Program-made: the position numbers and the translations under genes
In this document: positions 1 through 46,878 of the stretch, piece by piece
Layout of the letters: each line of letters opens with the position of its first letter
How positions within the stretch are numbered: the stretch's first letter is position 1
The notes under the pieces: generated by a model
Told to the model about the DNA's origin: nothing
Database searches by the model: none
The model's input: the letters and a program-made list of their open reading frames with translations, nothing else
Virus record (IMG/VR): IMGVR_UViG_2529292735_000017
Length of the DNA stretch: 46,878 bases
Source: a virus
Lineage: Duplodnaviria > Heunggongvirae > Uroviricota > Caudoviricetes
Strand: one strand, 5' to 3'

Positions 1-1
1 A

Positions 2-1297
2 TTAATTTTTCATTGCTTCGTTATGGGGCATGGTTGGGGCAAACTCGCTTAACTGTGTATTTAACAAAGCTACCTGTGCATTATTGTTTTCAGACATCCA
101 TTTTCCGTATACCTGAAATACCATTTGCGCATCTGCATGGCCCATCTGGTTTGCTATAAATGCCGGGTTAGCACCAGCTGTCAGCGACCAGCAGGCATAA
201 GTATGTCTCGACTGATATGATTTTCGATGGCGGAGTCCGGCACGTTTTATCGCTGCGTCCCACATCTGCCTTATTGAGTCAACGGTAAAATGGTCACCAT
301 AATTTTTTACTCTCGCTGACACTTCAGGTTGAAAAACAAAGGTGCATTTATGTTTTTCTGTTCTGCCATACTCTCTGAGGTGAACATCAATGATATGCTC
401 TTTGCTCAGTCTCGTTAATGTCATCTGACTCCGGAGAGCGTCGATTGCTGGCTTAATAAGATGAATGACCCGATTGGTTCCCGCCTGTGTTTTTGGTACC
501 GTGAAACGGTCTTTTGCTAAATTTCTCCTGATCATCATTGTTCCATTTTTCAGATCTATGTCCTCCCATCCAAGTGCACACAGCTCACCAGGGCGAACGC
601 CAGTATAAACAGAAACACACCATAAATTTTTGGCTTGCTGATTTCTGCACGCATCGATAAGACGGATGAATTCCTCCCGCGAAAGAGGATCCGGAATGGT
701 TCTTGATTCCTTTAATGGCGAGATCCCCTTAAACGGGTTATCTGCCAGGTAACCGTTATCAACACCAAACTGGAACACGGCGTTAAGATTTGTCATGTAA
801 TTATTTACAGTTACAGCCGATCTCCCTGGTTGTGTAACAATATAGTTACTTTTGGGGATCTGGTATCCAGTCAGTAGCTCTTTACGAACCTCCAGTAATT
901 TTTCTTTATTAATCGATGAGGCAAGATTTTTTTCACCGATTATGCTCAGGATATTTTTGATGACGGCACGGTATGTGTTGAGTGATGTTTTTGCGACTTC
1001 AGTTTCTTTCAGTGCCAGAAATTTTTCAGCCAGTTCTTTTATGGTTAAATCTTGTCGGGCCTCACCAAATTTTTCCAGATTGCGTGAGGAGGGAAACTGT
1101 TTTGCATAGTCGAAAACACCAGTTTTTATTGCGTAACAAACAGAGGCGCGTAGCTCACCTGCAACGCGCCTGTTTTTTGCTGTGTCAGGAACCCCCAGGT
1201 TTTCCCTGACTCTTACGCCTTTATAAACAAACCAGATACGTAATTTCCCTCCATGGTTTTCCACGCCTGTCGGATATTTCATTTCAACTTCTCTCAT
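2..1297 (-). CDS. int: Tyrosine-type site-specific integrase (lambda Int family)
   Basis: 431-aa ORF; integrase-like N-terminus and C-terminal catalytic region (…SRHTYACWSL…QMGHADAQMVFQVYGKW) with R/H/Y pattern; terminal position in prophage. Confidence 0.9.
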   Translation of the reverse strand: MREVEMKYPTGVENHGGKLRIWFVYKGVRVRENLGVPDTAKNRRVAGELRASVCYAIKTGVFDYAKQFPSSRNLEKFGEARQDLTIKELAEKFLALKETEVAKTSLNTYRAVIKNILSIIGEKNLASSINKEKLLEVRKELLTGYQIPKSNYIVTQPGRSAVTVNNYMTNLNAVFQFGVDNGYLADNPFKGISPLKESRTIPDPLSREEFIRLIDACRNQQAKNLWCVSVYTGVRPGELCALGWEDIDLKNGTMMIRRNLAKDRFTVPKTQAGTNRVIHLIKPAIDALRSQMTLTRLSKEHIIDVHLREYGRTEKHKCTFVFQPEVSARVKNYGDHFTVDSIRQMWDAAIKRAGLRHRKSYQSRHTYACWSLTAGANPAFIANQMGHADAQMVFQVYGKWMSENNNAQVALLNTQLSEFAPTMPHNEAMKN

Positions 1298-1316
1298 TAG
1301 TTAGTGTGGCTTTTAG

Positions 1317-1568
1317 TCAAGTAAGATGACGTCTTGGTCTTGCTGATGCCTGGCGCTCAATCCAGCGATCAATTTCTTCCAGGTTGTAAAAGCATGGACT
1401 GTTATCCCATGGCATACCGTCATGAGCGACATGCTTATATTCCCTTCCTTCCATAAACGATTTTTCCCGGGCCTTTTTTAACGTACCTTTTTTTATTCCT
1501 TTCAGCGCAATTAACTGCTCTTCGGATACCCATTTGCCGGGAGAGACAATCATGATTACTTCGCTCAT
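1317..1568 (-). CDS. Small excisionase-like protein (putative Xis)
   Basis: 83-aa ORF immediately upstream of int on same strand; assignment by position and size, not by a motif I can verify. Confidence 0.5.
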   Translation of the reverse strand: MSEVIMIVSPGKWVSEEQLIALKGIKKGTLKKAREKSFMEGREYKHVAHDGMPWDNSPCFYNLEEIDRWIERQASARPRRHLT

Positions 1569-1640
1569 CGATTTCTTTATCTCTTACATCAGACGAGCGC
1601 CGGTTGCAGAATACCAGTCACAACCGGCGACAGTTGAACA

Positions 1641-4112
1641 TTAAGAATCAGCCTGACTCGGGATCAGTTTTTGCCAGATAGCTGAAACGTATTTTGCCTG
1701 GTAACGGGCGTCATCAAGTGCATTATGGCGCTCACCTTCGAATGGAATAGCCGTTCTGGCATCGAAGTCTATGGCTTTCCCCAGCTCAACGATTGTGCGT
1801 ACATCGCGATCGTTGTAGTAACGCCACGGGCAGGGGATCCCCTGCCGTTCGTATGAACGGCGCAAAATCGTGTTGTCGAAGTTGGCTCCATTTCCCCAGA
1901 CATGAACAAAAAATTCACCGGAGTTTTCGTCGATAAATTCCCGCAATTGTAACAGTGCATCATCTAACGGGATTTCATCGGTCATAATGGCAGATTGCGC
2001 TTCGCGTGATTGTTTAAGCCACCATTTAATGGTGTCCCGATCAATGACTCCGCCAGCAGTTTCCAGATCGATAGTCTTACTAAATTCCGGTCCCATATCT
2101 CCGGTTTGCGGATCGAAAAATATTGCACCTATTGAGATAATCGGGGCATCGGGATTTTTTCCCATGGTTTCAAGGTCGATCATCAGATGAATCCCCGCTC
2201 TGCTGGTGGATGTGAGATTATGATGACCGTTCACCTTAATTAAGGGATCTGACGCCTCGCCAGTTTCACTATCGCTGGCATGATGCTGATTGCTGCCAGT
2301 GTTCTCCTTGTGCTGATGCGCAGAGCCTTCCATTTCCTCCAGATCATTTTTCTGAACTTCAGGCTGATTCTCTCCATCGAATATTTCCTGGTATGTTGCG
2401 TCACCCATCACCGCACCACAATCAGGGCAGTTGCCGCCACCGCTCTGACCGCAGGCGGTGCAGATCTTTTCCGGTTCCTGTTGCACTACTGGTTCAGGTT
2501 GTTTCGTTTCTGGCTCGTTTTGTTGCGTATTTGGGCTGTTTTGTTCCGCTTTCTGGTCGTTCTGTTCCGTTTCTTGCTGGTTCTGGTTCACAGAATCGCG
2601 GGTCTGGATCCCCTTAATCCATTTCGGATCATTCGGGTCGCTAATCCCTTCAACAAATTCACCACGTGATACTGCAAGCAGTTCATCGGCGTCAGGCTGG
2701 CTGATATTGGCTGCCTGCATAATTTTGTTTACTTCGTCAGCGGTAACTTTTACTGACCCTGGTTGTGCGGTCGTGTCAGATGCACCAGTATTTTGTTGTG
2801 AACCTGAGTATGTACCGTTTTTGCGGGCGAAATATTCTTCTTTCGTGATTTCAGTAGCCCCAGCAGACAGCGCCTTATCCAGACCAGAAAGTTTATTTGC
2901 GCGACCGTATTTTTCGCCATCCTTGTCGGTGAAGAGGAAGTAGAACGGCCCCTCACGTTCTACAGATGGTTCGACTTCCACTTTGCATTCGGTTTTTTCG
3001 TTGTCTGGAATTGCCGTTTCCACTGCATCAGTTTCTGGTACTGGCGACGAGAGAGTATCAGTTGCGCTCTGATTTGTTCCTTCATCTTCAAACACGCCCT
3101 TTGTAGTCAGGTATTCAGTAATGTATTTGTTCAGTGCCACAGGGTCTTTGTGAATGTCGATCGGACGTTCACGGACAAGGCCAAAAATAGTCTGGCGGTC
3201 GTAGCGAAGGGCATCAGGCTGTTTGCGCATTGATGCCGAGATACGCTTCCAGTCTTCGCGGTCGTTGTCGATAACTTCATTTTTTGCCCAGCGATGGATG
3301 CTGCCGTCAATGTTTCCGGCATCCACATCACCAGGCCAGAGAGCGTAGGCCAGTTCGTCATCCAGTGTTTTCCATGTCTGCTTGTATTCGCGATGAATGG
3401 CAGCAATGACCGGGTTGATTTTTCCTGTTGAATTTTCAGTGTGCTGTTGATTGGCTCTGGCGCGGGCGAGATCAACAACAGACGTGTATTTTCCGGCTTC
3501 CTTGCGTTCACCTTCGCGACGTTTTTTCCAGATGCGCATCTCTGCCTGAATTTCGGGCCATTTGGCACCAGGCTTACATTTATGCTTAACCCACCCGATG
3601 GCATGCAGCTTAAGCTCCGGATACATAGCGTTAACTTCTGGCATTTTCATCAACGCTTCAACGATATGGCCGTCGAATGTTGCCATGTCTTCCTGCAACA
3701 ATTCCTGTGCGCTAATCACCATATCAACAGTGATGTTTTCACATGTGTCGAACTTAACCATGACAGCGTTCTGTACTTCAGGGGCTAGGTTGTCAAAAGT
3801 GACGTTCATCGGATCGGATTCAGTCTCGACCGGGACAAAGGAAGCAGACGCCTCATCCCAGCGGTTTTCCTGCATATATTCAGCATCCCAGGAATCGAGG
3901 GCAGGGCGGGGTATACCGGGTTTATCCTCGCAAACAAGAAATTTATAAGCGCAGTCCTGAGCAGCCGGATAATGTTCCAGGAATTGCCAGTGAAATTTTG
4001 CGCGGGCGCGACGTTCATCACCGGCTTCAATGGCAGTGGCTACAGCGACGGCACCTTCTTCCTTTATTGCCTGTTCGTCCGGAATGGCGGCGCAAATAAA
4101 GACTTTACTCAT
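1641..4112 (-). CDS. Large exonuclease (exodeoxyribonuclease VIII-like) with C-terminal DnaQ-like 3'-5' exonuclease domain
   Basis: 823-aa ORF; C-terminal DEDD-type exonuclease pattern (…IDLETMG…HVWGNGANFD…HNALDDARY…); internal low-complexity Q/E/P-rich segment and CxxC…CxxC cluster. Confidence 0.7.
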   Translation of the reverse strand: MSKVFICAAIPDEQAIKEEGAVAVATAIEAGDERRARAKFHWQFLEHYPAAQDCAYKFLVCEDKPGIPRPALDSWDAEYMQENRWDEASASFVPVETESDPMNVTFDNLAPEVQNAVMVKFDTCENITVDMVISAQELLQEDMATFDGHIVEALMKMPEVNAMYPELKLHAIGWVKHKCKPGAKWPEIQAEMRIWKKRREGERKEAGKYTSVVDLARARANQQHTENSTGKINPVIAAIHREYKQTWKTLDDELAYALWPGDVDAGNIDGSIHRWAKNEVIDNDREDWKRISASMRKQPDALRYDRQTIFGLVRERPIDIHKDPVALNKYITEYLTTKGVFEDEGTNQSATDTLSSPVPETDAVETAIPDNEKTECKVEVEPSVEREGPFYFLFTDKDGEKYGRANKLSGLDKALSAGATEITKEEYFARKNGTYSGSQQNTGASDTTAQPGSVKVTADEVNKIMQAANISQPDADELLAVSRGEFVEGISDPNDPKWIKGIQTRDSVNQNQQETEQNDQKAEQNSPNTQQNEPETKQPEPVVQQEPEKICTACGQSGGGNCPDCGAVMGDATYQEIFDGENQPEVQKNDLEEMEGSAHQHKENTGSNQHHASDSETGEASDPLIKVNGHHNLTSTSRAGIHLMIDLETMGKNPDAPIISIGAIFFDPQTGDMGPEFSKTIDLETAGGVIDRDTIKWWLKQSREAQSAIMTDEIPLDDALLQLREFIDENSGEFFVHVWGNGANFDNTILRRSYERQGIPCPWRYYNDRDVRTIVELGKAIDFDARTAIPFEGERHNALDDARYQAKYVSAIWQKLIPSQADS

Positions 4113-4204
4113 TTTGTTTTACCTCATTACAGATTTAAGGGTGAACAAATCCCTGCCATTGCTGGCATATAAGAATGAAATCGGATGTTTATTACGGAAC
4201 TGTT

Positions 4205-4396
4205 TTAAAGACCTGCCGGGATTTCGTTATTATCCTGGTGAATAACTTTATCGACCGGGTAACAGTTACCGGGAATTTTCTGTTCGGTTGCTGCAGTCAC
4301 ACACTCCTGCATTGTCCTGTGAACACTGACTGCAATATCAACTGGCTCTCCGGAAACAAGAAAAACTGTCAGAACAAGTGCAAATGCTGTATTCAT
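4205..4396 (-). CDS. ydfD: YdfD-like small protein (dicB operon)
   Basis: Internal Met gives 63-aa product MNTAFALVLTVFLVSGEPVDIAVSVHRTMQEC… matching my recollection of Qin YdfD; overlaps dicB stop. Confidence 0.7.
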   Translation of the reverse strand: MNTAFALVLTVFLVSGEPVDIAVSVHRTMQECVTAATEQKIPGNCYPVDKVIHQDNNEIPAGL

Positions 4397-4581
4397 TGCC
4401 AGCATCCTTTTTGTATCGGACGTAAACGGGCCAACATTGAAAGAATGCATATTTTATTTAATAGCTTCCGTTCGTGTTTTCTCTTGTTAATGGCATCTTC
4501 AGTAAATACAGGGTTACTGATAGTGACACCAATTTCAAAACAACCTTCAGACGTATTAACGTTTGGTAATAACGTTTCCAT
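4393..4581 (-). CDS. dicB: Cell division inhibitor DicB
   Basis: 62-aa product METLLPNVNTSEGCFEIGVTISNPVFTEDAINKRK… closely matches remembered K-12 DicB; correct spacing downstream of dicF. Confidence 0.8.
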   Translation of the reverse strand: METLLPNVNTSEGCFEIGVTISNPVFTEDAINKRKHERKLLNKICILSMLARLRPIQKGCWQ

Positions 4582-4755
4582 TATCGCGTCCTCAACAATG
4601 AATTTTGTGATGCGGTGCCTGGTGCCTCCAGGTGACGTTAACCAGTTAACAATTAACGCCGGATACAGAGAATCCACCCATAACACTGTTTTTGGTTTTA
4701 ACTGTTCCGCGTGCGCTCAGCCGCATTCACCGCATCACAAAATTCACTTTAAAAA

Positions 4756-4808
4756 GGGCGGCAGAGCAGTCACGGAGTAAAACTGATACCGCCAAACGTC
4801 ACCAGAAA
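4756..4808 (-). ncRNA. dicF: DicF small RNA (ftsZ-targeting)
   Basis: Minus-strand sequence TTTCTGGTGACGTTTGGCGGTATCAGTTTTACTCCGTGACTGCTCTGCCGCCC followed by a U-run matches my recollection of the 53-nt DicF; lies in the spacer upstream of dicB as in Qin. Confidence 0.75.
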
Positions 4809-5252
4809 ATTGATAACAGAGGGCGTTGCAGCGGGGTTGTCACTTAAGCGTATGGTCAACCTGACAACTCGGTGTCCTCAACGGGGAAGGAATAACCCCG
4901 CCATACTTACCGCCGCGCCATTTCGCGGGTTGCCACAACCGGAAGCGCACGGTCGAATTAAATTTAACGACACCGTACAGTGAGACGAACTTCGCCGTGC
5001 GCTTTCGTGTTGTATGCCTGCTTTTAACCACGTCAGGCGAGGTGGTATCCTTCTTATCCCGAATAACCAAGAAGGAAATCTATATGACTAAAGAAGAATT
5101 TATCTCTTATATTTTTGATAAAACGGTTGAAATGTATGCCGCTACTTACGGGTCCTGTAATCCTCTGAATAAACCAGAGGGGAAAGATGATTTCGACAAA
5201 ATTTACCGCTTCTTGGAGGACCGCTATATCAAAAGGTTAGAGGACGCAGGGA

Positions 5253-5630
5253 TCAAATCCCCAGTGAAGTCACCATTGTCCTGAGAACTTGCAGGACGTC
5301 ATGATCGTAACTTCCATCCAAACCGCGACGGCAAATTGCTTCTCGTATTACCGGAAGCAGTTCGCTGGAAATCTCGGTGCATATTTCACCTGATAATACG
5401 CCTGGCTCAAGTGAGAATATTGGTGAACTTACGGTCTTGGTCTCGACAGTTTCAGAGTCAGTGCCAACATTATAAAGCTCAACGAAAGCGGTCTTGATTT
5501 TCCGGGCCAGATCTTTTGCTGGCTCGCTTGCAATATCTTTCCCGATTTCTCGCAGCACAGAATGCAATGTATGAGCTGCTGTTTTCTGTACATCAGACGG
5601 TAAATCTTTAAATTCCATCGTCAGCCTCAT
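5253..5630 (-). CDS. YdfB/YdfC-like protein (dicB operon)
   Basis: 125-aa ORF at the position and combined length of ydfB+ydfC in Qin; true start may be the Met at 5618. Confidence 0.5.
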   Translation of the reverse strand: MRLTMEFKDLPSDVQKTAAHTLHSVLREIGKDIASEPAKDLARKIKTAFVELYNVGTDSETVETKTVSSPIFSLEPGVLSGEICTEISSELLPVIREAICRRGLDGSYDHDVLQVLRTMVTSLGI

Positions 5631-5782
5631 CAGTCAGTGTTTCTGGCTAACCAGCAACGCGCGCCAGATTCGGTTTTAAACGTTTTGCTTTTGGTATATG
5701 TCATCGCGGTGAACGTACCGTCCTGGTTGGGGAACACGCCACATACCAGAGATTCGCTGTTGCCAAGATCGATAGTATCCAT
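5630..5782 (-). CDS. ydfA: YdfA-like small protein
   Basis: Internal Met gives 50-aa MDTIDLGNSESLVCGVFPNQDGTFTAMTYTKSKTFKTESGARCWLARNTD, matching remembered YdfA; the longer ORF-track start is rejected. Confidence 0.7.
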   Translation of the reverse strand: MDTIDLGNSESLVCGVFPNQDGTFTAMTYTKSKTFKTESGARCWLARNTD

Positions 5783-5897
5783 GCTGACCTCATTTCCCCT
5801 TAACGCCGGGGTAGCGGAACTGTTTGCTGAGAACACCGTGCGGTGTCTTGATGGAAGTAATTTAGTTTTCTCATTATTTTTCGTCAAGGTTTTTTGA

Positions 5898-5917
5898 TGA
5901 GAAAACTCAAGTATTGG
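5898..5917. promoter_or_regulatory. Putative repressor operator copy in dicB-operon promoter region
   Basis: TGAGAAAACTCAAGTATTGG shares a 13-mer (TGAGAAAACTCAA) plus TATTGG with the site at 6433-6452; lies between dicA stop and ydfA start. Confidence 0.4.
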
Positions 5918-5974
5918 CGCAAGATAAAGCCAATACATTGAAATGTAAGGCTTTAAAATTTTGTGAAGGGATGA

Positions 5975-6382
5975 TTATTGATGCTTGTTGCGTTTGCGAG
6001 CCTCTAATAGCTCGGTGAACAGGCGATTAAAATTCTCAACGCGGGCGCGGAGTTCGCTGAGTTGTGCTTGTTGCTCTGATTTAGGAAGTGCGCGATACAA
6101 ACGCAGCATCTCTAACTCATCTTCCGATAAGTCTAAGGCACTATCGAGTGAAACAGGGGGAGCTGGTGTTTTGTCCTCGTCGCCAAACAGTATCCAGGTT
6201 GGTGAACATTGCAATACCTCGGCGAGGCGATGCAAATTTTGCCCGCGCGGGGCTGTATGGTCACTTTCCCATAATGAAATTGATGAGCCAGATACGCCAG
6301 CAGCTTTGCTTAAACCGTTTTGACTTAAGCCTACCTGCTTACGTCTTTCTCTAATGCGTTGACCTAAAGTTTTCTCGTTCAT
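5975..6382 (-). CDS. dicA: HTH XRE-family prophage repressor DicA (CI analogue)
   Basis: 135 aa from Met at 6382; …GQRIRERRKQVGLSQ…LQCSPTWILFGDEDK…SEQQAQLSELRARVENFNRLFTELLEARKR closely resembles remembered DicA. Confidence 0.85.
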   Translation of the reverse strand: MNEKTLGQRIRERRKQVGLSQNGLSKAAGVSGSSISLWESDHTAPRGQNLHRLAEVLQCSPTWILFGDEDKTPAPPVSLDSALDLSEDELEMLRLYRALPKSEQQAQLSELRARVENFNRLFTELLEARKRNKHQ

Positions 6383-6399
6383 ATTTAGATATCTTAATA

Positions 6400-6459
6400 A
6401 CCCTTGACTTGAGATTCCTTGAGTGATTAGCATTGAGAAAACTCAATATTGGAGGTGCG
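6400..6459. promoter_or_regulatory. Divergent dicA/dicC promoter-operator region
   Basis: 77-bp intergenic region with three TTGAG repeats and inverted repeat ATTGAG-aaaa-CTCAAT (6432-6447); GGAGG RBS at 6451-6455. Confidence 0.5.
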
Positions 6460-6687
6460 ATGTTTAAATCAGACGTAATTAATTTTTACGGTACGAAAGC
6501 CAAAGTAGCGAAAGCTGCTGGCGTTGACCCATCTGCTGTTTCTCAATGGCAAGAGCTGGTTCCTGAAGGTCGCGCGATGCGTCTACAGGAGGCATCTGGC
6601 GGCGAGCTTCTGTATGATCCCAAGGTTTATGACGAATATCGTAAGACGAAGCGGGCGGGGCGGTTGAACAATGAAAATCACTCCTGA
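6460..6687 (+). CDS. dicC: Cro-like regulator (DicC-like)
   Basis: 75 aa from ATG at 6460 with GGAGG RBS; small basic protein divergent from the repressor; …LVPEGRAMRLQEASGGELLYDPKVYDEYRK. Confidence 0.7.
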   Translation: MFKSDVINFYGTKAKVAKAAGVDPSAVSQWQELVPEGRAMRLQEASGGELLYDPKVYDEYRKTKRAGRLNNENHS

Positions 6688-7192
6688 ACAGGCTCGTGAG
6701 GCTCTGGATGCCTGGATATGTCGACCAGGAATGACACAGGAGCAGGCGACGATATTAATCACTGAAGCATTCTGGGCTTTGAAAGAGCGCCCGAACATCG
6801 ATGTTCAGCGTGTCACAGATGAAGGTGGCGCGGTTGATCAGCGAGCGCTTGGCGTTAATCGAGTGAAGATATTCGAACGCTGGAAGGCTATCGACACTAG
6901 GGATAAGCGTGAAAAGTTCACGGCGCTAGTGCCTGCAATTATGGAGGCTATCCGGATTAATGATTTCAGGTTGTATCGTGAAATTAGTGACGGAAAAAGC
7001 ATCACGTACATGATCGCCGGGTTAAACAAAGAATATGGCGATGTGGTGGAGTCCGGACTGCTTTTTGCTGATCCTGCCGTAGTGGATCGTGAAACTGACG
7101 AACTTATAGAAAAAGCAATTGCTTTCAAACTTGCGTATCGACAGCAATACCAACAAAAAGCTGGATGGAATTATGAGCCTTCTTTTTGCTGA
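6671..7192 (+). CDS. Hypothetical protein at the cII position (possibly YdaT-like)
   Basis: 173-aa ORF overlapping the cro-like gene end; family assignment is from memory only. Confidence 0.5.
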   Translation: MKITPEQAREALDAWICRPGMTQEQATILITEAFWALKERPNIDVQRVTDEGGAVDQRALGVNRVKIFERWKAIDTRDKREKFTALVPAIMEAIRINDFRLYREISDGKSITYMIAGLNKEYGDVVESGLLFADPAVVDRETDELIEKAIAFKLAYRQQYQQKAGWNYEPSFC

Positions 7193-8138
7193 ACGCCCAC
7201 TGGTTATAAACACACAGCTTGCGATGAAGATTGGCTTAAATGAAGCCATTGTGTTGCAGCAGTTGCATTACTGGTTGAGAGATACCAATTCCGGCATGGA
7301 ATGTGATGGTGTTCGCTGGATTTACAACACAACGGAACAATGGCTGGAACAGTTCCCATTCTGGTCAGAGTCAACGTTAAAGCGCGCGTTTGCAAGTCTG
7401 AAAACGCTGGGGCTTTTGCGTTGTGAAAAGCTCAATAAATCAAAGCGCGATATGACCAATTTCTACACGATCAACTACGGGAGCGAGCTTTTAGATGGTG
7501 GCAAATTGAGCGAATCCATCGGTTTAAAATGCGCCGCTCCATCAGGTCAAAATGACACGATGGAAGAGGTCAAAATGAAACGCTCCATTGGTTCAAAACG
7601 ACCCAATGTCATCGGGTCAAAATGGCCTGATGATCTTACAGAGAATACAACAGAGATTACTACAGAGAATAAAAACACTTTTCGTCCGGAAGCTTCGCAA
7701 CCGGACCCGCAGACCGCTGAACAGGATTTTTTAACCCGGAACCCCGACGCGGTTGTGTTTAGTGCGAAAAAACGCCAGTGGGGTAGCAGGGAGGATTTGG
7801 CGTGTGCGCAGTGGATTTGGGGGCGGATCGTGAACCTTTACGAACAGGCTGCCAGCGACGATGGAGAGATCATGCGACCAAAAGAGCCTAACTGGACAGC
7901 CTGGGCCAATGACGTGCGCACAATGCGGATGCTGGATGGCAGAAGCCACAGACAAATTTGCGAAATGTTTGGTCGGGTACAGCGAGATCAATTCTGGGTA
8001 AAAAACATCATGAGCCCGTCAAAACTCCGCGAAAAATGGGACGAACTGGTCATCCGCCTGGGACGTTCACCTGTACAGCGTTGTATGAATCATATTTCTG
8101 AACCGGATACAGAAATTCCGCCTGGTTTCAGAGGATAA
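7173..8138 (+). CDS. Phage replication initiation protein (replisome-organiser-like)
   Basis: 321 aa from ATG at 7173 (overlaps upstream stop); position after the cro/cII-like genes; acidic/basic-rich middle; the longer ORF-track start is rejected. Confidence 0.65.
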   Translation: MSLLFAERPLVINTQLAMKIGLNEAIVLQQLHYWLRDTNSGMECDGVRWIYNTTEQWLEQFPFWSESTLKRAFASLKTLGLLRCEKLNKSKRDMTNFYTINYGSELLDGGKLSESIGLKCAAPSGQNDTMEEVKMKRSIGSKRPNVIGSKWPDDLTENTTEITTENKNTFRPEASQPDPQTAEQDFLTRNPDAVVFSAKKRQWGSREDLACAQWIWGRIVNLYEQAASDDGEIMRPKEPNWTAWANDVRTMRMLDGRSHRQICEMFGRVQRDQFWVKNIMSPSKLREKWDELVIRLGRSPVQRCMNHISEPDTEIPPGFRG

Positions 8139-8178
8139 GTTTTGATTTCAGGTCATGAGGTAATTTTAAGGGGGACTT

Positions 8179-8580
8179 GTGGCAAAAGTTTTTACACAAG
8201 AAGAGCGGGAAAAAATTAAAGGGCAGGTGGTGGAACTCGTGCGCCAGAGCGGTCGTGAGACGTTACGGCAACTGGAAGCTAAAACAGGTGCGACTAGATA
8301 TCTGATGAGCGTTCTTGCCAGAGAGCTGGTAGCCAGTGGCGATGTATACAACTCCGGCTACGGGTTATTCCCGTCTGAACAGGCGCGTAAGGACTGGCAA
8401 AACGCCCGCAAAAAACTATCGAGGGCAAAGGTGAAGAAAACAGCTGTGGTTGATCCGGACCTTATCTGGTCGTTACCTGATGGAGAAATACGTCGCTACG
8501 ACAGTCGCCTAAACATAATCTGTCGCGAGTGCCGGATGAGTGAAGTTATGCAGCGCATACTGGCATTTTATCAGGGATAA
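8179..8580 (+). CDS. Hypothetical protein
   Basis: 133-aa ORF with GTG start after a purine-rich stretch; no recognisable motif. Confidence 0.5.
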   Translation: MAKVFTQEEREKIKGQVVELVRQSGRETLRQLEAKTGATRYLMSVLARELVASGDVYNSGYGLFPSEQARKDWQNARKKLSRAKVKKTAVVDPDLIWSLPDGEIRRYDSRLNIICRECRMSEVMQRILAFYQG

Positions 8581-9014
8581 TGTTAGGTATTTTAGACGTT
8601 ACTAGATTAAAAAGCATTAGTTCAGGAGTGAATTGACATTCTCATTTTTCATGGCACAGGGTAGATCTGGCGTGGTTGTCCGCTTTGTGCCAAGAGCGGA
8701 CGTTGGTATGCAAGAGCCCTCCAAAAGTTGATGGTTGGTTTGCAGGGGGGCTTAAAGAAACTGCACTTATCAAGTTGAAGTTCTGTATTCAGCGAAATCG
8801 TAGCACTCTGACGATAAGTAACTCCGGTACTCCGCTCTTCGATGAAGAACCAGAGTAATCCCCCCGAAAAACCAGCGCATCAAAATTGGATCTTCAGCGG
8901 TAGCTTATCGGCTATCGGAAGTACAGGTGTGGATTCGTGGTGAATTGCTTTGATAATAAACGATTAATACGGAAAAACGCATTAATCATTTATTAGCTTT
9001 TAGTAAACCACAAT

Positions 9015-10364
9015 TTATTCCGTTTTACATATCATAGTAGTCGATTGGAGAATATAGTTTCTGGGAATGTACTCTTCAAAGTGTTCGTCCTTTTTAAATA
9101 CATGAACTACATTTGGGAATAATTGATAGTCAACAGGGTGTATAGCGTTTGGATTATGGTACATGTACATGGCTGTACACCATGGTTCTTGATAGTTAGG
9201 GTCACTTACATCGGCTGAAAATGGATGTGGGGCTGCATCCTGATCAGTTTTAACACCACTGACGTACACTTTGAATCCACTCGCCTCTACACCTGCAAGA
9301 ATTCCCATCCGGTTAAACTTAGGTATGGTTGCTTGAGTAGTGAGTAAAACGGCAGAAACATAATTATTTTGTTCTGAGCCAAAAAAGTTCGACTTGATAC
9401 TTCTATTTTCATCTGTATGTCTTTCAATAGAAATGCCTGACTCAATATCAATCCCGTACAAATAGCTATGCAAGGCTTCGCTTGAGAAGGCCATGGACAT
9501 TCTTTTTGAATAATCCTGCATTGCTATGACAAATGGTTTGTTCTTTGTATGGTTGAGTTCCCAGTAATGAACTTTCTCTGGCTCAGGGCAATGCCGGACT
9601 TTTTTTAATAAACTTCTTGCAAACTTAAAAGGCATGACATTTAGAACATGTTTTCTTAATTCATCCATCTGTTCATCGTTAATGACTTTTCTTTCAAGAG
9701 GGGCTTCTGCTTCAGCAATGCTTACAGCCTCTACAGCAATTTCCACTCCAAATTTAGATAGCAGAAAATCTGGTTGATTGTATTCTCTATTCATTTCAAA
9801 GTCGAGTTCATAAAATACAGCGTTCAAATATAATTCAAATAACCTTGAATTAAATGCATCACTTTGAAAATCCCTTATAAATATTCCATCAGGATCTTTG
9901 AACCAGTATGCAAGTTCCTCAAGAACAATATATGCAGGGAAATGAAGAGGGTCTTCGAGGAGCATTTTTATATAAACATTCCTTTTTTTCTCTGGGACTT
10001 TACTCAAGAATAATGAAAAAGGTTTGGATGATTCATCGCCTTGCATGAATGTACCATTTTGGTGCTGCGCCAGCATCTTTGGTATGTCATCGTTCAAATT
10101 ATTAAGCAAGACATCCATTGAATCAAATGAAGCCAAGACGTTTATTGCTCTGAATTTTTTATCTAAATCCCGACCTAAGACTATTGCGTTAAAATCTTTA
10201 TCAATATTGCATATGATTATTGTGGATAACAATGTTATCCCATTCCCCTCATATTTAAACCAGCGTATCTCCTCAGAAAATGTCTTAAGGTAAGGTGAGC
10301 GACCGTAAAAATAAATATCAAATTGTTCTTTGCTGATCTCACTGAAGTGTAATCCTGCGTTCAT
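9015..10364 (-). CDS. Uncharacterised 449-aa protein (orphan moron; candidate defence/accessory gene)
   Basis: Long uninterrupted ORF on the strand opposite all flanking phage genes; visibly AT-rich; no Walker A, HExxH or other motif I can assign. Confidence 0.8.
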   Translation of the reverse strand: MNAGLHFSEISKEQFDIYFYGRSPYLKTFSEEIRWFKYEGNGITLLSTIIICNIDKDFNAIVLGRDLDKKFRAINVLASFDSMDVLLNNLNDDIPKMLAQHQNGTFMQGDESSKPFSLFLSKVPEKKRNVYIKMLLEDPLHFPAYIVLEELAYWFKDPDGIFIRDFQSDAFNSRLFELYLNAVFYELDFEMNREYNQPDFLLSKFGVEIAVEAVSIAEAEAPLERKVINDEQMDELRKHVLNVMPFKFARSLLKKVRHCPEPEKVHYWELNHTKNKPFVIAMQDYSKRMSMAFSSEALHSYLYGIDIESGISIERHTDENRSIKSNFFGSEQNNYVSAVLLTTQATIPKFNRMGILAGVEASGFKVYVSGVKTDQDAAPHPFSADVSDPNYQEPWCTAMYMYHNPNAIHPVDYQLFPNVVHVFKKDEHFEEYIPRNYILQSTTMICKTE

Positions 10365-10487
10365 ACCAATTCCTTTTCAATGAATAATTGGCCTTTAGGA
10401 GTGATTCCCTTTGTCTTTAATTCAGTTCTAACTAGTTCTTTAATCCAATAGCCTAAGCTCATCATGCAGTTGGATCATAAGACAACG

Positions 10488-10514
10488 CCCTATAGTGCTC
10501 GTGATACTATAGGG
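10488..10514. repeat. Perfect 9-bp inverted repeat (CCCTATAGT-n9-ACTATAGGG)
   Basis: Read directly; about 125 bp upstream of the 449-aa ORF start; no following T-run, so more likely an operator or RNA structure than a terminator. Confidence 0.6.
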
Positions 10515-11107
10515 CATCTGACCACACTGTTAACTGGAGTAACGACTATGGCAGGAATACAGCATAACCAAACTCACCCCAAACTTACATAGCGCTTTCT
10601 GGCCGTGAGCATAACAAGGTCCACTCCTCGCTCAAAGCGGACTAGAAGGTTAGCTTGTGTCGGACTTTGCGTATTAAATGACTAGTGGTTGAGCCCCATT
10701 TCCACAGAAAAAATCAGAGAAACTATACCCAATAGTTGTATTGAATCACTGACGAGACAGCCTCATATTCATCAGGACTGGTGTACGTCCAATACAGGAG
10801 GTTGTGGTGCTGGTTCTCAAATGTGCGCTGGCTATTACGGCTGTAATGGCGATTTATTGTCTTGCTATTGTTCTTATGGATCGCCTTTCTGACTGATTTC
10901 ACATTGGCGAGGTAACGGTAGTTAAGTAGAATGGCTGCGGGTGCTTGAGGCTATCTGCCTCGGGCATGAACACCAACGGCAGATAGAGAAAAGCCCCAGT
11001 TAACATTACGCGTCCTGCAAGACGCTTAACATTAATCTGAGGCCAATTTCATGCTAGACACATGTAGGTTAGCCTCTTACGTGCCGAAAGGCAAGGAGAA
11101 GCAGGCT

Positions 11108-11263
11108 ATGAAGCAGCAAAAGGCGATGTTAATCGCCCTGATCGTCATCTGTTTAACCGTCATAGTGACGGCACTGGTAACGAGGAAAGACCTCTGCGAG
11201 GTACGAATCCGAACCGGGCAGACGGAGGTCGCTGTCTTCACAGCTTACGAACCTGAGGAGTAA
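11108..11263 (+). CDS. hokD: Hok/Gef-family type I toxin (HokD/RelF-like)
   Basis: 51 aa MKQQKAMLIALIVICLTVIVTALVTRKDLCEVRIRTGQTEVAVFTAYEPEE: a single transmembrane helix plus conserved Cys/Tyr tail typical of Hok; AGGAGAAG RBS. Confidence 0.85.
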   Translation: MKQQKAMLIALIVICLTVIVTALVTRKDLCEVRIRTGQTEVAVFTAYEPEE

Positions 11264-11332
11264 GAGACCCGGCGAGGGAGAAATCCCTCGCCACCTCTGA
11301 TGTGGCAGGCATCCTCAACGCACCCGCACTTA

Positions 11333-11352
11333 ACCCGCTTCGGCGGGTTTTT
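11333..11352 (+). terminator. Intrinsic terminator downstream of hok
   Basis: ACCCGC-TTCG-GCGGGT stem-loop followed by a T-run; preceded by a second hairpin GGCGAGGG…CCCTCGCC. Confidence 0.5.
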
Positions 11353-11479
11353 GTTTTTATTTTCAACGCGTTTGAAGTTCTGGACGGTGCCGGAATAGAA
11401 TCAAAAATACTTAAGTAGCGCGCAGGGATAAGAGGGATGGTCCCTTAAAGGGGAGAGCTAATTATCCGGAAGGATTCTG

Positions 11480-11731
11480 ATGATGAACATCGAAGAACTG
11501 CGTAAAATTTTTTGTGAAGATGGCCTCTATGCGGTGTGCGTTGAAAATGGAAATCTTGTTAGTCATTACCGCATTATGTGTTTGCGAAAGAATGGGGCTG
11601 CGTTAATTAATTTTGTGGATGGTCGAGTGACAGACGGATTTATCTTGCGCGAAGGTGAGTTTGTCACTTCATTACAGGCACTGAAAGAGATCGGAATAAA
11701 AGCAGGCTTTTCAGCTTTTGCAGAAGAATAA
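11480..11731 (+). CDS. rem: Rem-like hypothetical protein
   Basis: 83-aa ORF; size and position next to hok and ydfU match Qin rem; identity from memory. Confidence 0.55.
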   Translation: MMNIEELRKIFCEDGLYAVCVENGNLVSHYRIMCLRKNGAALINFVDGRVTDGFILREGEFVTSLQALKEIGIKAGFSAFAEE

Positions 11732-11797
11732 ACTCATCTACAATCTTGCGCGGGGCTGAACTCCCGCTGAGTAACACCGTGCCACCGGAGAAAACCG

Positions 11798-12076
11798 ATG
11801 GCACGCAACGTAAAATATTACAATTCTGATAATTCGCCCGTTCTTGCCTGCACGCACGAGCGGTATTCTCACGCATTCAAGTCTGAATGGTTCCAACACC
11901 CTCCATGCACTGAAGAGCAGGCTGAATGGATAATTCAGTGTTACCGCAGGCGCGGATACGAGGTTAAGAAAGCCCTTAGTCTCGACTACCGTCACTGGAT
12001 AATCTCAGTCAGATTGCCTTACTCCGAACGCCCACCACGTGCGTCCCGCACTTTCCAGCAACGGATCTGGAGGTAA
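11798..12076 (+). CDS. Hypothetical small protein
   Basis: 92-aa ORF ending 2 nt before the ydfU GTG start; weak RBS; coding status uncertain. Confidence 0.35.
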   Translation: MARNVKYYNSDNSPVLACTHERYSHAFKSEWFQHPPCTEEQAEWIIQCYRRRGYEVKKALSLDYRHWIISVRLPYSERPPRASRTFQQRIWR

Positions 12077-12077
12077 C

Positions 12078-13127
12078 GTGCGGGTATTACTTAGACCTGT
12101 TCTGGTGCCTGAGCTTGGGCTGGTGGTCCTTAAGCCGGGCCGTGAATCCATACAGATATTTCATAATCCTCGAGTGCTGGTGGAACCGGAACCAAAAAGC
12201 ATGCGTAATCTGCCATCCGGAGTCGTTCCTGCCGTTGGCCAGCCGCTGGCGGAAGACAAAACATTGCTGCCGTTTTTTAGTAACGAACGGGTGATTCGTG
12301 CTGCTGGCGGCGTTGGCGCATTGTCTGACTGGCTATTACGTCATGTTACATCCTGCCAGTGGCCTAATGGAGATTACCATCACACTGAAACAGTCATTCA
12401 CCGTTATGGTACCGGCGCAATGGTGTTGTGTTGGCACTGCGACAACCAACTGCGTGACCAGACATCGGAATCACTGGAGCTGCTTGCTCAACAAAATCTG
12501 ACAGCATGGGTGATTGACGTCATCCGTCACGCAATAAGCGGTACGCAGGAGCGGGAATTATCTTTGGCTGAATTATCCTGGTGGGCGGTCTGCAATCAGG
12601 TGGTGGATGCACTACCTGAGGCTGTATCGCGTCGTTCGCTGGGATTACCAGCGGAAAAAATCTGCTCGGTGTACCGCGAAAGCGACATCGTACCGGGAGA
12701 GCAGACCGCCACCAGCATACTGAAACAGCGCACAAAAAATCTTGCGCCGCTGCCTCACGCCCACCAGCAACAGAACCCACCACAGGAAAAGACGGTGGTC
12801 AGCATTGCCGTTGATCCTGAGTCTCCGGAATCTTTCATGAAACGACCTAAACGTCGCCGCTGGGTTAACGAGAAATACAAACGCTGGGTGAAGACACAGC
12901 CGTGTGCGTGTTGTGGTAAGCCAGCCGACGATCCCCATCACCTGATTGGTCATGGTCAGGGCGGAATGGGGACAAAATCTCACGATATTTTCACGCTACC
13001 GCTGTGTCGGGAGCATCACAACGAGCTTCATGCGGATCCTCTGGCGTTCGAAGAAAAGCATGGTTCTCAGGTTGATTTAATTTTTCGTTTTCTTGATCAC
13101 GCCTTTGCAACTGGCGTGCTTGGGTAA
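12078..13127 (+). CDS. ydfU: YdfU-like DUF968-family protein with C-terminal Cys/His (HNH-like) motif
   Basis: GTG start at 12078 with perfect GGAGG RBS gives 349 aa; C-terminal …CACCGK…HHLIGHGQGG…CREHHNELH. Confidence 0.8.
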   Translation: MRVLLRPVLVPELGLVVLKPGRESIQIFHNPRVLVEPEPKSMRNLPSGVVPAVGQPLAEDKTLLPFFSNERVIRAAGGVGALSDWLLRHVTSCQWPNGDYHHTETVIHRYGTGAMVLCWHCDNQLRDQTSESLELLAQQNLTAWVIDVIRHAISGTQERELSLAELSWWAVCNQVVDALPEAVSRRSLGLPAEKICSVYRESDIVPGEQTATSILKQRTKNLAPLPHAHQQQNPPQEKTVVSIAVDPESPESFMKRPKRRRWVNEKYKRWVKTQPCACCGKPADDPHHLIGHGQGGMGTKSHDIFTLPLCREHHNELHADPLAFEEKHGSQVDLIFRFLDHAFATGVLG

Positions 13128-13139
13128 AAGAGGTGACTG

Positions 13140-13496
13140 ATGCTCATAGATTTGGTTTTACCTTACCCGCCGACGGTGAACACTTACTGGCGACGCCGTG
13201 GCAGCACATATTTTATCTCGGAGGAGGGAAAGCGTTATCGCCGGGCTGTGGCGCTTATTGTTCGCCAGCAGCGGCTGAAATTAAGCCTGTCCGGAAGGCT
13301 GGCGATAAAGGTGATTGCAGAGCCACCGGATAAGCGTCGTCGCGACCTGGACAATATCCTGAAAGCACCGCTGGATGCGCTGACGCATGCGGGAGTGTTA
13401 ATGGACGATGAGCAGTTTGATGAAATCAATATCGTTCGTGGTCAGCCAGTATCTGGCGGACGTCTGGGGGTGAAGATTTACCCCATAATGCATTAA
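13140..13496 (+). CDS. rusA: Holliday junction resolvase RusA
   Basis: 118 aa; …RRRDLDNILKAPLDALTHAGVLMDDEQ… resembles the RusA catalytic core. Confidence 0.85.
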   Translation: MLIDLVLPYPPTVNTYWRRRGSTYFISEEGKRYRRAVALIVRQQRLKLSLSGRLAIKVIAEPPDKRRRDLDNILKAPLDALTHAGVLMDDEQFDEINIVRGQPVSGGRLGVKIYPIMH

Positions 13497-13510
13497 GAGC
13501 AGGTCAAAAA

Positions 13511-14332
13511 ATGAAACTGGAAGATTTACCGAAATACTACTCCCCAAAATCCCCTGGCCTGACCGATGCATCGGCCTCAACGTCAAAAGATGCGCTGAGT
13601 ATCACTGATGTGATGGCCGCGCAGGGCATGACACAGAATCGGGCTGAGATGGTTTTTTCTGCGTTCCTGGGGAAAATGGGCATCAGTATGAATGACAGGG
13701 CGCGGGCAACAGAATTACTGGCAGATTATGCACTCAGTCGGTGCGATCGTGTGGCGGCGTTGAGAAAACTTCCGGCAGAAATAAAACCGGTAGTGATGCG
13801 CATTATGGCTTCGTACGCTTTTGAGGATTATGCCCGCAGCGCAGCGAGTAAAAAGCAGTGCCCTTGTTGCTATGGGGAAAAATTTATTGAAAGCATAGTT
13901 TTTACAAACAAGGTCCAGTATCCGGATGGTAAGCCGCCGGTATGGGCAAAGTGTACGAAAGGTGTGTATCCGTCTTACTGGGAAGAATGGAAAAAAGTCA
14001 GGGAGGTGGTAAAAGTTGCCTGTCCGGAGTGTGGCGGAAAGGGTGAGGTTTCCACCGCCTGTAAGGATTGCCGTGGGCGTGGTGTCGCCATTCATCGTGA
14101 AGAGTCGGTAAAACGTGGTATGCCTGTTGTCAGAGACTGCCAGCGTTGTGGTGGTCGTGGCTATGAAAGACTACCATCAACGGAGGCATTTAATGCTATA
14201 TGCGAGGTGACAAACCAGATAACACGCGCGTCATGGGAAAAAACAGTTAAGAAATTCTATGATGCGCTGGTGACCCGGTTTGATATTGAAGAAGCATGGG
14301 CTGAGCGGCAGTTAAAAAAGGTAACTAGGTAA
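13511..14332 (+). CDS. Late-gene antitermination protein Q
   Basis: 273 aa with CxxC…CxxC zinc-binding clusters; immediately upstream of a pR'-like promoter and terminator. Confidence 0.8.
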   Translation: MKLEDLPKYYSPKSPGLTDASASTSKDALSITDVMAAQGMTQNRAEMVFSAFLGKMGISMNDRARATELLADYALSRCDRVAALRKLPAEIKPVVMRIMASYAFEDYARSAASKKQCPCCYGEKFIESIVFTNKVQYPDGKPPVWAKCTKGVYPSYWEEWKKVREVVKVACPECGGKGEVSTACKDCRGRGVAIHREESVKRGMPVVRDCQRCGGRGYERLPSTEAFNAICEVTNQITRASWEKTVKKFYDALVTRFDIEEAWAERQLKKVTR

Positions 14333-14337
14333 CAAGG

Positions 14338-14365
14338 TTGATTTTTCCGGAATCTGTGGTAAATT
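14338..14365 (+). promoter_or_regulatory. Putative late promoter pR'
   Basis: TTGATT (-35, 14338-14343), 16-nt spacer, TGgTAAATT extended -10 (14357-14365), directly after the Q stop. Confidence 0.5.
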
Positions 14366-14414
14366 CGTCATAATGATGGGCTTTTTATGCCTGACGTTAG
14401 AAGAGTTTCTACAA

Positions 14415-14436
14415 CCCGCCGCCGAGCGGGTTTTTT
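14415..14436 (+). terminator. Putative tR' intrinsic terminator
   Basis: CCCGC-cgccga-GCGGG hairpin followed by TTTTTT, about 50 nt downstream of the promoter. Confidence 0.5.
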
Positions 14437-14476
14437 ATTGCGGAATTAATTACGGACCGTTATTATTCTGCTCCCG

Positions 14477-14552
14477 GCCCTTTAGCTCAGTGGTGAGAGC
14501 GAGCGACTCATAATCGCCAGGTCGCTGGTTCAAATCCAGCAAGGGCCACCAT
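14477..14552 (+). tRNA. tRNA, anticodon CAT (ileX/ileZ-like tRNA-Ile2; Met not excluded by anticodon alone)
   Basis: 76 nt with 7-bp acceptor stem GGCCCTT/AAGGGCC, anticodon loop cTCATAa, GGTTCAAATCC T-arm, 3' CCA; closely resembles remembered E. coli ileX. Confidence 0.85.
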
Positions 14553-14651
14553 CACAAACCGCCATTAGCTTATCAGGAAGAGCAGACGACACGATAACAG
14601 GGTTGTTGGTGCGGGGGCGGGTCCCCGATGGCGGTCCATTATCGGTATTCA

Positions 14652-14728
14652 GCGTTGTTAGCTCAGCCGGACAGAGCAATTGCCTTCTAAGCAATCGGTC
14701 ACTGGTTCGAATCCAGTACAGCGCGCCA
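14652..14728 (+). tRNA. tRNA-Arg (anticodon TCT)
   Basis: 77 nt; acceptor stem GCGTTGT/ACAGCGC, anticodon loop CTTCTAA, GGTTCGAATCC T-arm, 3' CCA. Confidence 0.85.
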
Positions 14729-14865
14729 TATTCATTCTTCCAGATTCCTTCCGGCAGAGCCTTATACTGGAATATACCTGGCTCAGGATATTGTTGAAAA
14801 CATAATATGTTTGTCAAAAATAAAAGTTCTGTTAAGTATTGATTGAGTGTTTGTTATACGGTCTA

Positions 14866-15192
14866 ATGGTTTTTTCAGCATTAAATATTTATCATTCATA
14901 TGGTGTGGGTAGAGTGAATATTGATGAGGCGTCGGGGTGTTTCATCCTTAGGCAGCGCATTGATATAGTCAATGCAGCACGAGCAAAGGCCTTCAGCCGT
15001 TTGACAGTTTTGTTCTGTGCTCCTGATCGTCTTTCGGGAAGAGACGTTATTATTCTGAATAGTGATGCTATACAGAGGGTTTGCGATGAGTTCATGGTTG
15101 CTAATTCAGAATTATTTGCTCTTGTTCAGGAGTACAACAGAATAGCCAGGACCTGTGGTATGGATGAACTTCGGATTACTCATCTGGGGTAG
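14866..15192 (+). CDS. Hypothetical protein (late-region cargo)
   Basis: ORF with first ATG at 14866 and no convincing RBS; between the tRNAs and the lipoprotein genes. Confidence 0.35.
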   Translation: MVFSALNIYHSYGVGRVNIDEASGCFILRQRIDIVNAARAKAFSRLTVLFCAPDRLSGRDVIILNSDAIQRVCDEFMVANSELFALVQEYNRIARTCGMDELRITHLG

Positions 15193-15725
15193 ATACATAT
15201 CTGGATTATCACCTGTTACGGTAAAAAGTGATTGCTTACTGTTTTTGTGAATGGCATTGCAGCAGCCGGATAATGTCAGTGCTGGCTGACGGTGTGCTGG
15301 TGGCGGGTGTGGTGGTTGTTGCTTTCCCGTTGCTGAAAAAGAAAACGCCAGACTGTTAGCCGGGTATCAGTTAGCGGGAGAAATTTTTAAATACTTCACA
15401 ATTCAGGCGGTTGACTGTTCTCTGGTTTGCGGGGAGTTTGTTAAAAGAAACTGGCATGGTGAATCCCCCTGTGCGGAGGGGCAATCAGCGAGTAGGTATA
15501 TGGGATAATCGCGGATTCAGGTGCTGGTACTGAATTCACCGGGAGGCACCCGGCACCATGCACTTCAATAGATTCTCTCCACATTATGGATATTCTTTCA
15601 GAATATCCCACGCAGACTTTGTGTAAATGTTAACAAATGTGCGTTTTATTTGATCTGATTCGCTGTTTGAGCGTCCAAAACAACGGTATATATAATCCTT
15701 TACTATATGACATATGTGAGGAAAA

Positions 15726-16154
15726 ATGGGTTTTCGTAGCGCATCAATTCTTACGTTGATTATTAGTGGGATTATTATCGGGTGCACTGATGCTGTATCG
15801 ACAAATTATCATGACCGTACATCATATTACTCCGATAAAGCAATAGAGACACAGTATGTGAGTTCATCTGAACGTACTTCTGATGTTAGTGAGGATATCC
15901 GTCTGTATGCCCATCAAATCAAGAGCGCCATCGAAAAACAGTTCGGGGATGCGAGTAAGTATTCAGGAAAAGAGTGTACACTGAGAATGCATATGGCCCC
16001 GAATGGCCTTCTACTGGAGGTTAAAAGAGAAAGTGGAGACCTCGATTTATGTCGTGAAGCGATGAATGCGATAAAGAATGCTGATATACCTGCCCCCCCT
16101 TCGCCGGAAGTATATAAAGTATTTCAAAATGGGGTGCTGGATTTTAAACCCTGA
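15726..16154 (+). CDS. Lipoprotein with TolA C-terminal (domain III)-like domain
   Basis: Signal peptide with lipobox IIGC; C-terminal …YAHQIKSAIEKQFGDASKYSGKECTLRMHMAPNGLLLEVKRESGDLDLCREAMNAIKNADIPAPPSPEVYKVFQNGVLDFKP closely parallels the remembered E. coli TolA C-terminus. Confidence 0.8.
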   Translation: MGFRSASILTLIISGIIIGCTDAVSTNYHDRTSYYSDKAIETQYVSSSERTSDVSEDIRLYAHQIKSAIEKQFGDASKYSGKECTLRMHMAPNGLLLEVKRESGDLDLCREAMNAIKNADIPAPPSPEVYKVFQNGVLDFKP

Positions 16155-16304
16155 TATTTATTGTTTTGTAATAAACGGTTTCGGCTTAGGTTTGTTCTGA
16201 CACAACTACGGCACTGAGCTAAATTTAGCGGATAGTCAGCTCTGAGCCAGTGGCGGACGTAACAACTACTATTGCTGAGATTTTAATGGATTGAGGAGCA
16301 AGAA

Positions 16305-16700
16305 GTGGGATTAAAGAAAATCGTTATGTTGACTTTTTGGGTCGGTTTTGTTGCGGGATGCACACCTTTACACCCTTCAGATTGCCACAAAACTACTGCT
16401 ACAGGTAGTTGCAGTTCAGGACGCTGGGATGATCAGGATGAATGGGGGGCGCAAGCGCGGGGAATCAGAGCTGCAATTAATGCCAAACTTGATGAGCCGC
16501 ATAACTGGAAAGGGAAAAAATGCAGGTTGCATATGGAATTCTCTCAGGATGGCACGGCGTTAAAAATATCTACCAGTAACGGTGATAAAGCCTATTGCGA
16601 AGCGATAAAGTCCGCAGCTCATAAAGCCAAATTTCCGGCCTTCAACAATCCGGAAGTCTACAGAGATTTTCAGAAATCTGGCTTTGACATGCGAGGTTAG
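16305..16700 (+). CDS. Paralogous lipoprotein with TolA C-terminal-like domain
   Basis: GTG start with GAGGAG RBS; lipobox VAGC; shares the C…C…PEVY…FQ…G(F/L)D(F/M) pattern with the upstream paralogue. Confidence 0.75.
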   Translation: MGLKKIVMLTFWVGFVAGCTPLHPSDCHKTTATGSCSSGRWDDQDEWGAQARGIRAAINAKLDEPHNWKGKKCRLHMEFSQDGTALKISTSNGDKAYCEAIKSAAHKAKFPAFNNPEVYRDFQKSGFDMRG

Positions 16701-17007
16701 CTCTTCAATTACTATATCTCATTCATAGCAAACTGACAGATTTGATGATGTTCTATATACGAAACCTGTGATGTCAAGTCTGAGCTAATACAAATAAACA
16801 TAATATCAGAGAAATACATTTTATTAGCTCGCTACGGCGAGCTTTTTATATTGCATCGTCTCCAGCATATATATCAATTAAGGCTCTGATTGATGTGTCT
16901 GGAAGCCTACACATAATAGACTGGCCCCCTGAATCTCCAGACAACCAATATCACTTAAATAAGTGATAGTCTTAATACTAGTTTTTAGACTAGTCATTGG
17001 AGAGCAG

Positions 17008-17337
17008 ATGATTGATGTCTTAGGACCGGAGAAACGCAGACGGCGTACTACACAGGAAAAGATCGCTATTGTTCAGCAGAGTTTTGAACCGGGAATGACG
17101 GTCTCCCTTGTTGCCCGGCAACACGGTGTGGCAGCCAGCCAGTTATTTCTCTGGCGCAAGCAATACCAGGAGGGAAGTCTTACTGCTGTGGCCGCAGGAG
17201 AGCAGGTCGTTCCTGCCTCTGAACTTGCTGCTGCCATGAAGCAGATTAAGAACTCCAGCGCCTGCTCGGCAAAAAAACGATGGAAAATGAACTCCTTAAA
17301 GAAGCCGTTGAATACGGGCGTGCAAAAAAGTGGATAG
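17008..17337 (+). CDS. insC: IS2 transposase OrfA (InsC), C-terminus apparently frame-altered
   Basis: [41 protein letters not shown]… matches InsC up to …AAMKQIK, then diverges from my recollection, consistent with a 1-nt deletion. Confidence 0.7.
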
Positions 17338-18235
17338 CGCACGCGCCCTTATTGCCCGGGGATGGGGAGTAAGCTTAGTCAGCCGTTGTCTCCGGGTGTC
17401 GCGTGCGCAGTTGCACGTAATTCTCAGACGAACCGATGACTGGAAAGATGGTCGCCGCAGCCGTCACTCAGATGATACGGATGTGCTTCTCCGTATACAC
17501 CATGTTATCGGAGAGCTGCCCACGTATGGTTATCGTCGGGTATGGGCGCTGCTTCGCAGACAGGCCGAACTTGATGGTATGCCTGCGATCAATGCCAAAC
17601 GTGTTTACCGGATCATGCGCCAGAATGCGCTGTTGCTTGAGCGAAAAACCGCTGTACCGCCATCGAAACGGGCACATACTGGCAAAGTGGCCGTGAAAGA
17701 AAGCAATCAACGATGGTGCTCTGACGGGTTCGAGTTCCGCTGTGATAACGGAGAAAAACTGCGAGTCACGTTCGCGCTGGACTGCTGTGACCGTGAGGCA
17801 CTGCACTGGGCAGTCACTACGGGCGGCTTCGACAGTGAAACAGTACAGGACGTAATGCTGGGAGCGGTGGAACGCCGCTTCGGCAACGAGCTTCCGGCGT
17901 CTCCAGTAGAGTGGCTGACGGATAATGGTTCATGCTACCGGGCTAATGAAACACGGCAGTTTGCCCGGATGTTGGGGCTTGAACCGAAGAACACGGCGGT
18001 GCGGAGTCCGGAGAGTAACGGCATAGCAGAGAGCTTCGTGAAAACGATAAAGCGTGACTACATCAGTATCATGCCTAAACCAGACGGGTTAACGGCAGCA
18101 AAGAACCTTGCAGAGGCGTTCGAGCATTATAACGAATGGCATCCGCATAGTGCACTGGGTTATCGCTCGCCACGGGAATATCTGCGGCAGCAGGCCAGTA
18201 ATGGGTTAAGTGATAACAGGTGTCTGGAAATATAG
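17330..18235 (+). CDS. insD: IS2 transposase OrfB (InsD; DDE catalytic domain)
   Basis: 301-aa [26 protein letters not shown]… typical IS3-family OrfB. Confidence 0.85.
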
Positions 18236-18286
18236 GGGCAAATCCACATAATAACTATGCCATCCGTTCCGTGCGGAGGTGAGGCT

Positions 18287-18502
18287 ATGAAATCCATGGA
18301 CAAAATTTCAACAGGCATTGCCTACGGCACCTCCGCAGGCAGTGCTGGCTACTGGTTTTTACAGCTGCTCGATAAAGTCACGCCCTCACAGTGGGCAGCA
18401 ATAGGTGTGCTGGGTAGCCTGGTATTTGGCCTGCTGACGTACCTGACAAATCTTTATTTCAAGATTAAAGAAGACAGGCGTAAGGCTGCGAGAGGAGAGT
18501 AA
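18287..18502 (+). CDS. S: Class II holin (phage 21 S-like pinholin) with dual start
   Basis: [71 protein letters not shown]; Met1-Lys-Ser-Met4 dual-start motif; two transmembrane segments. Confidence 0.85.
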
Positions 18503-18570
18503 TCCAATGACTCAATACTATGAACTGGTTGTGAAAGGAGGTAAGCGTCAACGGAGCACCGTATTGACGC

Positions 18571-18930
18571 TTATTTATTGGTGAGTACTACGTTCCATGG
18601 CAGGAGTTCGTCAACACGGTTGGAGGGCCATTCCGGCAGTACGCTCAGAATATGGCGCAGATACGCTTCCGGATCGATACCGTTCAGTCGGCAGGTGCCG
18701 ATCAGCCCGTACAGCAGTGCTCCACGCTCGCCGCCGTGATCGCTACCGAAGAACACGTAATTTTTCTTTCCGAGACAGACTGCACGAAGCGCTCTTTCCG
18801 CTGTGTTATTGTCCACCTCCGCCAGACCGTCATCACTGTAATAACAGAGGGCGTCCCACTGATTCAGTACATAGCTGAACGCTTCGCCCAGTCTGGATTT
18901 TTTCGACAGCGTGCCATTCTTCTCCACCAT
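18571..18930 (-). pseudogene. IS66 TnpC C-terminal fragment
   Basis: …DNNTAERALRAVCLGKKNYVFFGSDHGGERGALLYGLIGTCRLNGIDPEAYLRHIL… conserved IS66 transposase C-terminus; N-terminal three quarters absent. Confidence 0.75.
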
Positions 18931-18947
18931 CCATTCATGCAGCGACG

Positions 18948-19193
18948 TCAGTAACGCTTTGCTTCGCTGCTGCCTGGCTGCAAGACGCTCTGACTCTGGT
19001 AATCTCCGTATTTCATTCTCGATGGCGTACAGTTCACTTCTCCCCGTCGGCCACGGAAGATAAACAGGTGACCGGAGAAGGGGTTATCATCCAGCACATG
19101 CTGTATCTGCTCCCCCAGACCGTTGAAGGATTTACGCATATCAGTAACGCCGGCAACGAGCCAGATACGGGTACCTGATGGGAGTGAAATCAT
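18948..19193 (-). pseudogene. IS66 orf2 (TnpB) truncated
   Basis: MISLPSGTRIWLVAGVTDMRKSFNGLGEQIQHVLDDNPFSGHLFIFRGRRG then unrelated sequence, marking the deletion junction. Confidence 0.7.
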
Positions 19194-19627
19194 CGTCCCC
19201 TCCCGGTCAGCTCACGGATCAACACCGTGAGCAGCTCTGGTGAAGGATTTTCCAGCATCATTTTACCGTAATGGAATTCCACATGGCAGGAAGCTGCACA
19301 AGCAACTGATAATGCCTCCGGAGCAGGAGCATCTGTAGCACAGCGCGGGGGGTCGATAAGTTCCACTGGAACCAGAGTCGGAGAGGCCGGAAAAGATTGT
19401 GATACTGTAGGGCCTACAATAGTTGGAGGCATTCTACGAGAAATACGTCCTTCTCTTTGCCAGAGGCGTAGCCATTTAAAAATCAGGTTGTTATCAACGC
19501 CATGTTCCCGGGCCAGTTGTGCAACATTGGCATTTGGTTTCGAAGCCAGTTCAACCATATGAAGTTTAAATTCATTAGAAAATATCCGGCGGGTTCCGGA
19601 GCGCCAGTCTGTAGGTTTATCCATCAA
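19190..19627 (-). CDS. IS66-family orf1 (TnpA accessory protein)
   Basis: 145-aa ORF with HTH-like N-terminus, first gene of the IS66 operon. Confidence 0.75.
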   Translation of the reverse strand: MMDKPTDWRSGTRRIFSNEFKLHMVELASKPNANVAQLAREHGVDNNLIFKWLRLWQREGRISRRMPPTIVGPTVSQSFPASPTLVPVELIDPPRCATDAPAPEALSVACAASCHVEFHYGKMMLENPSPELLTVLIRELTGRGR

Positions 19628-19991
19628 TAGAACTCCGTCTAATTTAGAAGGAGCTCTAATTTAGTCTGCAAGGAGCAGGTGTTACAGACGGCATTGGCTT
19701 TACGCTTACGAAAGGAGTCCGTAATTTTGAGAATAAAGTTACGGTAACTGTAGCCTTACAGGACAAAGAACGCTTTGACGGTGAAATTTTTGGCCTGGAT
19801 GTCGCCATGGACCGTGTTGAAGGAGCTGCGCTGGAGTTTTATGAGGCAGCAGCCAGAATGAGCGTCCGGCAAGTCTTCCTGGAAGTAGCAGAAAAATTGT
19901 CAGAAAAAGTTGAGTCTTATCTGCAGCATCAGTACTCCTTTAAGATTGAAAATCCTGCCAATAAGCACGAGCGTCCTCATCATAAATATCT

Positions 19992-21019
<1,028 letters not shown>

Positions 21020-21382
21020 ATTAATATTAAATCGGATTATTTTTAGCGCTGAATGTGAAATTTAAATAAAAAGGACTCTTCCATGAGTCAAAATCCTTGA
21101 AATCTTAAGGGTAAGATAAAAGGTCATTAGACAGAATGACACGTTTTATTAATAAATAAAGCTATTGTTTCATTCGTGTGTTTTTCTTTACAAAAGTAAT
21201 CCTTGCTATGGTTGGTTAATCATGCGTTAATGGTGTTCTGGTTTGTTACAAAATTATCTGAAGCAGTCATTGTTATAATTTTATTATTTGTACCTCTTGA
21301 GATTTCCTTGTTGGTTTTTCTCTCTGATATTTTTTTTCGGACCATTCTGCCCAAGGGCTAACTTCTTCAAAAGGTAATAATG

Positions 21383-21595
21383 ATGTCTAACAAAATGACT
21401 GGTTTAGTGAAATGGTTTAACCCTGAAAAAGGTTTTGGTTTCATCACGCCGAAAGATGGTAGCAAAGATGTGTTTGTGCATTTCTCAGCTATTCAGAGCA
21501 ACGATTTCAAAACGTTAACTGAGAATCAGGAAGTCGAATTTGGTATTGAGAACGGACCTAAAGGCCCTGCAGCTGTTCATGTAGTGGCACTTTGA
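21383..21595 (+). CDS. Cold-shock protein (CspA family)
   Basis: 70 aa [38 protein letters not shown]… with RNP1/RNP2 motifs; long AT-rich 5' leader. Confidence 0.85.
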
Positions 21596-21800
21596 GGTAG
21601 AAAATATTACAAACCATATTCACTTTAGATGCCCGTGTTGCCATGGTTCTCAGTATAGAACATCATCTTTTGATGTTTCTGACAGAAATCCTTTCGGGGC
21701 AAAATGTATCTTTTGTAAATCAATGATGATTACATTTGATAATATTTCACAATACTTAAATGTTAGCCATCTGTCGTTAGATTTAAGAAAGTGAAAATGA

Positions 21801-21823
21801 AGGCTCCTTCGGGAGCTTTTTTG
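21801..21823 (+). terminator. Putative intrinsic terminator
   Basis: GGCTCC-TTCG-GGAGC stem-loop followed by TTTTTT. Confidence 0.4.
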
Positions 21824-21940
21824 CTTAGTGTCTAGTCGATGGATACTCACATATTACGGTAACATTATGAAAAAATAATAGTTTTTTTTAACTCTGAACC
21901 AGCAATGGTAGTGCCAGTGATGACCGGAGTTAACACCATC

Positions 21941-22096
21941 ATGCGTGAATATCCAAATGGCGAAACAACACACCTCACTGTAATGGCTGCAGGGTTTCCA
22001 TCTCTGACCGGAGATCATAAAGTCATTTATGTAGCAGCGGATCGACATGTAACTTCAGAAGAAATTCTGGAAGCAGCAATGAGACTCTTGAATTGA
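21941..22096 (+). CDS. ynfN: YnfN-like small protein
   Basis: 51 aa from internal Met (MREYPNGETTHLTVMAAGFPSLTGDHKVIYVAADRH…); position between csp and gns as in Qin; from memory. Confidence 0.5.
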   Translation: MREYPNGETTHLTVMAAGFPSLTGDHKVIYVAADRHVTSEEILEAAMRLLN

Positions 22097-22265
22097 TTTG
22101 ATTCTAATGCATTGATAATAAATGATAATCATCTTTATCTGTTTGTGTGAAATTTAGACCGTCGTATGTTGATTATTGCGATGTTTCATCTTATCTTTTA
22201 TACGTTTGCTCCATATAATTGACACTACTGTGTACCAGGACAGTCATAACAGACTAAAAGAGGAA

Positions 22266-22442
22266 ATGATGAACATTGAAGAGTTAAAAACAAAAACAGA
22301 AGCAGATATTTCTGAATATATAACAAAAAAAATCATTGAGCTTAAGAAAAAGACCGGGAAAGAAGTTACCAGTATCCAGTTTACTGCACGGGAAAAAATG
22401 ACTGGTCTTGAAAGCTATGATATCAAGATTGATTTAATCTAG
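22266..22442 (+). CDS. gnsB: GnsA/GnsB-family small protein
   Basis: MMNIEELKTKTEADISEYITKKIIELKKKTGKEVTSIQFTAREKMTGLESYDIKIDLI resembles remembered GnsB. Confidence 0.7.
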   Translation: MMNIEELKTKTEADISEYITKKIIELKKKTGKEVTSIQFTAREKMTGLESYDIKIDLI

Positions 22443-22737
22443 CATGTTTATAGTATTAGCATCAATTTCTCATCAGATGCTATTCAACAATACAAATTAC
22501 CCATAAACCTCGTTTTTACGGGGTTTTGTTATATTTAAACATTACTGAATAGATATAAATCTCGATTGTCGATGGTATTGGTTGTGTGACAATACCTAGT
22601 CTTTCCGGTATGCCTGAAGAGAATACAAACGACAGATTATGTAAGGGAAACGCGCTGAAACTTTCACTCTTTCATGCTGAGTGATTTGACGTTATATTTT
22701 TAGCCGCAAGTGAAGAGCAAACGAATGGAGCGACAAA

Positions 22738-22944
22738 ATGCATAAAGATCAATACACTGATGCCCCCTCCCAGGAGCAGGTTCGTGTAAAAACTATGCTT
22801 AATAGCACCATTTCGATGGGTTACCCGGATGTTGTAATTGCATGTATAGAACATCAAGTATCTCTGGAAGCATTCAGGGCAATTGAGGCCGCGTTAGTAA
22901 AGCACGATAAGAATACGAAGGATTATTCCCTGGTGGTTGACTGA
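22738..22944 (+). CDS. Hypothetical small protein
   Basis: 68-aa ORF in AT-rich cargo region; no motif recognised. Confidence 0.4.
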
Positions 22945-23299
22945 TCACCATAACTGCTAACCATTCTGACCATTTCACAAGTGACAGAGTCAATATCGTA
23001 TTCTGTCACTGTAAGGCTAATACAGTACTGCAATTCAACTACAGCAATGCCTCGTATTTAGGTGAATTTACAATATCGTCCAGTTCGGATGCCGGCTGCA
23101 TTTCTGAAGATAAGGCATTTCGGTTCGCGTATTTTCCCCTCATGCTCGTCAGTCCTGCGCGTAGTAAGAAACAGGACACTCACACTAATTTGTGTGGGCA
23201 TGCTGTGATGTCCTTCTGAATTATCCCCATGCCATTATGTAACGCTCTGTTTCAGATGCTCGTCACGGTTGTCAGGCTGTCGGGTCCTCCCAGTGGGGG

Positions 23300-23340
23300 T
23301 CCCTGCCACGGGGCGGGAGCGTCGCGGAAAAAGGCTAGTT
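23300..23340. other. Putative cos site (cosN-like)
   Basis: ACGGGGCGGGAGCGTCGCGGA resembles lambda cosN (ACGGGGCGGCGACCTCGCGGG); 186 bp upstream of the small terminase start, as in lambda; followed by AT-rich region with palindrome CTGTAAT-n-ATTACAG. Confidence 0.45.
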
Positions 23341-23496
23341 TTTGAAATTTCATCCGTCATCACCACTACTGTAATAGATTGATATTACAGTATTTTTATT
23401 TTTGTGGTGTCGATTTTGATTGTTTTTTGTTCATCACTAACACCGTTTGCCTAAAGTCGTTCGCAAGATGCATGTTTAAAACATTCTGGAGCGGGT

Positions 23497-23991
23497 ATGG
23501 ATCGAGAGTTAAAAAATCTGACGCTGAATATCAGTCAATTGGCGGCACTGTCAGGTGTACATCGCCAGACTGCTGCGGCAAGGCTGCAAAATCTACCCGT
23601 TGCAGGGGGGCATGAAAGCAACCTCAAGCTTTATCGGGTGGTTGATATTGTGTCGGCATTTCTGGCATTACCACCGCCGGTTGCAGAAGGCGAAATGGAC
23701 GCACATGAGCGCAAAGCCTGGTATCAGTCTGAACGTGAGCGTCTTAAGTTCGAACAGGAAACGGCACAACTCATTCCGGCCAGTGATGTCAGACGGGAGT
23801 TTGCCATCTGGGCAAAAGCGGTCGTGCAGGTGCTGGAGACATTACCGGATATTCTTGAACGTGACTGCGGTCTGCAGCCTGCCGCTGTGAGCCGTGTTCA
23901 GTCCATTATTGATGATCTGCGCGATCAGGTAGCCCTGCGGGTGACTGAAGCAGGTGCGGATGATGAGGAGGAATTACAGCAGGAGGAGTAA
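23497..23991 (+). CDS. Terminase small subunit (Nu1-like)
   Basis: 164 aa with N-terminal winged-HTH-like segment (…LNISQLAALSGVHRQTAAARLQ…) and acidic C-terminus; directly upstream of large terminase. Confidence 0.75.
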   Translation: MDRELKNLTLNISQLAALSGVHRQTAAARLQNLPVAGGHESNLKLYRVVDIVSAFLALPPPVAEGEMDAHERKAWYQSERERLKFEQETAQLIPASDVRREFAIWAKAVVQVLETLPDILERDCGLQPAAVSRVQSIIDDLRDQVALRVTEAGADDEEELQQEE

Positions 23992-26093
23992 TGCTGAATC
24001 AGGAAACCGCAAAGGCAGCACGAACCGATTCAGGTTATATCCTTCGCGCACCGAGACGAATGCGGGTTGCTGATGCCGTTGCTCAGTATATGCGGGTGCC
24101 CATGGGGGCAGGGAACTCAGTCCCATGGGATCCGCTGGTGGCACCGTATGTTATTGAGCCTATGAACTGCCTGGCCTCGCGTGAATACGACGCAGTGATA
24201 TTTGTTGGCCCGGCACGAACCGGCAAGACTATCGGCCTGATTGACGGCTGGGTGATTTACAACGTGATTTGCGATCCTGCTGATATGCTGATCATTCAGA
24301 TGACGGAGGAAAAAGCCCGCGAACACTCCAAAAAACGACTCGCCAGAACGTTTCGCGTCAGCCCGGAAGTGGTCAGTCGCCTGAGTCCGAACAAAAATGA
24401 CAACAACGTTTATGACAGAACATTCCTTGCTGGCAACTACCTGAAAATCGGCTGGCCGTCAGTCAATATCATGTCTTCATCAGATTATAAATGCGTGGCG
24501 CTGACGGATTATGACCGTTTTCCGGAAGATATTGATGGTGAGGGGGATGCCTTCTCTCTTGCCTCAAAACGTACCACCACATTTATGTCCAGTGGTATGA
24601 CGCTGGTGGAGAGTTCCCCCGGCAGGGATGTGAAGGATGTGAAATGGCGACGGACTTCACCGCATGAGGCTCCACCAACCACGGGGATCCTGTCGCTCTA
24701 TAACCGTGGCGATCGCCGTCGCTGGTACTGGCCCTGTCCACACTGTGGTGAGTATTTTCAGCCCTGCGGCGATGTGGTTGCTGGTTTCCGTGATATTGCC
24801 GATCCTGTGCTGGCAAGTGAGGCGGCTTATATTCAGTGTCCTTCCTGTTCAGGACGGATTTTGCCTGAACAAAAACGCGAGCTGAACGGACGTGGGGTCT
24901 GGTTACGGGATGGTGAATCCATCAATGCAGATGGCAGTCGTTATGGTGATCCCCGGCGTTCACGTATTGCGTCATTCTGGATGGAGGGTCCGGCAGCTGC
25001 TTATCAGACACTCTCGCAACTCGTTTACAAACTGCTTACTGCAGAACAGGAATACGAGACAACCGGAAGTGAAGAGACACTCAAGACGGTTATCAATACC
25101 GACTGGGGATTACCTTATCTTCCCCGCGCCAGCATGGAGCAACGAAAAAGTGAATTGCTTGAGCAGCGGGCAGAGCCAGTTCCTTCCCGCAGTGTGCCGG
25201 ATGGCGTTAATTTCCTTGTGGCGACAGTGGATGTGCAGGCGGGACGTCATCGCCGTTTTGTGGTTCAGGTAACGGGCTATGGCAGCCGTGGCGAACGCTG
25301 GATTATTGATCGTTACAACATCACGCAGTCATTGCGCGGTGACAGCGACGGGGAGAGCCAGCGAATTGATCCGGCCAGCTATCCGGAAGACTGGGATGTC
25401 CTGCTGACGGATGTTTTTCATAAAAGCTGGCCGCTGGCCTCCGACCCTTCTCAACAAATGCGACTGATGGCAATGGCGGTGGACTCCGGCGGTGAAGACG
25501 GGGTCACTGATAATGCCTATAAATTCTGGCGTCGTTGCCGTCGTGATGGCCTTGGTAAACGTATTTACCTGTTTAAGGGCGACAGCATCCGGCGAGCAAA
25601 ACTGATCACCCGTACATTCCCTGATAACACCGGACGAACGGGCCGACGGGCGCAGGCCGCAGGTGATGTGCCGCTCTGGCTTCTTCAGACGGATGCCCTG
25701 AAAGACCGGGTGAATAACGCGTTATGGCGTGACTCGCTAGGTCCCGGCTATGTGCATTTCCCTGACTGGCTGGGGAGCTGGTTTTACGACGAACTGACGT
25801 ATGAAGAGCGGAGCAGTGACGGGAAATGGAGTAAGCCGGGTCGCGGTGCCAACGAAGCTTTTGACCTGATGGTGTATGCCGAGGCTCTGGTCATTCTGCA
25901 TGGATACGAAAAGATCCGCTGGCCGGATGCACCGGAGTGGGCGAGCCGGGAAACCTGGCTGGAGTGTGTCCCGGACAGTACCGAACCGTCACCCTCACCG
26001 GAACCGGTACCCACGCCTGTTAAAAAACAAAAACGGAAGAAAACAGTAACTGACGATGTTAACCCCTGGCTGACTTCCGGAGGATGGTTATGA
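23991..26093 (+). CDS. Terminase large subunit (gpA-like)
   Basis: 700 aa; Walker A-like VGPARTGKT; cysteine cluster CPHCGEYF…CPSCSG; typical size and position. Confidence 0.9.
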   Translation: MLNQETAKAARTDSGYILRAPRRMRVADAVAQYMRVPMGAGNSVPWDPLVAPYVIEPMNCLASREYDAVIFVGPARTGKTIGLIDGWVIYNVICDPADMLIIQMTEEKAREHSKKRLARTFRVSPEVVSRLSPNKNDNNVYDRTFLAGNYLKIGWPSVNIMSSSDYKCVALTDYDRFPEDIDGEGDAFSLASKRTTTFMSSGMTLVESSPGRDVKDVKWRRTSPHEAPPTTGILSLYNRGDRRRWYWPCPHCGEYFQPCGDVVAGFRDIADPVLASEAAYIQCPSCSGRILPEQKRELNGRGVWLRDGESINADGSRYGDPRRSRIASFWMEGPAAAYQTLSQLVYKLLTAEQEYETTGSEETLKTVINTDWGLPYLPRASMEQRKSELLEQRAEPVPSRSVPDGVNFLVATVDVQAGRHRRFVVQVTGYGSRGERWIIDRYNITQSLRGDSDGESQRIDPASYPEDWDVLLTDVFHKSWPLASDPSQQMRLMAMAVDSGGEDGVTDNAYKFWRRCRRDGLGKRIYLFKGDSIRRAKLITRTFPDNTGRTGRRAQAAGDVPLWLLQTDALKDRVNNALWRDSLGPGYVHFPDWLGSWFYDELTYEERSSDGKWSKPGRGANEAFDLMVYAEALVILHGYEKIRWPDAPEWASRETWLECVPDSTEPSPSPEPVPTPVKKQKRKKTVTDDVNPWLTSGGWL

Positions 26094-26302
26094 ATCAGAA
26101 TGATATTGAAGCCATGATTCAGCGTTATACGGAAGCTGAAATGGCGGTGCTGGACGGAAAATCCGTCACTTTTAATGGTCAGCAGATGACCATGGAAAAC
26201 TTATCTGAGATCCGGCAGGGGCGGCAGGAGTGGGAGCGCCGCCTTGCGGCTCTGATTACACGACGACGGGGGCATCCCGGGTACCGGCTGGCGAGGTTCT
26301 GA
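26090..26302 (+). CDS. Head-tail joining protein (gpW-like)
   Basis: About 70 aa; ATGA overlap with terminase stop; position between terminase and portal. Confidence 0.55.
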   Translation: MNQNDIEAMIQRYTEAEMAVLDGKSVTFNGQQMTMENLSEIRQGRQEWERRLAALITRRRGHPGYRLARF

Positions 26303-27810
26303 TGGCAATTCTTGATGATGTGATTGGCGTTTTTTCACCAGGATGGAAAGCGGCAAGGCTGCGTTCCCGTGCGGTGATCCAGGCTTATGAGGCCGTAAAA
26401 ACGACGCGGACACACAAAGCCCGACGGGAGAACCGAACTGCCGACCAGTTAAGCCAGTACGGGGCCGTGTCGTTACGTGAGCAGGCTCGTTACCTTGATA
26501 ACAACCACGATCTGGTCATTGGTGTATTTGACAAGCTGGAAGAACGGGTGGTGGGGAAAAACGGGATTATTGTCGAGCCACATCCGGTATTACGCAATGG
26601 GGCCATTGCCCGTGATCTGGCAGCGGAGATACGTACCCGATGGAGTGAATGGTCTGTCAGTCCGGAGGTCACCGGGCAGTTTACCCGTCCGATGCTGGAA
26701 CGTCTGATGCTGCGTACCTGGCTGCGCGATGGTGAGGTGTTTGCCCAGATGGTTTCCGGGCGCATAAACAGCCTGACGCCTTCTGCCGGTGTTCATTTCT
26801 GGCTGGAGGCGCTCGAGCCGGACTTTATTCCCATGACCAGTGATGAGAGCAACAGGCTGAATCAGGGCGTGTTTGTTGATGACTGGGGGCGTCCCGAAAA
26901 ATATCTGGTGTATAAAAGCCGTCCCGTATCCGGGCGGCAGATGGAAACCAAAGAAGTGGATGCAGAGCGAATGCTGCATCTTAAATTTGTTCGCCGTCTG
27001 CACCAGATGCGCGGGACGTCTTTGTTGTCCGGTGTGCTGATCCGCCTCAGTGCTCTGAAAGAGTATGAAGATTCTGAGCTGACTGCAGCAAGGATCGCCG
27101 CTGCTCTGGGGATGTACATCCGGAAAGGCGACGGACAGAGCTATGAAACGGATGGTAATGACAGCAAGGAGAATGAACGCGAGCTTACCATTCAGCCAGG
27201 CATTATTTACGACGATCTGAAACCCGGCGAAGAAATCGGAATGGTGAAGTCGGATCGCCCCAATCCTAACCTTGAAACTTTTCGTAATGGTCAGTTGCGT
27301 GCCGTGGCTGCGGGCAGTCGTCTGAGTTTTTCCAGTACAGCGCGCAACTATAACGGCACTTACAGCGCCCAGCGTCAGGAGCTGGTTGAATCTACTGATG
27401 GCTACCTGATCCTGCAGGACTGGTTTATTGGTGCCGTCACCCGCCCGATGTACCGTGCCTGGCTGAAACAGGCTGTGGTATCCGGTGTTATCAGGCTACC
27501 CCGCGATCTGGACCGATCTTCACTGTATACCGCGGTGTATTCCGGACCGGTGATGCCGTGGATTGACCCTGTTAAGGAGGCTGAGGCCTGGAAAATTCAG
27601 ATTCGTGGTGGAGCGGCGACAGAATCAGACTGGGTACGTGCAGGTGGTCGTAATCCAGATGATGTCAAACGTCGGCGCAAGGCCGAAATTGATGAAAACC
27701 GCAAGCTGGATCTGGTATTTGATACCGATCCGGCCAGTGATAAAGGAGGCAGCAGTGCCGCAACGAAACGACAGGAGCCGCAGCACACCGACGACCAGTC
27801 CGAAGAATAA
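26302..27810 (+). CDS. Portal protein (gpB-like)
   Basis: About 500 aa from Met at 26302; position and size; acidic C-terminus. Confidence 0.85.
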   Translation: MAILDDVIGVFSPGWKAARLRSRAVIQAYEAVKTTRTHKARRENRTADQLSQYGAVSLREQARYLDNNHDLVIGVFDKLEERVVGKNGIIVEPHPVLRNGAIARDLAAEIRTRWSEWSVSPEVTGQFTRPMLERLMLRTWLRDGEVFAQMVSGRINSLTPSAGVHFWLEALEPDFIPMTSDESNRLNQGVFVDDWGRPEKYLVYKSRPVSGRQMETKEVDAERMLHLKFVRRLHQMRGTSLLSGVLIRLSALKEYEDSELTAARIAAALGMYIRKGDGQSYETDGNDSKENERELTIQPGIIYDDLKPGEEIGMVKSDRPNPNLETFRNGQLRAVAAGSRLSFSSTARNYNGTYSAQRQELVESTDGYLILQDWFIGAVTRPMYRAWLKQAVVSGVIRLPRDLDRSSLYTAVYSGPVMPWIDPVKEAEAWKIQIRGGAATESDWVRAGGRNPDDVKRRRKAEIDENRKLDLVFDTDPASDKGGSSAATKRQEPQHTDDQSEE

Positions 27811-27823
27811 TTCTTGGTTCAGG

Positions 27824-29781
27824 ATGCAGGCAGGTCACCAGAGTGACGCGGATATTTATATTTATGACGAGATTGGTTTCTGGGGTGTTACGGCGAAGCA
27901 GTTTATCAGTGATCTGAATGCACTGGGCGATATCACCCACATTAATCTCCATATTAATTCACCGGGTGGCGATGTCTTTGAAGGCATCGCCATTTTTAAT
28001 GCACTGAAAACACATGGTGCGTCCATTACCGTTTATGTCGACGGTGTGGCGGCGTCAATGGCGTCGGTCATTGCGATGGTGGGAAACCCGGTCATTATGC
28101 CGGAAAACTCCTTCATGATGATTCATAAACCATTTGGCTTTACGGGCGGTGATGCGGAGGACATGCGCACCTATGCCGACCTGCTCGATAAAGTTGAGGC
28201 GGTTCTGTTACCCGCTTATGCACAGAAAACCGGGAAACCACCGATGAAATTGCTGCCATGCTGGCGGATGAGACCTGGATGTCCGGTGCCGAATGTCTGG
28301 CACAGGGATTTGCTGATCAGGTGACACCAGCCGTTAAGGCAATGGCATGTATTCAGTCAAAACGTACAGAGGAATTTAAAAAGATGCCGGAATCCATTCG
28401 AAATATGATTACTCCGCCACGCAACAGTGCTCCACGCGTACAGGATGATGGACCTGCAGCCTCCCGGACGCCAGTGCAGGCAGCAGCACCCGTGGTGGAT
28501 GAAAACAGCATCCGTGCGCAGGTCCTGGCAGAGCAAAAAGCGCGTGTAAACGGTATTAATGATCTGTTTGCCATGTTTGGCGGGCGTTATCAGTCGTTGC
28601 AGGCTCAGTGTCTTGCCGATCCTGAATGTTCGCTGGAGCAGGCCCGCGAAAAGCTGTTGAACGAGATGGGGCGCGAGTCCACGCCATCCAATAAAAATAC
28701 CCCGGCTCATATTTATGCCGGTAACGGTAATTTTGTGGGGGACGGGATCCGCCAGGCGCTGATGGCGCGCGCCGGGTTTGAAAAAACTGAACGTGATAAT
28801 GTCTACAACGGGATGACCCTGCGTGAATATGCCCGTATGTCACTGACTGAACGTGGTATTGGTGTTTCCAGTTATAACCCGATGCAGATGGTCGGTGCGG
28901 CGTTCACACACAGTACGTCTGACTTCGGTAATATTCTGCTGGATGTTGCGAACAAAGCCATTCTGCAGGGCTGGGAAGATGCCCCTGAAACCTATGAACA
29001 GTGGACGCGGAAAGGTCAGTTGTCTGATTTTAAAATTGCCCATCGTGTGGGTATGGGGGGCTTCAGTGCTCTGCGTCAGGTGCGTGAAGGGGCAGAATAT
29101 AAATACGTCACCACCGGAGATAAACAGGCCACTATTGCACTGGCGACCTATGGCGAGCTGTTCAGTATCACCCGTCAGGCCATTATCAATGATGATCTGA
29201 ATATGCTGACCGATGTCCCGATGAAGCTGGGCCGTGCGGCGAAATCCACTATTGCCGATCTGGTTTATGCCATTCTGACGTCTAACCCGAAAATCTCCAC
29301 AGATAATGTAAGTCTGTTCGATAAAGCGAAACATGCAAACGTACTGGAGAGCGCGGCAATGGACGTGGCATCGCTGGATAAAGCCCGCCAGTTGATGCGC
29401 GTTCAGAAAGAGGGTGAGCGTCATCTGAATATTCGTCCTGCGTTCGTACTGGTACCGACGGCGATGGAGTCTGTTGCTAACCAGGTCATTCGCTCCTCAA
29501 GTGTCAAGGGGGCTGACATTAACGCCGGTATTATTAACCCGGTGAAAGATTTTGCGACCGTTATTGCAGAGCCTCGTCTTGATGATAACAGCCAGACCAC
29601 CTTCTACCTGGCTGCGTCCAAAGGCTCCGATACGATTGAAGTGGCTTATCTCAACGGTGTGGATACGCCATATATTGATCAGATGGAGGGCTTCAGTGTG
29701 GATGGCGTGACAACGAAAGTGCGTATTGACGCTGGTGTTGCGCCAGTTGATCACCGCGGCCTGGTGAAATGTACGGCGTAA
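27824..29781 (+). CDS. Prohead protease (ClpP/S49-like)-scaffold-major capsid fusion; requires a frame change near 28232-28240
   Basis: ORF 27824-28324 has a ClpP-like core (…INSPGGDVFEG…SMASVIAMVGNPVIMPENSFMMIHKP…); ORF in the -1 frame (to 29781) continues the protease C-terminus, then capsid-like sequence; junction at A-run GGGAAACC. Confidence 0.7.
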
Positions 29782-29804
29782 ACGTCGCAGACAACAACTC
29801 TGAT

Positions 29805-29825
29805 GGCCCGTAAGGGCTTTTTTTG
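29805..29825 (+). terminator. Intrinsic terminator after capsid gene
   Basis: GGCCC-GTAA-GGGCT stem-loop followed by TTTTTTT. Confidence 0.5.
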
Positions 29826-29867
29826 TACCTGAAATCAGCCCCTGAACGGGGCTGTGCGGAGACAGTT

Positions 29868-30191
29868 ATGGCAAAGAATTTTGTAGAAGAAGGAAAAACG
29901 GTGGCGATTGTTGCCAGTGCAGCCATCAGCAGCGGAGATCTGGTGCAGGTGGGTGATGTTTTTGCGGTGGCGCTGACCGATATTCCACAGGGAGAAACAG
30001 GCGACGGCATAACCGAAGGTGTGTTTATGCTGCCTAAGCTGAAAACGGATGACATGAAAACGGGTAAGAAGGTTTATCTGAAGTCAGGAAAAGTTCAGCT
30101 GACTAACAGCGGCTCTGATCCGCTGGTCGGGGTTGTATGGGCAGATGCCGGAACCAGTGTAGAAGAAGTGCCGGTAAAACTCAATGTCTGA
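29868..30191 (+). CDS. Small head-associated protein (possible decoration/DUF2190-like)
   Basis: 107 aa from ATG at 29868; positional inference only. Confidence 0.45.
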   Translation: MAKNFVEEGKTVAIVASAAISSGDLVQVGDVFAVALTDIPQGETGDGITEGVFMLPKLKTDDMKTGKKVYLKSGKVQLTNSGSDPLVGVVWADAGTSVEEVPVKLNV

Positions 30192-30459
30192 TCCCTTTTC
30201 CCGGCTGGCAGCGCGTATGGATGCGATCACGGTCAGAAAGATGGGAAAGACAGCCTCGATTAATGATGTCGATATGACTGTGATCCCGGGAGAAACACTG
30301 GCAGAGCTGAATGCTCTGTCCGGACCTGCGGTCTCTCTGGTGGTGTTTTCTTCGGGATACCGCCCACGGCGCGGGGATCGCGTTGTTTATGACGGACAAC
30401 AATGGACGGTCACACGGCATGAACGTTTTAACGGTAAGCCAATGATCTTTATTGAGTAA
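30184..30459 (+). CDS. Head-tail connector protein (FII-like)
   Basis: 91 aa; …RRGDRVVYDGQQWTVTRHE… resembles the lambda FII C-terminal pattern; position. Confidence 0.5.
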   Translation: MSDPFSRLAARMDAITVRKMGKTASINDVDMTVIPGETLAELNALSGPAVSLVVFSSGYRPRRGDRVVYDGQQWTVTRHERFNGKPMIFIE

Positions 30460-30470
30460 AGAGGTGTGGG

Positions 30471-31049
30471 ATGAAGGGGCTTGAGAATGCCATCCGCAAT
30501 CTGAACAGCCTTGATACCCGTATGGTGCCACAGGCCAGCGCATGGGCGATAAACCGTGTGGCACAGAAAGCGGTCTCGGTTGCCACCCGGCAGGTTGCCG
30601 GGAATACCGTTGCGGGAGATAACCAGGTGAAAGGGATCCCCCTGAAACTGGTACGTCAGCGTGTCCGGGTGTTTAAAGCCAGTCCGTCAGGAAAAATGAC
30701 GGCCAGGATCCGCGTTAACCGGGGCAATCTGCCCGCCATTAAGCTAGGGACAGCCCGGGTCAGACTGGCCCGGCGTGGTGGAAAACTGCAGTACCGTGGC
30801 AGTGTGCTGAAGGTGGGTAAATATCTTTTCCGGGATGCGTTTATTCAGCAACTGGCGAATGGTCGCTGGCATGTGATGCGACGTATTGATGGCAAAAATC
30901 GTTACCCCATTGATGTGGTGAAAATCCCGCTGTCCGGACCGCTGACACAGGCATTTGAAGATGCCCGCGACCACATCATTGCTGCGGAAATGCCGAAACA
31001 GCTGGGGTATGCACTGAAACAACAACTGAGGTTATGGCTGACCCGATGA
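30471..31049 (+). CDS. Minor tail protein Z-like
   Basis: 192 aa, the same length as lambda gpZ; positioned immediately before the U homologue. Confidence 0.6.
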   Translation: MKGLENAIRNLNSLDTRMVPQASAWAINRVAQKAVSVATRQVAGNTVAGDNQVKGIPLKLVRQRVRVFKASPSGKMTARIRVNRGNLPAIKLGTARVRLARRGGKLQYRGSVLKVGKYLFRDAFIQQLANGRWHVMRRIDGKNRYPIDVVKIPLSGPLTQAFEDARDHIIAAEMPKQLGYALKQQLRLWLTR

Positions 31050-31447
31050 ACCGACATACACAAATCCGCCAGGCCGTACTGGCACGCCTTCGGGAACAGT
31101 GTGGAGACAGCGCCACGTTTTTTGACGGGCTTCCGGCATTTATTGATGCGCAGGAACTGCCTGCCGTGGCGGTGTGGCTGAGTGATGCTCAGTACACCGG
31201 AAAAATGACGGATGAAGATGACTGGCAGGCTGTTCTGCATATTGCCGTCTTCATCCGGGCACAGGCACCGGATTCAGAGCTGGATATGTGGATGGAGAGC
31301 ACCATTTTCCCTGCCCTGAATGATATACCGGCACTTTCCGGACTCATCGACACCCTGATCCCACTCGGTTTTAACTATCAACGTGATAATGAGATGGCCA
31401 CCTGGGCGATGGCGGAAATCACGTACCAGATCACGTACACGAATTAA
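31046..31447 (+). CDS. U: Tail terminator protein U
   Basis: …ATFFDGLPAFIDAQELPAVAVWLSDAQYTG…WQAVLHIAVFIRAQAPDSELDMWMESTIFPALNDIPALSGLI… parallels remembered lambda gpU. Confidence 0.8.
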   Translation: MNRHTQIRQAVLARLREQCGDSATFFDGLPAFIDAQELPAVAVWLSDAQYTGKMTDEDDWQAVLHIAVFIRAQAPDSELDMWMESTIFPALNDIPALSGLIDTLIPLGFNYQRDNEMATWAMAEITYQITYTN

Positions 31448-31457
31448 GGAGGTGGTA

Positions 31458-32201
31458 ATGACCACACCAAATCCACTGGCAAAGACGAAAGGTGCGGGGA
31501 CGACGTTCTGGATGTATACCGGCAACGGCGATGCGTTTGCGAACCCTTTGTCGGACACTGACTGGCTGCGTCTTGCGATGGTGAAGGATCTGCAACCTGG
31601 CGAAATGACCGCTGATGCAGAAGATGACACTTATCTCGATGATGAAGATGCAGACTGGAAAACGACAACCCAGGGGCAGAAATCCGTTGGTGATACTTCG
31701 GCGACGCTGGCCTGGCGTCCGGGTGACAGCGGGCAGAAAAAACTGGTTCAGTTGTTCGACTCCGGTGAAGTCTGCGCGTTTCGTATCAAATATCCCAACG
31801 GCACTGTTGATGTTTTCCGTGGCTGGCTGAGCTCACTGGGTAAAACCATTGCCTCAAAAGACGTGATGACCCGCACTGTGAAAATCAGCGGTGTGGGGCG
31901 TCCGTATCTGGCAGAGGAAGGCACTGAAACCGTGAGCGTTACCGGGCTGACAGTATCACCGGCGTCTGCCAGTGTAAAAGTGGGAGCAACCACCACGCTG
32001 ACCTTTACAGTAAAACCTGACGGAGCCAGTGACAAAGCGATCAGTGTGCATTCGTCAGATCCACAGACTGCCACGGTTACCCTGAACGGACTTGTGGCCA
32101 CGGTAAAAGGCGTGAAGCAGGGCAGTGTCAGCATTGTGGGCATGACCGCTGACGGGAATTTTGTGGCTGTGACTGCGGTGACTGTCAGCGCAGCAGGTTA
32201 A
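31458..32201 (+). CDS. V: Major tail protein V (with C-terminal Ig-like domain)
   Basis: …NPLAKTKGAGTTFWMYTGNGDAFANPLSDTDW…YLDDEDADWKTT…RIKYPNGTVDVFRGW… closely parallels lambda gpV. Confidence 0.85.
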   Translation: MTTPNPLAKTKGAGTTFWMYTGNGDAFANPLSDTDWLRLAMVKDLQPGEMTADAEDDTYLDDEDADWKTTTQGQKSVGDTSATLAWRPGDSGQKKLVQLFDSGEVCAFRIKYPNGTVDVFRGWLSSLGKTIASKDVMTRTVKISGVGRPYLAEEGTETVSVTGLTVSPASASVKVGATTTLTFTVKPDGASDKAISVHSSDPQTATVTLNGLVATVKGVKQGSVSIVGMTADGNFVAVTAVTVSAAG

Positions 32202-32221
32202 CAGGACGATACTCATCATTT

Positions 32222-32245
32222 GCCCCGGTTATGCGGGGCTTTTTT
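32222..32245 (+). terminator. Putative intrinsic terminator between V and G
   Basis: GCCCCG-gttatg-CGGGGC stem-loop followed by TTTTTT. Confidence 0.45.
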
Positions 32246-32258
32246 GCAGGTGGAGAAC

Positions 32259-32648
32259 ATGATGTTTCTGAAACAGGACACGTTTAATTATGAAAAACAG
32301 TCCGTGGTGCTCAGTGAGCTGTCCGGGCTGCAGAGAATTGAATATCTGACGTTTGTTCAGCAGCGAACGGCAAAGTTTGATGCCGGGGAGGGAGAACTGC
32401 CGGAGGCTGAACGACAGATTGCTTTTCTGCGGATGGGGATGGATATCAATGCCTGGCTGGTTTCCCGCTCACTGTGGAATGCGGATCAGTCTAAGGATGT
32501 AGAGACGCTTTGCGCATCCGTTATTACAACATGGTCGTATGATGCCCTGGGTGCGGGGGCGGAGATGGTTCTGTCGCTGAGCGGTATGGGGGCCATTGAT
32601 AATGCCGTGGATGATGAGCATGAGGCGCTGACGCCGGAAAAGTCCTGA
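32259..32648 (+). CDS. G: Tail assembly chaperone G
   Basis: MMFLKQDTFNYEKQSVVLSELSGLQRIEYL… parallels the lambda gpG N-terminus; GGTGGAG RBS. Confidence 0.8.
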   Translation: MMFLKQDTFNYEKQSVVLSELSGLQRIEYLTFVQQRTAKFDAGEGELPEAERQIAFLRMGMDINAWLVSRSLWNADQSKDVETLCASVITTWSYDALGAGAEMVLSLSGMGAIDNAVDDEHEALTPEKS

Positions 32649-32986
32649 CGCGGGAAATGCAGTTTGTCATGCGGCTTGCCCGGGAGTTCCGGCGGGCAGA
32701 CTGGCGGCGGATGCTGTCGGAAATGTCGGCCACTGAGCTTGGTGAGTGGGGCGATTATTTCCGGATGCAGAGCTTCAGTGATGTGTGGATGGATGCGCAG
32801 TTTGCCTCGCTGAAGGCATTGATCGTGAGAATGGTGTCCGGCAGCAGTGATGCTGCGGTGGCTGATTTCAGCCTTTTACCGGAAGAGAACGGGATACCGG
32901 AGCGAACGGACGAAGAACTGATGCATCTTGGGGAAGGTATTTCCGGAGGTGTGCGTTATGGACCAGATAGCCAACCTGGTCATTGA
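32259..32986 (+). CDS. Tail assembly chaperone G-T fusion via programmed -1 frameshift
   Basis: -1 frame is open only from 32624 and runs to 32986 overlapping the G stop; candidate slip site CCGGAAAAG (32634-32642). Confidence 0.55.
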
Positions 32987-35900
32987 TTTGGGGATTGATG
33001 CGGCAGAGTTTAAAAATGAAATTCCCCGTATCAAAAACCTTCTGAATGGTGCAGCCAGCGATGCAGAACGGTCTTCTGCCCGTATGCAGCGTTTTATGGA
33101 GCGTCAGACTCAGGCCGCCCGGCAGACAACGCAGGCAGCTTCTTCGGCTGCAACAGCCGCATCCGTCCATGCGCAGACGGTGGAGAAGAACGCACAGGCT
33201 CATGAACGCATGGCCCGCGAGGTGGAGAAAACCCGCCAGCGCATGGAGGCACTGAGCCAGAAAATGCGCGAGGAACAGGCGCAGGCCATGGCTCTGGCGG
33301 AGGCTCAGGATAAAGCGGCTGCTGCGTTTTATCGTCAGATTGACAGTGTGAAACAGGCCAGTGCGGGGCTGCAGGAATTACAGCGTATTCAGCAGCAGAT
33401 CCGACAGGCCAGAAACAGTGGCGGGATTGGTCAGCAGGATTATCTGGCGCTGATTTCTGAGGTTACTGCGAAAACCCGTGTTCTTACACAGGCTGAGGAA
33501 GAGGCTACCCGACAGAAAGTGGCGTTTATCCGTCAGCTTAAAGAGCAGGCAACCCGCCTGAATCTTTCATCTTCTGAGTTGCTTCGTGCTAAGGCAGCCC
33601 AGCTGGGGGTAAGCAGTGCTGCAGAAGTGTATATCCGCAAAATGGAGCAGGCAGGAAAAGCCACGCATTCGCTGGGTCTGAAAAGTGCAGCAGCCCGCCA
33701 GGAGATAGGCGTTCTGATAGGTGAACTGGCCCGCGGCAATTTAGGGGCGCTGAGGGGATCCGGGATAACGCTGGCTAACCGTGCCGGATGGATAGACACA
33801 CTGATGTCACCGAAAGGCATGATGCTTGGCGGGGTTATTGGCGGTATTGCCGCGGCCGTCTATGGTCTGGGTAAAGCCTGGTATGACGGTCAGAAGGAGG
33901 GGGAAGAATTTAACCGCCAGTTGTCGCTGACGGGGCATTATGCCGGAGTCACTGCCGGGCAGCTGTGGACGCTCAGTCGTGCTATTTCCGGGAATGGTAT
34001 CACGCAACATGCTGCAGCCGGTGCGCTGGCTCAGGTGGTGGGGAGTGGTGCATTTCGTGGAAACGATATCGGTATGGTGGCGAGAGCTGCCGCACAGATG
34101 GAGCGATCGGTTGGCCAGTCGGTCAGCGATACCATAAATCAGTTTAAGCGGCTGAAGGATGATCCTGTAAATGCCGCGAAGGCTCTGGACAATGAGCTGC
34201 ATTTTCTTACTGCCACTCAGCTTGAGCAGATACGCGTCCTTGGGGAGCAGGGGCGGTCCAGTGATGCTGCACGGATAGCCATGTCTGCACTGGCAGAGGA
34301 AACCGGTCGGCGTACTGCGGATATTGATAATAACCTCAATGCGCTTGGCAGTACGCTGAAGTATCTGTCTGATTTGTGGAGTCGTTTCTGGGATGCGGCC
34401 ATGAATATTGGTCGTGAAGACTCGCTGGATGAACAGATTGCCGCTTTACAGGAGAAAGTGTCGCGGGCGAAAAGACTCCCCTGGACGGCATCATCTTCTC
34501 AGGTTGAATACGATCAGCAGCGTCTTAACGATCTTCAGGAGAAAAAACGCCAGAAGGATTTGCAGGATGCAAAAGAGCAGGCAGAGCGGAATTATCAGGA
34601 GCAACAGAAACGCCGTAATGCTGAAAATGCTGCACTGAACCGGATGAATGAAACGGAAGCAGCACGACATCAGCGTGAAATTGCGCGTATTAATGCCATG
34701 CAGTACGCCGATCAGGCTGTCAGGGATGCGGCGATACAACGTGAAAATGAACGTTACGAGAAAGCCCTGGCATCCGGTAAGAAAAAAACACGCGAAACCC
34801 GTAATGATGAGGCCACCCGGTTATTGCTGCAGTACAGTCAGCAACAGGCACAGGTGGAAGGACAGATTGCTGCTGCCAGACAGTCAGCAGGCATTGCCAC
34901 GGAAAGGATGACAGAAGCGCATAAACAGCTTCTGGCTCTGCAGCAGCGCATCAGCGACCTGGACGGGAAAAAACTGACGGCAGATGAAAAGAGTGTGCTG
35001 GCCCGTAAAGATGAACTGATTCAGGCACTGACGCTGCTGGATGTAAAACAGCAGGAGCTTCAGAAACAGACGGCACTCAACGAGCTGAAGAAAAAACAAT
35101 TCAGCTGACCAGTCAACTGGCTGAAGAAGAGCGCGCTCAGCGTCAGCAACATGACCTGGATATCGCCACGGTGGGTATGGGTGATCAGCAGCGACAGCGA
35201 TATCAGGTACAACTGAGTCTTCGCCAGAAATACCAGCAACAGCTGGAGCAGTTGAGGCGGGATAGTGAGCAGAAAGGGACATATAACACGGATGACTACA
35301 GAAAGGCCGAGCAGGCGCTGACGGAGAGCCTGAACCGACAACTGAATGAGAATCGCCGTTACTGGCAACAGCTTGAAGTTGTGCAGGGTAACTGGAAAAA
35401 CGGAGTCCTGCGTGCATTTCAGGATTTTACCGTGGATGCAGATAATACGGCAGAAACAGCAGAACAGGTGTTCTCGTCAGCCTTCAGCAACATGGGAAAT
35501 GGCCTGGCAACTTTTGTCACTACCGGCAAACTCAATTTCAAATCCTTCACCTCTTCTGTGCTGTCAGATATGGCGAAAATCCTGGCGCAGGCAACCATGA
35601 TGAAATCGATAAAAGGGATTGGCAGTGTACTGGGATTTGATCTCAGCAGCCTTTCCCTGAATGCCAATGGGGGGATTTATCAGTCTGCTGATTTGAGTCG
35701 TTACAGTGGCACGGTGGTTAACCGTCCGACGTTTTTTGCTTTTGCAAAAGGCGCGGGTGTGATGGGGGAAGCGGGACCTGAAGCCATTCTGCCATTGCGT
35801 CGTGGTGCTGACGGTAAGCTGGGGGTTGTGGCGGATATTGGGGGTTCAGGTATGGCGATGTTTTCCCCGCAGTACAACATCGAGATCAATAACGATGGCA

Positions 35901-36022
35901 CGAACGGGCAGATAGGTCCGGCTGCCCTGAAGGTGGTTTATGACCTTGGGAAAAAAGCGGCAGCGGACTTTATGCAACAGCAGGCCCGTGATGGTGGTCG
36001 GTTAAGTGGAGCATATCGGTAA
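32958..36022 (+). CDS. H: Tail tape measure protein H; reading frame interrupted in an A6 tract at 35091-35096
   Basis: Coiled-coil N-terminal two thirds to a stop at 35108; -1 frame continues with a gpH-like C-terminus (…GGIYQSADLS…RPTFFAFAKGAGVMGEAGPEAILPL…) to 36022. Confidence 0.75.
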
Positions 36023-36351
36023 TGGAGACGTTTCACTGGAAAGTGCGCCCGGATATGAATGTGGTATCAGAGCCGAAAGTGGTGACAGTGAAGCTGGGCG
36101 ATGGTTATGAACAGCGTCGTGCGGCGGGACTGAATAACCAGTTGTCGATTTACAGCGTGACGATACGTGTTCGTAAATGTGAACACCCATCTTTAAAAGC
36201 CTTTCTGGAACGGCACGGTGGCGTCCGCGCATTTCAGTGGACGCCACCTTATGACTGGAAGCCGATCAGGGTGGTTTGTCGTAAATGGTCGGCAAGCGTG
36301 GGGGCGTTGTGGGTAACCATAACGGCAGATTTTGAACAGGTCGTGGCATAG
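36022..36351 (+). CDS. M: Minor tail protein M
   Basis: 109 aa, same length and position as lambda gpM. Confidence 0.8.
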   Translation: METFHWKVRPDMNVVSEPKVVTVKLGDGYEQRRAAGLNNQLSIYSVTIRVRKCEHPSLKAFLERHGGVRAFQWTPPYDWKPIRVVCRKWSASVGALWVTITADFEQVVA

Positions 36352-36360
36352 GAGTCTCTG

Positions 36361-37059
36361 ATGCAGGATATTCCACAGGAAACACATCATGAGACGACAC
36401 GCCTCACTCAGTCAGCCCAGGTGGTGCTCTGGGAAATCGATCTGACAGTGGTCGGTGGAGAACGTTATTTTTTCTGTAATGAGCAGAACGATAAAGGTGA
36501 GCCGGTCACCTGGCAGAGGCGACAGTATCAGGCGTATCCCATTCAGGGGACGGGATTTGAACTGAACGGCAAAGGCAGTGCTGCCCGTCCGACACTGACG
36601 GTTTCTAACCTGCACGGCATGGTCACCGGGATGGCGGAAGACCTGCAGAGTCTGGTCGGAGGAACGGTGGTCCGGCGTAAGGTTTACGCCCGTTTTCTGG
36701 ATGCGGTGAACTTCGTCAACGGAAACAGTGACGCCGATCCGGAGCAGGAGGTGATCAGCCGCTGGCGCATCGAGCAGTGCAGCGAACTGAGCGCGGTGAG
36801 TGCCTCTTTTGTACTGTCCACGCCGACGGAAACGGACGGCGCTGTTTTTCCGGGGCGCATCATGCTGGCTAATACCTGCACCTGGACCTATCGCGGTGAT
36901 GAGTGCGGTTATCACGGTCCGGCGGTCGCGGATGAATATGACCAGCCGACCTCCGATATCACGAAGGATAAATGCAGCAAATGCCTGAGCGGCTGTAAGT
37001 TTCGCAATAACGTCGGCAACTTTGGCGGCTTCCTTTCCATTAACAAACTTTCGCAGTGA
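36361..37059 (+). CDS. L: Minor tail protein L
   Basis: 232 aa, same length as lambda gpL; C-terminal Cys cluster (CSKCLSGCKFRNN). Confidence 0.85.
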   Translation: MQDIPQETHHETTRLTQSAQVVLWEIDLTVVGGERYFFCNEQNDKGEPVTWQRRQYQAYPIQGTGFELNGKGSAARPTLTVSNLHGMVTGMAEDLQSLVGGTVVRRKVYARFLDAVNFVNGNSDADPEQEVISRWRIEQCSELSAVSASFVLSTPTETDGAVFPGRIMLANTCTWTYRGDECGYHGPAVADEYDQPTSDITKDKCSKCLSGCKFRNNVGNFGGFLSINKLSQ

Positions 37060-37808
37060 ATCCCATGACAGAGACAGAATCAGCGATTCTGGCGCACGCC
37101 CGGCGATGTGCGCCAGCGGAGTCGTGCGGCTTCGTGGTGAGAACACCGGAGGGGGAAAGATATTTTCCCTGCGTGAATATCTCCGGTGAGCCGGAGGAGT
37201 ATTTCCGGATGTCGCCGGAGGACTGGCTGCGGGCAGAGATGCAGGGTGAGATTGTGGCGCTGGTCCACAGTCACCCCGGTGGTCTGCCCTGGCTGAGTGA
37301 GACCGACCGGCGGCTGCAGGTGCAGAGTGATTTGCCGTGGTGGCTGGTTTGCCGGGGGGCGATTCACAAGTTCCGCTGTGTGCCACATCTTTCCGGGCGG
37401 CGCTTTGAGCACGGGGTGACGGACTGTTACACGCTGTTCCGGGATGCTTACCATCTGGCGGGGATTGAGATGCCGGATTTTCATCGCGAGGATGACTGGT
37501 GGCGTAACGGTCAGAATCTCTATCTGGATAATCTGGAGGCTACAGGGCTGTATCAGGTGCCGTTGTCAGCGGCGCAGCCGGGCGATGTGCTGCTGTGCTG
37601 TTTTGGTTCATCGGTGCCGAATCATGCCGCCATTTACTGTGGTGACGGCGAGCTGCTGCACCATATTCCTGAACAACTGAGCAAACGAGAGAGGTACACC
37701 GACAAATGGCAGCGACGCACACACTCCCTCTGGCGTCACCGGGCATGGCACGCATCTGCCTTTACGGGGATTTACAACGATTTGGCCGCCGCATCGACCT
37801 TCGAGTGA
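37056..37808 (+). CDS. K: Tail tip assembly protein K (MPN/JAB + NlpC/P60-like)
   Basis: MPN-like …EIVALVHSHPGG… motif and C-terminal Cys/His peptidase-like region; position. Confidence 0.8.
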   Translation: MNPMTETESAILAHARRCAPAESCGFVVRTPEGERYFPCVNISGEPEEYFRMSPEDWLRAEMQGEIVALVHSHPGGLPWLSETDRRLQVQSDLPWWLVCRGAIHKFRCVPHLSGRRFEHGVTDCYTLFRDAYHLAGIEMPDFHREDDWWRNGQNLYLDNLEATGLYQVPLSAAQPGDVLLCCFGSSVPNHAAIYCGDGELLHHIPEQLSKRERYTDKWQRRTHSLWRHRAWHASAFTGIYNDLAAASTFE

Positions 37809-38353
37809 AAACGGGGTCCGAAGCCATCCGGGCGCTGGCCATGCAGATCCCGGCGTTTCGTCAGAAACTGAGCGACGGCTGGTACCAGGTACGCATTGCC
37901 GGGCGTGATGCAGGTGAAACCGAATTGTCTGCCCGTCTTAATGAGCCGCTGGCAAATGGTGCCGTGATCCACATCGTGCCGCGTCTGGCGGGAGCTAAAA
38001 GTGGCGGTGTGTTTCAGGTGGTGCTGGGGGCGGCGCTGATTGCGGTGGCATGGTGGAACCCTGTGGGCTGGCTGGGTGCCGCGGCTGTATCGGGCATGTA
38101 TGCGGCAGGGGCCAGTATGATCCTGGGCGGAGTGGCGCAGATGCTGGCACCGAAAGCCAGGACGCCCACGGCAGCAAGTACAGATAACGGCAAACAGAAC
38201 ACCTATTTCTCCTCACTGGATAACATGGTTGCCCAGGGCAATGTTCTGCCCGTTCTGTACGGTGAAATGCGCGTGGGGTCGCGGGTGGTCTCTCAGGAGA
38301 TCAGCACGGCAGACGAAGGGGATGGTGGTCAGGTTGTGGTGATTGGTCGCTGA
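37706..38353 (+). CDS. I: Tail tip assembly protein I
   Basis: MAATHTLPLASPGMARICLYGDLQRFGRRIDLRVKTG… and C-terminal …NGKQNTYFSSLDNMVAQGNVLPVLYGEMRVGSRVVSQEISTADEGDGGQVVVIGR parallel lambda gpI. Confidence 0.8.
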   Translation: MAATHTLPLASPGMARICLYGDLQRFGRRIDLRVKTGSEAIRALAMQIPAFRQKLSDGWYQVRIAGRDAGETELSARLNEPLANGAVIHIVPRLAGAKSGGVFQVVLGAALIAVAWWNPVGWLGAAAVSGMYAAGASMILGGVAQMLAPKARTPTAASTDNGKQNTYFSSLDNMVAQGNVLPVLYGEMRVGSRVVSQEISTADEGDGGQVVVIGR

Positions 38354-38413
38354 TGAAAAACGTTTTATGTGAAACCGCCTCCGGGCGGTTTTGTCGTTTA
38401 TGGAGCGTGAGGA

Positions 38414-41400
38414 ATGGGTAAAGGCAGCAGTAAGGGGCATACTCCGCGCGAAGCGAAGGACAACCTGAAGTCCACGCAGTTGCTGAGTGTGATCGATGCC
38501 ATCAGCGAAGGGCCGGTTGAAGGTCCGGTGGATGGATTAAAAAGCGTGCTGCTGAACAGTACGCCAGTGCTGGACACTGAGGGGAATACCAACATCTCCG
38601 GCGTCACGGTGGTGTTCCGGGCCGGTGAGCAGGAGCAGACACCGCCGGAGGGATTTGAATCCTCCGGCTCCGAGGCGGTGCTGGGTACGGAAGTGAAATA
38701 CGACACGCCGATCACCCGGACCATCACGTCGGCAAACATTGACCGACTGCGTTTTACCTTCGGCGTGCAGGCACTGGTGGAAACCACCTCAAAGGGGGAC
38801 AGGAATCCGTCGGAAGTCCGCCTGCTGGTTCAGATACAACGTAACGGTGGCTGGGTGACGGAAAAAGACATCACCATTAAAGGCAAAACCACCTCACAGT
38901 ATCTGGCCTCGGTGGTGGTGGGTAACCTGCCGCCGCGCCCGTTCAATATCCGGATGCGCAGGATGACGCCGGACAGCACCACAGACCAGCTGCAGAACAA
39001 AACGCTCTGGTCGTCATACACCGAAATCATCGATGTGAAACAGTGCTACCCGAACACGGCACTGGTCGGCGTACAGGTGGATTCGGAGCAGTTCGGCAGC
39101 CAGCAGGTGAGCCGTAATTATCATCTTCGCGGGCGCATTCTGCAGGTGCCGTCGAACTATAACCCGCAGACGCGACAATACAGCGGTATCTGGGACGGAA
39201 CGTTACAACCGGCATACAGCAACAACATGGCCTGGTGTCTGTGGGATATGCTGACCCATCCGCGCTACGGCATGGGGAAACGTCTTGGTGCGGCGGATGT
39301 GGATAAATGGGCGCTGTATGTCATCGGCCAGAATTGCGACCAGTCGGTGCCGGATGGCTTTGGTGGCACGGAACCGCGTATCACCTGTAATGCGTACCTG
39401 ACCACGCAGCGCAAGGCGTGGGATGTGCTCAGTGATTTCTGCTCGGCGATGCGCTGTATGCCGGTATGGAACGGGCAGACGCTGACGTTCGTGCAGGACC
39501 GGCCATCGGATAAGGTGTGGACCTATAACCGCAGTAATGTGGTGATGCCGGATGATGGCGCGCCGTTCCGCTACAGCTTCAGCGCCCTGAAGGACCGTCA
39601 TAATGCCGTTGAGGTGAACTGGATTGACCCGAATAACGGCTGGGAGACGGCGACAGAGCTTGTGGAGGATACGCAGGCCATTGTCCGTTATGGTCGTAAC
39701 GTCACGAAGATGGATGCCTTTGGCTGTACCAGCCGGGGGCAGGCACACCGCGCCGGGCTGTGGCTGATTAAAACGGAGCTGCTGGAGACGCAGACCGTGG
39801 ACTTCAGCGTGGGCGCAGAAGGGCTTCGCCATGTACCGGGCGATGTCATTGAAATCTGTGATGATGACTATGCGGGGATCAGCACCGGCGGGCGTGTGCT
39901 GGCGGTGAACAGCCAGACCCGGACGCTGACGCTCGACCGTGAAATCACGCTGCCATCCTCCGGTACCACGCTGATAAGCCTGGTTGACGGAAGTGGCAAT
40001 CCGGTCAGCGTGGAGGTTCAGTCCGTCACCGACGGCGTGAAGGTGAAAGTGAGCCGTGTTCCTGACGGCGTTGCCGGATACAGCGTGTGGGGGCTGAAGC
40101 TGCCGACGCTGCGCCAGCGCCTGTTCCGCTGTGTGAGTATCCGTGAGAACGACGACGGCACGTATGCCATCACTGCCGTGCAGCATGTGCCGGAAAAAGA
40201 GGCCATCGTGGATAACGGAGCGCACTTTGACGGCGACCAGAGCGGCACGGTGAATGGTGTCACGCCGCCAGCGGTGCAGCACCTGACCGCAGAAGTCACC
40301 GCAGACAGTGGGGAGTATCAGGTGCTGGCGCGCTGGGACACGCCGAAGGTAGTGAAGGGTGTGAGCTTTATGCTTCGCCTGACCGTGGCCGCCGATGACG
40401 GCAGTGAGCGGCTGGTCAGCACGGCCCGGACGACGGAAACCACTTACCGCTTCAGGCAGCTGGCGCTGGGGCGTTACACGCTGACGGTCCGGGCGGTAAA
40501 TGCCCGGGGACAGCAGGGCGATCCGGCGTCGGTATCGTTCCGGATTGCCGCCCCGGCAGCGCCGTCGCGGATTGAGCTGACGCCGGGCTATTTTCAGATA
40601 ACTGCCACGCCGCATCTTGCGGTTTATGATCCGACGGTACAGTTTGAGTTCTGGTTCTCGGAAACGCGGATTACCGATATCAGGCAGGTTGAAACCACAG
40701 CCCGCTACCTTGGCACGGGGCTGTACTGGATAGCCGCCAGTATCAATATCAAACCGGGCCATGATTATTACTTTTATATCCGCAGTGTGAACACCGTTGG
40801 CAAATCGGCATTCGTGGAGGCCGTCGGTCGGGCGAGCGATGATGCGGAAGGTTACCTGGATTTTTTCAAAGGCAAGATAACCGAATCCCATCTCGGTAAA
40901 GAGCTGCTGGAAAAAGTTGATCTGACGGAGGATAACGCCAGCAGACTGGATGAGTTTTCGAAAGAGTGGAAGGACGCTAACGATAAATGGAATGCCATGT
41001 GGGGCGTCAAAATTGAGCAGACCAAAGACGGCAAACATTATGTCGCGGGTATTGGCCTCAGCATGGAGGACACGGAGGAAGGCAAGCTGAGCCAGTTTCT
41101 GGTTGCCGCTAACCGTATCGCGTTTATTGACCCGGCAAACGGGAATGAAACGCCGATGTTTGTGGCGCAGGGCAACCAGATATTCATGAACGACGTGTTC
41201 CTGAAGCGCCTGACAGCCCCCACCATTACCAGCGGTGGCAGTCCTCCGGTATTTTCCCTGACATCAGACGGAAAGCTGACCGCTAAAAATGCGGATATCA
41301 GTGGTAGTGTGAATGCGAACTCAGGAACGCTCAACAATGTCACGATTAACCAGAACTGTACGATTAAGGGCATGCTGGAGGCGACCCAGGTCAGAGGGGA

Positions 41401-41827
41401 TTTCGTTAAAGCTGTATCAAAAGCCTTCCCGAAAAAAGTCGGTACGTGGGGTAACACGGAAACACCAAACGGTACGGTTACAGTCACCATCAGCGATGAT
41501 CATAACTTTGACCGCCAGATTATTATTCCGCCCATTATTTTTAACGGTATAGCGTATGACGATCCGGGGAGCGGAAATAACCCAGGAGGCACGCGATACA
41601 CGGGTTATGGTTTTGAAGTTCGCAAAAACGGCGTATTAATCGCATCCAGAGAAACTAAAGGGGCCATTCCCGGTAGTTACAGTGCAGTTATTGATATGCC
41701 TAGTGGTGGTGGTAGCGTCACTCTGGAGTTTAAGATTTTCCAGAAAGGCAATCAGGGGGCAGGCAATATCACCGACTGTACGGTGATTGTGACCAAAAAA
41801 GCCGCTTCCGGCATCAGTATTCGTTGA
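38414..41827 (+). CDS. J: Central tail fibre / host specificity protein J
   Basis: 1137 aa, size and position as lambda gpJ. Confidence 0.9.
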
Positions 41828-41848
41828 AATTGTTATAACCCATATAAG

Positions 41849-41872
41849 GGCACCAGAAATGGTGCCTTTTTT
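41849..41872 (+). terminator. Intrinsic terminator after J
   Basis: GGCACC-agaaat-GGTGCC stem-loop followed by TTTTTT. Confidence 0.5.
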
Positions 41873-41896
41873 ATTGCAGAAAAGCGAGAGGTAATT

Positions 41897-42496
41897 ATGC
41901 GTAAACTTTATGCCGCCATTTTTTCCGCAGCCATTTGTCTGGCCGTATCCGGTGCGCCTGCATGGGCATCTGAACATCAGTCCACGCTGAGCGCGGGGTA
42001 TCTTCATGCCTCGACGAACGTTCCCGGCAGCGATGATCTTAACGGGATTAACGTGAAATACCGTTATGAGTTTACGGACACACTGGGGATGGTGACGTCG
42101 TTCAGCTATGCAGGAGACAAGAATCGCCAGCTGACCCGTTACAGCGATACCCGCTGGTATGAAGATTCCGTGCGTAACCGCTGGTTCAGCGTGATGGCGG
42201 GGCCGTCTGTACGCGTGAATGAATGGTTCAGCGCGTATGCGATGGCGGGTGTGGCTTACAGCCGTGTGTCGACTTTCTCCGGGGATTATCTCCGCGTAAC
42301 TGACAATAAGGGGAAAACGCACGATGTGCTAACCGGAAGTGATGACGGTCGCCACAGCAACACGTCTCTGGCTTGGGGGGCTGGCGTGCAGTTTAACCCG
42401 ACCGAGTCCGTGGCCATTGATGTCGCTTATGAAGGTTCCGGCAGTGGCGACTGGCGCACTGACGGTTTCATCGTGGGTGTCGGTTATAAATTCTGA
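41897..42496 (+). CDS. lom: Outer-membrane beta-barrel protein Lom (Ail/Lom family)
   Basis: Signal peptide then alternating beta-strand pattern; C-terminal …GFIVGVGYKF; position after J as in lambda. Confidence 0.85.
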   Translation: MRKLYAAIFSAAICLAVSGAPAWASEHQSTLSAGYLHASTNVPGSDDLNGINVKYRYEFTDTLGMVTSFSYAGDKNRQLTRYSDTRWYEDSVRNRWFSVMAGPSVRVNEWFSAYAMAGVAYSRVSTFSGDYLRVTDNKGKTHDVLTGSDDGRHSNTSLAWGAGVQFNPTESVAIDVAYEGSGSGDWRTDGFIVGVGYKF

Positions 42497-42522
42497 TTAG
42501 CCAGGTAACACAGTGTTATGAC

Positions 42523-42549
42523 AGCCCGCCGGTTCAGGCGGGCTTTTTT
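42523..42549 (+). terminator. Intrinsic terminator after lom
   Basis: AGCCCGCC-ggttca-GGCGGGCT stem-loop followed by TTTTTT. Confidence 0.55.
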
Positions 42550-42554
42550 GTGGG

Positions 42555-45500
42555 GTGAATATGGCAGTAAAGATTTCAGGTGTACTGAAAGACGGCACAG
42601 GAAAACCGGTACAGAACTGCACAATCCAGCTGAAAGCAAAACGTAACAGTACCACTGTGGTGGTGAACACGCTGGCCTCAGAAAATCCGGATGAAGCCGG
42701 GCGTTACAGTATGGACGTTGAGTACGGTCAGTACAGCGTTATTCTGTTGGTGGAGGGATTCCCGCCGTCACATGCCGGGACCATCACCGTGTATGAAGAT
42801 TCTCAACCCGGTACGCTGAATGATTTTCTCGGTGCCATGACGGAGGATGATGCCCGTCCGGAGGCACTGCGACGTTTTGAACTGATGGTGGAAGAGGTGG
42901 CGCGTAACGCGTCCGCGGTGGCACAGAACACGGCAGCCGCGAAGAAGTCAGCCAGCGATGCCAGCACATCAGCCCGTGAGGCGGCAACCCATGCGACTGA
43001 TGCTGCAGGCTCAGCACGCGCAGCCAGCACGTCAGCCGGACAGGCCGCGTCGTCGGCTCAGTCAGCGTCTTCCAGCGCAGGAACGGCATCAGCAAAGGCC
43101 ACTGAAGCATCAAAAAGTGCTGCCGCTGCAGAGTCCTCAAAAAGCGCGGCGGCTACCAGTGCCGGTGCGGCGAAAACGTCAGAAACGAATGCGGCAGCGT
43201 CACAACAATCAGCAGCCACTTCTGCATCCACCGCGACCACGAAAGCGTCAGAAGCAGCCACCTCAGCCCGGGATGCGGCGGCCTCAAAAGAGGCAGCGAA
43301 ATCATCAGAAACGAACGCATCCTTGAGCGCCAGTAGCGCAGCTTCCTCGGCAACGGCGGCAGGAAATTCCGCGAAGGCGGCAAAAACGTCCGAGACGAAC
43401 GCCAGGTCTTCTGAGACGGCAGCGGGACAGAGCGCCTCAGCTGCGGCAGGCTCAAAAACAGCGGCTGCGTCATCTGCCAGTGCCGCGTCAACAAGTGCCG
43501 GGCAGGCCTCAGCCAGTGCCACCGCCGCCGGAAAATCGGCAGAAAGCGCCGCATCATCCGCTTCAACAGCCACAACGAAGGCTGGCGAAGCCACTGAGCA
43601 GGCCACGGCAGCAGCGAGGTCAGCTTCCGCAGCGAAGACATCCGAAACGAACGCGAAAGCGTCGGAAACCCGTGCAGAATCCTCAAAAACGGCCGCGGCA
43701 TCGTCCGCCAGTTCGGCGGCGTCATCGGCATCATCGGCGTCTGCTTCAAAAGATGAGGCGACCAGACAGGCGTCAGCAGCGAAGGGCAGCGCCACGACGG
43801 CATCCACGAAGGCGACAGAGGCTGCTGGTAGTGCGAAGGCAGCAGCTCAGAGCAAAAGTACGGCGGAATCTGCAGCAACGCGCGCTGAGACAGCGGCAAA
43901 ACGGGCAGAGGATATTGCATCCGCCGTGGCGCTTGAGGATGCGAGCACGACGAAAAAGGGGATAGTACAGCTCAGTAGTGCGACTAACAGCACTTCCGAG
44001 TCACTGGCGGCAACACCAAAAGCCGTTAAGGCCGCGTATGACCTGGCTAGCGGGAAATACACCGCACAGGATGCAACGACAGCACAGAAAGGGATAATCC
44101 AGCTAAGCAGCGCGACCAACAGCACGTCTGAAACGCTGGCCGCGACACCAAAGGCAGTAAAAGCAGCCAATGACAATGCTGAGAAACGTCTGCAGAAAGA
44201 TCAGAACGGTGCGGATATCCCTGGCAAAGACACCTTTACGAAAAATATTGGTGCCTGCCGTGCCTTCGGTGGGTCAGTAAGCACAACAACAGGAAACTGG
44301 ACGACTGCACAGTTTATCGAGTGGCTGGATTCTCAGGGAGCATTTAACCATCCCTACTGGATGTGCAAGGGTTCCTGGTCTTATGGCAATAATAAAATCA
44401 TTACTGATACTGACTGCGGTAATATTCATCTCGCCGGAGCTGTCATTGAAGTAATGGGGATAAAATCAGCGATGACGATCCGCATTACCACACCGACCAC
44501 CTCCACTGGTGGTGGAACAACTAACGCCCAGTTTACCTATATTAATCACGGAACAGATTATTCACCTGGCTGGCGAAGGGACTATAACTCCAGAAATAAG
44601 CCAACGGCATCAGAGATCGGGGCGTTACCGTCAGGTGGAACAGCAGTATCATCAGTTAATCTGTCTTCAAAAGGTCGGGTAACCGCGCTGACAGACAATA
44701 CGCAGGGGGCAACAGGTCTTGAGTTATACGAGGTGTATAACAACGGATATCCAACAGCGTATGGAAATATCATTCACCTGAAAGGGATGACAGCCGTTGG
44801 CGAAGGTGAGTTACTCATCGGCTGGAGTGGTACAAGCGGTGCTCATGCTCCGGCATTTATTCGTTCACGACGGGATACGACCGACGCAAACTGGTCGCCG
44901 TGGGCGCAGCTTTACACCTCGGCTCATCCTCCTGCAGAGTTTTATCCAGTCGGTGCACCAATCCCGTGGCCATCAGATACCGTTCCGTCTGGCTATGCCC
45001 TGATGCAGGGGCAGACTTTTGACAAATCTGCATACCCGAAACTTGCAGCCGCTTATCCGTCAGGCGTGATCCCTGATATGCGTGGCTGGACGATTAAGGG
45101 CAAACCTGCCAGTGGTCGGGCCGTATTGTCTCAGGAACAGGACGGCATTAAATCGCACACCCACAGCGCCAGCGCATCCAGTACGGATTTGGGGACGAAA
45201 ACCACATCGTCGTTTGATTACGGCACTAAATCCACGAATAACATCGGGGCGCATACGCACAGTGTGAGCGGTACAGCCGCAAGTGCCGGAAACCATACTC
45301 ATAGTGTCACAGGCGCATCAGCAGTCAGCCAGTGGTCACAAAATGGGTCAGTACATAAGGTAGTGTCTGCGGCCAGTGTGAATACAAGTGCTGCAGGAGC
45401 GCACACTCATAGTGTCAGCGGCACAGCTGCATCTGCAGGTGCTCACGCACATACTGTCGGTATTGGTGCTCATACGCACTCGGTTGCGATTGGCTCACAT

Positions 45501-45587
45501 GGACACACCATCACCGTTAACGCTGCTGGTAACGCGGAAAACACCGTCAAAAACATCGCATTTAACTATATTGTGAGGCTTGCATAA
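42555..45587 (+). CDS. stf: Side tail fibre protein (Stf-like) with Ala/Ser-rich repeats and C-terminal His-rich HxH repeats
   Basis: 1010 aa; long low-complexity repeat region (…AAKTSETNA… units), and C-terminal HTHS/HAHT/HGHT repeats typical of receptor-binding tips. Confidence 0.85.
42930..43910 (+). repeat. Ala/Ser/Thr-rich imperfect tandem repeat region within stf
   Basis: Recurring motifs [24 protein letters not shown](S/G)EAT in the translation; generates long antisense shadow ORFs. Confidence 0.6.
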
Positions 45588-46171
45588 TGGCATTCAGAAT
45601 GAGTGAACAACCACGGACCATAAAAATTTATAATCTGCTGTCCGGAACTAATGAATTTATTGGTGAAGGTGATGCATATATTCCGCCTCATACAGGTCTG
45701 CCAGCAAACAGTACCGATATTGCACCGCCAGATATTCCGGCTGGTTTCGTGGCTGTTTTCAACAGTGATGAGTCATCGTGGCATCTCGTTGAAGATCATC
45801 GGGGTAAAACGGTTTATGACGTGGCTTCCGGCGACGCGTTATTTATTTCTGAACTCGGCTCATTACCGGAAAATGTCACCTGGTTATCCCCGGAAGGGGA
45901 GTTTCAGAAGTGGAACGGCACAGCCTGGGTGAAGGATACGGAAGCAGAAAAACTGTTCCGGATCCGGGAGGCGGAAGAAACAAAAAACAGCCTGATGCAG
46001 GTAGCCAGTGAGCATATAGCGCCGCTTCAGGATGCTGTAGATCTGGAAATCGCAACGGAGGAAGAAACCTCATTGCTGGAAGCCTGGAAAAAATATCGGG
46101 TGTTGCTGAACCGTGTTGATACATCAACTGCACCTGATATTGAGTGGCCTACGAACCCTGTCAGGGAGTAA
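45587..46171 (+). CDS. tfa: Tail fibre assembly protein (Tfa)
   Basis: 194 aa; ATGA overlap with stf stop; typical position. Confidence 0.85.
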
Positions 46172-46197
46172 TCATTGGGATTATGCCGCAGCACGTC

Positions 46198-46878
46198 TTA
46201 AGCAAGAACGTGCTGCGGTTGGATGCTATTTTTCCCTGAAGCGGAAAACATTACTACAGTACCTTGAACCTTGGTTTTAACATTCTCGAAATGCTCTGAG
46301 AGTATATGTGTTAAGCCTTCTTCGGAATCTTTTGTGTTTGAAAAGATGCCTTTCTGATTGTAAATGCGCATCAGTTTTTGACCGAAGCTATTGTGCACAA
46401 CTCCATCGCCAAGAATTGTGGCTCCGTATAGAGTTCCATCGTCAGTTAAGGCCTGCGCCGCATTGCGTATTACACAGCTTTTTGTAGATATATTTCCAGG
46501 CAGGCAGTGAAGAAGGTAAAACATGGAAATGGAATCAAATTGACCATGTAACGCCGCGGGATAAGGTTCAAAAACATCATGGCTAATTTTATGTTTAATT
46601 TTTGATTCCCCAGCCCTTGTAGATGCCGCGTTCAGGCTAGCTTCGTTCAAATCCATTAAAGATATCAGACTACTCTCAGGTACGTGAGTAAGGTAAAACC
46701 CAGTTCCAACACCAATATCCAGATGGTTGTTACCTAAATGTTCCAGAAAGTGTGGAAGAAGGTGTTCCTTTGTAGGACATCCCCATGCAAGCCGATTTGA
46801 TACTCCCAAAACCCACCAGTCATAAAGCTTTAGGGTAAGTGGTGTGTAAATTTTAGCCCCATCATCTGTGTTTTTTTT
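46198..46878 (-). CDS. Class I SAM-dependent methyltransferase (N-terminus runs off the window; partial)
   Basis: Minus-strand frame stays open to the window end; motif I-like HLDIGVGTGFY; AT-rich; convergent with tfa. Confidence 0.6.
   Translation of the reverse strand, partial: KKNTDDGAKIYTPLTLKLYDWWVLGVSNRLAWGCPTKEHLLPHFLEHLGNNHLDIGVGTGFYLTHVPESSLISLMDLNEASLNAASTRAGESKIKHKISHDVFEPYPAALHGQFDSISMFYLLHCLPGNISTKSCVIRNAAQALTDDGTLYGATILGDGVVHNSFGQKLMRIYNQKGIFSNTKDSEEGLTHILSEHFENVKTKVQGTVVMFSASGKNSIQPQHVLA

Follow-up and report, generated by a model that had tools for sequence, protein, structure and literature searches.

An mEp460-like lambdoid prophage carries the dicBF operon with DicF RNA, predicted division inhibitors and an exchanged gene cassette

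Results

Genes of the operon and the genes downstream

The window analyzed here is a 46,878-nucleotide stretch of viral DNA (IMG/VR record IMGVR_UViG_2529292735_000017). Its minus strand carries ydfA, dicB, and ydfD, all on one strand and in the order known from prophage Qin in E. coli K-12. The first gene of the operon, ydfA (positions 5630 to 5782), encodes a 50-residue DUF1391 protein (PF07151, E = 4.3e-27) that is 88% identical to K-12 YdfA. The dicB gene (4393 to 4581) encodes a predicted MinC-targeting cell division inhibitor of 62 residues, which matched PF05358 over the whole profile (1 to 62 of 62; E = 3.6e-37; 126.3 bits, cutoff of 27) as well as NF049927 (131.9 bits, cutoff of 100). 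It is 87% identical to K-12 DicB, from which a MinC-dependent inhibition of Z-ring formation would be expected. The start of ydfD (4205 to 4396) overlaps the dicB stop by 4 nt; its 63-residue DUF1482 product (PF07358, E = 3.7e-25) is 94% identical to K-12 YdfD, a lysis protein (PMC8835842).

The exonuclease, excisionase, and integrase genes lie downstream of the operon on the same strand. In the gap from ydfD to the exonuclease gene, a consensus scan placed a hairpin resembling a terminator (4154 to 4167, minus strand), which is a pattern match only, with one such match in the region against a shuffle mean of 2.3. In K-12, no transcript beyond ydfA-ydfD was detected (PMC10448788). The 823-residue exonuclease (1641 to 4112) matched PF16473 at its C terminus (E = 6.8e-67) and gave a partial RecE-like match below the cutoff. 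What K-12 has as the ydfE/exonuclease remnant is here full length, and it continues the early-left gene array; the K-12 record annotates the ydfE-type gene as an incomplete exonuclease remnant, the N-terminal part of which falls within a 95%-identical block common to the window. Domain matches in the int-xis region (Phage_integrase, Arm-DNA-bind_2, and DUF1233) identified the excisionase (1317 to 1568) and the integrase (2 to 1297). Over 1161 nt, int and the intQ remnant of K-12 agree at 99% of positions.

DicF and its precursor

According to the gene map and the Qin alignment, a long untranslated stretch separates dicB from the small ORFs upstream in the DicA-controlled operon, and DicF falls within it. 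There, the 53-nt DicF sRNA, including its terminator hairpin, occupies positions 4756 to 4808 of the minus strand. The Rfam covariance model RF00039 matched at 4807 to 4756 over its full length (model positions 1 to 52 of 52) with 76.7 bits (gathering score, 48) and E = 2.6e-15. All 53 nt are identical to Qin DicF of K-12, all pairs of the hairpin are standard in the cmscan alignment, and UUUUU (4755 to 4751) follows directly 3' of the hairpin. A GC-rich hairpin ending in a U-run could also be a mere intrinsic terminator within the operon whose resemblance to DicF is incidental, but the model match extends through the 14 unpaired 5' nucleotides and every base is that of the experimentally characterized K-12 RNA. 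Together, the RF00039 match and the K-12 alignment refute that reading and leave it practically no probability. The first-pass annotation had proposed a prophage dicB operon with cell division inhibitors and a DicF-like 53-nt sequence followed by a U-run; this central reading is borne out by the Rfam result and by the significant DicB, YdfA, and YdfD matches given above.

The sequences flanking DicF are also structured. The minimum free energy fold of 4582 to 5020 (minus strand; z = −4.6) has stems where RNase III sites are described in K-12. One of them, a long stem upstream of DicF (4932 to 5017, minus strand), has kept both arms relative to K-12, though the sequence upstream of the arms has been swapped. 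By analogy with the RNase III/RNase E processing scheme of K-12 DicF (PMC10448788), RNase III would be predicted to cleave at this stem, and a K-12-type 190-nt RNase III species would have its 5' end in the 3' arm of the stem, at about 4945. The spacer between dicF and dicB (4597 to 4748, minus strand), nearly identical to that of K-12, has a 21-bp closing stem, seen in the fold and in the arms read from the sequence (4728 to 4748 and 4597 to 4617; 20 of 21 positions complementary), that lies just before the dicB ribosome-binding site. This spacer is a candidate for the 3' RNase III site that would yield the 72-nt DicF species (PMC5069750).

Promoter, operators, and immunity region

A consensus scan located a PL-like promoter equivalent to dicBp (TTGACG, 17 nt, TAAATT) at 5859 to 5887 on the minus strand. 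Promoter patterns matched five times in the region against a shuffle mean of 4.2, and by itself the pattern therefore counts for little; the −35 element aligns with the dicBp region of K-12, to which identity is ∼90 to 100% from the transcript start onward. Two operator-like sites of the TTGAG-N4-CTCAA type (5861 to 5874 and 5897 to 5910), identified by pattern search and by inverted repeat I1, flank or overlap this promoter. The pattern search found three more between the repressor and cro-like genes (6384 to 6446), among them the exact palindrome TTGAGAAAACTCAA at 6433 to 6446, and the consensus scan placed a PR-like promoter at 6404 to 6433. The operator pattern is not enriched across the window (14 matches, 22 expected), and only its local clustering is meaningful, with 5 of the 14 matches in 5861 to 6446.

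The repressor gene (5975 to 6382, minus strand) encodes a 135-residue DicA-type protein with a helix-turn-helix only (NF007257, 239 bits, cutoff of 101; HTH_3, E = 2.1e-15) that is 57% identical to K-12 DicA; searches with Pfam and NCBIfam profiles gave no match to a Peptidase_S24 domain. The divergent gene (6460 to 6687, plus strand) encodes a 75-residue DicC/Cro-type regulator (NF007282, 165 bits, cutoff of 130; P22_Cro, E = 3.2e-16), 70% identical to K-12 DicC. The same element also holds rem (11480 to 11731, plus strand), whose 83-residue product is an antirepressor homologue 96% identical to K-12 Rem, described in PMC10448788 as relieving DicA repression. Because the repressor is only 57% identical to its K-12 counterpart but Rem is 96% identical, we can only assume that the two are paired in this prophage. 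A search upstream of rem for a LexA box, which would point to SOS control, found none between 11264 and 11480.

A two-gene cassette in place of ydfB and ydfC

The first-pass annotation described a complete operon in the order ydfA, ydfB/C, dicF, dicB, ydfD. That order holds for ydfA, dicF, dicB, and ydfD. K-12 YdfB and YdfC gave no tblastn match in the whole window with the threshold relaxed to E ≤ 10, and the interval 5013 to 5630 is unrelated to Qin and cannot be aligned with it. The operon is thus not complete in the Qin sense: an unrelated two-gene cassette has replaced ydfB and ydfC.

On the operon strand, the cassette holds a 121-residue ORF (5253 to 5618, minus strand; phrog_33007, E = 1.2e-82). 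Its N-terminal helical module (residues 1 to 50, beginning MEFKDLP) is common to other dicBF operon variants and also matches four other PHROGs, while its C-terminal module (residues 82 to 120) is common to partners of the second cassette gene elsewhere. The AF2 model of the protein (pLDDT of 58) was too poor for a structure search.

The second gene encodes 66 residues on the opposite strand (5084 to 5284, plus strand; phrog_34441, E = 4.1e-50). It converges on the 121-residue ORF with a 32-nt overlap and has an AAGGA ribosome-binding site 8 nt upstream of its ATG. Orthologues reach down to 52% identity, and a dN/dS of 0.12 to 0.27 marks it as a real gene under purifying selection. The AF2 model is a plain helical hairpin (pLDDT of 78) with no Foldseek match in the PDB at E ≤ 0.001. 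A full HMMER scan of 1.84 billion cluster representatives returned an orphan family of 11 members with no informative relatives, and a scan of genome contigs, carried out to widen the family, gave four loci only, all near-identical or mis-binned. Neither cassette protein matched Pfam or NCBIfam, their PHROGs are all families of unknown function, and profile searches against PDB sequences gave chance-level matches only (E = 4.1 and 0.12).

The 66-residue gene has a consistent setting. In all five lineage contexts examined, it is antisense to an early lytic operon and adjoins the immunity region; in each it also converges on, and overlaps, an ORF of the operon strand, which usually has the same C-terminal module. 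Plus-strand ORFs also occur in the O157 and O16 dicBF variants, but comparison showed that they are not homologues of the 66-residue gene. The element GGTGGTATCCT (5041 to 5051, plus strand), 33 to 43 nt upstream of the start codon, is conserved in all orthologous loci; an extended −10 promoter (TGgTATCCT) and a recombination linker are both possible identities. One O157 locus that lacks an intact plus-strand ORF has it too. The element GGTGGTATCC was rejected as proof of a promoter for the 66-residue gene because the same element is present in the O157 locus that lacks an intact downstream ORF. In the window, the convergent gene lies between ydfA and the DicF precursor, where its transcription could interfere with read-through of the operon.

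Intactness of the prophage

Relative to phage mEp460_ev081, the window contains an IS2 (16923 to 18244) and an IS66 family fragment (18541 to 19709), which bracket the holin gene in the lysis module and are both absent from the free phage. The first-pass annotation called the prophage otherwise intact-looking, with int, xis, and exo; these are present, but the lysis module has taken two insertions, which suggest that this prophage may have lost the ability to go through a full lytic cycle. The locus might then be a decaying, silent remnant, conserved only through recent acquisition and inactive in this strain, and the loss of a 1.76-kb segment adjoining attP would fit such decay as well. Against this, no ORF of the operon is disrupted, neither DicF nor the stems on either side of it have changed, and 4100 to 6500 matches an isolated functional phage at 100.0%. 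The DicF precursor module is moreover retained in 4102 of 5426 complete E. coli genomes (76%), often in several copies, which argues for maintained function, an argument discussed in PMC5069750. We therefore consider inactivity of the operon improbable.

Discussion

The elements identified here, their arrangement, and the conservation of the RNA structures are established by the present analysis. With a probability of roughly 0.9, positions 4205 to 5887 of the minus strand belong to an mEp460-like lambdoid prophage and make up the part of its early-left (PL-type) operon nearest the promoter; K-12 has kept this unit as dicBF in the cryptic prophage Qin. The locus is already known: published work covers the dicBF operon along with what it encodes, how it is regulated, and how widely it is distributed among E. 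coli prophages. What the window adds is the decayed Qin element as it would be when whole, with the same integrase, a full exonuclease, and structural genes. It also presents the interval from ydfA to dicF as a swappable slot whose edge leaves the RNase III stem of the DicF precursor untouched, and it draws attention to a small-protein gene, conserved and antisense, within the operon.

All molecular activities, processing steps, and regulation proposed for this prophage are carried over from work on K-12 and would operate as follows. In the lysogen, the short DicA-type repressor, which has no self-cleavage domain, would hold the operon off by binding the TTGAG-N4-CTCAA operators near its promoter. 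Derepression, probably by Rem encoded 5.7 kb away, would give a polycistronic transcript of ydfA, the 121-residue ORF, the DicF precursor, dicB, and ydfD, and some transcription would probably run on into exo, xis, and int; no N-like antiterminator for passage of the DicF terminator and the post-ydfD hairpin into these three genes was identified. RNase III would cut in the long upstream stem, with RNase E then trimming the product to the 53-nt DicF, whose 3' end would be formed by its own hairpin and U-run; read-through of this terminator would supply dicB and ydfD. DicF with Hfq would pair with ftsZ mRNA and also with xylR, pykA, and manX, as it does in K-12 (PMC10448788, PMC5069750). DicB would send MinC to midcell and would also block ManYZ-dependent DNA entry of lambda-like phages, and YdfD would be a lysis protein as in K-12. 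MinC targeting and ftsZ repression are both predicted from sequence identity to the K-12 molecules. Their joint effect would be an arrest of host division during lytic development, analogous to that of lambda Kil.

The phage resistance connected with this locus invites another reading, in which the operon is mainly a lysogen-protecting defense or exclusion unit, with DicB blocking ManYZ-dependent entry and the antisense 66-residue gene expressed in the lysogen, and is not a means of lytic host takeover. The first-pass annotation credited DicF with a reported inhibition of some phages, which is a misattribution: the published resistance to lambda and 434 depends on DicB and acts via ManYZ, with minimal effect of a dicF deletion (Ragunathan and Vanderpool 2019, PMC6832061). 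This resistance speaks for a defense role, as do spontaneous activity of dicBp in a subpopulation (PMC10448788), a PD-T7-1 defense gene in the same prophage, and the orientation of the 66-residue gene against a repressed operon, as expected of a lysogen-expressed gene. Yet bulk expression of the operon is expected only after induction, because its promoter is of the PL type and repressor controlled; DicB and DicF are toxic when expressed (PMC10448788); and neither cassette protein matched a PADLOC-DB 2.0 defense model at E ≤ 0.1. A mainly defensive role seems unlikely to us, and division arrest by an early-left operon is the reading we prefer.

The 66-residue gene, antisense within the operon, appears to be unstudied so far and to be the sole unexplored item at the locus. 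A speculative idea, to which we give little credence at present, is that it represents an undescribed lysogen-expressed module of lambdoid prophages that acts with the overlapping operon-strand ORF. If so, its product could be an exclusion or toxin-like factor, neutralized once the early operon fires; alternatively, convergent transcription of the gene could add a layer of silencing to the toxic dicF and dicB genes.

Comparison with known systems

A near-identical relative is Escherichia phage mEp460_ev081 (LR597641.1), a functional temperate phage with dicB, dicF, dicAC, and rem (Ragunathan et al. 2023, PMC10448788). Identity is 100.0% over 4100 to 6500 (BLAST, rounded), one residue of the 66-residue protein differs, and the whole window is collinear with the circularly permuted phage genome at 99.7 to 100%, opened at att and not at cos. 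The window differs by the added IS2 and IS66 fragment and by the absence of phage positions 22726 to 24482. The LR597641.1 record has no annotation for DicF, places a spurious plus-strand CDS across it, and overextends dicB to 94 residues; this annotation should be corrected.

Qin of K-12 shares the order of ydfA, dicF, dicB, ydfD, and the exonuclease gene, with DicF identical. A 1,670-nt block at 94.9% identity comprises the truncated exonuclease gene (exo'), ydfD, dicB, dicF, and the precursor stem, and a second common block of 218 nt comprises ydfA and its leader. Repressor and Cro are of the same type in both elements, and Rem (96%) and the integrase (99%, to the intQ remnant) are close. 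In contrast, the immunity proteins have diverged (DicA, 57%; DicC, 70%) and the operators differ; Qin has ydfB and ydfC where the window has the 121-residue ORF and the antisense gene; and the exonuclease, xis, and int genes of the window are full length, with structural and lysis genes present.

Lambdoid prophages of E. coli O157:H7 (CP-933M/O/P), in which multiple dicBF copies occupy different prophages (PMC5069750), have the same frame of repressor, variable genes, dicF, dicB, a DUF1482 protein, and an 823-residue exonuclease. In one O157 example, a protein with the MEFKDLP N-terminal module is convergent with a small opposite-strand ORF, as in the window, but ydfC is retained, DicF has diverged (a 29-nt blastn match only), and the opposite-strand ORF is unrelated to the 66-residue gene.

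The functional parallel is lambda Kil, which PMC3961180 describes as a small PL operon product that blocks FtsZ ring formation during induction. Its position and timing are analogous to those of the dicBF products, whereas a relationship in sequence would not be expected and its route is different: Kil acts through ZipA/FtsZ, DicB through MinC, and DicF through ftsZ mRNA.

The dicB operon and its DicF RNA

The core reading of the first-pass annotation, a dicB operon with DicF, is real, and its essentials were correctly identified, as Rfam and protein-family matches showed. On the minus strand, DicB (62 aa; 4393-4581) matched PF05358 (3.6e-37) and NF049927 (131.9 bits; cutoff, 100), YdfD (63 aa; 4205-4396) matched DUF1482 (3.7e-25), and YdfA (50 aa; 5630-5782) matched DUF1391 (4.3e-27), all significantly and with 87%, 94%, and 88% identity, respectively, to the K-12 proteins. 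The int, xis, and exo genes that had been reported for this prophage were found downstream of the operon on the same strand, as integrase, excisionase, and an 823-aa exonuclease. The operon had also been called complete in the gene order of Qin, the cryptic K-12 prophage (ydfABC-dicF-dicB-ydfDE). This holds for ydfA, dicF, dicB, and ydfD but not for ydfB/ydfC: alignment with Qin fails from ∼5630 to ∼5013, and tblastn with K-12 YdfB and YdfC gave no match in the whole window, even at an E value of ≤10.

Scanned against Rfam at gathering thresholds, the whole window gave a single DicF match (RF00039; 4807..4756, minus strand), which covered model positions 1 to 52 of 52 at 76.7 bits (family threshold, 48; E = 2.6e-15), and all hairpin pairs in the covariance alignment were standard. 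The proposed 53-nt DicF-like sequence at 4756-4808 is this match plus one extra 5' U; it is identical to K-12 Qin DicF at 53 of 53 positions (alignment and blastn) and is directly followed by the expected U-run, UUUUU at 4755-4751 (minus strand).

The RNA from 4582-5020 (minus strand) folded far better than shuffled controls (z = −4.6). The fold contained a long stem upstream of DicF (5017-4932), the DicF terminator hairpin (within 4756-4808), and a 21-bp stem (arms 4728-4748 and 4597-4617) closing the dicF-dicB spacer immediately ahead of the dicB ribosome-binding site, all on the minus strand. In K-12, RNase III generates a 190-nt DicF species and, on the 3' side, a 72-nt species, while RNase E generates the 53-nt form (PMC10448788; PMC5069750). 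The 5' end of a 190-nt species here would fall at ∼4945, within the long stem's 3' arm, and the 21-bp stem starts a few nucleotides past the U-run, where the 3' end of a 72-nt species would fall. Neither arm of the upstream stem is thus reached by the cassette, whose boundary falls just beyond them. The predicted DicF processing unit is intact despite the cassette swap, and we infer that it is cleaved.

The DicF precursor module (4700-5015) was present in 4102 of 5426 complete E. coli genomes, at a median of two places per genome with any match and a maximum of ten; RefSeq E. coli records carried no annotated feature under it. In the record of Escherichia phage mEp460_ev081 (LR597641.1; L001), DicF is likewise unannotated, a spurious 51-aa CDS is called across it on the opposite strand (L001 5593-5748, plus strand; window 4692-4847), and dicB is annotated as 94 aa from an upstream GTG rather than as 62 aa (L001 5294-5578, minus strand; window 4393-4677).

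Regulatory region

Upstream of the operon lie a DicA-type repressor gene (5975-6382, minus strand; NF007257, 239 bits; cutoff, 101) and, divergent from it, a DicC/Cro gene (6460-6687, plus strand; NF007282, 165 bits; cutoff, 130). A consensus scan placed a sigma-70-like promoter, TTGACG-17-TAAATT, at 5887..5859 (minus strand), where the K-12 dicBp region aligns; because the scan gave 5 matches in the region versus a mean of 4.2 in shuffles, this call rests on position and the K-12 alignment. Operator-like TTGAG-N4-CTCAA sites surround this promoter (5861-5874 and 5897-5910). Others (6384-6397, 6409-6422, and 6433-6446, an exact palindrome) are in the intergenic region that separates the repressor gene from the cro-like gene, beside a PR-like promoter (6404-6433) from the consensus scan. 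The pattern is unenriched window-wide, and weight is therefore given only to its local clustering.

An HTH domain was identified in the repressor, and a search for an S24 peptidase domain found none; in this it resembles DicA and the Gifsy repressors, which are under antirepressor control (PMC10448788). A Rem homologue (11480-11731) is 96% identical to K-12 Rem, and a search for a LexA box in front of rem was negative. Just upstream of rem is a hok/sok-type type I toxin-antitoxin locus (10939-11263, plus strand; Rfam sok, 115 bits; mok/hok ORF, 11051-11263), whose Qin counterpart, hokD, has the same placement.

A cassette with an antisense gene replaces ydfB/ydfC

The ydfB/ydfC slot is occupied by two ORFs: one of 121 aa on the operon strand (5253-5618, minus strand) and, convergent with it and overlapping it by 32 nt, one of 66 aa (5084-5284, plus strand) whose ATG has an AAGGA ribosome-binding site 8 nt upstream. 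Each belongs to a PHROG family of unknown function, and Pfam, NCBIfam, and PADLOC searches gave no match for either protein. At ≥80% coverage, the cassette occurred in 392 of the 5426 genomes and is thus a minority form compared with the DicF precursor module (4102).

The 66-aa ORF is judged to be a real gene because its N-terminal motif is invariant in orthologues down to 52% identity and pairwise dN/dS is 0.12 to 0.27; in the more divergent comparisons, changes were concentrated at third codon positions. The family is small (11 representatives in 1.84 billion clusters) and, in the searches made, was found solely in Enterobacterales prophages. All contexts examined share one layout: the gene is antisense to an early operon, beside the immunity region, and convergent and overlapping with an operon-strand ORF. 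Here it follows ydfA; in three other loci (L027, L003, and L033) it comes directly after an S24-type repressor; in the Cedecea loci L004 and L005 it is flanked by cro and a cII-like gene; and in L034 and L035 it stands behind another repressor-like gene. The partner ORF carries the ∼45-aa C-terminal module of the 121-aa protein in the first three of these contexts, whereas the L034 partner is unrelated. This arrangement would fit expression of the 66-aa gene in the lysogen, with the gene off or countered once the early operon fires. An AF2 model of the protein is a helical hairpin, for which a fold search gave no informative match.

An element, GGTGGTATCC, lies 33 to 43 nt upstream of the 66-aa start codon and is kept in all orthologues. 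It could be an extended −10 promoter. Equally possible is a recombination linker for cassette exchange, because the element also occurs in an O157 dicBF locus (L006, ∼3425-3460) with no intact downstream ORF, and 33 nt including it (5020-5052, plus strand) are 100% conserved in ∼800 E. coli genomes where the remainder of the cassette is missing.

Putative small opposite-strand ORFs, unrelated in sequence to the 66-aa gene, were also seen in two other dicBF loci: that of L006 (2541-3159) is convergent and overlapping with a "MEFKDLP" N-module protein, and that of the O16:H6 locus (L008, 3413-4067) is tail-to-tail with its partner across a 79-nt gap.

State of the prophage

The whole window is the mEp460_ev081 genome opened at att, not cos: window 1-23471 aligns with phage 24808-45865 and window 23472-46149 with phage 1-22725, at 99.7 to 100% identity (100.0%, rounded, over window 4100-6500), with one residue different in the 66-aa protein. 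Phage positions 22726-24482 are missing from the window. Beyond a 49-nt att-core-like match to the attP-proximal region of the phage (46186-46234) lies a host-like class I SAM-dependent methyltransferase ORF (minus strand); attR probably lies within 46186-46878, and attL is outside the window, left of int.

The description of the prophage as intact-looking was nearly right, the exception being the lysis module. There, IS2 (16923-18244; IS3-family OrfA/OrfB, 33-nt terminal inverted repeats) directly precedes the P21-type holin gene (18257-18502), and an IS66-family fragment (18541-19709) directly follows it. Because these bracket the holin gene and both are absent from mEp460_ev081, late expression or lysis may be defective in this copy.

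A 449-aa ORF opposite to the replication genes (9015-10364, minus strand) gave a full-length match to the anti-phage defense protein PD-T7-1 (PADLOC PDLC04073, 4e-157) and no Pfam domain; mEp460_ev081 has it too, labeled "hypothetical protein." Further Rfam matches (14476-14548, 14652-14725, 15425-15615, 21225-21641, and 45930-46128, plus strand) represent two tRNA genes, the sRNA STnc100, a cspA-type thermoregulator leader preceding a cold-shock gene, and an IS009 RNA near the tail-fiber genes.

Comparison with Qin and published dicBF loci

Relative to Qin, the window is a mosaic of four segments. One is a shared 1,670-nt block (3346-5011; 94.9% identity) that runs from the exonuclease N terminus through ydfD, dicB, the dicF-dicB spacer, and dicF into the sequence upstream of dicF. 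The leader and ydfA are also conserved (90% over 218 nt; 5639-5856), whereas the cassette segment is unrelated and the immunity region has diverged (DicA, 57%, and DicC, 70% protein identity; different operators). Over 1161 nt (window 1-1161), the integrase gene shares 99% DNA identity with the truncated Qin intQ (L002, 382-1542), which suggests the same integration specificity and fits a view of Qin as a decayed relative of this phage type.

The actions of DicF on ftsZ (PMC5069750), of DicB with MinC and ManYZ (PMC6832061), and of YdfD as a lysis protein (PMC8835842) have been described, as has regulation by DicA, DicC, and Rem together with RNase III/E processing (PMC10448788). The first-pass annotation credited DicF with inhibiting some phages; that resistance is DicB dependent, and dicF deletion had minimal effect (PMC6832061). 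Corrected on this point, on the absent ydfB/ydfC, and on the IS insertions in the lysis module, its functional reading is textbook for a dicBF locus. In 2016, neither DicB nor DicF was found among ∼2000 phage genomes (PMC5069750). In 2023, a functional temperate phage from infant feces, "mEp460_evo81," was described with dicB, dicF, dicAC, and rem (PMC10448788), and it is essentially the sequence of the window; the locus is also present in further recent phage records, of which that of Tritos names DicF. The dicBF finding is thus already known: loci of this kind have been described, and so has a phage that is nearly identical. The residual novelty, a modest one, would be the antisense 66-aa small-protein gene.

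Follow-up and report, generated by a model that had tools for sequence, protein, structure and literature searches.

The best-described relative of the locus analysed here is the dicA/dicC region of the Qin prophage of Escherichia coli K-12. As summarized in PMC10448788, Bejar et al. described operator-like repeats in its dicA-dicC and dicA-dicBp regions in 1986. Yun et al. (2012) later showed that K-12 DicA binds the operator Oc (TTGTTAGTCATAACTAACAA) in vivo, that a single base change abolishes this binding, and that from Oc DicA acts as a repressor of dicC and an activator of dicA (PMC3441716). The same study mapped the dicC start site, noted that the sequence shows no obvious dicA promoter, and reported that Om and Oa, the two other proposed sites, are not occupied by themselves (PMC3441716). 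Deletion of dicA derepresses K-12 dicBp 22-fold, and the K-12 protein Rem is an antirepressor that relieves DicA repression (PMC10448788). What the module controls is of wider interest: dicB and DicF stop cell division and alter phage susceptibility.

The c2 repressor of phage P22 provides a second point of reference. It is a 216-aa protein with a RecA-cleavable C-terminal domain, and the phage has three operators per promoter. These operators are 18 bp long and are contacted at positions 2–7 and 12–17, while positions 8–11 are uncontacted and read indirectly, an A-tract centre being bound best (PMC4267663).

Here we analyse a 46,878-nt stretch of viral DNA, hereafter called the window, in which a motif recurs on both sides of a repressor gene. 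This motif is very probably the operator of the prophage's DicA-type immunity repressor, through which two early promoters would be silenced. Our literature search found no paper containing the exact operator sequence, so that the sequence appears to be new and the architecture known. Judged from its sequence, the module adds a specificity class to the known DicA/DicC switch; the kind of system is not new.

Results

The window is an mEp460-like (Qin/DicA-type) lambdoid prophage that looks complete and matches a functional phage. The same immunity module occurs in 797 of 5,426 complete E. coli genomes (~15%) and in phage mEp460_ev081, a functional temperate phage carrying dicB, dicF, dicAC and rem (PMC10448788). 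The immunity region is 100% identical to that of a prophage adjoining rspB in E. coli FDAARGOS_497, and the window is 99.9% identical to this prophage on both sides of positions 8705–10618. These ~1.9 kb, lying between the DUF977 gene region and hokD/rem, have no counterpart in FDAARGOS_497 and are a mosaic replacement. Contigs with this E. coli-type immunity region also appear in two metagenome-assembled genomes (MAGs) that GTDB assigns to Bacillota and to Veillonella parvula (L008 and L009). Their repressors are 100% identical to that of the window and their regulatory flanks differ at only a few bases; they are almost certainly E. coli prophage DNA binned into the wrong MAGs (contamination).

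The repressor gene (5975–6382, minus strand) encodes a DicA-family protein of 135 aa with an N-terminal helix-turn-helix domain (Pfam HTH_3, E 2e-15). Across 135 aa it shares 56% identity with K-12 DicA, the blocks CSPTW..FGDEDK and ARV.NFN.LF being invariant, and it is 100% identical to the repressors of phages mEp460_ev081 and HannyBb, in which the gene order is the same. Residues 1–72 align without gaps to the DNA-binding N-terminal domain of P22 c2 (E 8e-16). At positions 32, 33, 37 and 40, which we take to be base-contacting in P22 c2 (N, V, Q and R there), the window repressor carries G, S, L and S. Pfam gave no match to Peptidase_S24 or any other domain in its C-terminal part. The HannyBb annotation starts this reading frame at an ATG at 6433, giving 152 aa. 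We rejected that start: homologues and P22 c2 all align from MNEKTLG, and it is further disfavoured because its ATG would sit within the dicC promoter and operator.

Divergently from dicA lies dicC (6460–6687, plus strand), which encodes a 75-aa P22 Cro-like regulator (Pfam P22_Cro, E 3e-16) and is followed by a YdaT-family gene (Pfam). The leftward operon (4393–5785, minus strand) comprises ydfA (5630–5785; Pfam DUF1391), a 125-aa ORF (5253–5630), DicF RNA (4756–4807; Rfam, 76.7 bits) and dicB (4393–4581; Pfam DicB). The 125-aa ORF, between ydfA and DicF, takes the place of K-12 ydfB/ydfC, has no Pfam match and is annotated as hypothetical in RefSeq. RefSeq annotation of an identical region agrees with these assignments; together with Pfam and Rfam it bears out, at the family level, the dicA, dicC and dicB-operon calls of a preliminary description of this DNA. 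Farther right, at 11480–11731 (plus strand), tblastn locates rem, with 100% identity to annotated Rem over 83 aa. A search for LexA boxes found none near the switch or rem; the only CTGT-N8-ACAG in the window, at 22228, is what chance predicts.

Two RNA features adjoin the regulatory DNA. Just after the dicA stop codon a hairpin (5925–5955, minus strand) folds with a minimum free energy of −14.2 kcal/mol (z −2.9). Its sequence is kept in E. coli relatives of the same immunity type, its U tail is weak, and it is separate from the operators. We tentatively regard it as a weak terminator or mRNA stabiliser dividing dicA from the dicB-operon promoter. The other feature is the ydfA leader (5786–5856, minus strand), between the leftward promoter and ydfA, which is conserved across heteroimmune types and genera (also in loci L001, L005, L007, L011, L012, L017, L018 and L020–L024). 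In its first short hairpin the arms change together (ACACCG/CGGUGU, AAUCAC/GUGAUU); there follow ACUCAG...AGUUCCGCUA or GUUCUGAC, and a second hairpin of the form CCCC/GGGG, CCCUG/CAGGG, GCC/GGC or GCCG-GAAAGA-CGGC. The position of the leader just past a PL-like promoter and its GAAAGA loops recall lambda nutL boxB. For this leader RNAalifold gave only 3 pairs, single-sequence folds were no better than shuffles, and Rfam returned no match.

The 13-mer TGAGAAAACTCAA occurs exactly at 5898–5910 and 6434–6446, both times on the plus strand. The preliminary description had reported this repeat, and both exact copies stand; the longer 20-mers that it gave for the two places differ, the left one reading on into ...CTCAAgTATTGG with an extra G and the right one, shifted by one base at its start (TTGAG...), into ...CTCAATATTGG from one position earlier. 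A third copy, TGAGAAAACTAAA (5861–5873, minus strand, 12 of 13 positions matching), sits inside the dicB-operon promoter and forms with the left copy a 17-nt inverted repeat whose arms are separated by 22 nt. The earlier count of two sites thus becomes three strong sites, the one at 5859–5876 having been overlooked.

These copies are confined to the switch. Allowing one mismatch, the 13-mer has only three matches on both strands of the 46,878 bp, all within 266 bp of non-coding DNA (0.57% of the window) flanking the repressor gene. First-order Markov simulation gave a mean of 0.08 such matches, and three were reached in 0 of 1000 runs. The inverted repeat ATTGAG-N4-CTCAAT, previously noted in the dicA-dicC region, is indeed present there and perfect (6432–6447). 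With up to two mismatches it matches only three times in the window (5860–5875, 6383–6398 and 6432–6447), again in the same two non-coding stretches. No further operator copy exists elsewhere in the 46.9-kb window at one mismatch or fewer, and operator-like matches with two to three mismatches (13760, 28778 and 40950) are within chance expectation. We also considered a fourth copy, GAGAAAACT, at 6368–6376 (minus strand) in dicA codons 3–5. It equals the operator's central 9-mer; we set it aside as it matches the operator at 10 of 14 positions, is coding, and has a different codon in Buttiauxella, and its recurrence within dicA is probably chance.

A consensus scan of 5200–6800 returned just two promoter-like matches, both defined solely by their fit to a sigma-70-like consensus. 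The dicBp or PL-like promoter (5859–5887, minus strand; TTGACG, 17-nt spacer, TAAATT; 9 of 12 consensus positions) faces ydfA, and the dicCp or PR-like promoter (6404–6433, plus strand; TTGACT, 18-nt spacer, TAGCAT; also 9 of 12) faces dicC. Every strong site overlaps or abuts one of them. The right operator (6431–6448, plus strand; C-ATTGAG-AAAA-CTCAAT-A) is a perfect dyad with its core at 6433–6446. It extends over the final 3 nt of the −10 hexamer TAGCAT and the expected dicC start point, and is the equivalent of K-12 Oc, lying at the same position as that experimentally bound site (PMC3441716).

Two putative operators lie on the left. The proximal one (5859–5876, minus strand; T-AATGAG-AAAA-CTAAAT-T; 12 of 13 to the 13-mer) covers the −10 hexamer TAAATT of the ydfA-dicF-dicB promoter entirely, along with the 12 spacer nucleotides before it; it is the best placed of the sites, and the most likely, to repress the dicB operon. 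The distal one (5895–5912, plus strand; T-GATGAG-AAAA-CTCAAG-T), which holds the exact left 13-mer, lies 8–25 bp upstream of the −35 hexamer, its centre 36 bp from that of the proximal site. Its half-sites, GATGAG and CTTGAG, are weaker, and any role assigned to it is a guess. The AAAA centre is kept in all three strong sites.

The left promoter thus has two clear operators, and the right promoter one strong operator plus two weak candidates. The Oa-like candidate (6382–6399, plus strand; T-ATTTAG-ATAT-CTTAAT-A; 10 of 12) adjoins the dicA start codon and is invariant in same-type relatives. The Om-like candidate (6407–6424, plus strand; A-CTTGAG-ATTC-CTTGAG-T; half-sites matching 5 of 6 and 3 of 6, 8 of 12 in total) contains two of the three direct TTGAG repeats described earlier. 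All three repeats are present, starting at 6409, 6419 and 6433, but the first two become CTGAG and TTGCG in Buttiauxella. We assign both candidates with low confidence, the first as a weak Oa-like operator and the second as an Om-like region that is at best a weak half-site. Both may be meaningless, because in K-12 neither Om nor Oa is bound by itself (PMC3441716).

The Oa-like candidate overlaps a −10-like hexamer, TAAGAT (6391–6396, minus strand), the probable dicA promoter. TAAGAT ends 9 nt ahead of the dicA ATG (6382), with neither a Shine-Dalgarno sequence nor a good −35 hexamer, and other immunity types have TAGCAT or TAGAAT equally far from the ATG. This layout suggests that dicA mRNA is leaderless and activator-dependent, resembling lambda cI transcribed from PRM, and the position of the Oa-like site over TAAGAT suggests autoregulation of dicA there. 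The TATTGG that follows the 13-mer, which the preliminary description had taken into the site, does not belong to it. Bases 3' of the core vary among relatives at both sites (AAGTAT, AACATT, AATATT and AGTGTT; AATATT, AAGCCT, AACTTT and AGGTTT), and at the right site TATTGG runs into the dicC Shine-Dalgarno sequence (GGAGG).

We aligned the two regulatory stretches of six sequences that carry this repressor type: E. coli prophages in different contexts (one Rac-like), HannyBb, a MAG contig and Buttiauxella gaviniae, which has a repressor 74% identical to that of the window. Not one of 37 core positions varied, against 85 of 188 positions in the surroundings (Fisher p 3e-9), and the operator cores of a seventh same-type variant, from an O45:H2 strain, agree. 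The right-site core is invariant in all seven variants including Buttiauxella, and the proximal left site in all same-type relatives. Since the latter overlaps the −10 hexamer, its invariance could be partly due to promoter function. At the distal left site the core is invariant and both flanks vary.

Other immunity types offer a further view. With the conserved flanks as a guide and a profile run against GTDB genomes, we found DicA homologues of many specificities in Escherichia, Citrobacter, Enterobacter, Superficieibacter, Rahnella, Symbiopectobacterium and others. For each locus an unsupervised search compared the divergent region with the sequence following dicA and picked its best-matching 14-mer. 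In nearly every locus the dicA start codon was ~50 nt from this right site; two sites following dicA were picked as well, at a distance of 34–36 bp wherever they shared a strand; most other immunity types have such a second type-specific left site 34–36 bp from the first. The sites themselves are specific to the type: K-12, for example, has TTGTTAGTTATGACTAACAA, a further E. coli type TGTTAGAAAAGTCTAACA, an O157:H7 prophage CTTAGGAAAATCTAAG and E. whittamii TAAC-N4-GTTA.

Left and right sites change together. Across 14 representative loci, the right site matched its own left sites at a mean of 23.1 of 28 positions versus 20.2 for foreign left sites, a self-match reached in 0 of 20,000 permutations of the pairing. 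Ties between self and non-self occurred only between related types, the window tying with Buttiauxella. The repressor's recognition helix tracks the half-site, ISLWES going with TTGAG-containing half-sites and ISQWER with TTAG. DicC likewise varies in step with immunity type in its N-terminal part, its C-terminal part being conserved. The match between K-12 and the window is limited to the flanks of the immunity module (32% coverage), the mosaicism typical of immunity regions.

Discussion

We propose that the cro-side promoter and the division-inhibitor promoter share an operator that a single repressor recognises, as the preliminary description had suggested from two sites. Promoter overlap, invariant cores, co-variation and the K-12 Qin precedent (PMC3441716, PMC10448788) all support this reading, and conservation and co-variation argue for selection on the sites.

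Other explanations deserve weighing. The Cro-like DicC might be the main or sole protein at these sites; its N-terminal helix-turn-helix part also changes with immunity type, and its K-12 and O157 counterparts affect dicA and dicB expression (PMC10448788). Yet the equivalent K-12 site is the one that DicA occupies in vivo and loses on a single base change (PMC3441716), and the 18-bp geometry suits the repressor's P22 c2-like domain (PMC4267663). In lambdoid switches, moreover, both proteins share operators, so DicC binding would be more a complement than a rival, and as an exclusive account it is very improbable. Less probable again is that the dyads are binding or bending sites of host nucleoid proteins (H-NS/Cnu, Fis, IHF) or elements of promoter architecture. 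Their central AAAA tracts and AT-rich surroundings would fit such a role, and Cnu/H-NS influences the K-12 dicA region (PMC3441716); host-factor sites, however, would not be expected to change in step with the repressor helix-turn-helix across immunity types, and the invariant bases are GC-containing half-sites, not the A-tract alone.

A similarly slight probability attaches to a functionless repeat, arisen by chance or recombination, whose left copy would belong to a dicA terminator made of the hairpin GTATTGGC/GCCAATAC and a T-rich tail. The left copy does adjoin this 8-bp inverted repeat (5911–5936) and reads TTGAGTTTTCTCA on the dicA strand, which would make the operator a U-tail. We rejected the terminator, however, as the hairpin is absent from the minimum-energy fold, and relatives keep the 13-mer but not the hairpin's left arm. 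The simulations that never produced three copies, together with conservation and co-variation, favour selection over accident. Even taken jointly, these three explanations are improbable, and we retain the DicA-type operator as the preferred reading.

In the mechanism that we envisage, a dimer of the 135-aa repressor would bind the 18-bp dyads through its P22 c2-like helix-turn-helix domain, reading ATTGAG-type half-sites at dyad positions 2–7 and 12–17 around four A:T pairs that are probably uncontacted. At 6431–6448 it would block RNA polymerase at the −10 hexamer and start of the dicC-ydaT-replication operon and, by analogy with K-12, stimulate the weak dicA promoter with its probably leaderless transcript. 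At 5859–5876 it would block the spacer and −10 hexamer of the ydfA-dicF-dicB(-exo-xis-int) operon, and the site at 5895–5912, 36 bp off, would probably aid occupancy via cooperativity. The Cro-like DicC probably binds the same sites and flips the switch. Because the repressor is without a self-cleavage domain, induction would probably proceed through the Rem antirepressor and not through RecA; by analogy with K-12, Rem likely acts on this repressor.

Two broader ideas follow the shared layout, a scaffold of one cro-promoter site and two left sites 34–36 bp apart, ~535 bp away across the repressor gene. On this one fixed scaffold there may be at least 10 DicA-type specificity classes among the 14 loci sampled. 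More speculatively, the repressor's short conserved C-terminal domain could join left and right dimers into a compact DNA loop enclosing dicA. We consider such a loop unlikely; if real, it would be a miniature of the lambda OL-OR loop and would explain both the weak Om and Oa sites that are unbound alone and the apparently redundant upstream site of the left promoter.

The picture of how such switches work stays unchanged. What the operator sequence would add is a way to predict cross-repression among DicA-type prophages in multi-prophage strains such as STEC, and an aid to the design of reporter and derepression experiments. The natural helix/half-site pairs could then serve as a table of specificities for P22 c2-like repressors, and the paired variants ISLWES-TTGAG and ISQWER-TTAG would, if the pairing holds, be a usable recognition code for these domains.

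Comparison with K-12 Qin places the locus most closely. Both have a ydfA-dicF-dicB operon, then dicA, then a divergent dicC, with homologous repressor and Cro-like protein, and both lack a RecA-cleavage domain in the repressor and encode Rem in the same prophage. The K-12 promoters lie at the same positions (dicBp, TTGACC-17-TAATCT; dicCp, TTGACT-17-TATCTT), and K-12 has its own dyads at the same three places: the −10 and start of dicCp, the spacer and −10 of dicBp, where AGATTAGCCATGACTAACAT takes the place of the window's proximal left site, and ~35 bp upstream. The two differ in the operator (ATTGAG-AAAA-CTCAAT in the window, TTGTTAGT-CATA-ACTAACAA in K-12) and in the recognition helix (SGSSISLWESD versus SHVSVSQWERG), and the window prophage looks complete whereas K-12 Qin is cryptic. 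A search for the K-12 Oc-type operator with up to three mismatches found none in the window's immunity region, its single match in the window (14655) being at chance level. Because operator and recognition helix differ and the immunity region holds no K-12-type operator, the two are presumably heteroimmune, different specificity classes of one family.

The kinship with P22 lies in DNA recognition. ATTGAG-AAAA-CTCAAT has the layout of a P22 c2 operator and the left sites have the same spacing; the repressor's N-terminal domain is homologous to that of c2, the second regulator matches P22_Cro, and the P22 half-site, which we take to be ATTTAAG, resembles the window's ATTGAG and ATTTAG. Unlike c2, the window repressor has 135 aa and a short, unrelated C-terminal part; against the three operators at each P22 promoter, the window shows two clear ones on the left and, on the right, one that is strong and two that are doubtful. 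With lambda cI/Cro the window shares its logic: the repressor, encoded between two divergent early promoters, would silence both via repeated dyads, and its own weak promoter would give a probably leaderless transcript needing activation (for the window, as read from TAAGAT). It differs from lambda in helix-turn-helix family, operator sequences and site numbers, and in the likely route of induction, which would be antirepressor-based here and is by self-cleavage in lambda.

Follow-up and report, generated by a model that had tools for sequence, protein, structure and literature searches.

The 743-bp region between a PD-T7-1 defence gene and hok is probably a mosaic of four modules

The DNA between an orphan open reading frame, which ends at position 10364, and the hok start codon (ATG 11108) most probably consists of four juxtaposed modules, namely the end of a cassette, a backbone spacer, a small gene and the hok control region; we put the probability of this reading at about 0.75. 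Positions refer to the window, i.e., the whole stretch of viral DNA that was analysed (46,878 nucleotides, IMG/VR record IMGVR_UViG_2529292735_000017). The region singled out by the original prediction is real, with the bounds just given and with no annotation in RefSeq. Its 743 bp recur at 100% identity in 12 complete E. coli genomes, where they carry zero RefSeq features, and only these 12 genomes match over the full length. By itself, 10614-11107 is widespread, and 10365-10615 is present in 198 genomes, mostly with different right-hand neighbours. The first module (10365-10642) would be the right-hand end of a 1,965-bp hairpin-bounded PD-T7-1 cassette (8678-10642), the second (10643-10740) conserved prophage backbone, the third (10741-10896) a small gene that stands by itself and encodes a 29-aa single-helix membrane protein, and the fourth (10904-11107) the hok/mok/sok promoter and complete leader, with a Sok antisense gene on the opposite strand. 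The region is mostly ordinary, plus two small additions; the 29-aa ORF and the satellite antisense sRNA discussed below may represent new functional families. The features are as follows, every transcription start given being a consensus match.

8678-8711, no strand: left terminal inverted repeat of the cassette, with the hairpin GTCCGCT-N10-AGCGGAC at 8678-8701
8873-8944, plus strand: alpA remnant, last 24 codons, 79% identical to the AlpA-like protein of PICI locus L197
9015-10364, minus strand: PD-T7-1 anti-phage defence gene (the orphan ORF), 449 aa, by PADLOC model match
10361-10465, minus strand: truncated C-terminal remnant of an RHH/HicB-like gene, a 34-codon ORF, by homology to L197
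10476-10555, minus strand: probable relic of a cis-antisense sRNA of a satellite icd-like gene, by fold and covariation
10487-10515, minus strand: probable terminator hairpin of the relic sRNA (the 'palindrome'), aligned with PICI hairpins
10506-10533, minus strand: candidate PD-T7-1 promoter, sigma-70-like, TTAACA-16-TATAGT, 10 of 12 matches
10548-10592, plus strand: truncated icd-like gene, 14 codons (MAGIQHNQTHPKLT, then stop), by homology to satellite DNA
10609-10642, no strand: right terminal inverted repeat of the cassette, with the 24-nt hairpin GTCCACT-CCTCGCTCAA-AGCGGAC at 10619-10642
10643-10740, no strand: conserved backbone spacer, 85-95% column identity among 83 distinct sequences
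10741-10769, plus strand: weak promoter-like site upstream of the small ORF, TTGAAT-17-CATATT, 8 of 12 matches
10796-10896, plus strand: unannotated small gene (AGGAGG 10796-10801, GTG 10807, stop 10894-10896), by conserved coding signature
10904-10932, plus strand: hok promoter TTGGCG-17-TAGAAT, predicted start about 10939, by consensus scan and the start of the Rfam match at 10939
10939-11113, plus strand: hok mRNA leader, Rfam RF01794
10985-11094, minus strand: putative Sok antisense gene, by analogy with the layout of plasmid R1

The right-hand hairpin at 10619-10642 is the junction between variable cargo and conserved backbone. Conservation of the backbone begins at about 10616-10628, and homology with a P2-like phage and E. 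coli 042 ends at the right repeat (10609-10642); on the left, homology to the Yersinia P2-like phage begins exactly at 8678. The ends of the cassette coincide with the hairpin motif, which occurs in the window at 8678 and 10619 only, where 0 occurrences are expected, and the two 34-nt terminal inverted repeats (8678-8711 and 10609-10642) are 82% complementary. The cassette (8678-10642) is found at 97-100% identity in lambdoid prophages and in the Yersinia P2-like phage, and in Yersinia phage vB_YpM_46 it occupies the Z/fun locus. More than 20 different cargoes are flanked by the same inverted hairpin pair, and the hotspot slot between a DUF977 gene and hokD holds PD-T7-1, DUF7380, DUF5677, SIR2 and other genes.

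Nilsson, Karlsson and Haggard-Ljungquist (2004, Mol Biol Evol 21:1) reportedly described inverted repeats that flank the Z/fun variable locus of P2-like coliphages. In P2-EC48 (GenBank AJ512681), the annotated 'left inverted repeat' ends with the same 24-nt hairpin motif, and a right-hand copy of the hairpin lies at 2713. The repeat sequence at the cargo boundaries is thus the same in the two settings, but here the inverted pair stands at either end of the slot that receives cargo in Qin-like lambdoid prophages. Every cargo unit has the inverted hairpin pair around it, the units are arrayed head to tail in E. coli 042, and one of them has identical, exact ends in two unrelated phage families. 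We tentatively raise the idea, which we consider rather doubtful as it stands, that the 24-nt hairpins are recombination sites of a cassette-exchange system by which defence genes are shuffled between P2-like phages and Qin-like prophages. Cargo of such a system would be drawn from satellites.

The orphan ORF matches the PADLOC PD-T7-1 model PDLC04073 (E = 4e-157, residues 8-447 covered), and its product matches no Pfam family. The PD-T7-1 gene of ECOR46 protects against phage (Vassallo et al. 2022, PMC9519451), and it worked when cloned under its 'native promoter', flanked on one side by 302 nt; a link from the PD-T7-1 protein of the window to the accession of the published clone, RCQ85672.1, was not found. 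Here as in that study, PD-T7-1 consists of one gene, carried by prophages and present at the P2 'fun' hotspot. What is added here is that the widespread cassette has satellite relics upstream of the gene, and that a diverged PICI homologue is preceded by an intact RHH/HicB-like gene.

By sequence homology, the cassette derives from the interior of a PICI-type phage satellite and reads, in order, alpA' - PD-T7-1 - RHH' - antisense sRNA - icd'. The native order, int-alpA-[PD-T7-1 homologue, RHH]-sRNA/icd, is observed in PICI locus L197, and RefSeq marks a partial AlpA/HTH pseudogene at the site of the alpA remnant in loci L001 and L004. The stop codon of the RHH remnant overlaps the PD-T7-1 start (ATGA), and the remnant is 67% identical over 24 aa (E = 3e-12) to the C-terminus of the 64-aa protein that precedes the 454-aa PD-T7-1 homologue in L197. 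This 64-aa protein matches Pfam HicB with 23.7 bits (cut-off 21), and the RHH gene of the window is without its N-terminal DNA-binding strand. DNA homology to satellites spans 10476-10607, where identity to annotated Icd-like genes, over their start and the sequence before it, is 77-82%. In the window, the icd-like target gene is dead, and of the RHH gene that stands before PD-T7-1 in its native setting only a truncated form is left, so that the native promoter region is gone. These two gene remnants, icd-like at 10548-10592 (plus strand) and RHH-like at 10361-10465 (minus strand), already speak against the original prediction, according to which neither strand holds a convincing ORF.

The inverted repeat had been described as a perfect palindrome at 10488-10514. 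It is not gapless; perfect 10-nt arms at 10487-10496 and 10506-10515 stand around a 9-nt non-symmetric spacer. Arms of at least 10 nt with a loop of 3-12 nt arose in 4 of 1000 shuffles of the region. In the aligned PICI hairpins, arm changes are compensatory and T-runs lie downstream. Intact satellites have, for example, a GCCCTGG...CCAGGGC hairpin followed by GTTGTTTTTT, whereas in the window the hairpin is intact and the U-tract degraded (GTTGTCTTATG), and the terminator scan does not list it. The hairpin is the second of two. The first carries an anti-SD (CUCC) in its loop and an anti-AUG in its stem, and the two-hairpin fold was found in all variants, the minus strand always being the more stable. 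Among 34 distinct satellite variants, 97.9% of cells are paired, and double changes fill 59 cells as compared with 24.6 in shuffles, a number that none of 500 shuffles reached. A shift of the structure by 1-3 columns destroys the pairing, and the G-U pairs are valid on the minus strand only. Pairing that holds on a single strand is what an RNA shows, and not what a palindrome bound by protein would show.

This strongly covarying, strand-specific pattern makes it probable that the inverted repeat is the RNA terminator hairpin of the satellite's cis-antisense sRNA. In intact satellites, the sRNA would cover the ribosome-binding site and the start codon of the icd-like gene; in the window it would be a relic. 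The earlier suggestion that the region may carry 'another small RNA' is supported, in the form of a probable relic cis-antisense sRNA from a PICI satellite whose target is truncated and whose pairing covaries in the 34 variants. The sRNA lies outside Rfam, its sole match being symR in satellite locus L142 with 35.3 bits against a gathering threshold of 61. Membership in SymR (RF01809) was rejected on this score and on the lack of a window match at E <= 1. The sRNA does resemble SymR/symE, since it would be short, with a 5' part that is complementary to the SD and AUG of its target and an intrinsic terminator behind it. In phage P1, the c4 RNA controls icd, and the immI target is an icd-type cell-division inhibitor. 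The satellite sRNA shares such a target with P1 c4; in contrast to c4, it is encoded opposite its target, and in the window it is a relic without one. The C4 antisense RNA of P1/P7 itself gave no Rfam match in the window or, at E <= 0.1, in satellite loci L142 and L143. The Pas sRNAs were dismissed as its identity, since they sit elsewhere, near lysis genes, and a literature search for antisense RNA at PICI icd-like genes found none.

How PD-T7-1 is transcribed after the loss of its native upstream region is suggested by the best promoter-like site that a consensus scan finds in 10300-11420, TTAACA-16-TATAGT, with a predicted start at about 10499, in the loop of the hairpin. It is the likeliest candidate for the PD-T7-1 promoter. 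A score of 10 of 12 is attained only in the two PD-T7-1-linked variants, the other 32 of the 34 sRNA variants reaching at most 8 of 12, and only in the linked variants does the promoter-like site overlap the hairpin. There, a G to A change yields TTAACA, the arms carry TATAGT, and hairpin 1 loses two pairs. PD-T7-1 would most likely be transcribed from a sigma-70 promoter that arose within the relic sRNA (10533-10506, minus strand), and read-through from the sRNA's own promoter past the weakened terminator may add to this transcription.

It is possible, if the less likely account, that the two hexamers are fortuitous and that PD-T7-1 depends for its expression on read-through alone, which would come from the relic sRNA promoter, past the degraded terminator, or from beyond the cassette. 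The degraded U-tract of the terminator fits this alternative, as does the fact that the cassette always keeps the sequence to 10642, sRNA promoter region included; a consensus scan alone, moreover, is weak evidence for an internal promoter. However, the sRNA promoter is itself poor (-10 TATGCT, with 2-3 of 6 matches at -35), and both hexamers of the internal site are better matches in the PD-T7-1-linked variant alone, which has given up two pairs of hairpin 1 for them. The cassette works in the unrelated lambdoid and P2-like backbones, and dependence on outside promoters is therefore disfavoured. A promoter within the relic sRNA is thus our preferred source of PD-T7-1 transcripts. The earlier proposal of a promoter/operator for the orphan gene is accordingly plausible in its first half, at 10506-10533, and compatible with the published native-promoter clone of PD-T7-1 (PMC9519451); as to its second half, the repeat appears to act as an RNA terminator hairpin.

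To the right of the cassette, the backbone spacer of the window is without a 14-nt block that most homologues have after 10678. It has no Rfam match, and no consensus RNA structure was found on either strand of 10643-10810. A possible SD/anti-SD pairing of 10757-10762 with 10798-10803 was discarded, as it is lost in diverged copies.

The third module, 10741-10896, is a self-contained small gene as judged by its conservation, with a putative 29-aa single-helix membrane protein as product (MLVLKCALAITAVMAIYCLAIVLMDRLSD, GRAVY 1.74). This 29-codon ORF (10807-10896, plus strand), together with the mok-like start at 11051, also contradicts the statement that the region holds no convincing ORF. The AGGAGG and the GTG 5 nt downstream of it are invariant in homologous copies; of the two GTG codons, only the second is invariant, the first being variable. 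The 29-codon frame has been preserved in 130 of the 135 homologous copies. Variable sites fall 7, 6 and 16 times on the three codon positions, replacements are conservative, and pN/pS is 0.26-0.30 as compared with 0.8-1.7 in the other plus-strand frames, values that come from closely related homologues, among which the ORF has no more than 23-24 distinct sequences. A low pN/pS (0.35) is also seen in the antisense frame with the same third codon positions; that frame is not open. Two longer ORFs were rejected, a 67-aa TTG ORF (10689-10892, plus strand; pN/pS 1.7) and a 59-aa GTG ORF (10723-10902, minus strand; pN/pS 0.69), both without a Pfam match and with frames inconsistently open. An ORF of the latter kind is annotated in phage HannyBb.

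The 29-aa protein matches no Pfam family. A database search, for which a tandem-duplicated query was used, returned only unnamed or 'putative membrane protein' entries without domains, and neither Pfam nor the database entries gave a match to known small-protein or type I toxin families. The small-ORF region occurs in more than 1,600 complete E. coli genomes; RefSeq annotates nothing there among the copies listed, and the ORF is sporadically predicted as a 'putative membrane protein'. The module occurs without hok in 8 of 119 copies, and in these hok-less copies the conserved part starts at about 10737, just upstream of the weak promoter-like site TTGAAT-17-CATATT. No obvious terminator was found between the small ORF and the hok promoter, and promoter scans found no antisense promoter for the ORF.

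That the ORF is untranslated, and that its conservation reflects a regulatory DNA or RNA element of the hok locus or of the early-right transcript of the prophage, is improbable in our judgement. Downstream of the ORF, 8 nt and no terminator separate it from the hok -35 hexamer, RefSeq pipelines leave the ORF uncalled, and its non-coding flanks show about the same conservation. Such an element would, however, not account for the enrichment of changes at third positions, the conservative replacements and the low pN/pS, nor for the invariant AGGAGG and GTG and the intact frame, and the module has copies without hok and no consensus RNA structure. It is still less probable that the translated ORF encodes a toxin and belongs to another, so far undescribed type I toxin-antitoxin pair beside hok. 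Its size, single hydrophobic helix and charged C-terminus resemble type I toxins, and its prophage location is beside another type I system, but no conserved antisense or divergent promoter surrounds the ORF, and conserved RNA structure and Pfam similarity are lacking.

The support for 10904-11107 as the hok promoter and the complete hok/mok/sok leader is strong. The leader matches RF01794 over model positions 1-157 of 157 with 115.3 bits (E = 8.7e-27; gathering 59), and it contains a 5' tac element (10939-10951), a mok-like ATG (11051) and the hok SD (11095-11098). When the 418-nt mRNA (10939-11356) is folded by computation, its minimum-energy structure joins the 5' end to fbi at about 11309-11325, the tac-fbi duplex having a computed energy of -34.4 kcal/mol. 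The mok-like ATG is the start of a 70-aa ORF that shares its stop codon with hok, is annotated as MokW in phage records and matches Pfam HOK_GEF (PF01848) with E = 3e-23. In plasmid R1, mok and hok lie in different frames, whereas the mok-like ATG of the window is in frame with hok and gives an N-terminally extended ORF. The locus otherwise resembles hok/mok/sok of R1 in its Hok protein, its full-length RF01794 leader, the tac-fbi pairing and the upstream mok-like start; a putative antisense promoter would occupy the R1 position. It differs from the RF01794 consensus by a 16-nt insertion in the Sok hairpin. The option of a hok leader with mok/sok-type control thus stands for 10904-11107 only, where the Rfam score, the promoter and the fold agree with it.

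By analogy with R1, a Sok antisense RNA would be encoded at 10985-11094. Its promoter and RNA positions in the window presumably follow the layout of the R1 locus. What the Rfam 'sok' model recognises is the sense strand, that of the hok mRNA, so that the Sok RNA is placed solely by the R1 analogy. The putative promoter consists of TTGCCT (11094-11089), 17 nt and TAACCT (11071-11066), the latter being too weak a -10 hexamer for listing in the promoter scan. The candidate RNA would run from about 11059 to about 10985, end in a long hairpin and CUUUUCUCU, and fold at -30.7 kcal/mol. A two-allele variable patch at 11044-11064 coincides with the putative Sok 5' end and the mok start. Like this locus, hokW-sokW of Sakai prophage Sp5 is located in a prophage, and this related locus is functional (PMC8621323). 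The covariance-model search that the original prediction had proposed recovered the hok leader (RF01794); at E <= 1 over 9000-12500, Rfam gave nothing in 10365-10938, and matches to isrK, rsmX and ceN48 in that range were rejected as sub-threshold look-alikes of terminators or leaders.

The comparison with K-12 Qin explains the absence of relBE. The original prediction had placed hokD after relBE there, and the K-12 cargo slot indeed holds relBE and its neighbours before hokD. The window and K-12 Qin have the same backbone, with hokD, rem, ydfU and a Q-type antiterminator downstream, and the HokD proteins are 100% identical. It had also been stated that no trace of relBE is present, which tblastn with K-12 RelB and RelE confirmed for 8500-13000; ydfV and flxA likewise gave nothing in or near the region. 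The sole weak RelB-like match is at 44047-43937 (E = 0.002). relBE is missing from the window because it is another cargo of the same hotspot. In K-12, the breakpoint lies at 11094 and 14 nt upstream of hokD are kept; in contrast to the window, which is the intact state, K-12 has neither the hok promoter and leader with mok and sok, nor the small ORF or the spacer. The arrival of relBE removed everything up to these 14 nt.

The three options offered for the region as a whole thus each fit a different sub-segment of it; the mosaic origin, the boundary hairpin, the conserved small ORF and the role of relBE as an alternative hotspot cargo were absent from the original account. It is very improbable that the inverted repeat is a DNA operator, bound by a dimeric regulator that controls PD-T7-1 and perhaps a divergent transcript: the arms do overlap the -10 hexamer of the best promoter-like site, and in the native satellite the gene immediately before the PD-T7-1 homologue encodes a DNA-binding protein of RHH/HicB type, but the arm sequences vary freely across the 34 satellite variants with their pairing kept, the G-U pairs confine that pairing to one strand, and the cassette, its RHH gene lacking the N-terminal DNA-binding strand, has no intact regulator gene.

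K-12 is the degenerate case, and the window displays the intact hokD locus; the relBE-hokD arrangement of K-12 is the outcome of a cargo replacement in which hok regulation was destroyed. The 29-codon ORF is probably a missing gene call in a region found in more than 1,600 complete E. coli genomes. If cassette exchange at the hairpins is true, it would resemble an integron. The satellite antisense sRNA may control the icd-like/primase operon of PICIs, which bears on the silence of these satellites. PD-T7-1, moved among satellite, lambdoid prophage and P2-like phage, appears to stay expressed, and the apparent route is a dead antisense-RNA gene turned promoter.

The 743 bp between the PD-T7-1 gene (9015-10364, minus strand, 449 aa) and the hok start codon at 11108 are a mosaic whose parts differ greatly in distribution. 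The whole region is carried by 12 genomes, 10614-11107 is found in thousands, and 10365-10615 occurs in 198 genomes at ~100% identity with mostly different right-hand neighbours. In a column-wise profile of 83 distinct homologues, backbone conservation starts at about 10616-10628 and extends into hok. The original prediction had called the region non-coding, which agrees with the lack of annotation in all 12 genomes but overlooks a 29-codon open reading frame. It was right that relBE is missing, as tblastn with K-12 RelB and RelE gave no match nearby; a weak RelB-like match (38% identity over 39 aa, E = 0.002) lies far away, at 43937-44047 on the minus strand.

The window, a Qin/Rac-like lambdoid prophage, is 100% identical over 8500-10700 to Escherichia phage mEp460_ev081 and several E. 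coli chromosomes. Its local gene order and the hairpins bounding the PD-T7-1 cassette (8678-10642, 1,965 bp) are as follows.

Gene order: replication genes, DUF977 gene, variable slot, hokD, rem, ydfU (DUF968), rusA, Q-type antiterminator
8678-8701: boundary hairpin GTCCGCT-N10-AGCGGAC, 24 nt, at the start of the cassette
10619-10642: the same 24-nt hairpin, at the end of the cassette

Other strains fill the DUF977-hokD slot with, among others, a gene of 1,455 nt and genes of the DUF7380, DUF5677 and SIR2 families, and K-12 Qin fills it with relB-relE plus ydfV and flxA; it is therefore a cargo hotspot. The two boundary hairpins, which belong to 34-nt terminal inverted repeats, are the only copies of the motif in the whole window, where none is expected. 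In Qin-like prophages, inverted pairs of this hairpin enclose over 20 different cargoes and sit precisely where cargo meets backbone, and E. coli 042 has several successive cargo units, each with its own pair. Further copies of the motif lie at 2098, 3272, 3314 and 7485 of locus L004. The motif also flanks the Z/fun slot of P2-like phages. In record AJ512681, the Z region of P2-EC48, hairpins lie at about 91-114 and 2713, and the motif ends the feature annotated as 'left inverted repeat'. The associated paper (Nilsson et al. 2004) reportedly proposes site-specific recombination, as its title states. We regard the hairpin as already known from P2-like phages and as also marking out the lambdoid hotspot, and the arrangement looks like hairpin-bounded cassette exchange. 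The ydfU/DUF968 gene (12039-13127, plus strand), 1 kb from the hotspot, encodes a protein with an HNH-like CxxC...HH motif, which bears the annotation 'HNH endonuclease' in phage HannyBb.

The orphan gene of the cassette was identified by PADLOC as PD-T7-1 (E = 4e-157), a single-gene anti-phage system discovered through functional selection (PMC9519451). The block 8678-10642 is shared at 97-100% identity among lambdoid prophages and the Z/fun hotspot of the Yersinia P2-like phage vB_YpM_46, and it derives from the interior of a PICI-type satellite. At its left it keeps the final 24 codons of alpA (79% identity), and at its right 10476-10607 matches annotated Icd-like genes, from their upstream region into their start, at 77-82% identity. 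An intact satellite, L197, holds a diverged PD-T7-1 homologue in the corresponding position.

10548-10592: truncated icd-like reading, MAGIQHNQTHPKLT then stop
L197 order: int, alpA, PD-T7-1 homologue and 64-aa HicB/RHH protein (both minus strand), icd-like gene

In L197 the HicB/RHH-type gene (2991-3185, minus strand) precedes the 454-aa homologue (1620-2984, minus strand). A 34-codon reading frame of the window (10361-10465, minus strand), joined to the PD-T7-1 start via ATGA, corresponds to the C-terminal 24 residues of this RHH protein (67% identity, E = 3e-12), and the N-terminal part of the gene and its upstream sequence are deleted. The widespread E. coli cassette retains just the last 24 codons of the HicB/RHH-type gene.

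The inverted repeat, described in the original prediction as a perfect palindrome, has perfect 10-nt arms (10487-10496 and 10506-10515), but these are separated by a 9-nt spacer, so that it is of the stem-loop type rather than gapless. Arms at least as long arise in 4 of 1000 shuffles, which makes chance unlikely. Its reading as a protein operator is made unlikely by a comparison of 34 distinct sequences from upstream of icd-like genes, drawn from IMG/VR and E. coli. Every version folds into two hairpins on the minus strand: the first has CUCC, the complement of the icd ribosome-binding site GGAG, in a 7-nt loop and an anti-AUG in its stem, and the second is G+C-rich, highly variable in sequence and followed in intact satellites by a T-run. 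Pairing is kept in 97.9% of cells and falls to 22-47% when partner columns are slid; double-change cells number 59, against 24.6 in shuffles, none of 500 of which attains 59. Many of the pairs are G-U, which would be A-C mismatches on the opposite strand. Such folding and covariation are characteristic of a cis-antisense sRNA that ends in an intrinsic terminator, and not of a protein operator.

The window's inverted repeat therefore appears to be the terminator hairpin of this satellite sRNA, in line with the suggestion that the region might encode another small RNA. With its truncated target gene, two broken pairs in hairpin 1 and a degraded U-tract, the window copy (10476-10555, minus strand) is a relic. 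Other examples occur in satellite L142 (4970-5042, minus strand), L143 and ~30 further IMG/VR loci. The sRNA, which lies opposite the ribosome-binding site and AUG of the PICI Icd-like gene, is absent from Rfam 15 (sole match symR, at 35 bits against a gathering score of 61), and our literature search turned up no account of it. We consider it a candidate for regulating the satellite icd-primase operon.

For the 743-bp region, everything concerning expression is what we infer. The top sigma-70-like site in 10300-11420 is TTAACA-16-TATAGT (10533-10506, minus strand; 10/12 matches), whose -10 hexamer is one arm of the terminator hairpin, and PD-T7-1 is probably expressed from it. Among the 34 variants only the two linked to PD-T7-1 reach 10/12, the rest having at most 8 and mostly 5-6. 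The substitutions that make the hexamers also disrupt sRNA pairs, which suggests that the promoter evolved inside a dead sRNA gene, after loss of the native RHH-proximal promoter. The main alternative is that transcription from the weak promoter of the sRNA (TGTAAG-17-TATGCT, 10589-10561) reads through the weakened terminator. A published functional PD-T7-1 clone included 302 nt of flanking sequence on one side (PMC9519451), which would correspond to 10365-10666.

The spacer at 10643-10740 belongs to the conserved backbone (column identity 85-95%) and yielded neither an Rfam match nor a consensus structure; a 14-nt block, AGAAGTGCTGGTGG, present there in most homologues, is missing from the window after 10678. 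The assertion that the region has no convincing reading frame fails at the next feature.

10796-10801: ribosome-binding site AGGAGG, followed by a 5-nt gap
10807: GTG start of the small gene, 29 codons, TGA stop; product MLVLKCALAITAVMAIYCLAIVLMDRLSD

Exactly 29 codons are kept in 130 of 135 homologous copies, four having a longer C-terminus and one being cut by a contig end. The GTG and ribosome-binding site are invariant, and an upstream in-frame GTG is variable. Variable sites by codon position number 7, 6 and 16, replacements are conservative, and pN/pS is 0.26-0.30, of the purifying type, versus 0.8-1.7 in the other plus-strand frames; the one antisense frame that is also low (0.35) uses the same third codon positions and is not open. 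In 8 of 119 copies (L010 at ~2560-2660, L020 from Shigella flexneri, L067, L092, L103, L104, L133 and L136) the module, from ~10737 to just beyond the stop, is present but hok is not, which supports an independent unit with a weak promoter-like site, TTGAAT-17-CATATT. In these copies unrelated sequence follows it, in L010 with a TehB-family gene on the opposite strand. The frame is predicted only sporadically in databases, with no RefSeq annotation and no family assignment; its product is most likely a single-helix inner-membrane protein of the prophage early-right region.

For 10904-11107, the proposed hok leader is strongly supported by a full-length match to Rfam RF01794 (115.3 bits), which begins at 10939, about where the hok promoter TTGGCG-17-TAGAAT places the start. 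As the match is on the hok-sense strand, the model describes the hok mRNA leader. In the minimum-energy fold the mRNA 5' end pairs with the 3' fbi element, and from a mok-like ATG at 11051 a frame of 70 aa runs in phase with hok. By analogy with plasmid R1, we take TTGCCT-17-TAACCT (11094-11066, minus strand) to be the Sok promoter. The only variable patch of the hok module, 11044-11064, has two sharply distinct alleles, CCAATTTCATGCTAGACACATG and CTCAATCTATGAACGGCAAATC, in a leader otherwise 94-100% conserved; its position at the predicted Sok 5' end and mok start fits a specificity determinant and suggests that Sok/hok specificity groups exist among prophages. Sequence shared with K-12 starts only at 11094, so that K-12 hokD has lost the whole control apparatus (promoter and leader, mok and sok). 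The hok 3' UTR and terminator (11272-11353, plus strand) give a sub-threshold Rfam isrK match (25.7 bits versus a gathering score of 50), most likely mere terminator resemblance.

Most of the 743 bp is accounted for by elements of known kinds: the leader of a type I toxin-antitoxin locus, and one flank of a defence cassette that was already known. The pairing in L197 means that PD-T7-1 may natively be a two-gene unit, regulated or antitoxin-guarded. Beyond known kinds, the region adds a conserved small open reading frame that lacks annotation, the remains of a satellite antisense sRNA that has apparently not been described before, and a plausible instance of a newly arisen promoter.

Follow-up and report, generated by a model that had tools for sequence, protein, structure and literature searches.

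A very probably intact hok/mok/sok toxin-antitoxin cassette of the hokD/hokW lineage in an mEp460-like lambdoid phage

Positions 10904 to 11358 of the viral DNA studied here (IMGVR_UViG_2529292735_000017; the whole stretch of 46,878 nucleotides is called the window below) very probably hold an intact hok/mok/sok type I toxin-antitoxin cassette of the hokD/hokW lineage of lambdoid prophages, that is, a moron with a promoter and a terminator of its own, for which a contribution to lysis is the likeliest use. The hok/sok family has been a textbook case since the 1980s, and the cassette is an ordinary, complete copy of this long-known system. It is also already known in itself: the exact DNA is public in a deposited phage genome, the protein is that of K-12 HokD, and a near-identical prophage cassette has been characterised. 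The value of the locus is a corrective one, as it represents the intact form of a cassette of which a truncated relic is left in K-12. In public annotations the toxin ORF is the one part that is marked (sometimes under the wrong name, 'MokW'); sok, the leader ORF and the RNA elements are missing. In addition, the relatives provide a natural experiment on the frame of the leader ORF (0, +1 or +2) and on the variability of the Sok target, which could guide work on cross-talk; many hok/sok copies are present in pathogenic E. coli.

Toxin gene, leader and antisense gene

The toxin gene (a hokD allele; 11108-11263, plus strand) encodes a protein of 51 aa, MKQQKAMLIALIVICLTVIVTALVTRKDLCEVRIRTGQTEVAVFTAYEPEE. 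The protein matches Pfam HOK_GEF (PF01848) over the entire profile (positions 1-42 of 42) with 82.9 bits against a cut-off of 22 (E 1.2e-23), and PHROG 251 ('MokW-like host killing') with 114.7 bits, which bears out the identity as a Hok/Gef membrane toxin that was proposed in an earlier note on this DNA. The NCBIfam Hok subfamily models scored under their curated cut-offs (48.5 vs 73), and in the PADLOC search neither Hok nor Rem, the product of the downstream neighbour, was matched by a model. The earlier description of a 51-aa ORF with a single hydrophobic stretch and a Cys/Tyr-containing tail also agrees with what is found: one hydrophobic stretch at about residues 6-24, followed by a polar tail with Cys30 and Tyr47. 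The protein has the form that is typical of the Hok/Gef family, i.e. about 50 aa, one N-terminal transmembrane helix and a polar tail with a Cys and an editable Tyr (TAC-G); the rule for the tail (a conserved Cys plus either a second Cys or an editable Tyr) is described in PMC5630033. One RefSeq accession (WP_000813254.1) covers the protein of the 100% identical copy in strain FDAARGOS_497 as well as that of K-12 hokD, and the predicted phage toxin is therefore exactly HokD/RelF. The Shine-Dalgarno sequence of hok, AAGGAG (11093-11098, plus strand), is located 9 nt 5' of the ATG, and the motif CAAGGAG is nearly invariant across 51 aligned hok loci.

The Tyr47 codon and the G that follows it form a TACG motif (11246-11249, plus strand), a candidate site for TadA A-to-I editing, which would change Tyr to Cys. 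The longer motif TACGAA (11246-11251; the Tyr47 codon plus GAA) is invariant in 51 of 51 diverse hok loci, synonymous positions included. TadA editing from Tyr to Cys has been reported at the matching position of the K-12 hokD mRNA (PMC5630033, PMC12214031). The TACG of the phage copy coincides with that site, and the same recoding would be predicted here. A tRNA-Arg-like hairpin around the motif was considered and rejected: it places TACG in a loop, but at -3.1 kcal/mol (z -0.12) the fold brings no independent evidence.

The full cassette spans ~10904 to 11358. The extent of 11108-11352 that had been assigned to the feature does contain the toxin and the 3' elements, but it is too narrow, being the 3' two-thirds of a unit that starts about 200 nt further upstream, at ~10904. 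There, the promoter scan (9/12) places the putative hok mRNA promoter, TTGGCG - 17 nt - TAGAAT (10904-10932, plus strand). It is of the sigma-70 type, its -10 element ends 6 nt 5' of the first position of the Rfam leader model, and TAGAAT/TATAAT-like hexamers occupy the same alignment column among the relatives; transcription of hok would start at ~10939. The leader upstream of hok, some 170 nt in length, carries the conserved structure of the family. Indeed, Rfam RF01794 ('sok'), a model that is written on the hok-sense strand, matches the leader and sok-complementary region at 10939-11113 (plus strand) from end to end (model positions 1-157 of 157) with 115.3 bits, the gathering score being 59 (E 1.1e-26).

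The leader contains the equivalent of mok (11051-11263, plus strand), taken from the ORF list, and its Shine-Dalgarno sequence, GAGG (11039-11042, plus strand), which was read from the sequence 8 nt 5' of the ATG at 11051. The succession of GAGGC, 7-9 nt and ATG is conserved among the relatives. In the window this ATG precedes that of hok by 57 nt and the ORF runs through the hok start in the same frame, which would result in a product of 70 aa, i.e. an N-terminally extended Hok. Among 127 sampled leader-bearing relatives, 101 share this in-frame position of the ATG at 57 nt. Another 15 have it 56 nt upstream, where it opens a 19-aa ORF with a TGA that overlaps the hok ATG (ATGA), and the other 11 have it 58 nt upstream (70 nt in one case), in the +1 frame. 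The position of the leader ATG is thus fixed in the 127 relatives, whereas the frame varies (0, +1, +2). Since the ATG and its Shine-Dalgarno sequence are kept in place and the frame is not, the conserved leader start agrees with the view that it is translation through the hok start that matters and not a particular Mok peptide. The in-frame extension to 11051 that was pointed out in the earlier note is therefore real, and it differs from the arrangement of the R1-type plasmid hok/mok loci; it is not unusual, however, since K-12 mokC/hokC and the 101 relatives are alike in this respect. With an in-frame leader the primary translation product may be a 70-aa pre-Hok and not the 51-aa peptide.

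Single-nucleotide indels (at 11089/11090; alignment columns 171-172, 187 and 208) convert the leader ORF from one to another of three forms, namely the in-frame ORF of 70 aa, the overlapping ORF of 68-69 aa in the +1 frame and the 19-aa form that ends in ATGA. One of these indels falls in the Sok -35 region (TTGCCT vs TTGACC).

The predicted gene for the Sok antisense RNA (10990-11059, minus strand) is ~70 nt long and consists of a single-stranded 5' tail, a long hairpin and a U run; its ends are estimated from the fold and from the likeness to SokW. The minus-strand fold has a free energy of -32.8 kcal/mol (z -5.05). The putative promoter (11066-11094, minus strand), read from the sequence, has a -35 element TTGCCT (11094 to 11089), a 17-nt spacer and a -10 element TAACCT (11071 to 11066). 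With a score of 8/12 it is absent from the list of the consensus scan, which has a threshold of 9/12, and it was located via its homology with the mutated -10 element of sokW: the Sok -10 is the very sequence that was changed in the promoter-less sokW construct (primer YO-421 vs wild-type probe YO-597, PMC8621323). SokW itself is 71 nt long and complementary to the hokW 5' UTR (PMC8621323). At the sequence level, the predicted Sok gene (promoter, ~70 nt, hairpin plus U run) overlaps the start of the leader ORF, and on this reading of the locus an antisense RNA gene controls the toxin. The earlier note did not recognise this leader and its sok gene, and treated as a single toxin gene what is a complete type I cassette; its proposal to look for an antisense RNA from the upstream region was, however, a step in the right direction.

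Relatives, distribution and annotation

The same cassette architecture is found in hokW-sokW of Sakai prophage 5 (Stx2 phage Sp5; Takada et al. 2021, PMC8621323), which is also a lambdoid prophage. The Sp5-type Stx2 phage locus has ~94% DNA identity with the window over 10920-11335, and both loci have the in-frame leader start (70-aa ORF), the same Sok -10 element and a Sok of ~70-71 nt. The toxins are identical at 46 of 51 residues and differ at the C-terminus (...VFTAYEPEE in the window vs ...VFVDYESEK in HokW). The Sok-target segment reads ATGCTAGACACATG in the window and ATGCTGAACACATG in Sp5, the DNA 3' of the fold-back inhibition (fbi) element and the terminator is unrelated, and the flanking genes differ. 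HokW was shown to be toxic and to be neutralised by SokW, in a system that is partly dependent on RNase III and Hfq (PMC8621323). In the same study, both hokW and SokW RNAs were present in the uninduced Sp5 lysogen and SokW was lost after mitomycin C; HokW production was RecA-dependent and the protein was located at the inner membrane. Growth arrest came earlier with the locus, and phage release was about halved without it (PMC8621323).

The protein encoded by hokD (relF) in the Qin prophage of K-12 is identical to the toxin of the window. Between 11094 and 11420 the two loci have 99.4% DNA identity; they share the TACG editing site, and the downstream neighbours are those found in the window (rem, a hypothetical ORF and ydfU). 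K-12 hokD keeps the toxin, fbi and the terminator, but it is devoid of everything 5' of 11094, i.e. the hok promoter, the 5' element, the mok Shine-Dalgarno sequence and ATG, and all of sok; relBE is present there instead. On this comparison, the window holds the intact ancestral form of the truncated K-12 hokD relic.

Another K-12 locus, hokC(gef)/mokC/sokC, resembles the window in its leader ORF, which is in frame and begins 57 nt upstream, and in its antisense RNA, which overlaps the leader start. In the annotation mokC (16751-16960) and hokC (16751-16903) share their stop codon and begin 57 nt apart, and sokC overlaps the start of mokC. The HokC toxin is ~80% identical to that of the window, and the 5' element and fbi are conserved. 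In contrast to the window copy, hokC is chromosomal and not part of a prophage, its Sok-complementary stem is shorter because of a 21-nt deletion in the leader, and it is disrupted downstream by IS186.

The hok/mok/sok loci of R1 and related IncF plasmids follow the same logic (a stable folded mRNA, 5'-3' pairing, a leader ORF, a cis-antisense Sok and a membrane toxin). The role of R1 hok/sok is plasmid post-segregational killing. Conservation at the DNA level between the R1-type plasmid loci and the window is found at 11031-11112, the core around the leader start and its Shine-Dalgarno sequence. Unlike the mok of the window, the R1-type mok has its start 58 nt 5' of the hok start and overlaps hok in the +1 frame; an example is the leader protein (DUF5431) annotated on a Klebsiella plasmid of the IncF type whose Hok is R1-like, which precedes the hok ATG by 58 nt and is in the +1 frame. 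R1 Hok and HokW have an identity of ~44% (PMC8621323).

The DNA at 10900-11420 is 100% identical to that of Escherichia phage mEp460_ev081 (LR597641.1), as are the first 23.4 kb of the window. Related DNA, annotated hokD, was found in 4722 of 5426 complete E. coli genomes, at a median of 2 and a maximum of 9 places per genome. In LR597641.1 the toxin ORF (35915-36070, equivalent to 11108-11263) is labelled 'MokW protein', and this is the lone annotation of the cassette. Other labels of the toxin ORF are 'gef: phage maintenance protein' (the 70-aa form) in the PPompW phages and 'hypothetical protein' in Stx2 phage I. In the phage and plasmid records inspected, sok and the leader ORF are unannotated, except in phage Rac, for which mok is annotated.

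Several further RNA elements in the window matched Rfam above the gathering score: a DicF sRNA (4756-4807, minus strand), two tRNAs (14476-14548 and 14652-14725, plus strand), an STnc100 sRNA (15425-15615, plus strand), a cspA-type thermoregulator 5' UTR of a prophage cold-shock gene (21225-21641, plus strand) and an IS009 RNA (45930-46128, plus strand). As a set, they fit the layout of a Qin/Rac-like lambdoid phage.

Fold of the hok mRNA and the Sok-target segment

The full-length hok mRNA would run from 10939 to 11353 (plus strand; ~415 nt) and comprise the leader, the mok/hok coding region, fbi and the terminator. This 415-nt transcript has a minimum free energy (MFE) of -173 kcal/mol (z -8.54), and none of 100 shuffled sequences was equally stable. 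In the MFE structure the two ends of the mRNA are paired: the tac-like 5'-terminal element GGGUGCUUGAGG (10939-10950, plus strand) pairs with the fbi element CCUCAA-C-GCACCC (11313-11325, plus strand). Such 5'-3' pairing in the R1 hok mRNA is known as fold-back inhibition (fbi).

The structure was projected onto an alignment of 51 non-redundant hok loci, taken from phages, Escherichia, Kluyvera, Photorhabdus, Pantoea, Erwinia and others, in which the pairs were counted. Overall, 86.1% of the cells are paired, against 38-43% when the partners are slid by 1-3 columns. Changes on both sides were observed in 52 pairs over the 51 loci, and the observed covariation score was reached by none of 500 shuffles. 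The helix between the 5' and 3' ends (helix 1) is paired in 92.8% of the cells; a U:A pair is replaced by C:G in 10 of the 51 loci and is left unpaired in none. Downstream of the stop codon there is a GC-rich hairpin of 9 bp, GGCGAGGGA/GAAA/TCCCTCGCC (11271-11292, plus strand; -20.7 kcal/mol, z -4.5), of which the helices (22 and 23) are 97-98% paired. Four of its pairs change on both sides, e.g. from A:U to G:C in 17 loci.

The intrinsic terminator of the hok mRNA (11332-11358, plus strand), found by the terminator scan and by folding, has a GC-rich stem of 7 bp and a TTCG loop (AACCCGC/TTCG/GCGGGTT at 11332-11349; -12.3 kcal/mol), followed by a T run; it is common to many, not all, of the relatives. 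The two hairpins that had been noticed 3' of the gene, the second of them an intrinsic terminator, are therefore both present. Since the 5'-3' helix and the post-stop hairpin are conserved with covariation, what had been called a structured 3' region is made up of the conserved post-stop hairpin, then fbi, then the terminator. When the RNA was cut at 11312 and folded in silico, the 5' hairpin changed and no clear tac-ucb helix was formed. Matches of 11267-11353 to the isrK-like and rsmX-like Rfam families (25.7 and 21.5 bits) were far under the gathering scores and were rejected as a generic resemblance to a hairpin plus terminator.

Variation between the copies is concentrated in one segment (11044-11066), which comprises the mok start and the target hairpin and is complementary to the Sok 5' tail; with its 20-25 nt it is both the Sok 5' tail and the Sok target. 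In an alignment of 72 loci that encode an identical Hok, the mean column entropy is 0.83 bits at 11048-11057, compared to 0.1 bits or less in most other 10-nt bins; a few bins in the leader and the 3' region have intermediate entropy. At least 14 variants of the segment occur among the 72 loci. Copies that reside in the same genome mostly differ in their variant, as in E. coli ECMA0423, S. flexneri SFBU1023 and others, a small sample of few multi-copy genomes. It is a tentative suggestion, somewhat less probable than its converse, that the segment is under diversifying selection for orthogonal Sok/hok pairs, such that each prophage would control only its own toxin. If true, prophage type I toxin-antitoxin systems would possess a specificity code akin to incompatibility.

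Proposed mechanism, role and genomic surroundings

The mechanism that we propose is drawn in part from the sequence and the comparisons made here, and for the rest from the R1 hok/sok paradigm and from hokW-sokW of Sp5. A constitutive promoter would give rise to a stable mRNA of ~415 nt, the 5' end of which (10939-10950) pairs with fbi (11313-11325). The pairing itself is seen here; in this closed form the mRNA would be neither translated nor bound by Sok. As deduced from R1, slow trimming from the 3' end would take off the terminator and fbi, whereupon the RNA would refold. Ribosomes would then enter at the leader Shine-Dalgarno sequence (11039) and ATG (11051) and pass over the hok Shine-Dalgarno sequence and start, to yield either the in-frame product of 70 aa or, by translational coupling, the 51-aa Hok; the geometry is apparent in the locus and the coupling is supposed. 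The unstable Sok of ~70 nt (minus strand, ~11059 to 10990) would pair with the leader start region, and this would block translation and lead to cleavage by RNase III. For this step the anatomy of the gene is that of the present locus, and the activity is that of SokW, with its dependence on RNase III and Hfq. Upon loss of Sok, Hok would insert into the inner membrane and cause depolarisation. Toxicity of the present Hok and its neutralisation by Sok are predicted from the ~90%-identical HokW/SokW.

The cassette is positioned between the replication genes and the ydfU-rusA-Q region of an mEp460-like phage. Its role is most likely to help lysis upon induction, in analogy with the Hok of Sp5, which speeds lysis and phage release; the analogy draws on a single study, of a homologue with a toxin that differs in 5 of 51 residues. 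Retention of the prophage and exclusion of superinfecting phage are possible as additional roles.

Downstream of hok the window has rem (11480-11731, plus strand; 83 aa), a gene named in K-12, and an ORF of 92 aa (11798-12076, plus strand) that is conserved in K-12 Qin and matches only phrog_1212. Searches of Pfam, PHROG and NCBIfam returned for rem only phrog_340, a PHROG to which no function is assigned. The downstream order (rem, the 92-aa ORF, ydfU (DUF968), rusA, Q) is shared with K-12 Qin. The hok terminator and a separate promoter-like site, TTGAAG-18-TAGAAT (11372-11401, plus strand), as found in the promoter scan, stand between hok and rem. Neighbours were counted at 65 IMG/VR phage loci that encode an identical Hok and have full flanks: rem is found downstream in 25 of the 65 and ydfU in 47, and PD-T7-1 is found upstream in none. 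The toxin/accessory island with the adjacent ORF that was envisaged in the earlier note is not supported, as rem is located beyond the hok terminator, has a promoter-like site of its own and is present in only 25 of the 65 phage loci. As a self-contained module, the hok cassette occupies a slot that recurs while the neighbours change, and it is not part of a two-gene island.

In view of its close relative in K-12, the phage copy could be thought of as a decayed relic as well, reached by read-through transcription only and lacking a working antitoxin and leader. The protein is that of K-12 HokD, the K-12 copy is leaderless with homology from 11094 onward, just after relBE, and the chromosomal hok loci of K-12 were judged inactive in earlier work, as cited in PMC5630033. 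This reading is nevertheless very improbable: the leader, both promoters, the mok Shine-Dalgarno sequence and ATG, fbi and the terminator are all in place here, the match to the RNA model is full-length, the intact architecture is kept across genera with compensatory changes, and the intact homologue of Sp5 works (PMC8621323). The chance is slighter still that we are dealing with a lone Hok, in which an atypical in-frame extension replaces mok and which forms a two-gene island with the ORF at 11480-11731. Such a reading could appeal to the in-frame ATG at 11051, as opposed to the R1-type mok 58 nt upstream in the +1 frame, and to rem, which adjoins hok both here and in K-12 Qin. However, the 57-nt in-frame layout is the curated state of K-12 mokC/hokC and the majority state among the relatives, the hok terminator and a promoter-like site precede rem, which follows an identical hok in no more than 25 of 65 loci, and the family annotation of rem is limited to a PHROG without an assigned function.

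A different question is whether an intact cassette serves mainly in anti-phage defence (abortive infection) or in prophage retention, as part of a defence hotspot with PD-T7-1. We regard this as unlikely, although far less so than the two preceding alternatives. A full-length PD-T7-1 gene (9015-10364, minus strand, 521.5 bits) is located immediately upstream, and the literature reports both a part of R1 hok/sok in phage defence and an enrichment of hok in prophages. Yet hok is not enriched near defence systems, according to a preprint (bioRxiv 10.1101/2025.08.07.668861), and at the 65 other phage loci that carry this hok PD-T7-1 is never found on the upstream side, so that its adjacency to hok is incidental; a functional link between the two was rejected on this ground. 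Moreover, the sole functional data for a prophage copy favour lysis and phage release (PMC8621323).

The ORF of 449 aa at 9015-10364 (minus strand) matches the anti-phage defence protein PD-T7-1 of PADLOC over residues 8-447; it also matches PD-T7-5 with 137 bits and phrog_8571, gives no match in Pfam or NCBIfam, and is labelled 'hypothetical protein' in LR597641. It adjoins hok/sok upstream in what is a variable cargo slot: the otherwise identical prophage of FDAARGOS_497 has a different ORF there, of 340 aa and on the plus strand.

Finally, an unannotated ORF of 29 aa (10807-10896, plus strand) encodes a hydrophobic peptide, (M)LVLKCALAITAVMAIYCLAIVLMDRLSD. Its GTG start follows 6 nt after AGGAGG, a possible promoter (TTGAAT-17-CATATT) is located at 10743-10771, and the stop codon is directly adjacent to the -35 element of hok. 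Copies with unrelated upstream DNA (L055, L032) retain both the ORF and its Shine-Dalgarno sequence, and the substitutions are mostly conservative. The ORF is found ahead of hok in 16 of the 65 phage loci and is present in 4 deposited phage genomes, in which it is labelled at most 'hypothetical'. The product is possibly a small membrane protein, or else a second toxin-like peptide. A terminator-like hairpin (10619-10642, minus strand) lies between this small ORF module and the PD-T7-1 gene, at the left-hand boundary of a block of ~330 bp (10612-10938) which accompanies hok in some of the phages.

Follow-up and report, generated by a model that had tools for sequence, protein, structure and literature searches.

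The DNA that separates an antiterminator gene from the lysis genes of a prophage raises two questions: what kind of late-gene control it encodes, and which of the neighbouring genes would be governed by that control. The original prediction for the window (the whole stretch of 46 878 nt that was analysed) placed a promoter, a strong hairpin terminator and two tRNA genes directly after Q, and likened the layout to that of Stx2-type phages without the toxin. All these elements were found at the positions given, and Pfam matches, ARAGORN and alignments bore out the order Q, PR', tR', tRNAs, accessory slot and lysis genes. We read the locus, with a probability of about 0.85, as the switch that turns the late genes of a Qin-like lambdoid E. 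coli prophage on and off, combined with an ileZ-(argN)-argO tRNA module.

The cassette itself is already known. It is of a textbook type, the tRNA module joined to it is, by its sequence, the one long described in Stx phages (originally by Schmidt et al. 1997 and Plunkett et al. 1999), and the exact DNA is annotated in hundreds of genomes. The 3.4 kb from rusA to the second TolA-C gene occur at 99.9% identity in phage mEp460_ev081 (LR597641) and in 358 complete E. coli genomes, all without the IS2-like and IS66-family insertions that are found downstream in the window. In the phage record, the tRNAs are present in the DNA but unannotated.

Q, its putative late promoter and the terminator

The gene upstream of the cassette (13511..14332, + strand, 273 aa) encodes an antiterminator of the lambda-Q family, matching Antitermination protein Q (Pfam PF03589) with 175 bits (E 3e-52, cut-off 26.7) and the solved lambda Q chains 7UBM/4MO1 with an E value of 4e-39. 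The protein is 40% identical to YdfT of the K-12 Qin prophage, 91% to quuQ of the Stx2a phage EH1910 at the amino acid level, and 31% to lambda Q; compared with the latter, it is longer by about 66 residues, which lie between lambda positions ~121 and 146. These residues enlarge the zinc-ribbon arm, in which we found three CxxCxGxG motifs and a sub-threshold match to Pfam DnaJ_CXXCXGXG; because the arm is so much larger than that of lambda Q, the geometry of loading may differ. On sequence grounds, Q therefore belongs to the lambda/Qin family and not to the Q21 family of classic Stx2 phages.

A promoter with an extended −10 directly 3' of Q, as the original prediction had it, is present at the sequence level and can be aligned with that of lambda. 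PR' starts six bases 3' of the Q stop codon (gene end 14332), and direct reading of the + strand gave a −35 hexamer TTGATT (14338..14343), which aligns with TTGACT of lambda PR', followed by a 16 nt spacer TTTCCGGAATCTGTGG (14344..14359) that contains the extended −10 motif TGg (14357-14359, with the TG at 14357-14358). The −10 hexamer TAAATT (14360..14365) is identical in alignment to that of lambda PR'. The similarity continues into the initial transcribed region, where lambda TAAATT-N6-AACGATGGG aligns gap-free with TAAATT-N6-AATGATGGG of the window. This composite PR'/pause motif occurs once in the window, against 0.01 copies expected from shuffled sequences. A generic sigma-70 scan left PR' unreported because the promoter scored 8/12 against a threshold of 9; since the scan was silent both here and on the candidate tRNA promoter described below, we relied on homology and conservation.

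Conservation was assessed in 80 related loci, where no column of the block from −35 to −10 (14335-14365) exceeded 4% minor-allele frequency. The spacer tracks the identity of Q: it is essentially invariant in loci with a 94-100% identical Q, shows a single change in EH1910, whose Q is 91% identical, and bears no relation to the spacers of K-12 Qin and lambda, where Q identity drops to 40% and 31%. The lambda Q-binding element (QBE) sits within PR', upstream of the pause element (PMC9388147), and by analogy the spacer at 14344-14359 would occupy the position of the QBE in lambda-type cassettes. We took the definition of a Q-lambda-type cassette from the same study (PMC9388147), and the following parts of it were found here at the sequence level: a PF03589 Q, a PR' directly downstream, a pause element, an intrinsic terminator and late genes on the same strand.

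The strong hairpin expected after PR' was confirmed by a terminator scan and by folding, as an intrinsic terminator tR' on the + strand (14413..14436) with a 7 bp stem, a 6 nt loop and a run of six T residues. The hairpin AACCCGC-CGCCGA-GCGGGTT (14413-14432, +42 to +61) has seven pairs, five of them G-C, and an energy of −11.2 kcal/mol; the T-run lies at 14431-14436, and the terminated RNA is predicted to be ~62-65 nt long. Relatives keep the stem despite sequence change (the second pair turns from A-T into G-C, and a G-C pair into G-T), and most of their variation falls in the loop, at 14421 and 14423. Two other readings of this stretch were rejected. The Rfam Trp_leader match at 14333-14439 reached 25.6 bits, below the gathering score of 41, and reflects terminator-shaped similarity; an ORF running through the terminator into ileZ (14373-14513) does not persist as an open frame in lambda, where it reads ATG GGT TAA.

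The alignment with lambda places the predicted transcription start at 14372 and the sigma70-dependent pause element at 14372..14380 (+ strand), with the −10-like hexamer AATGAT at +1 to +6 and GGG at +7 to +9, in gap-free register with AACGAT-GGG of lambda. The predicted pause at +16/+17 falls at 14387-14388; the positions of the lambda pause element and the role of its GGG are established (PMC4005639).

Our data are consistent with a model, inferred from lambda, in which RNA polymerase would initiate constitutively at PR' near position 14372, sigma70 would re-bind the AATGAT-GGG element at +1 to +9, and the complex would pause near +16/+17. Without Q, transcription would end at the hairpin and T-run (14413-14436), releasing the ~62-65 nt RNA. 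Once made from the early operon, Q would bind between −35 and −10 and load onto the paused polymerase; loading would render the polymerase terminator-resistant, so that it would read through tR' and continue past the tRNAs and accessory genes into the lysis and morphogenesis genes. In Sp5/933W-type phages the short PR'/tR' transcript is known as StxS (PMC7547250), and a smaller possibility, by analogy, is that the short RNA of the present locus acts in trans as StxS does.

Natural copies of the pause element provide a record of which positions are free to change. Across 111 occurrences of the hexamer on an otherwise identical 50 nt background, positions 1, 2, 5 and 6 and the GGG were invariant, and positions 3 and 4 were the only variable ones, yielding the variants AACGAT, AATGAT, AATAAT, AACTAT, AACAAT and AAAGAT. 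This pattern points to purifying selection on the functional positions, and the copies amount to a natural-variation data set for a sigma-dependent pause element, in which the four strongly read positions are fixed and the two weakly read ones are free. When 930 columns were mapped onto the Q-gene tree, the most homoplasic were +3 (14 steps), +11 (11 steps) and +4 (8 steps, a tie with the junction column 14440), against a median of one step for variable columns. A tentative interpretation, which we hold to be rather unlikely, is that hot spots of mutation or selection in the initial transcribed region of PR' mark out the sigma-dependent paused complex. Pause strength may have been repeatedly re-tuned in nature, or a paused bubble that is long-lived at a constitutive promoter may expose non-template bases that mutate unusually often; a change from C to T at +3 would be an example of the latter.

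The tRNA module and its candidate promoter

Both tRNA genes on the + strand were called by ARAGORN and by the Rfam tRNA model, as had been predicted, and PGAP annotation of the 99.9% identical locus at NCBI lists a tRNA-Ile and a tRNA-Arg. The first (14476..14551, anticodon CAT, 72.5 bits against a gathering score of 29) is of the ileZ type. It is identical to Stx2-phage ileZ at 76/76 positions and shares 89.5% identity with K-12 ileX, compared with 69% for elongator metT and 63% for initiator metZ. Because of its identity to ileZ and ileX, we assign it as tRNA-Ile2 that, judging by its sequence, reads AUA after lysidine modification, which corrects its annotation from Met to Ile2. It also carries C4:G69 and C5:G68, the identity pairs of E. 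coli TilS (PMC11947777). The second gene (14652..14728, anticodon TCT, 68 bits against the same gathering score) is of the argO type and reads AGA/AGG. It matches Stx2-phage argO at 76/77 positions, the single change turning U4-A69 into U4-G69, and shares 74% identity with K-12 argU, the anticodon loop (CUUCUAA) being the same in both. Both genes are full length, with an encoded CCA. If expressed, the first tRNA (anticodon CAU) would decode AUA once modified by the TilS of the host, and tRNA-Arg(UCU) would decode AGA/AGG.

The original prediction overlooked a degraded third tRNA between these two. Alignment with the intact argN of two Stx2 phages revealed a decayed homologue of this tRNA-Arg (UCG) gene at 14559..14638 on the + strand, which keeps both halves of the acceptor stem and a CCA-like end; its anticodon arm has been replaced and its T-loop destroyed. 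A run of five G residues within the remnant (14613-14617) varies in length from 4 to 14 in related loci. A third functional tRNA in the 100 nt between the two genes was considered and rejected: ARAGORN made no call, the isolated stretch had no Rfam tRNA match even at E<=10, the loop of the predicted 'anticodon' hairpin is 3 nt, and the fold z-score is −0.99. By sequence, the middle gene is thus a pseudogene, there are three tRNA-derived units in all, and the apparent spacer makes the locus a Stx-phage ileZ-argN-argO cassette whose middle gene is dead. The cassette otherwise has the composition of its Stx-phage counterpart, with ileZ and argO in place between tR' and the slot, upstream of the lysis genes; in place of a working argN there is a remnant without an anticodon loop. 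About 1850 of 5426 complete E. coli genomes carry this decayed allele without an annotated feature at its position, so a widespread pseudogene sits unannotated between the two tRNAs. The tRNAs 3' of tR' form a cassette whose content varies between loci that share this Q: of the 80 loci, 56 carry cat+tct and 11 carry cat+tcg+tct, the rest having other sets or none.

Since tRNA genes are common integration sites, and a 2026 preprint reads tRNA matches near prophage sRNAs in this way, we considered whether the two genes are att scars left by integration and not functional phage cargo. We rejected this reading as highly improbable. The genes are full length with an encoded CCA, lie mid-prophage between Q and the holin gene, far from the integrase gene at 2-1297, are identical to the copies that free Stx phages carry in their genomes, and hold this internal position in 70 of the 80 related loci.

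The tRNA block begins 2 nt after the T-run of tR', and the alignment places the start of the module common to Stx phages at ~14436. At 14438..14466 on the + strand lies a candidate tRNA-operon promoter, TTGCGG-17 nt-TATTAT (8/12 against the consensus), from which transcription is predicted to start at ~14472-14474, 2-4 nt 5' of ileZ. It was recognized by conservation: in 15 sequence variants, among them Stx2 phages, the TTG, the TATTAT and their distance of 17 nt never change, whereas the bases of the spacer and discriminator do. For Sp5, a primary start site that seems to drive the tRNAs has been mapped in the interval from tR' to stx2AB (PMC7547250), and we found no better promoter candidate in the 163 nt gap that holds it.

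The alternative, that the tRNAs have no promoter of their own and owe their expression entirely to Q-dependent read-through of tR', or to leakage through it, draws on the genes beginning 39 nt after the T-run on the same strand, and on the generic scan, in which no promoter in the gap scored 9/12 or higher. We consider it possible but improbable, because the candidate elements are fixed while the bases around them vary, the start of the conserved block coincides exactly with the module junction, and the Sp5 start site has no better candidate. The tRNAs probably have their own, weak sigma70 promoter, to judge from this conservation, and are therefore likely not to be strictly Q-dependent; both would then be made in the lysogen and boosted on induction. 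The Q-dependence originally proposed for the region thus fits PR' and tR', but probably does not extend in strict form to the tRNAs.

The accessory slot, rare codons and the path to the late genes

Downstream of the tRNAs, Pfam, PHROG and Rfam matches delimit an accessory ('cargo') slot on the + strand (14866..16700), at the position held by stx2AB in Stx phages. It contains a phrog_2873 ORF (14866-15192), a DUF3927/TciB-like peptide (15228-15359), the STnc100 sRNA (15425-15615) and two TolA C-terminal-domain proteins (15726-16154 and 16305-16700), all on the + strand. The predicted absence of the toxin holds: neither stxA nor stxB is among the slot ORFs, and the PGAP annotation of the identical locus lists no toxin gene. 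In commensal/ExPEC-type prophages, then, the slot of the Shiga toxin genes is taken by other accessory genes, with the logic of control unchanged, and its contents bear on how toxin genes move between phage backbones.

The tRNAs had been proposed to supply rare-codon decoding for the cargo genes, and the codon-usage check supports an enrichment, though not one confined to the cargo. The codons AUA, AGA and AGG together make up 35.6 per 1000 codons in the cargo (a small count, 11 in 309 codons), about three times the 11.3 per 1000 of the structural genes (Fisher p = 0.0014). Comparable values were obtained for the lysis genes (41.2), Q (36.6) and early genes (25.5), so that early, Q, lysis and accessory genes are all enriched 2-4 times; cargo-specific enrichment was rejected (cargo against early genes, p = 0.27). 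A limited set of papers yielded none on ileZ/argN/argO and none on rare codons in Stx phages.

The tRNAs might instead mainly buffer the cell or phage against tRNA-cleaving toxins, such as anticodon nucleases or a tRNA-Arg cleavage of the colicin D type. Colicin D cleaves tRNA-Arg, and the neighbouring cargo is colicin- or envelope-related, with the TciB-like peptide belonging to a 'resistance to colicin' family and the two TolA C-terminal-domain proteins beside it. We judge this improbable: an Arg anticodon loop identical to that of host argU would not be cleavage-resistant, and the two anticodons match the three rarest sense codons of E. coli, which are enriched in the non-structural genes of the phage.

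All late genes lie on the + strand, beginning with the holin gene (18287..18502, Pfam PF04971) as the first late/lysis gene downstream, followed by lysozyme at 19992 and structural ORFs at 23497-46171. Transposase domains and comparison with an IS-free locus (L001) delimit an IS2-like insertion between cargo and holin (16923-18244), and an IS66-family remnant lies at 18541-19709. As these elements break the continuity between PR' and the lysis genes, the switch may no longer give a productive late programme in this prophage. One could go further and regard the cassette as an inactive relic of a defective prophage, its promoter and terminator no longer forming a working switch; the two IS insertions in the late operon would agree with this, as would the cryptic state of the related K-12 Qin prophage. 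We think this unlikely. The Q ORF is intact, the segment from Q to the tRNAs is 99.9% identical in the sequenced phage mEp460_ev081 and in IS-free prophages, and the variation of the pause hexamer indicates selection for function. Moreover, terminators are known not to stop Q-modified polymerase over distances of many kilobases (PMC9388147), and the IS elements are thus not necessarily an obstacle to it.

Comparison with known late-gene control regions

The lambda cassette shares with the window the Q family PF03589, the −10 TAAATT, the 6 nt distance to a −10-like hexamer with GGG (AACGATGGG in lambda, AATGATGGG in the window) and an intrinsic terminator before the late genes. It differs in its 31% identical Q, which lacks the ~66 additional residues of the zinc-ribbon arm, and in its unrelated −35/−10 spacer at the QBE site, the canonical TGn extended −10 being a feature of the window. 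The terminator of the window lies at +42 to +65, whereas the lambda hairpin and T-run lie ~190 nt downstream, and lambda has no tRNAs.

The Qin prophage of K-12 (ydfT/quuQ) resembles the window in its gene order, with hokD, rem, ydfU/DUF968 and Q followed by essQ-ydfR-rrrQ-rzpQ and cspI. Its Q is of the same family with DnaJ-like zinc motifs, its pause element is AACGATGGG, and its terminator AACCCGC...GCGGGTT is homologous. The two are set apart by the 40% identity of Q, a different spacer, the lack of a tRNA module in Qin and the presence of cspF/cspB in its cargo slot.

Stx2 phages of the Sp5/933W type (Q - PR' - tR' - ileZ argN argO - stx2AB) have the same order of parts, and the tRNA block of the window is their DNA module, with 100% identity for ileZ, 98.7% for argO and a shared 40 nt leader containing TTG-17-TATTAT. 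In contrast, their Q is of the Q21 family (PF06530), argN is intact, stx2AB is present, PR' and tR' are 258 nt apart, and a terminator-like hairpin follows argO. With a 142 nt offset, which we take to separate the published Sakai coordinates from the current record, the published PR' start comes to lie 22 nt 3' of the Q stop codon and the published 3' end of tR' coincides with the T-run of the second hairpin. The original comparison with Stx2-type architecture consequently stands for the layout and the tRNA module but not for Q and PR': as the Q21 family is unrelated, only architecture and tRNAs are common to the two.

A toxin-bearing counterpart of the Q/PR' module is found in the Stx2a phage Stx2_EH1910 (LC567834), in which the Q allele is 91% identical at the amino acid level and PR', the pause element and tR' are nearly the same. 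There, ~1.6 kb comprising a hypothetical gene and a DNA methylase separate tR' from the tRNAs, and an intact argN precedes stx2AB.

The Q module and its late promoter

The antiterminator gene Q (13511–14332, 273 aa) matches Pfam PF03589 (Antitermination protein Q) with 175 bits, and solved chains of lambda Q match the same ORF with an E value of 4e-39. Compared with lambda Q, the window protein has a zinc-ribbon arm (residues ~116–215) that is longer by about 66 residues, an arm that in lambda touches positions 11–13 of the Q-binding element as well as sigma region 4 (PMC9388147). Three DnaJ-like CxxCxGxG motifs lie in this enlarged arm, and such motifs are also present in YdfT, the Q protein of the cryptic K-12 prophage Qin. 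The gene neighbourhood is that of Qin too: hokD, rem, DUF968, rusA and Q, then essD-ydfR-rrrQ-rzpQ and cspI.

A Q cassette is defined by Q, the late promoter PR′, a pause element, a terminator and the late genes (PMC9388147). The original prediction placed a promoter with an extended −10 directly after Q, followed by a strong hairpin terminator, and both were confirmed at the sequence level. The −35 element TTGATT (14338–14343) begins 6 bases 3′ of the Q stop codon, and the −10 element TAAATT, preceded by TGg (14357–14365 together), lies 16 bases beyond it. A generic sigma70 scan did not list PR′ because it scored only 8/12, and we argue for its identity from homology and conservation. Aligned with lambda PR′ (TTGACT-N17-TAAATT-TGACTC-AACGAT-GGG), the window reads TTGATT-N16-TAAATT-CGTCAT-AATGAT-GGG, with a predicted +1 at 14372; the window contains one copy of the pattern TAAATT-N6-AAYGATGGG, with 0.01 expected. 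A like arrangement lies 3′ of Q in Qin (Q 40% identical) and in the Stx2a phage Stx2_EH1910 (Q 91% identical). The −35/−10 spacer, which in lambda is the site of Q binding, is nearly identical between the window and EH1910, but unrelated in Qin and in lambda, and in 80 IMG/VR loci with Q 94–100% identical every column of the −35 to −10 block had a minor-allele frequency of at most 4%. This is how a putative Q-specific binding site would look.

The terminator tR′ is a hairpin at 14413–14432 with a 7-bp stem, five pairs of it G–C (−11.2 kcal/mol), that runs into six T residues (14431–14436). In relatives the stem is preserved despite A–T to G–C and G–C to G–T changes, and the variation is located in the loop (14421 and 14423). 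A hairpin with a T7 run resembling tR′, GAACCCGCCGATGCGCGGGTTTTTTT, is also found in Sp5, the Stx2 phage of O157 Sakai (L090 769–790), about 24 nt past the published PR′ start and upstream of the mapped Sp5 tR′ at +258.

Variation in the predicted pause element

In lambda, AACGAT at +1 to +6 is a −10-like element where re-binding of sigma70 causes the +16 pause, and the GGG that follows acts as a discriminator-like enhancer (PMC4005639). By alignment with lambda, the pause site in the window is predicted at 14387–14388, and the window's own hexamer is AATGAT. An IMG/VR search that fixed the 50-nt flanks exactly and left the hexamer free returned 111 copies: AACGAT in 62, AATGAT in 21, AATAAT in 11, AACTAT and AACAAT in eight each, and AAAGAT in one. 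Positions 1, 2, 5 and 6 were constant in all copies and variation fell solely at positions 3 and 4. In −10 recognition, sigma region 2 reads the A at position 2 and the T at position 6 most strongly. This natural variation supports the predicted pause element.

Homoplasy was scored as parsimony steps per column (930 columns) on a Q-gene neighbour-joining tree. Variable columns had a median of one step and a 95th percentile of four, and the top two columns were 14374 (+3) with 14 steps and 14382 (+11) with 11; third place was tied, at eight steps, between 14375 (+4) and the junction column 14440. The positions 14374, 14375 and 14382 are multi-allelic columns of the predicted PR′ transcript, in contrast to the near-invariant −35 to −10 block. 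The homoplasy at +3, +4 and +11 could reflect tuning of a sigma-dependent pause, or it could reflect mutable non-template bases exposed in the paused bubble. This hot-spot pattern is a mildly new point.

The tRNA cassette and its candidate promoter

The tRNA(CAT) followed by tRNA-Arg(TCT) that had been read from the sequence were recovered by ARAGORN and the Rfam tRNA model, at 14476–14551 (72.5 bits) and 14652–14728 (68 bits), respectively. The former is identical at 76/76 positions to ileZ of two Stx2 phages, and is closer to K-12 ileX (89.5% identity) than to elongator metT (69%) or initiator metZ (63%). Its pairs C4:G69 and C5:G68 are major identity elements for E. coli TilS (PMC11947777), where metT instead has U4:A69 and A5:U68, and PGAP labels the identical gene tRNA-Ile. 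The likeness to ileX, the TilS pairs and the PGAP label together identify it as tRNA-Ile2, which would read AUA; the 'Met' label given by ARAGORN merely reflects the unmodified anticodon. The TCT tRNA differs from argO at one of 77 positions, where U4-A69 has become U4-G69, and has the same anticodon loop as host argU.

Gaps of 7–13 nt separate ileZ, argN (tcg) and argO (tct) in Stx phages, whereas the window tRNAs are 100 nt apart. Alignment with argN placed a decayed homologue between them (14559–14638), which retains both acceptor-stem halves (CCGCCAT...ATGGCGG-T-CCA) and part of the D-arm, but has unrelated sequence in place of the anticodon arm and GCGGGT for the T-loop TTCGAGT. No tRNA was detected in this stretch even at E≤10, and its fold was no better than that of shuffles. 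The length of its G-run (14613–14617) differs between related loci, from 4 G to 14 G. The decayed allele is common: it occurs in about 1850 of 5426 complete E. coli genomes, where annotation is limited to the tRNA-Ile and tRNA-Arg on either side; this unannotated pseudogene with its variable G-run is likewise mildly new. Among the 80 same-Q loci, cat+tct is found in 56 and the intact triple in 11, with other sets (e.g. cat-ttt-tgt-tcc) or no tRNAs in a few. As judged from these varied sets, the tRNA block is an exchangeable cassette directly 3′ of tR′.

Likeness to Stx phages starts at about 14436, directly past the T-run, with a shared 40-nt leader that contains a candidate promoter for the tRNA operon (14438–14466): TTGCGG (14438–14443), 17 nt, and TATTAT (14461–14466). 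In 15 leader variants TTG, TATTAT and their spacing are constant, and the spacer and the bases past the −10 vary. When Sp5 coordinates are converted with an offset that we take to be 142 nt, the published PR′ start falls 22 nt past the Q stop and the tR′ end coincides with the T-run at L090 position 1003; in the 163-nt gap of the converted map, TTGCGG-17-TATTAT is the sole plausible promoter. The tRNAs thus probably have their own promoter; if so, lysogens would make ileZ and argO, and Q would merely boost them. The same element agrees with a published, not precisely located, Sp5 start site (PMC7547250). Stx phages have a hairpin with a T-run upstream of stx2A, whereas the window has no terminator-like site between argO and 15028, so transcription from the candidate tRNA promoter may continue into the cargo.

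Rare codons, cargo and comparison with Stx phages

The tRNAs had been proposed to favour the cargo genes. AUA, AGA and AGG together make up 35.6 per 1000 codons in the cargo (DUF3927 and two TolA-C genes; 11/309, a small count), against 11.3 in the structural genes (6966 codons; Fisher p = 0.0014) and 25.5 in the early genes (p = 0.27). Binomial tests took a presumed K-12 codon baseline. Lysis genes (41.2) and Q (36.6) are also rich in these codons; within these small counts, the tRNAs therefore suit a demand common to the non-structural genes of the phage and not one confined to the cargo. An unannotated ORF at 14866–15192, a full-length match to phrog_2873, has 9/108 such codons. The highest use in the window (57.9 per 1000) is that of a 449-aa AT-rich gene (9015–10364, minus strand; 36% G+C) on the opposite strand of the early region, which has no Pfam match and matches only phrog_8571 (function unknown).

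In the cargo slot lie genes for a DUF3927/TciB-like peptide (15228–15359), whose PHROG family carries the description cell-division inhibition or resistance to colicin, and for a pair of paralogues (15726–16154 and 16305–16700), each made of a TolA C-terminal domain; PGAP calls the first TolA-C gene a pseudogene. A possible role for these products is that of decoys at the envelope against colicins or filamentous phages. A strong match to the prophage sRNA family STnc100 (RF02076; 15425–15615, plus strand; 114 bits, gathering score 47) separates the DUF3927 gene from the first TolA-C gene, and in a 2026 preprint STnc100 is connected with the PasD sRNAs that lie near Q genes. Comparison with a 99.9% identical, IS-free locus revealed an IS2-like element (16923–18244) in the orientation of late transcription, about 30 nt before the start codon of the holin gene, and a truncated IS66-family remnant (18541–19709) with an 8-bp duplication inside the DUF1327 (ydfR-like) gene. 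Prophages that are otherwise 99.9% identical lack both insertions. The Q-to-tRNA segment is intact and the same as in Escherichia phage mEp460_ev081.

Overall, the predicted late architecture is real and its interpretation holds, subject to four refinements: the Q is of the lambda/Qin type, argN is decayed, the tRNAs likely have a separate promoter, and the enrichment of rare codons extends beyond the cargo. Its assignment to the Stx2 type holds for the layout and the tRNA module, but not for the Q module, as Sp5/933W-type phages carry a Q of the unrelated Q21 family (PF06530), whereas the window, Qin and EH1910 share the Q-lambda family. The Q/PR′/tR′ cassette is textbook knowledge, and hundreds of genomes carry annotated copies of exactly this sequence. 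The presence of the tRNA module in Stx phages is long established, the module having reportedly been described there by Schmidt et al. in 1997 and Plunkett et al. in 1999, and the names ileZ, argN and argO are present in Stx-phage sequence records.

Follow-up and report, generated by a model that had tools for sequence, protein, structure and literature searches.

[quoted passage not shown] In TolA, the membrane anchor (domain I) and a long helix (domain II) couple the protein to the TolQR motor. Colicins and other bacteriocins of their kind influence how Enterobacterales compete in the gut and are under development as narrow-spectrum antibacterials, and filamentous phages are both standard tools and natural enemies of plasmid-bearing cells; the pili of IncI1, pO157 and Klebsiella IncF-type elements are receptors for filamentous phages that depend on TolA. 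Several mobile elements encode lipoproteins that work from the inner side of the outer membrane against a second invader, in the case of Cor and Llp by plugging the receptor FhuA and in that of TraT by masking OmpA. Levengood-Freyermuth in 1993 and Wan & Baneyx in 1998 reportedly found that periplasmic TolAIII leaves cells colicin-tolerant and leaky, and Howard et al. in 2001 are said to have blocked TonB-dependent uptake with periplasmic TonB fragments.

The site that colicin A occupies on TolA has been defined (PMC3365938), and the TolA substitutions D418P and K420P abolish binding of TolB, ColN and g3p alike (PMC4339652). Periplasmic g3p-N1 sequesters TolA, giving colicin A resistance and a 4-log fall in fd phage uptake (PMC10424213). 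A preprint deals with Llp-FhuA exclusion (bioRxiv 10.64898/2026.03.26.714494), and a study of FimU-like minor pilins of Pseudomonas phages reportedly describes a prophage mimic of host entry machinery that protects the lysogen (PMC12952977).

Here we describe two adjacent prophage genes, ORF-A and ORF-B, in a stretch of DNA of 46,878 nucleotides (the window). Their products resemble TolA-III (residues ~325-421 in E. coli; PDB 1S62, 3QDP, 1TOL, 2X9A) in fold, Pfam family and disulfide, and ORF-A carries the LDFKP strand that in TolA binds TolB, colicin N and g3p. Unlike TolA, they have a predicted lipid anchor in place of the transmembrane domain I, lack the helical domain II and are encoded on mobile elements outside the tol-pal operon. 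They recall the laboratory constructs periplasmic TolAIII and g3p-N1, in which free TolA-III or its ligand competes with native TolA interactions; those constructs are artificial, soluble and overproduced, whereas ORF-A and ORF-B are natural, diverged, predicted to be lipid-anchored, under purifying selection and apparently expressed from their own (consensus-predicted) signals. Like Cor (phi80, N15 and mEp phages), Llp (T5) and TraT (F plasmid), they are small lipoproteins encoded on mobile elements, but those proteins block a receptor and ORF-A and ORF-B would imitate one. With the FimU-like pilins they share the character of a prophage-borne, diverged copy of a host envelope component needed by incoming phages; the pilins belong to the type IV pilus and the copy is incorporated into the machine, whereas the Tol copy lacks the parts that join TolQR and would be a detached decoy.

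Organization of the locus

The prophage is mEp460-like and lambdoid, and is 99.97% identical to phage mEp460_ev081 (LR597641). The features of the region are as follows.

13511..14332, + strand: late antiterminator Q (antitermination protein annotation in identical records; Pfam Antiterm in related loci)
14413..14432, + strand: terminator-like hairpin just 3' of Q, candidate tR'
14476-14551 and 14652-14728, + strand: two tRNA genes, one with a CAU anticodon and one Arg-UCU
15563..16915, + strand: cassette (moron) with both genes, delimited by the flanking homology breaks
15667..15696, + strand: sigma-70-like promoter candidate, TTGAGC-18-TATAAT (10/12 consensus match)
15726..16154, + strand: ORF-A, 142-aa lipoprotein precursor with a TolA-III domain (ORF, Pfam, lipoprotein rule)
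16293..16298, + strand: Shine-Dalgarno sequence GAGGAG of ORF-B (read from the sequence; conserved across B loci)
16305..16700, + strand: ORF-B, 131-aa lipoprotein precursor with a divergent TolA-III domain and a GTG start (ORF, Pfam, lipoprotein rule)
16826..16851, + strand: intrinsic-terminator-like hairpin and T-run after ORF-B, AGCTCGCTACGGCGAGCT then TTTTTATATT
16923..18244, no strand assigned: IS2-like insertion of 1.3 kb (alignment gap versus LR597641; mEp460_ev081 is without the element)
18257..18502, + strand: holin, EssD-type lysis protein S (ORF list and annotation)

The order Q, tRNAs, gene pair, holin agrees with the cargo slot proposed in the preliminary description of this DNA. 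The tRNA with the CAU anticodon is assigned to Met by ARAGORN and to Ile by RefSeq. Homology to other lambdoid and Stx phages ends at ~15562 and restarts at ~16915, just upstream of the holin. The insert so delimited is ~1.35 kb long, holds two genes and has the Q/tRNA region on one side and the lysis genes on the other. For UPEC isolates, a prophage variable region of 1,355 bp has been listed as 'TolA protein, hypothetical protein' (PMC6854850). Direct or inverted repeats sought at the cassette flanks amounted to short matches only, probably due to chance. In the window the IS2-like element separates ORF-B from the holin, and the ORFs at 16963-17337 and 17330-18235 are read as its probable InsC/InsD-type transposase genes. 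The cassette itself is intact despite the IS elements that have hit the adjoining lysis region.

The insert is rare among phages whose flanks are common. Among 50,697 phage records it occurs in one, mEp460_ev081, and no other record in that set carries ORF-A or ORF-B, although the flanks are found in many lambdoid and Stx phages. It is present or absent among close relatives, a polymorphism of the kind that marks a moron. Its insertion point, 3' of Q, tR' and the tRNAs and 5' of the holin, is the position of stx in Stx phages. A 66%-identical variant of ORF-A lies directly upstream of nanS-p/DUF1378/DUF826/holin, which we take to be the gene set that follows stx in those phages. Unlike stx, the cargo here is an envelope protein and not a toxin, and the cassette appears, from consensus matches, to have its own promoter and terminator.

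The promoter candidate lies 30 nt upstream of ORF-A and has the top score in the consensus scan; it is kept in a 91%-identical ORF-A cassette but not in the 66% variant. Since no terminator-like site is found between ORF-A and ORF-B, the two genes are likely to form an operon. With promoter-like and terminator-like sites of its own, the cassette therefore looks like a moron.

Both genes encode predicted lipoproteins

The segments of the two products, with the coordinates that encode them, are given below.

15726..15785, + strand: ORF-A signal peptide and lipobox IIGC, Cys20 (PROSITE-type rule)
15786..15875, + strand: ORF-A linker, aa 21-50, predicted disordered (pLDDT <50) and fast-evolving
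15876..16151, + strand: ORF-A TolA-III domain, aa 51-142, with C-terminal VLDFKP (AlphaFold2 and identity)
16305..16361, + strand: ORF-B signal peptide and lipobox VAGC, Cys19, counted from GTG 16305 (PROSITE-type rule)
16362..16448, + strand: N-terminal segment of mature ORF-B, aa 20-48, TPLHPSDCHKTTATGSCSSGRWDDQDEWG, conserved and containing two extra cysteines
16449..16697, + strand: ORF-B TolA-III domain, aa 49-131 (Pfam, model)

Lipoprotein signals were judged by the PROSITE PS51257 rule, which asks for a charged n-region, a hydrophobic h-region and a lipobox of the form [LVI..][..][AGS]C with its Cys at position 15-35. Both ORFs conform, as the preliminary description had suggested: each has K/R within its first seven residues, and the stretches TLIISGIIIGC in ORF-A and LTFWVGFVAGC in ORF-B lead up to the Cys predicted to be lipid-modified. 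By the Lol-avoidance rule, a lipoprotein that lacks Asp at position +2 is sorted to the outer membrane. The +2 residue is Thr in both proteins (followed by Asp at +3 in ORF-A), and an outer-membrane location is predicted for both.

Current annotation obscures both genes. PGAP starts ORF-B at an internal ATG (16326), whereby the charged n-region is lost; the homologues on IncI1 and pO157 have an ATG exactly at the position of the GTG, and the start codon is miscalled. ORF-A is labelled by PGAP as a tolA pseudogene without its N-terminus. This label is wrong, and ORF-A is intact. In PHROG, ORF-A falls in family 5772, 'unknown function'.

A complete TolA domain III without domains I and II

Sequence and structure agree that the C-terminal halves are TolA domain III. 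Against PF06519 (TolA C-terminal), ORF-A scores 82.6 bits (E 2.4e-23) and ORF-B 54.6 bits (E 1.3e-14), both far above the gathering score of 25 bits. Alignment to the solved E. coli TolA-III is significant for ORF-A (E 5e-28, 58% identity over TolA 333-421, with the same LDFKP end) and for ORF-B (E 5e-9, 30% identity). The AlphaFold2 model of ORF-A residues 51-142 (pLDDT ~90) superimposes on chain B of 2x9a, the IF1 g3p-TolA complex, with an rmsd of 0.6 Å (TM 0.96), and that of ORF-B residues 42-131 (pLDDT ~90) on 3qdp with an rmsd of 1.1 Å (TM 0.92). Both models have the α/β fold with a three-stranded sheet and the equivalents of Cys363 and Cys388.

The ligand-binding surface is preserved to different degrees. 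In ORF-A, strand β3 is identical to TolA at 6/8 positions and is among the best-kept segments, the equivalents of D418 and K420 and the disulfide cysteines are retained, and so are two of the three lysines that colicin A contacts. In ORF-B the D418 equivalent is present, Arg replaces K420, all three ColA-contact lysines are gone, and β3 matches TolA at 1/8 positions. In the plasmid homologues, β3 is the best-kept segment (7/8 and 5/8 identical); across these and the two ORFs, every sequence has the D418 equivalent, and the K420 position holds Lys or Arg.

Neither ORF matches a whole TolA equivalog model. The matches cover positions 293-386 of 387 for ORF-A and 304-382 for ORF-B, with NF007065 scores of 107.8 and 53.7 against a cut-off of 213. 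ORF-A does pass the TIGR02794 cut-off (75.6 vs 59.45), though solely through the 98 C-terminal positions, and the misleading name 'TolA' may stem from this. Nor does either gene lie in a tolQRA-tolB-pal-cpoB operon; the pair is located in a prophage, and homologues are found on plasmids or at scattered chromosomal sites. Each product thus joins a predicted lipid anchor, through a linker, to the whole of TolA domain III. Domains I and II are absent, and therefore the proteins should have no coupling to TolQR or the proton-motive force. A PADLOC search gave no match to either protein at E<=1, and with no function assigned in PHROG there is no sign of sequence kinship to exclusion proteins of the Cor/Llp type.

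ORF-B has a conserved segment of its own. In a set of 150 distinct family members, the columns of aa 19-48 (the conserved N-terminus plus Cys19, the predicted lipid site) average 0.29 bits of entropy and those of the TolA-III domain 0.52. AlphaFold2 confidence is low over the conserved mature N-terminus. That the best-conserved part lies outside the TolA domain hints at a different or additional activity. A TolB-box (DG[ST]GWSSE) in this segment was considered and rejected: the box has an Asp-Gly-Ser/Thr-Gly-Trp core in which Asp and Trp are essential, and the Asp position is Cys in ORF-B, so that the likeness of SCSSGRWDDQDEWG to the ColE9 sequence GASDGSGWSSENNPW is a loose one only.

Two old lineages, widely distributed

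The two genes had been read as tandem divergent paralogues shaped by diversifying selection, a view that the comparison does not support. ORF-A is nearer to E. coli TolA-III (58% identity) than to ORF-B (28%), and each occurs alone, A-type genes without B in other prophages and B-type genes without A on plasmids and chromosomes; the identity matrix and this independent occurrence rule out a recent tandem duplication. For three A alleles compared in pairs, Nei-Gojobori dN/dS is 0.09-0.34 over the TolA-III domain and 0.4-0.8 over the signal peptide and linker, and values below 1 in all regions rule out diversifying selection at the level of the gene. Together, these observations therefore point to two old lineages that have been juxtaposed, rather than to duplication in situ under positive selection. 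By the same ratios, the ORF-A domain is under purifying selection; with the identity of ORF-B across genera and the frequency of both genes in E. coli (below), this marks the genes as functional and not decaying. A recent capture of ORF-A from a sequenced tolA was also considered and dismissed: among the matches listed, no full-length representative exceeds roughly 55% identity, so the capture is old or the donor unsampled.

Both genes are common in E. coli. Of 5426 complete genomes, 888 have A, 1269 have B and 775 have the pair, which corresponds to 14-23% of genomes, mostly at an identity of at least 99%, and the genes occur in many other genera as well. ORF-B is not phage-specific. A B-type gene follows directly after the relaxase gene nikB on IncI1 plasmids and another is on pO157; the TolA-III lipoprotein family also extends to Klebsiella IncF plasmids. 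In many Enterobacterales genera the B-type gene is a single chromosomal gene with no obvious mobile context and, across genera, ORF-B is 84-93% identical. It is not a conserved core gene, as its neighbours are non-syntenic between genera.

Short proteins of this kind are numerous. In the best 150 cluster representatives, 84 are at most 175 aa long, and a lipobox is present in 43/69 of those of 100-175 aa. In two independent cases the partner of a TolA-III lipoprotein is a TonB C-terminal domain that stands alone and is exported; one case is a cloacin-like bacteriocin plasmid of Klebsiella, 10 kb in size, and the other belongs to the Klebsiella oxytoca group. A full-text literature search returned no functional study of these genes; its matches were to host tolA or bare annotation lists.

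Possible functions

The best-supported mechanism, to which we would give somewhat less than an even chance, is that the proteins are non-energised decoys for Tol-dependent colicins and filamentous phage. Group A colicin and bacteriocin translocation domains and the g3p-N1 domain of filamentous phages, for which docking onto TolA-III by β-strand addition is obligatory, would do so on lipid-anchored TolA-III domains that lack coupling to TolQR. Meeting the decoy first, these invader domains would never engage the energised TolQRA, and the lysogen would become tolerant to Tol-dependent colicins or bacteriocins and filamentous phages. ORF-A would be the close mimic, with the β3 LDFKP strand (TolB, ColN, g3p) and two of the three colicin A lysines, and ORF-B an older, widely travelled lineage that offers a β3-type site only, plus its highly conserved Cys-loop segment. 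A decoy that also bound the N-terminus of TolB could be costly. However, the TolA-TolB contact is weak and that with colicin N tighter (Kd ~40 µM vs ~1 µM; PMC4339652), and therefore a moderate level of decoy could soak up invaders without crippling Tol-Pal.

The location of homologues on plasmids and the pairing with TonB-CTD strengthen the idea of decoys that confer tolerance. The retained β3 surface and the laboratory precedents of periplasmic g3p-N1, TolAIII and TonB fragments fit it too, as does a layout typical of accessory genes that serve the host: promoter-like and terminator-like sites of the cassette itself, its variable presence in related phages, and its survival beside a lysis region struck by IS elements. 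For ORF-B, the loss of the ColA lysines, the 1/8 identity in β3 and the peak of conservation outside the TolA domain hint at something else, and the B-type chromosomal singletons without obvious mobile context mean that a purely anti-invader role is not required. More broadly, and more tentatively, exported stand-alone copies of the tips of the two envelope energy transducers, TolA-III lipoproteins with or without a soluble TonB-CTD, may form a widespread and unrecognised class of decoys on mobile elements that confers broad tolerance to Tol- and TonB-dependent bacteriocins and to pilus-specific filamentous phages, with A and B as two stacked decoys of different ligand ranges; prophages and the conjugative and bacteriocin plasmids of Enterobacterales would be the carriers.

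The same domains could instead work against the host's own Tol-Pal system, which we consider unlikely. A tethered TolA-III that competes with TolA for the TolB N-terminus or CpoB would loosen the outer membrane and cause vesiculation or leakiness, to the benefit of phage release, of bacteriocin release from Col plasmids, or of plasmid pilus or conjugation functions. The location of the cassette within the late operon, with the lysis genes next in line, would suit this role, as would the proximity of a Klebsiella plasmid homologue to bacteriocin and lysis genes and the conservation of the TolB-binding β3 strand. TolA D418P and K420P, which have lost TolB binding, show the full leaky tol phenotype (PMC4339652), and overproduction of periplasmic TolAIII is a biotechnological means of leaking periplasmic protein (PMC6195910). 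On the other hand, the promoter-like and terminator-like sites of the cassette indicate that it is not simply a late gene unit, and it persists intact while IS elements break the prophage lysis region. The weakness of the TolA-TolB affinity (~40 µM) means that high expression would be required, lambdoid phages already lyse the cell with a holin, an endolysin and, to judge by the annotated rzpQ, a spanin-type function for the outer membrane, and chronic envelope damage would be costly where B-type genes are stable chromosomal singletons in many genera.

It is also doubtful, if conceivable for ORF-B with its Cys-loop N-terminus especially, that the TolA fold serves here as an adaptor for another partner, some protein of the envelope or component of the outer membrane, with a role in the physiology of the envelope, in conjugation or in excluding tailed phages, apart from the classical TolA ligands. 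The TolA-III/TonB-C fold is a general module for β-strand addition, and several features of ORF-B fit such a role: aa 19-48 are better conserved than its TolA domain, identity to TolA-III is 30%, the ColA-site lysines are gone, and the gene occupies chromosomal sites that lack synteny across many genera and, on IncI1, the position directly 3' of the relaxase gene. The abundance of short exported TolA-III proteins points the same way. ORF-A, however, is a very close copy of TolA-III down to the exact C-terminal strand, which is hard to explain unless the ligands of TolA are the target; the repeated pairing with TonB-CTD points to the import hubs of colicins and phages, and none of the present data suggests an alternative partner. 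That the genes are debris, decayed tolA fragments left by illegitimate recombination, is highly improbable. The PGAP entry for ORF-A ('incomplete; partial in the middle of a contig; missing N-terminus') and the restriction of the TolA equivalog matches to the final ~95 model positions could be taken that way, but both ORFs are intact, each has a Shine-Dalgarno sequence and a newly acquired lipoprotein signal peptide ahead of its TolA part, the fold and the disulfide cysteines are conserved, and the genes recur, nearly identical, in a sizeable share of complete E. coli genomes as well as in many genera besides. The purifying selection and the intact export signals effectively refute this reading.

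Implications

Whichever function applies, the annotation should change: ORF-A is an intact gene and the start of ORF-B is miscalled, and the current labels "TolA" or "tolA pseudogene" hide these genes. Were Tol-Pal the true target, the cassette would offer a natural and transferable means of controlling how stable the outer membrane is and how much it vesiculates. If the decoy explanation is true, sensitivity to colicins and phages would depend on accessory TolA decoys in 14-23% of complete E. coli genomes, and a transferable TolA decoy would also be carried by hundreds of IncI1, pO157-type and Klebsiella plasmids. The pairing with TonB-CTD suggests the same trick against a second import pathway. 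Such decoys would represent natural receptor-domain mimicry as a form of defence, in which a mobile element copies a host hub instead of blocking it.

TolA-III domains on a predicted lipid anchor

By sequence and modeled fold, ORF-A and ORF-B encode not TolA but its C-terminal domain (TolA-III) on a predicted lipid anchor.

15726-16154, plus strand: ORF-A, 142 aa, ATG start
16293-16298, plus strand: Shine-Dalgarno sequence GAGGAG of ORF-B, preceding its GTG start
16305-16700, plus strand: ORF-B, 131 aa, GTG start

Both match the Pfam TolA C-terminal family PF06519 (cut-off 25 bits), ORF-A over residues 49-140 (E = 2.4e-23) and ORF-B over residues 44-125 (E = 1.3e-14), and across TolA-III columns they are 58% and 30% identical to E. 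coli TolA, so the domain III resemblance proposed in the preliminary description holds on alignment. Among PDB sequences, ORF-A matches E. coli TolA 334-421 (E = 5e-28), sharing the terminal residues LDFKP, and ORF-B matches TolA at E = 5e-9. The AlphaFold2 models follow the TolA-III order helix-strand-strand-helix-helix-strand, with pLDDT of about 90 for residues 51-142 of ORF-A and 42-131 of ORF-B and low confidence for the N-terminal remainder. In Foldseek, the ORF-A model lies 0.6 Å r.m.s.d. (TM 0.96) from TolA-III of the IF1 g3p-TolA complex (PDB 2x9a; 2x9a_B) and the ORF-B model 1.1 Å (TM 0.92) from 3qdp. Domain III is thus shared with TolA, whereas domains I and II, the motor-coupling parts, are absent from both proteins, and full-length TolA models are matched only over their last ~95 positions.

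The lipoprotein signals read earlier (lipoboxes IIGC and VAGC) are likewise borne out, both proteins conforming to the PROSITE-type rule. ORF-A has Arg4 in the n-region, the h-region LTLIISGIIIG, IIGC and Cys20; ORF-B has Lys4 and Lys5, VAGC and Cys19. The Lol-avoidance rule links the +2 residue to outer-membrane sorting, and because this residue is Thr in both, both are predicted to reach the outer membrane.

The domain resemblance as such is already known, since databases name these genes after the domain ('TolA C-terminal domain-containing protein', 'tolA family protein'; PHROG 5772 is listed as unknown). We found no functional study of them in the literature, and PADLOC includes neither protein. 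In RefSeq/PGAP, ORF-A is flagged a 'tolA' pseudogene that lacks its N terminus (12395-12655 and 12827-13201 of comparison locus L002 cover ORF-A and ORF-B), and the start of ORF-B is placed further in, at an ATG (window 16326), which costs the signal peptide its charged n-region. Both look like annotation errors, repeated over hundreds of genomes. The codon matching the GTG start of ORF-B is ATG in the IncI1 and pO157 homologues.

The mature N terminus of ORF-B (residues 19-48, CTPLHPSDCHKTTATGSCSSGRWDDQDEWG) contains two extra cysteines and, over 150 distinct family members, has a mean column entropy of 0.29 bits versus 0.52 for the TolA-III domain; it is nearly unchanged in Klebsiella variants of 47-53% identity. 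Because it is more conserved than the domain it precedes, it is probably not a passive tether, in contrast to the variable linker of ORF-A. AlphaFold2 gives no confident fold for this segment. Residues 20-48 (window 16362-16448) form a single Cys-loop and Trp-acidic-Trp segment following the lipid anchor. There is a loose likeness to the colicin TolB box (ColE9 GASDGSGWSSENNPW), but the essential Asp is replaced by Cys in ORF-B, and we therefore do not claim that identity.

Binding surfaces

In E. coli TolA numbering, the TolB N terminus, colicin N and g3p-N1 dock by β-strand addition on the face of the C-terminal strand β3 (about 414-421; PMC4339652; PMC7391070), and D418P or K420P abolishes binding of all three (PMC4339652). 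Colicin A occupies the opposite edge, the β2 face (Leu375-Pro380), with cation-π contacts at K368, K379 and K396 (PMC3365938).

Table. Strand β3 and identity to E. coli TolA
E. coli TolA: NAPLDFKP, reference
ORF-A: NGVLDFKP, 6/8
Klebsiella ColRNAI plasmid homologue: NAPLDFRP, 7/8
Klebsiella IncF plasmid homologue: NAALDFRL, 5/8
ORF-B: KSGFDMRG, 1/8

All four homologues keep the D418 equivalent and have Lys or Arg at the K420 position. On the colicin A face, ORF-A keeps LLEVKR, with His, Lys and Lys at positions K368, K379 and K396; ORF-B has ALKIST, with Glu, Ser and His. From these residues, ORF-A would be a close mimic of both faces, and ORF-B could retain at most a backbone-driven β3 site. 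The reported affinity is about 40 µM for the TolA-TolB contact and about 1 µM for colicin N on TolA (PMC4339652), so that a decoy would capture invaders preferentially.

Prophage setting

The window, a lambdoid prophage, has 99.97% identity with Escherichia phage mEp460_ev081 (LR597641) over the parts common to both.

13511-14332: Q antiterminator, first in the local gene order
14413-14432: terminator-like hairpin, after Q
14476-14551 and 14652-14728: two tRNA genes, after the hairpin
15228-15359: DUF3927 ORF, between the tRNAs and ORF-A
15667-15696, plus strand: candidate promoter TTGAGC-18-TATAAT, the best promoter-like site of the region, 30 nt 5' of ORF-A
16826-16851, plus strand: hairpin plus T-run, after ORF-B
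16923-18244: IS2-like element, between ORF-B and the holin gene
18257-18502: holin gene, followed by the remaining lysis genes
18541-19709: IS66-family sequence, just past the holin gene, within a ydfR-like gene

ORF-A and ORF-B thus lie between the Q/tRNA region and the holin gene, in agreement with the cargo slot assigned to them previously, the one that holds stx in Stx phages. Other lambdoid and Stx phages match the window up to about 15562 and again from about 16915, so the two genes make up a discrete ~1.35-kb insert. For UPEC isolates, a prophage-variable region of 1,355 bp has been listed as 'TolA protein, hypothetical protein' (PMC6854850). A sequence scan found no comparable terminator-like site between ORF-A and ORF-B, and the consensus matches suggest a moron architecture. 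Both IS sequences are absent from the mEp460_ev081 record; in the copy bearing them the lysis region is probably disabled, and the cassette is intact.

A strong, full-length Rfam match to the STnc100 sRNA (15425-15615, plus strand; 114 bits, gathering 47) begins just 5' of the cassette and reaches ~50 nt across the left homology boundary at ~15562. The stretch separating the tRNAs from the DUF3927 gene holds a 117-aa ORF with no Pfam match (14839-15192, plus strand). Of the two tRNAs, the one at 14476-14551 carries the anticodon CAU and is called Met by ARAGORN and Ile (probably lysidine-modified) by RefSeq.

Distribution and selection

Of 5426 complete E. coli genomes, 888 carry ORF-A (950 of 952 places chromosomal), 1269 carry ORF-B (825 places on chromosomes, 525 on plasmids) and 775 carry the intact pair; only 1 of 50,697 phage records has either gene. 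Searched in full by HMMER with ORF-A as query, 1.84 billion cluster representatives yielded 333 matches at E<=0.001. Among the best 150, 84 are <=175 aa; 43 of the 69 proteins of 100-175 aa have a lipobox, and several of those lacking one start with an apparent ordinary secretion signal.

ORF-B is not confined to phages. In Citrobacter, Enterobacter, Serratia, Klebsiella, Raoultella, Leclercia, Kluyvera, Pantoea, Rouxiella and others, close homologues (78-89% identity) stand as single chromosomal genes without shared synteny. By tblastn, 1297 PLSDB plasmids carry B-like genes, 604 with >=80% query coverage. On IncI1/B/O plasmids the gene immediately follows the relaxase genes nikA/nikB (pHUSEC41-1, L042 7965-8396), and on pO157 of EDL933 it lies within the psiB-psiA-hok region (L045 5815-6246). 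These two homologues are ~88% identical to ORF-B overall and 92% over the TolA-III domain; directly 3' of nikB, such genes are standard IncI1/B/O cargo, annotated by domain only. In Serratia marcescens (L006 and L007, 6001-8736) a B-type gene adjoins GmrSD_N and HEPN-domain genes in a defence-island-like setting. On Klebsiella IncFIB/FII plasmids a more distant TolA-III lipoprotein gene adjoins, on its 5' side, an exported thioredoxin-fold (DsbA/TraF-like) gene (L046 5229-6258), which may be relevant to TolA-III disulfide formation.

The pair had been described as tandem divergent paralogues, suggestive of diversifying selection, and neither reading is supported. Domain identity between ORF-A and ORF-B is 28%, below that of ORF-A to host TolA. 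Some other lambdoid prophages have A-type variants (91% and 66% identical) but no B-like sequence; these variants invariably map between Q and holin, in one case directly 5' of nanS-p/DUF1378/DUF826/holin. The pair is thus not a tandem duplicate diverging in place but two juxtaposed lineages. Comparing A alleles in pairs gives dN/dS of 0.09-0.34 for the domain and 0.4-0.8 for signal peptide and linker together: purifying selection, relaxed in the linker.

Group A and group B colicins and many phages depend on two periplasmic hubs, TolA-III and the TonB C-terminal domain. On 10-12-kb Klebsiella ColRNAI plasmids, which encode a cloacin/colicin-E3-like bacteriocin with immunity and lysis proteins, a more distant TolA-III lipoprotein gene runs 4 nt into the start of the gene for a 121-aa exported TonB C-terminal domain (Pfam TonB_C, E = 9e-11). 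The pairing occurs a second time, independently and in reverse gene order, on chromosomes of the Klebsiella oxytoca group (K. grimontii and K. michiganensis) and one Klebsiella plasmid, with a 125-aa exported TonB_C protein just upstream of a divergent B-type lipoprotein. Loci with one or the other arrangement are L044 9206-9939, L037 5574-6399, and L039 and L040 5565-6393. Such a pair may be a two-hub decoy module.

Possible function

These mobile elements encode TolA-III domains predicted to be exported and able to take a lipid anchor; the domains lack the parts that couple TolA to its motor and are under purifying selection. As decoys, they would be tethered to the outer membrane on its inner side, at the point where g3p-N1 and the translocation domains of colicins first come through. 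By binding these ligands they would withhold them from energised TolQRA, leaving the lysogen or plasmid host tolerant. The obvious beneficiary among conjugative plasmids would be the pilus-bearing cell facing TolA-dependent filamentous phages; If1 uses I pili. Periplasmic TolAIII reportedly confers colicin tolerance (Levengood-Freyermuth and colleagues, 1993), and periplasmic TonB fragments are said to block TonB-dependent uptake (Howard and colleagues, 2001). In the converse arrangement, periplasmic g3p-N1 titrates TolA, making cells resistant to colicin A and lowering fd uptake by 4 logs (PMC10424213). We hold the decoy explanation tentatively, with belief falling a little short of doubt.

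The proteins might instead compete for TolB and so slacken the outer membrane, easing the passage of phage, bacteriocin or DNA, which would suit the late-operon position and the leaky cells and disturbed Tol function seen on periplasmic TolAIII overproduction (PMC6195910); the cassette's own candidate regulatory signals, the copies kept stably on chromosomes and the low affinity for TolB count against it, and we consider it unlikely. A wholly different binding partner, especially for ORF-B with its highly conserved N terminus, seems to us equally improbable. That the genes are debris, as the 'pseudogene' flag implies, is scarcely credible given their intact signals and purifying selection.

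Cor, Llp and TraT block a receptor, whereas ORF-A and ORF-B would imitate a host hub; prophage FimU-like pilins come nearest in spirit. The genes have a plain anatomy and belong to a large, common family; what they do is our inference, and testing it would be cheap. If true, it would be a new variant of mobile-element-encoded exclusion or tolerance, acting through imitation of a host hub.

Follow-up and report, generated by a model that had tools for sequence, protein, structure and literature searches.

We identified an IS2 element that probably cannot make its own transposase: a common allele of this insertion sequence, lacking one A of the K81 codon, inserted upstream of the holin gene essD in a prophage of Escherichia coli DEC14C and predicted to be transposase null. 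The DNA analyzed here, referred to as the window, is the whole stretch of 46,878 nt. It is 100% identical to two stretches (20,243 nt and 8,151 nt) of contig AIHM01000042.1 from the E. coli DEC14C draft assembly GCA_000250455.2 (2012) and its coordinates make it the final 46,878 nt of a contig that measures 85,921 nt in all. There is direct sequence evidence for the insertion and where it begins and ends, for the duplication, for the deletion, and for the consequences for the reading frames. The initial annotation had described a 1330-bp IS2 flanked by a CATAA duplication, and both direct reading and a repeat search returned the same coordinates, ends, duplication, and length. The element and its boundaries are as follows.

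16917-18246, + strand: IS2 element, 1330 bp, the allele encoding WP_089541817.1 minus one A (direct reading and repeat search).
16912-16916, no strand: left copy of the 5-bp target-site duplication CATAA (direct reading), present as a single copy at the empty site.
18247-18251, no strand: right copy of the target-site duplication CATAA (direct reading and empty-site comparison).
16917-16958, + strand: IRL, the 42-bp left inverted repeat, starting 5'-TA (repeat search; length from PMC3299598).
18206-18246, + strand: IRR, the 41-bp right inverted repeat, ending CA-3' (repeat search; length from PMC3299598).

On direct reading, the left end of the element is TAGACTGG... and the right end is ...AAATCCA; in a longer reading of positions 16700 to 18500, the left end is TAGACTGGCCCCCTGAATCTCCAGACAACC from 16917 and the right end is ...GGAAATATAGGGGCAAATCCA up to 18246. 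The repeat search of the window paired 16926-16958 with 18206-18238. The element thus carries the family traits of IS2, namely, imperfect inverted repeats of ~41/42 bp ending 5'-TA ... CA-3' (42/41 bp in PMC3299598) and a 5-bp target-site duplication. The start of essD lies 35 bp beyond the right-hand CATAA.

Two references carry the empty site, the prophage of strain KE48 and phage mEp460_ev081 (LR597641.1). Both read ...GCCTACACATAATAACTATGCC... with one CATAA, which marks the repeat as a genuine target duplication rather than a chance one, and the simple transposition proposed at the outset is borne out. The insertion was simple and recent. IS2 would have entered by the normal IS3-family copy-out/paste-in route; it duplicated CATAA and now separates the TolA-like cargo genes from the holin gene essD, in the intergenic region of an mEp460-like (Qin-type) lambdoid prophage carried by E. 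coli DEC14C. Exact-pattern scans found no instance of the left IS2 junction in metagenomes or species representatives.

The element is indeed 1 bp short, since IS2A of E. coli K-12 is annotated at 1331 bp, a length shared by the closest public copies. To place the missing base, we aligned the window IS2 with seven other copies (K-12 IS2A, the copies of strains L73 and 98218, and four copies from the same intergenic region of other genomes). The sole length difference among the eight was one base in ...CAGATT-AAGAAC..., at the following position.

17248-17249, + strand: the 1-nt deletion, with AA in place of the AAA found in all reference copies (codons K81/E82; multiple alignment).

All seven reference copies, including K-12 IS2A, read ATTAAAGAA at the indel (ATT AAA GAA). 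The initial annotation had suspected the loss of a single G and had proposed alignment to a reference IS2 to locate it; the alignment put the indel at 17248-17249 and showed a copy that is not identical to intact IS2, but the references read AAAGAA rather than AAGGAA, and the base lost is an A of AAA.

The 1-nt deletion is also the sole difference between the window copy (1330 bp) and the 1331-bp WP_089541817.1 isoform, found for example on the chromosome of L73 and in 98218: the window copy matches L73 at every aligned base, with no substitutions and one gap. This isoform is widespread (99.9% identity to the window copy), and 1067 records carry a copy at least 99% identical to the window IS2. 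IS2A of K-12 MG1655 (1331 bp, insC1/insD1) shares the 42/41-bp IRL and IRR ending TA...CA, the 5-bp duplication, orfA (HTH) overlapping orfB (DDE) in -1 phase, and the A6G heptamer. In contrast, the window copy differs from it by 57 substitutions and one gap in 1331 nt (95.6 to 95.7% identity), with one A missing at the K81 codon and an A7 run in place of the K-12 AAGAAAA. The ISfinder criterion for an isoform is at least 95% nucleotide identity to the reference IS2, and the window copy lies above 95%. Apart from its deletion, this is an ordinary IS2 insertion, real but routine.

With one A lost, the reading frames of the element are arranged as follows.

17008-17337, + strand: frameshifted orfA', 109 aa, with residues 1-81 (HTH) native and residues 82-109 out of frame (ORF and frame analysis).
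17271-17277, + strand: A7 run of allele-specific lysine codons (AAGAAAA in K-12), not the recoding site.
17324-17330, + strand: A AAA AAG (A6G), the programmed -1 frameshift heptamer, invariant in 8/8 aligned copies.
17330-18235, + strand: orfB, intact, with the rve/DDE catalytic domain, identical to the L73 copy (ORF, frame, and domain analysis).

The departure of OrfA from its native sequence after ...AAMKQIK (K81), noticed in the initial annotation, was confirmed: translation from the ATG at 17008 is native to K81, after which 28 out-of-frame residues replace the native sequence up to a stop at 17335-17337 (native OrfA has 121 aa). Pfam HTH_Tnp_1 covers residues 8-80 of OrfA', and the domains of OrfB are HTH_21, rve, and rve_3. 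The reconstructed OrfAB contains all of D240, D306, and E342 (DDE numbering of OrfAB from PMC3219604), and these residues are supplied by the intact orfB. A -1 slip at GCA AAA AAG reproduces the 409-aa OrfAB that is annotated by PGAP as a programmed frameshift, and A6G is the published slippery window of IS2 (PMC3219604). The A7 run had been taken for this window, an assignment that did not hold: the -1 frame after the A7 run meets a TGA at 17288-17290, the frame of orfB does not open until 17312, and the A7 run is specific to this allele.

The deletion exchanges OrfA residues 82-121, including the leucine-zipper-like oligomerisation motif, for the 28 out-of-frame residues. The substitutions L83V, K89M, and L97H in this motif cause loss of function (PMC3219604), and we checked the numbering of L83, K89, and L97 in this allele. 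The A6G heptamer, HTH_Tnp_1, and rve are all present, but the upstream frame is now +1 relative to native orfA and the 0/-1 relationship is broken. From the new frame, a -1 slip at A6G leads back to the old orfA frame and not to orfB, which only a -2/+1 slip would enter. Because the zipper-like motif is lost and the -1 slip misses orfB, the copy is predicted to be transposase null, making neither OrfA nor OrfAB transposase.

This prediction depends on the deletion being genuine, which we consider probable. The same deletion sits in IS2 copies at other loci in two other strains, and the deletion is therefore probably real. DEC14B has a full 1330-bp IS2 with the identical deletion at a different locus, inside an adhesin-like gene, with its own duplication (CTTCA) and 1 SNP. 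EPECa12 has an IS2 copy with the identical deletion, a mosaic in which one block of SNPs is of the K-12 type, and the exact 109-aa frameshifted product is recorded from this strain. It seems to us unlikely that the A was lost through an artefact of sequencing or assembly in the draft and that the true element is a normal autonomous 1331-bp IS2, although several observations point that way. The source is a draft contig from 2012, and the interior of a multicopy IS in draft assemblies is often a collapsed consensus of several copies, as the one at this site may be. The only other indels of the window relative to mEp460_ev081 are three single-A losses in A-runs, which fits homopolymer miscalls. 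Moreover, not one of the 5376 places matched in 5426 complete E. coli genomes shows the deletion, and exact-pattern scans with a 37-mer spanning it returned no match in GTDB species representatives, JGI metagenomes, or IMG/VR. Against an artefact, the DEC14B and EPECa12 assemblies hold the same deletion in different genomic contexts; AAA is a short homopolymer, whereas A8, T8, and five T7 runs of the same region are uncontracted; and a systematic pipeline error would be expected to put the 109-aa product into far more assemblies than the small number on record.

Three other distinct deletions were found in the 90% protein cluster, a lost T in an NCTC isolate and A deletions in P0299438.9 and in a gut metagenome. 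We rejected the idea of a hot spot for 1-nt deletions around K81 as ascertainment bias, since only deletions at nearby codons fall in that cluster.

Both ends of the element are intact, so other IS2 copies could move it in trans, as we infer. It is conceivable, though we think it improbable, that the deletion-bearing IS2 is still mobile, either through efficient trans-complementation or through an infrequent -2/+1 slip at the A6 run, and that it arrived in the prophage already defective. The identical allele is present at two or more other loci, one of them with its own 5-bp duplication, and the A6 run (17324-17329) falls within the overlap between the opening of the orfB frame at 17312 and the OrfA' stop at 17335-17337. 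However, transposases of the IS3 family prefer to act in cis, the allele is known from only three loci, and the EPECa12 mosaic implies that gene conversion between IS2 copies can spread the allele without transposition. Further, a -2/+1 fusion would be without the zipper-like motif, in which point mutations abolish function (PMC3219604).

The surroundings of the element are those of a Qin-type lambdoid prophage, with the following features.

2-1297: integrase (annotation and ORF).
13511-14332, + strand: late antiterminator Q gene (annotation of the identical KE48 segment).
Between the Q gene and the tR'-like terminator: promoter-like stretch TTGATT / TG-n-TAAATT, inferred by eye.
14413-14432: tR'-like terminator hairpin (terminator scan).
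After the 14413-14432 hairpin and before the cargo genes: two tRNA genes.
15726-16154 and 16305-16700: two TolA-C-terminal cargo genes.
16826-16843, + strand: terminator-like hairpin with a T-run, downstream of the second TolA-C-terminal cargo gene.
18287-18502, + strand: essD, phage-21-type class II holin, 71 aa, intact (Pfam Phage_holin_2_1, E = 5.5e-36).
18541-19709, - strand: internally deleted IS66-family element, 1169 bp, ISEc47/ISEc23-like, with the 8-bp duplication GAAAGGAG.
19992-20525: lysozyme, downstream of the holin.

Past essD follow, in order, ydfR, rrrQ, rzpQ, cold-shock genes, terminase, and head and tail genes. The lambdoid late-operon layout is therefore present, with Q, a terminator, and then, farther along the same strand, holin and endolysin. 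The same gene order (Q, tRNAs, TolA-like cargo, essD, ydfR, rrrQ, rzpQ) is shared by mEp460_ev081 and the KE48 prophage, which represent the same phage genome as the window. Phage mEp460_ev081 is 99.97% identical to the window over the early/regulatory 16.9 kb (5 SNPs) and 100% identical across the holin region, while the KE48 prophage has 7 mismatches over window positions 1-16916 (99.95% identity) and a 100% identical essD region. Both differ from the window in their empty CATAA site, in having no IS66-family remnant, and in their intact ynfN, protease/capsid, and tape-measure genes.

Over ~39 kb, the window differs from mEp460_ev081 by 8 SNPs (7 of them transitions) and three single-A deletions, listed here.

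21869: A7 to A6 in ynfN.
28234: A4 to A3, a frameshift in the protease/capsid fusion gene.
35090: A7 to A6, a frameshift in the tape-measure gene.

In addition, the IS66-family element breaks ydfR at codon 11, between the holin and lysozyme genes. Judging from its sequence, this prophage already looks defective, with ydfR interrupted and the protease/capsid and tape-measure genes frameshifted. The initial annotation had proposed an assay of lysis and particle production after induction, but because of these other predicted lesions such an assay would not isolate the effect of IS2. The protein cluster of protease/capsid frameshifts neither proves nor disproves the change from A4 to A3, as its members are frameshifted at different upstream positions, and a truncated IS66-family TnpC fragment, considered as a marker for the same locus in DEC14B, is widespread and uninformative.

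The placement of IS2 between the late control region and the genes that it serves was upheld: the element lies beyond the Q gene (13511-14332) and the tR'-like terminator (14413-14432) and ahead of the lysis and structural genes. The late promoter was missed by a consensus scan and was placed by eye only. Two promoter-like sites adjoin the element; in both, the duplicated CATAA and the T that follows it form a -10-like CATAAT.

16890-16917, + strand: native promoter-like site TTGATG-16-CATAAT, whose -10 is the duplicated target and which now faces IRL (9/12 consensus).
18225-18252, + strand: hybrid promoter-like site with TGGAAA from IRR, a 16-nt spacer, and genomic CATAAT, 35 bp upstream of essD (9/12).

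Whatever transcriptional effect IS2 may have on the lysis genes is something that we infer. In lambda biology, Q-modified RNA polymerase is terminator resistant and should pass through IS2, so little polarity is expected after induction. The polarity raised in the initial annotation is also largely moot given the lesions in ydfR, capsid, and tape-measure genes. A regulatory role, in which the insertion blocks late transcription into the lysis genes or the IRR plus CATAAT promoter drives the holin, seems to us quite unlikely. The location between the Q/tR' region and essD would suit such a role, and the ~900 nt of orfB, which would be largely untranslated, could admit Rho. TGGAAA is by its geometry the -35 element of Pjunc, the IS2 minicircle junction promoter (PMC3299598), so that TGGAAA-16-CATAAT shares this element with a known promoter, and hybrid promoters formed with IS ends are documented in general (PMC12095673). 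However, the match is only 9/12 and sites of this grade are common (12 observed versus 6.6 +/- 3.0 expected), the spacer is 16 nt where the junction promoter is reported to require 17 nt (PMC3299598), and promoter activity of the isolated IS2 right end was undetectable (PMC12095673). In any case, with capsid, tape-measure, and ydfR genes damaged, no phage would be produced whatever the IS2 does.

IS2 also occupies this site elsewhere. Rac-like prophage remnants of MB56, DSM 103246, and CP53 have an IS2 inserted at exactly this bond, identically oriented and likewise flanked by a CATAA duplication. The IS2 alleles of these three differ by 26 to 33 substitutions among themselves and by 46 to 61 from the window copy, whereas the flanks of their insertions differ by only 0.08 to 0.7%. 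The DEC14C insertion is independent of these Rac-type insertions, because a near-identical phage has the empty site. In strain 2017.17.03CC, an IS2 lies 13 bp upstream of the site with the duplication CTGAA. An apparent IS2 at the same site in strain 98218 was rejected; that copy is in the same intergenic region, 146 bp upstream, with the duplication CCTGT.

Close to the insertion point is a sequence that resembles part of the IS2 end.

16895-16904, + strand: GTGTCTGGAA, an exact 10-mer of the inner (binding-domain) sequence of IRR at 18220-18229, in the same orientation.

This 10-mer lies 12 bp to the left of the insertion point, and it and its IRR counterpart are the only two exact copies in the window. 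A match of at least 10 nt to either IS2 end within 40 bp occurs for ~0.95% of KE48 prophage positions, giving a P of about 0.0095 that is post hoc. Insertions of IS911 and of other IS3/IS30-family elements can adjoin sequences resembling their own ends. The window resembles such IS911-like end-directed insertion in having a 10-mer of the IRR binding domain 12 bp away and in the reuse of one bond by different alleles. This post hoc resemblance hints that IS2 may be targeted by likeness to its own end. The CATAA site as a sequence-directed IS2 hot spot, at which GTGTCTGGAA recruits transposase, together with a frameshifted allele that is still spreading (three loci), is a combination that we regard as doubtful. 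Such a hot spot would explain four IS2 alleles at one bond and in one orientation in two prophage backgrounds, as well as the IS2 insertions 13 and 146 bp upstream. Some of the allele diversity at the site could stem from gene conversion between IS2 copies, which the EPECa12 mosaic shows to occur. Four other IS2 sites that we checked had no such motif, only 6- to 7-mers, and in the literature we found no biochemical or genetic evidence for end-directed IS2 targeting; a search for IS2 hot spots was unproductive.

For the element itself, the analysis yields two corrections, the identity of the missing base and the position of the real recoding site of IS2, and the window copy should be annotated as a pseudogene or a non-autonomous element. 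If end-directed targeting is true, the CATAA site would be a natural example of it for IS2, which is here only a mildly interesting lead; otherwise, the insertion has little importance beyond annotation. For the host strain, the mEp460-like prophage of DEC14C appears to be a recently disabled copy of a phage whose deposited genome is apparently intact.

Four different IS2 alleles occupied one identical bond, in the same orientation, upstream of the holin gene: the copy in the window (left target duplication at 16912-16916) and those at 3418-4748 in three loci from other genomes (L003, L004, and L005). This shared bond spanned two prophage backgrounds, and further IS2 copies lay 13 and 146 bp upstream of it. 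An exact copy of a 10-mer from the IS2 right-end binding region was found at 16895-16904, 12 bp from the insertion site (P about 0.01, assessed post hoc).

One-nucleotide deletions also occurred in IS2 copies elsewhere. The copy on EPECa12 contig AKNH01000051.1 (1-1280) carried the same A deletion as the window copy together with two additional 1-nt deletions, and K-12-type SNPs formed a block at IS positions 704-992. On the basis of this block, the copy is a mosaic, which indicates gene conversion between IS2 alleles. The copy in UGLH01000006.1 (5910-7063; labelled Klebsiella pneumoniae NCTC) was cut off by an IS21-family element and had a different 1-nt deletion, a T of ATT, giving the identical 109-amino-acid product (a frameshifted OrfA'). 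The adjoining genes had the domain content of the E. coli ghrA-ycdX-ycdY-ycdZ region, so the species label of this record may be wrong.

Other features of the prophage were as follows.

14476-14551: tRNA-Met (CAT), identified by ARAGORN
18541-19709, minus strand: internally deleted IS66-family element, ISEc47/ISEc23-like, 1169 bp, ends GTAAGCGT...
18533-18540 and 19710-19717: 8-bp duplication GAAAGGAG bounding the IS66-family element
21869: A7 to A6, directly past the ynfN start
28234: A4 to A3, ClpP-protease/major-capsid fusion gene
35090: A7 to A6, tape-measure gene

The IS66-family element, sited between holin and lysozyme, broke ydfR (DUF1327) at codon 11. The three single-A deletions in A-runs were identified relative to phage mEp460_ev081 and the KE48 prophage, and those at 28234 and 35090 frameshifted essential structural genes. 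The three contractions may reflect either genuine decay or homopolymer miscalls in the draft assembly.

ARAGORN called the tRNA gene tRNA-Met, and the identical gene in KE48 was annotated as tRNA-Ile by PGAP. It is presumably of the lysidine-modified type, which lambdoid phages often carry in the interval from Q to their lysis genes.

The tail-fibre and tail-fibre-assembly region (42331-46149) was the sole part of the prophage substantially divergent from KE48 and mEp460_ev081, with 96.6% identity in places and an unaligned gap at 45264-45418. This divergence suggests that host-range genes were swapped by recombination.
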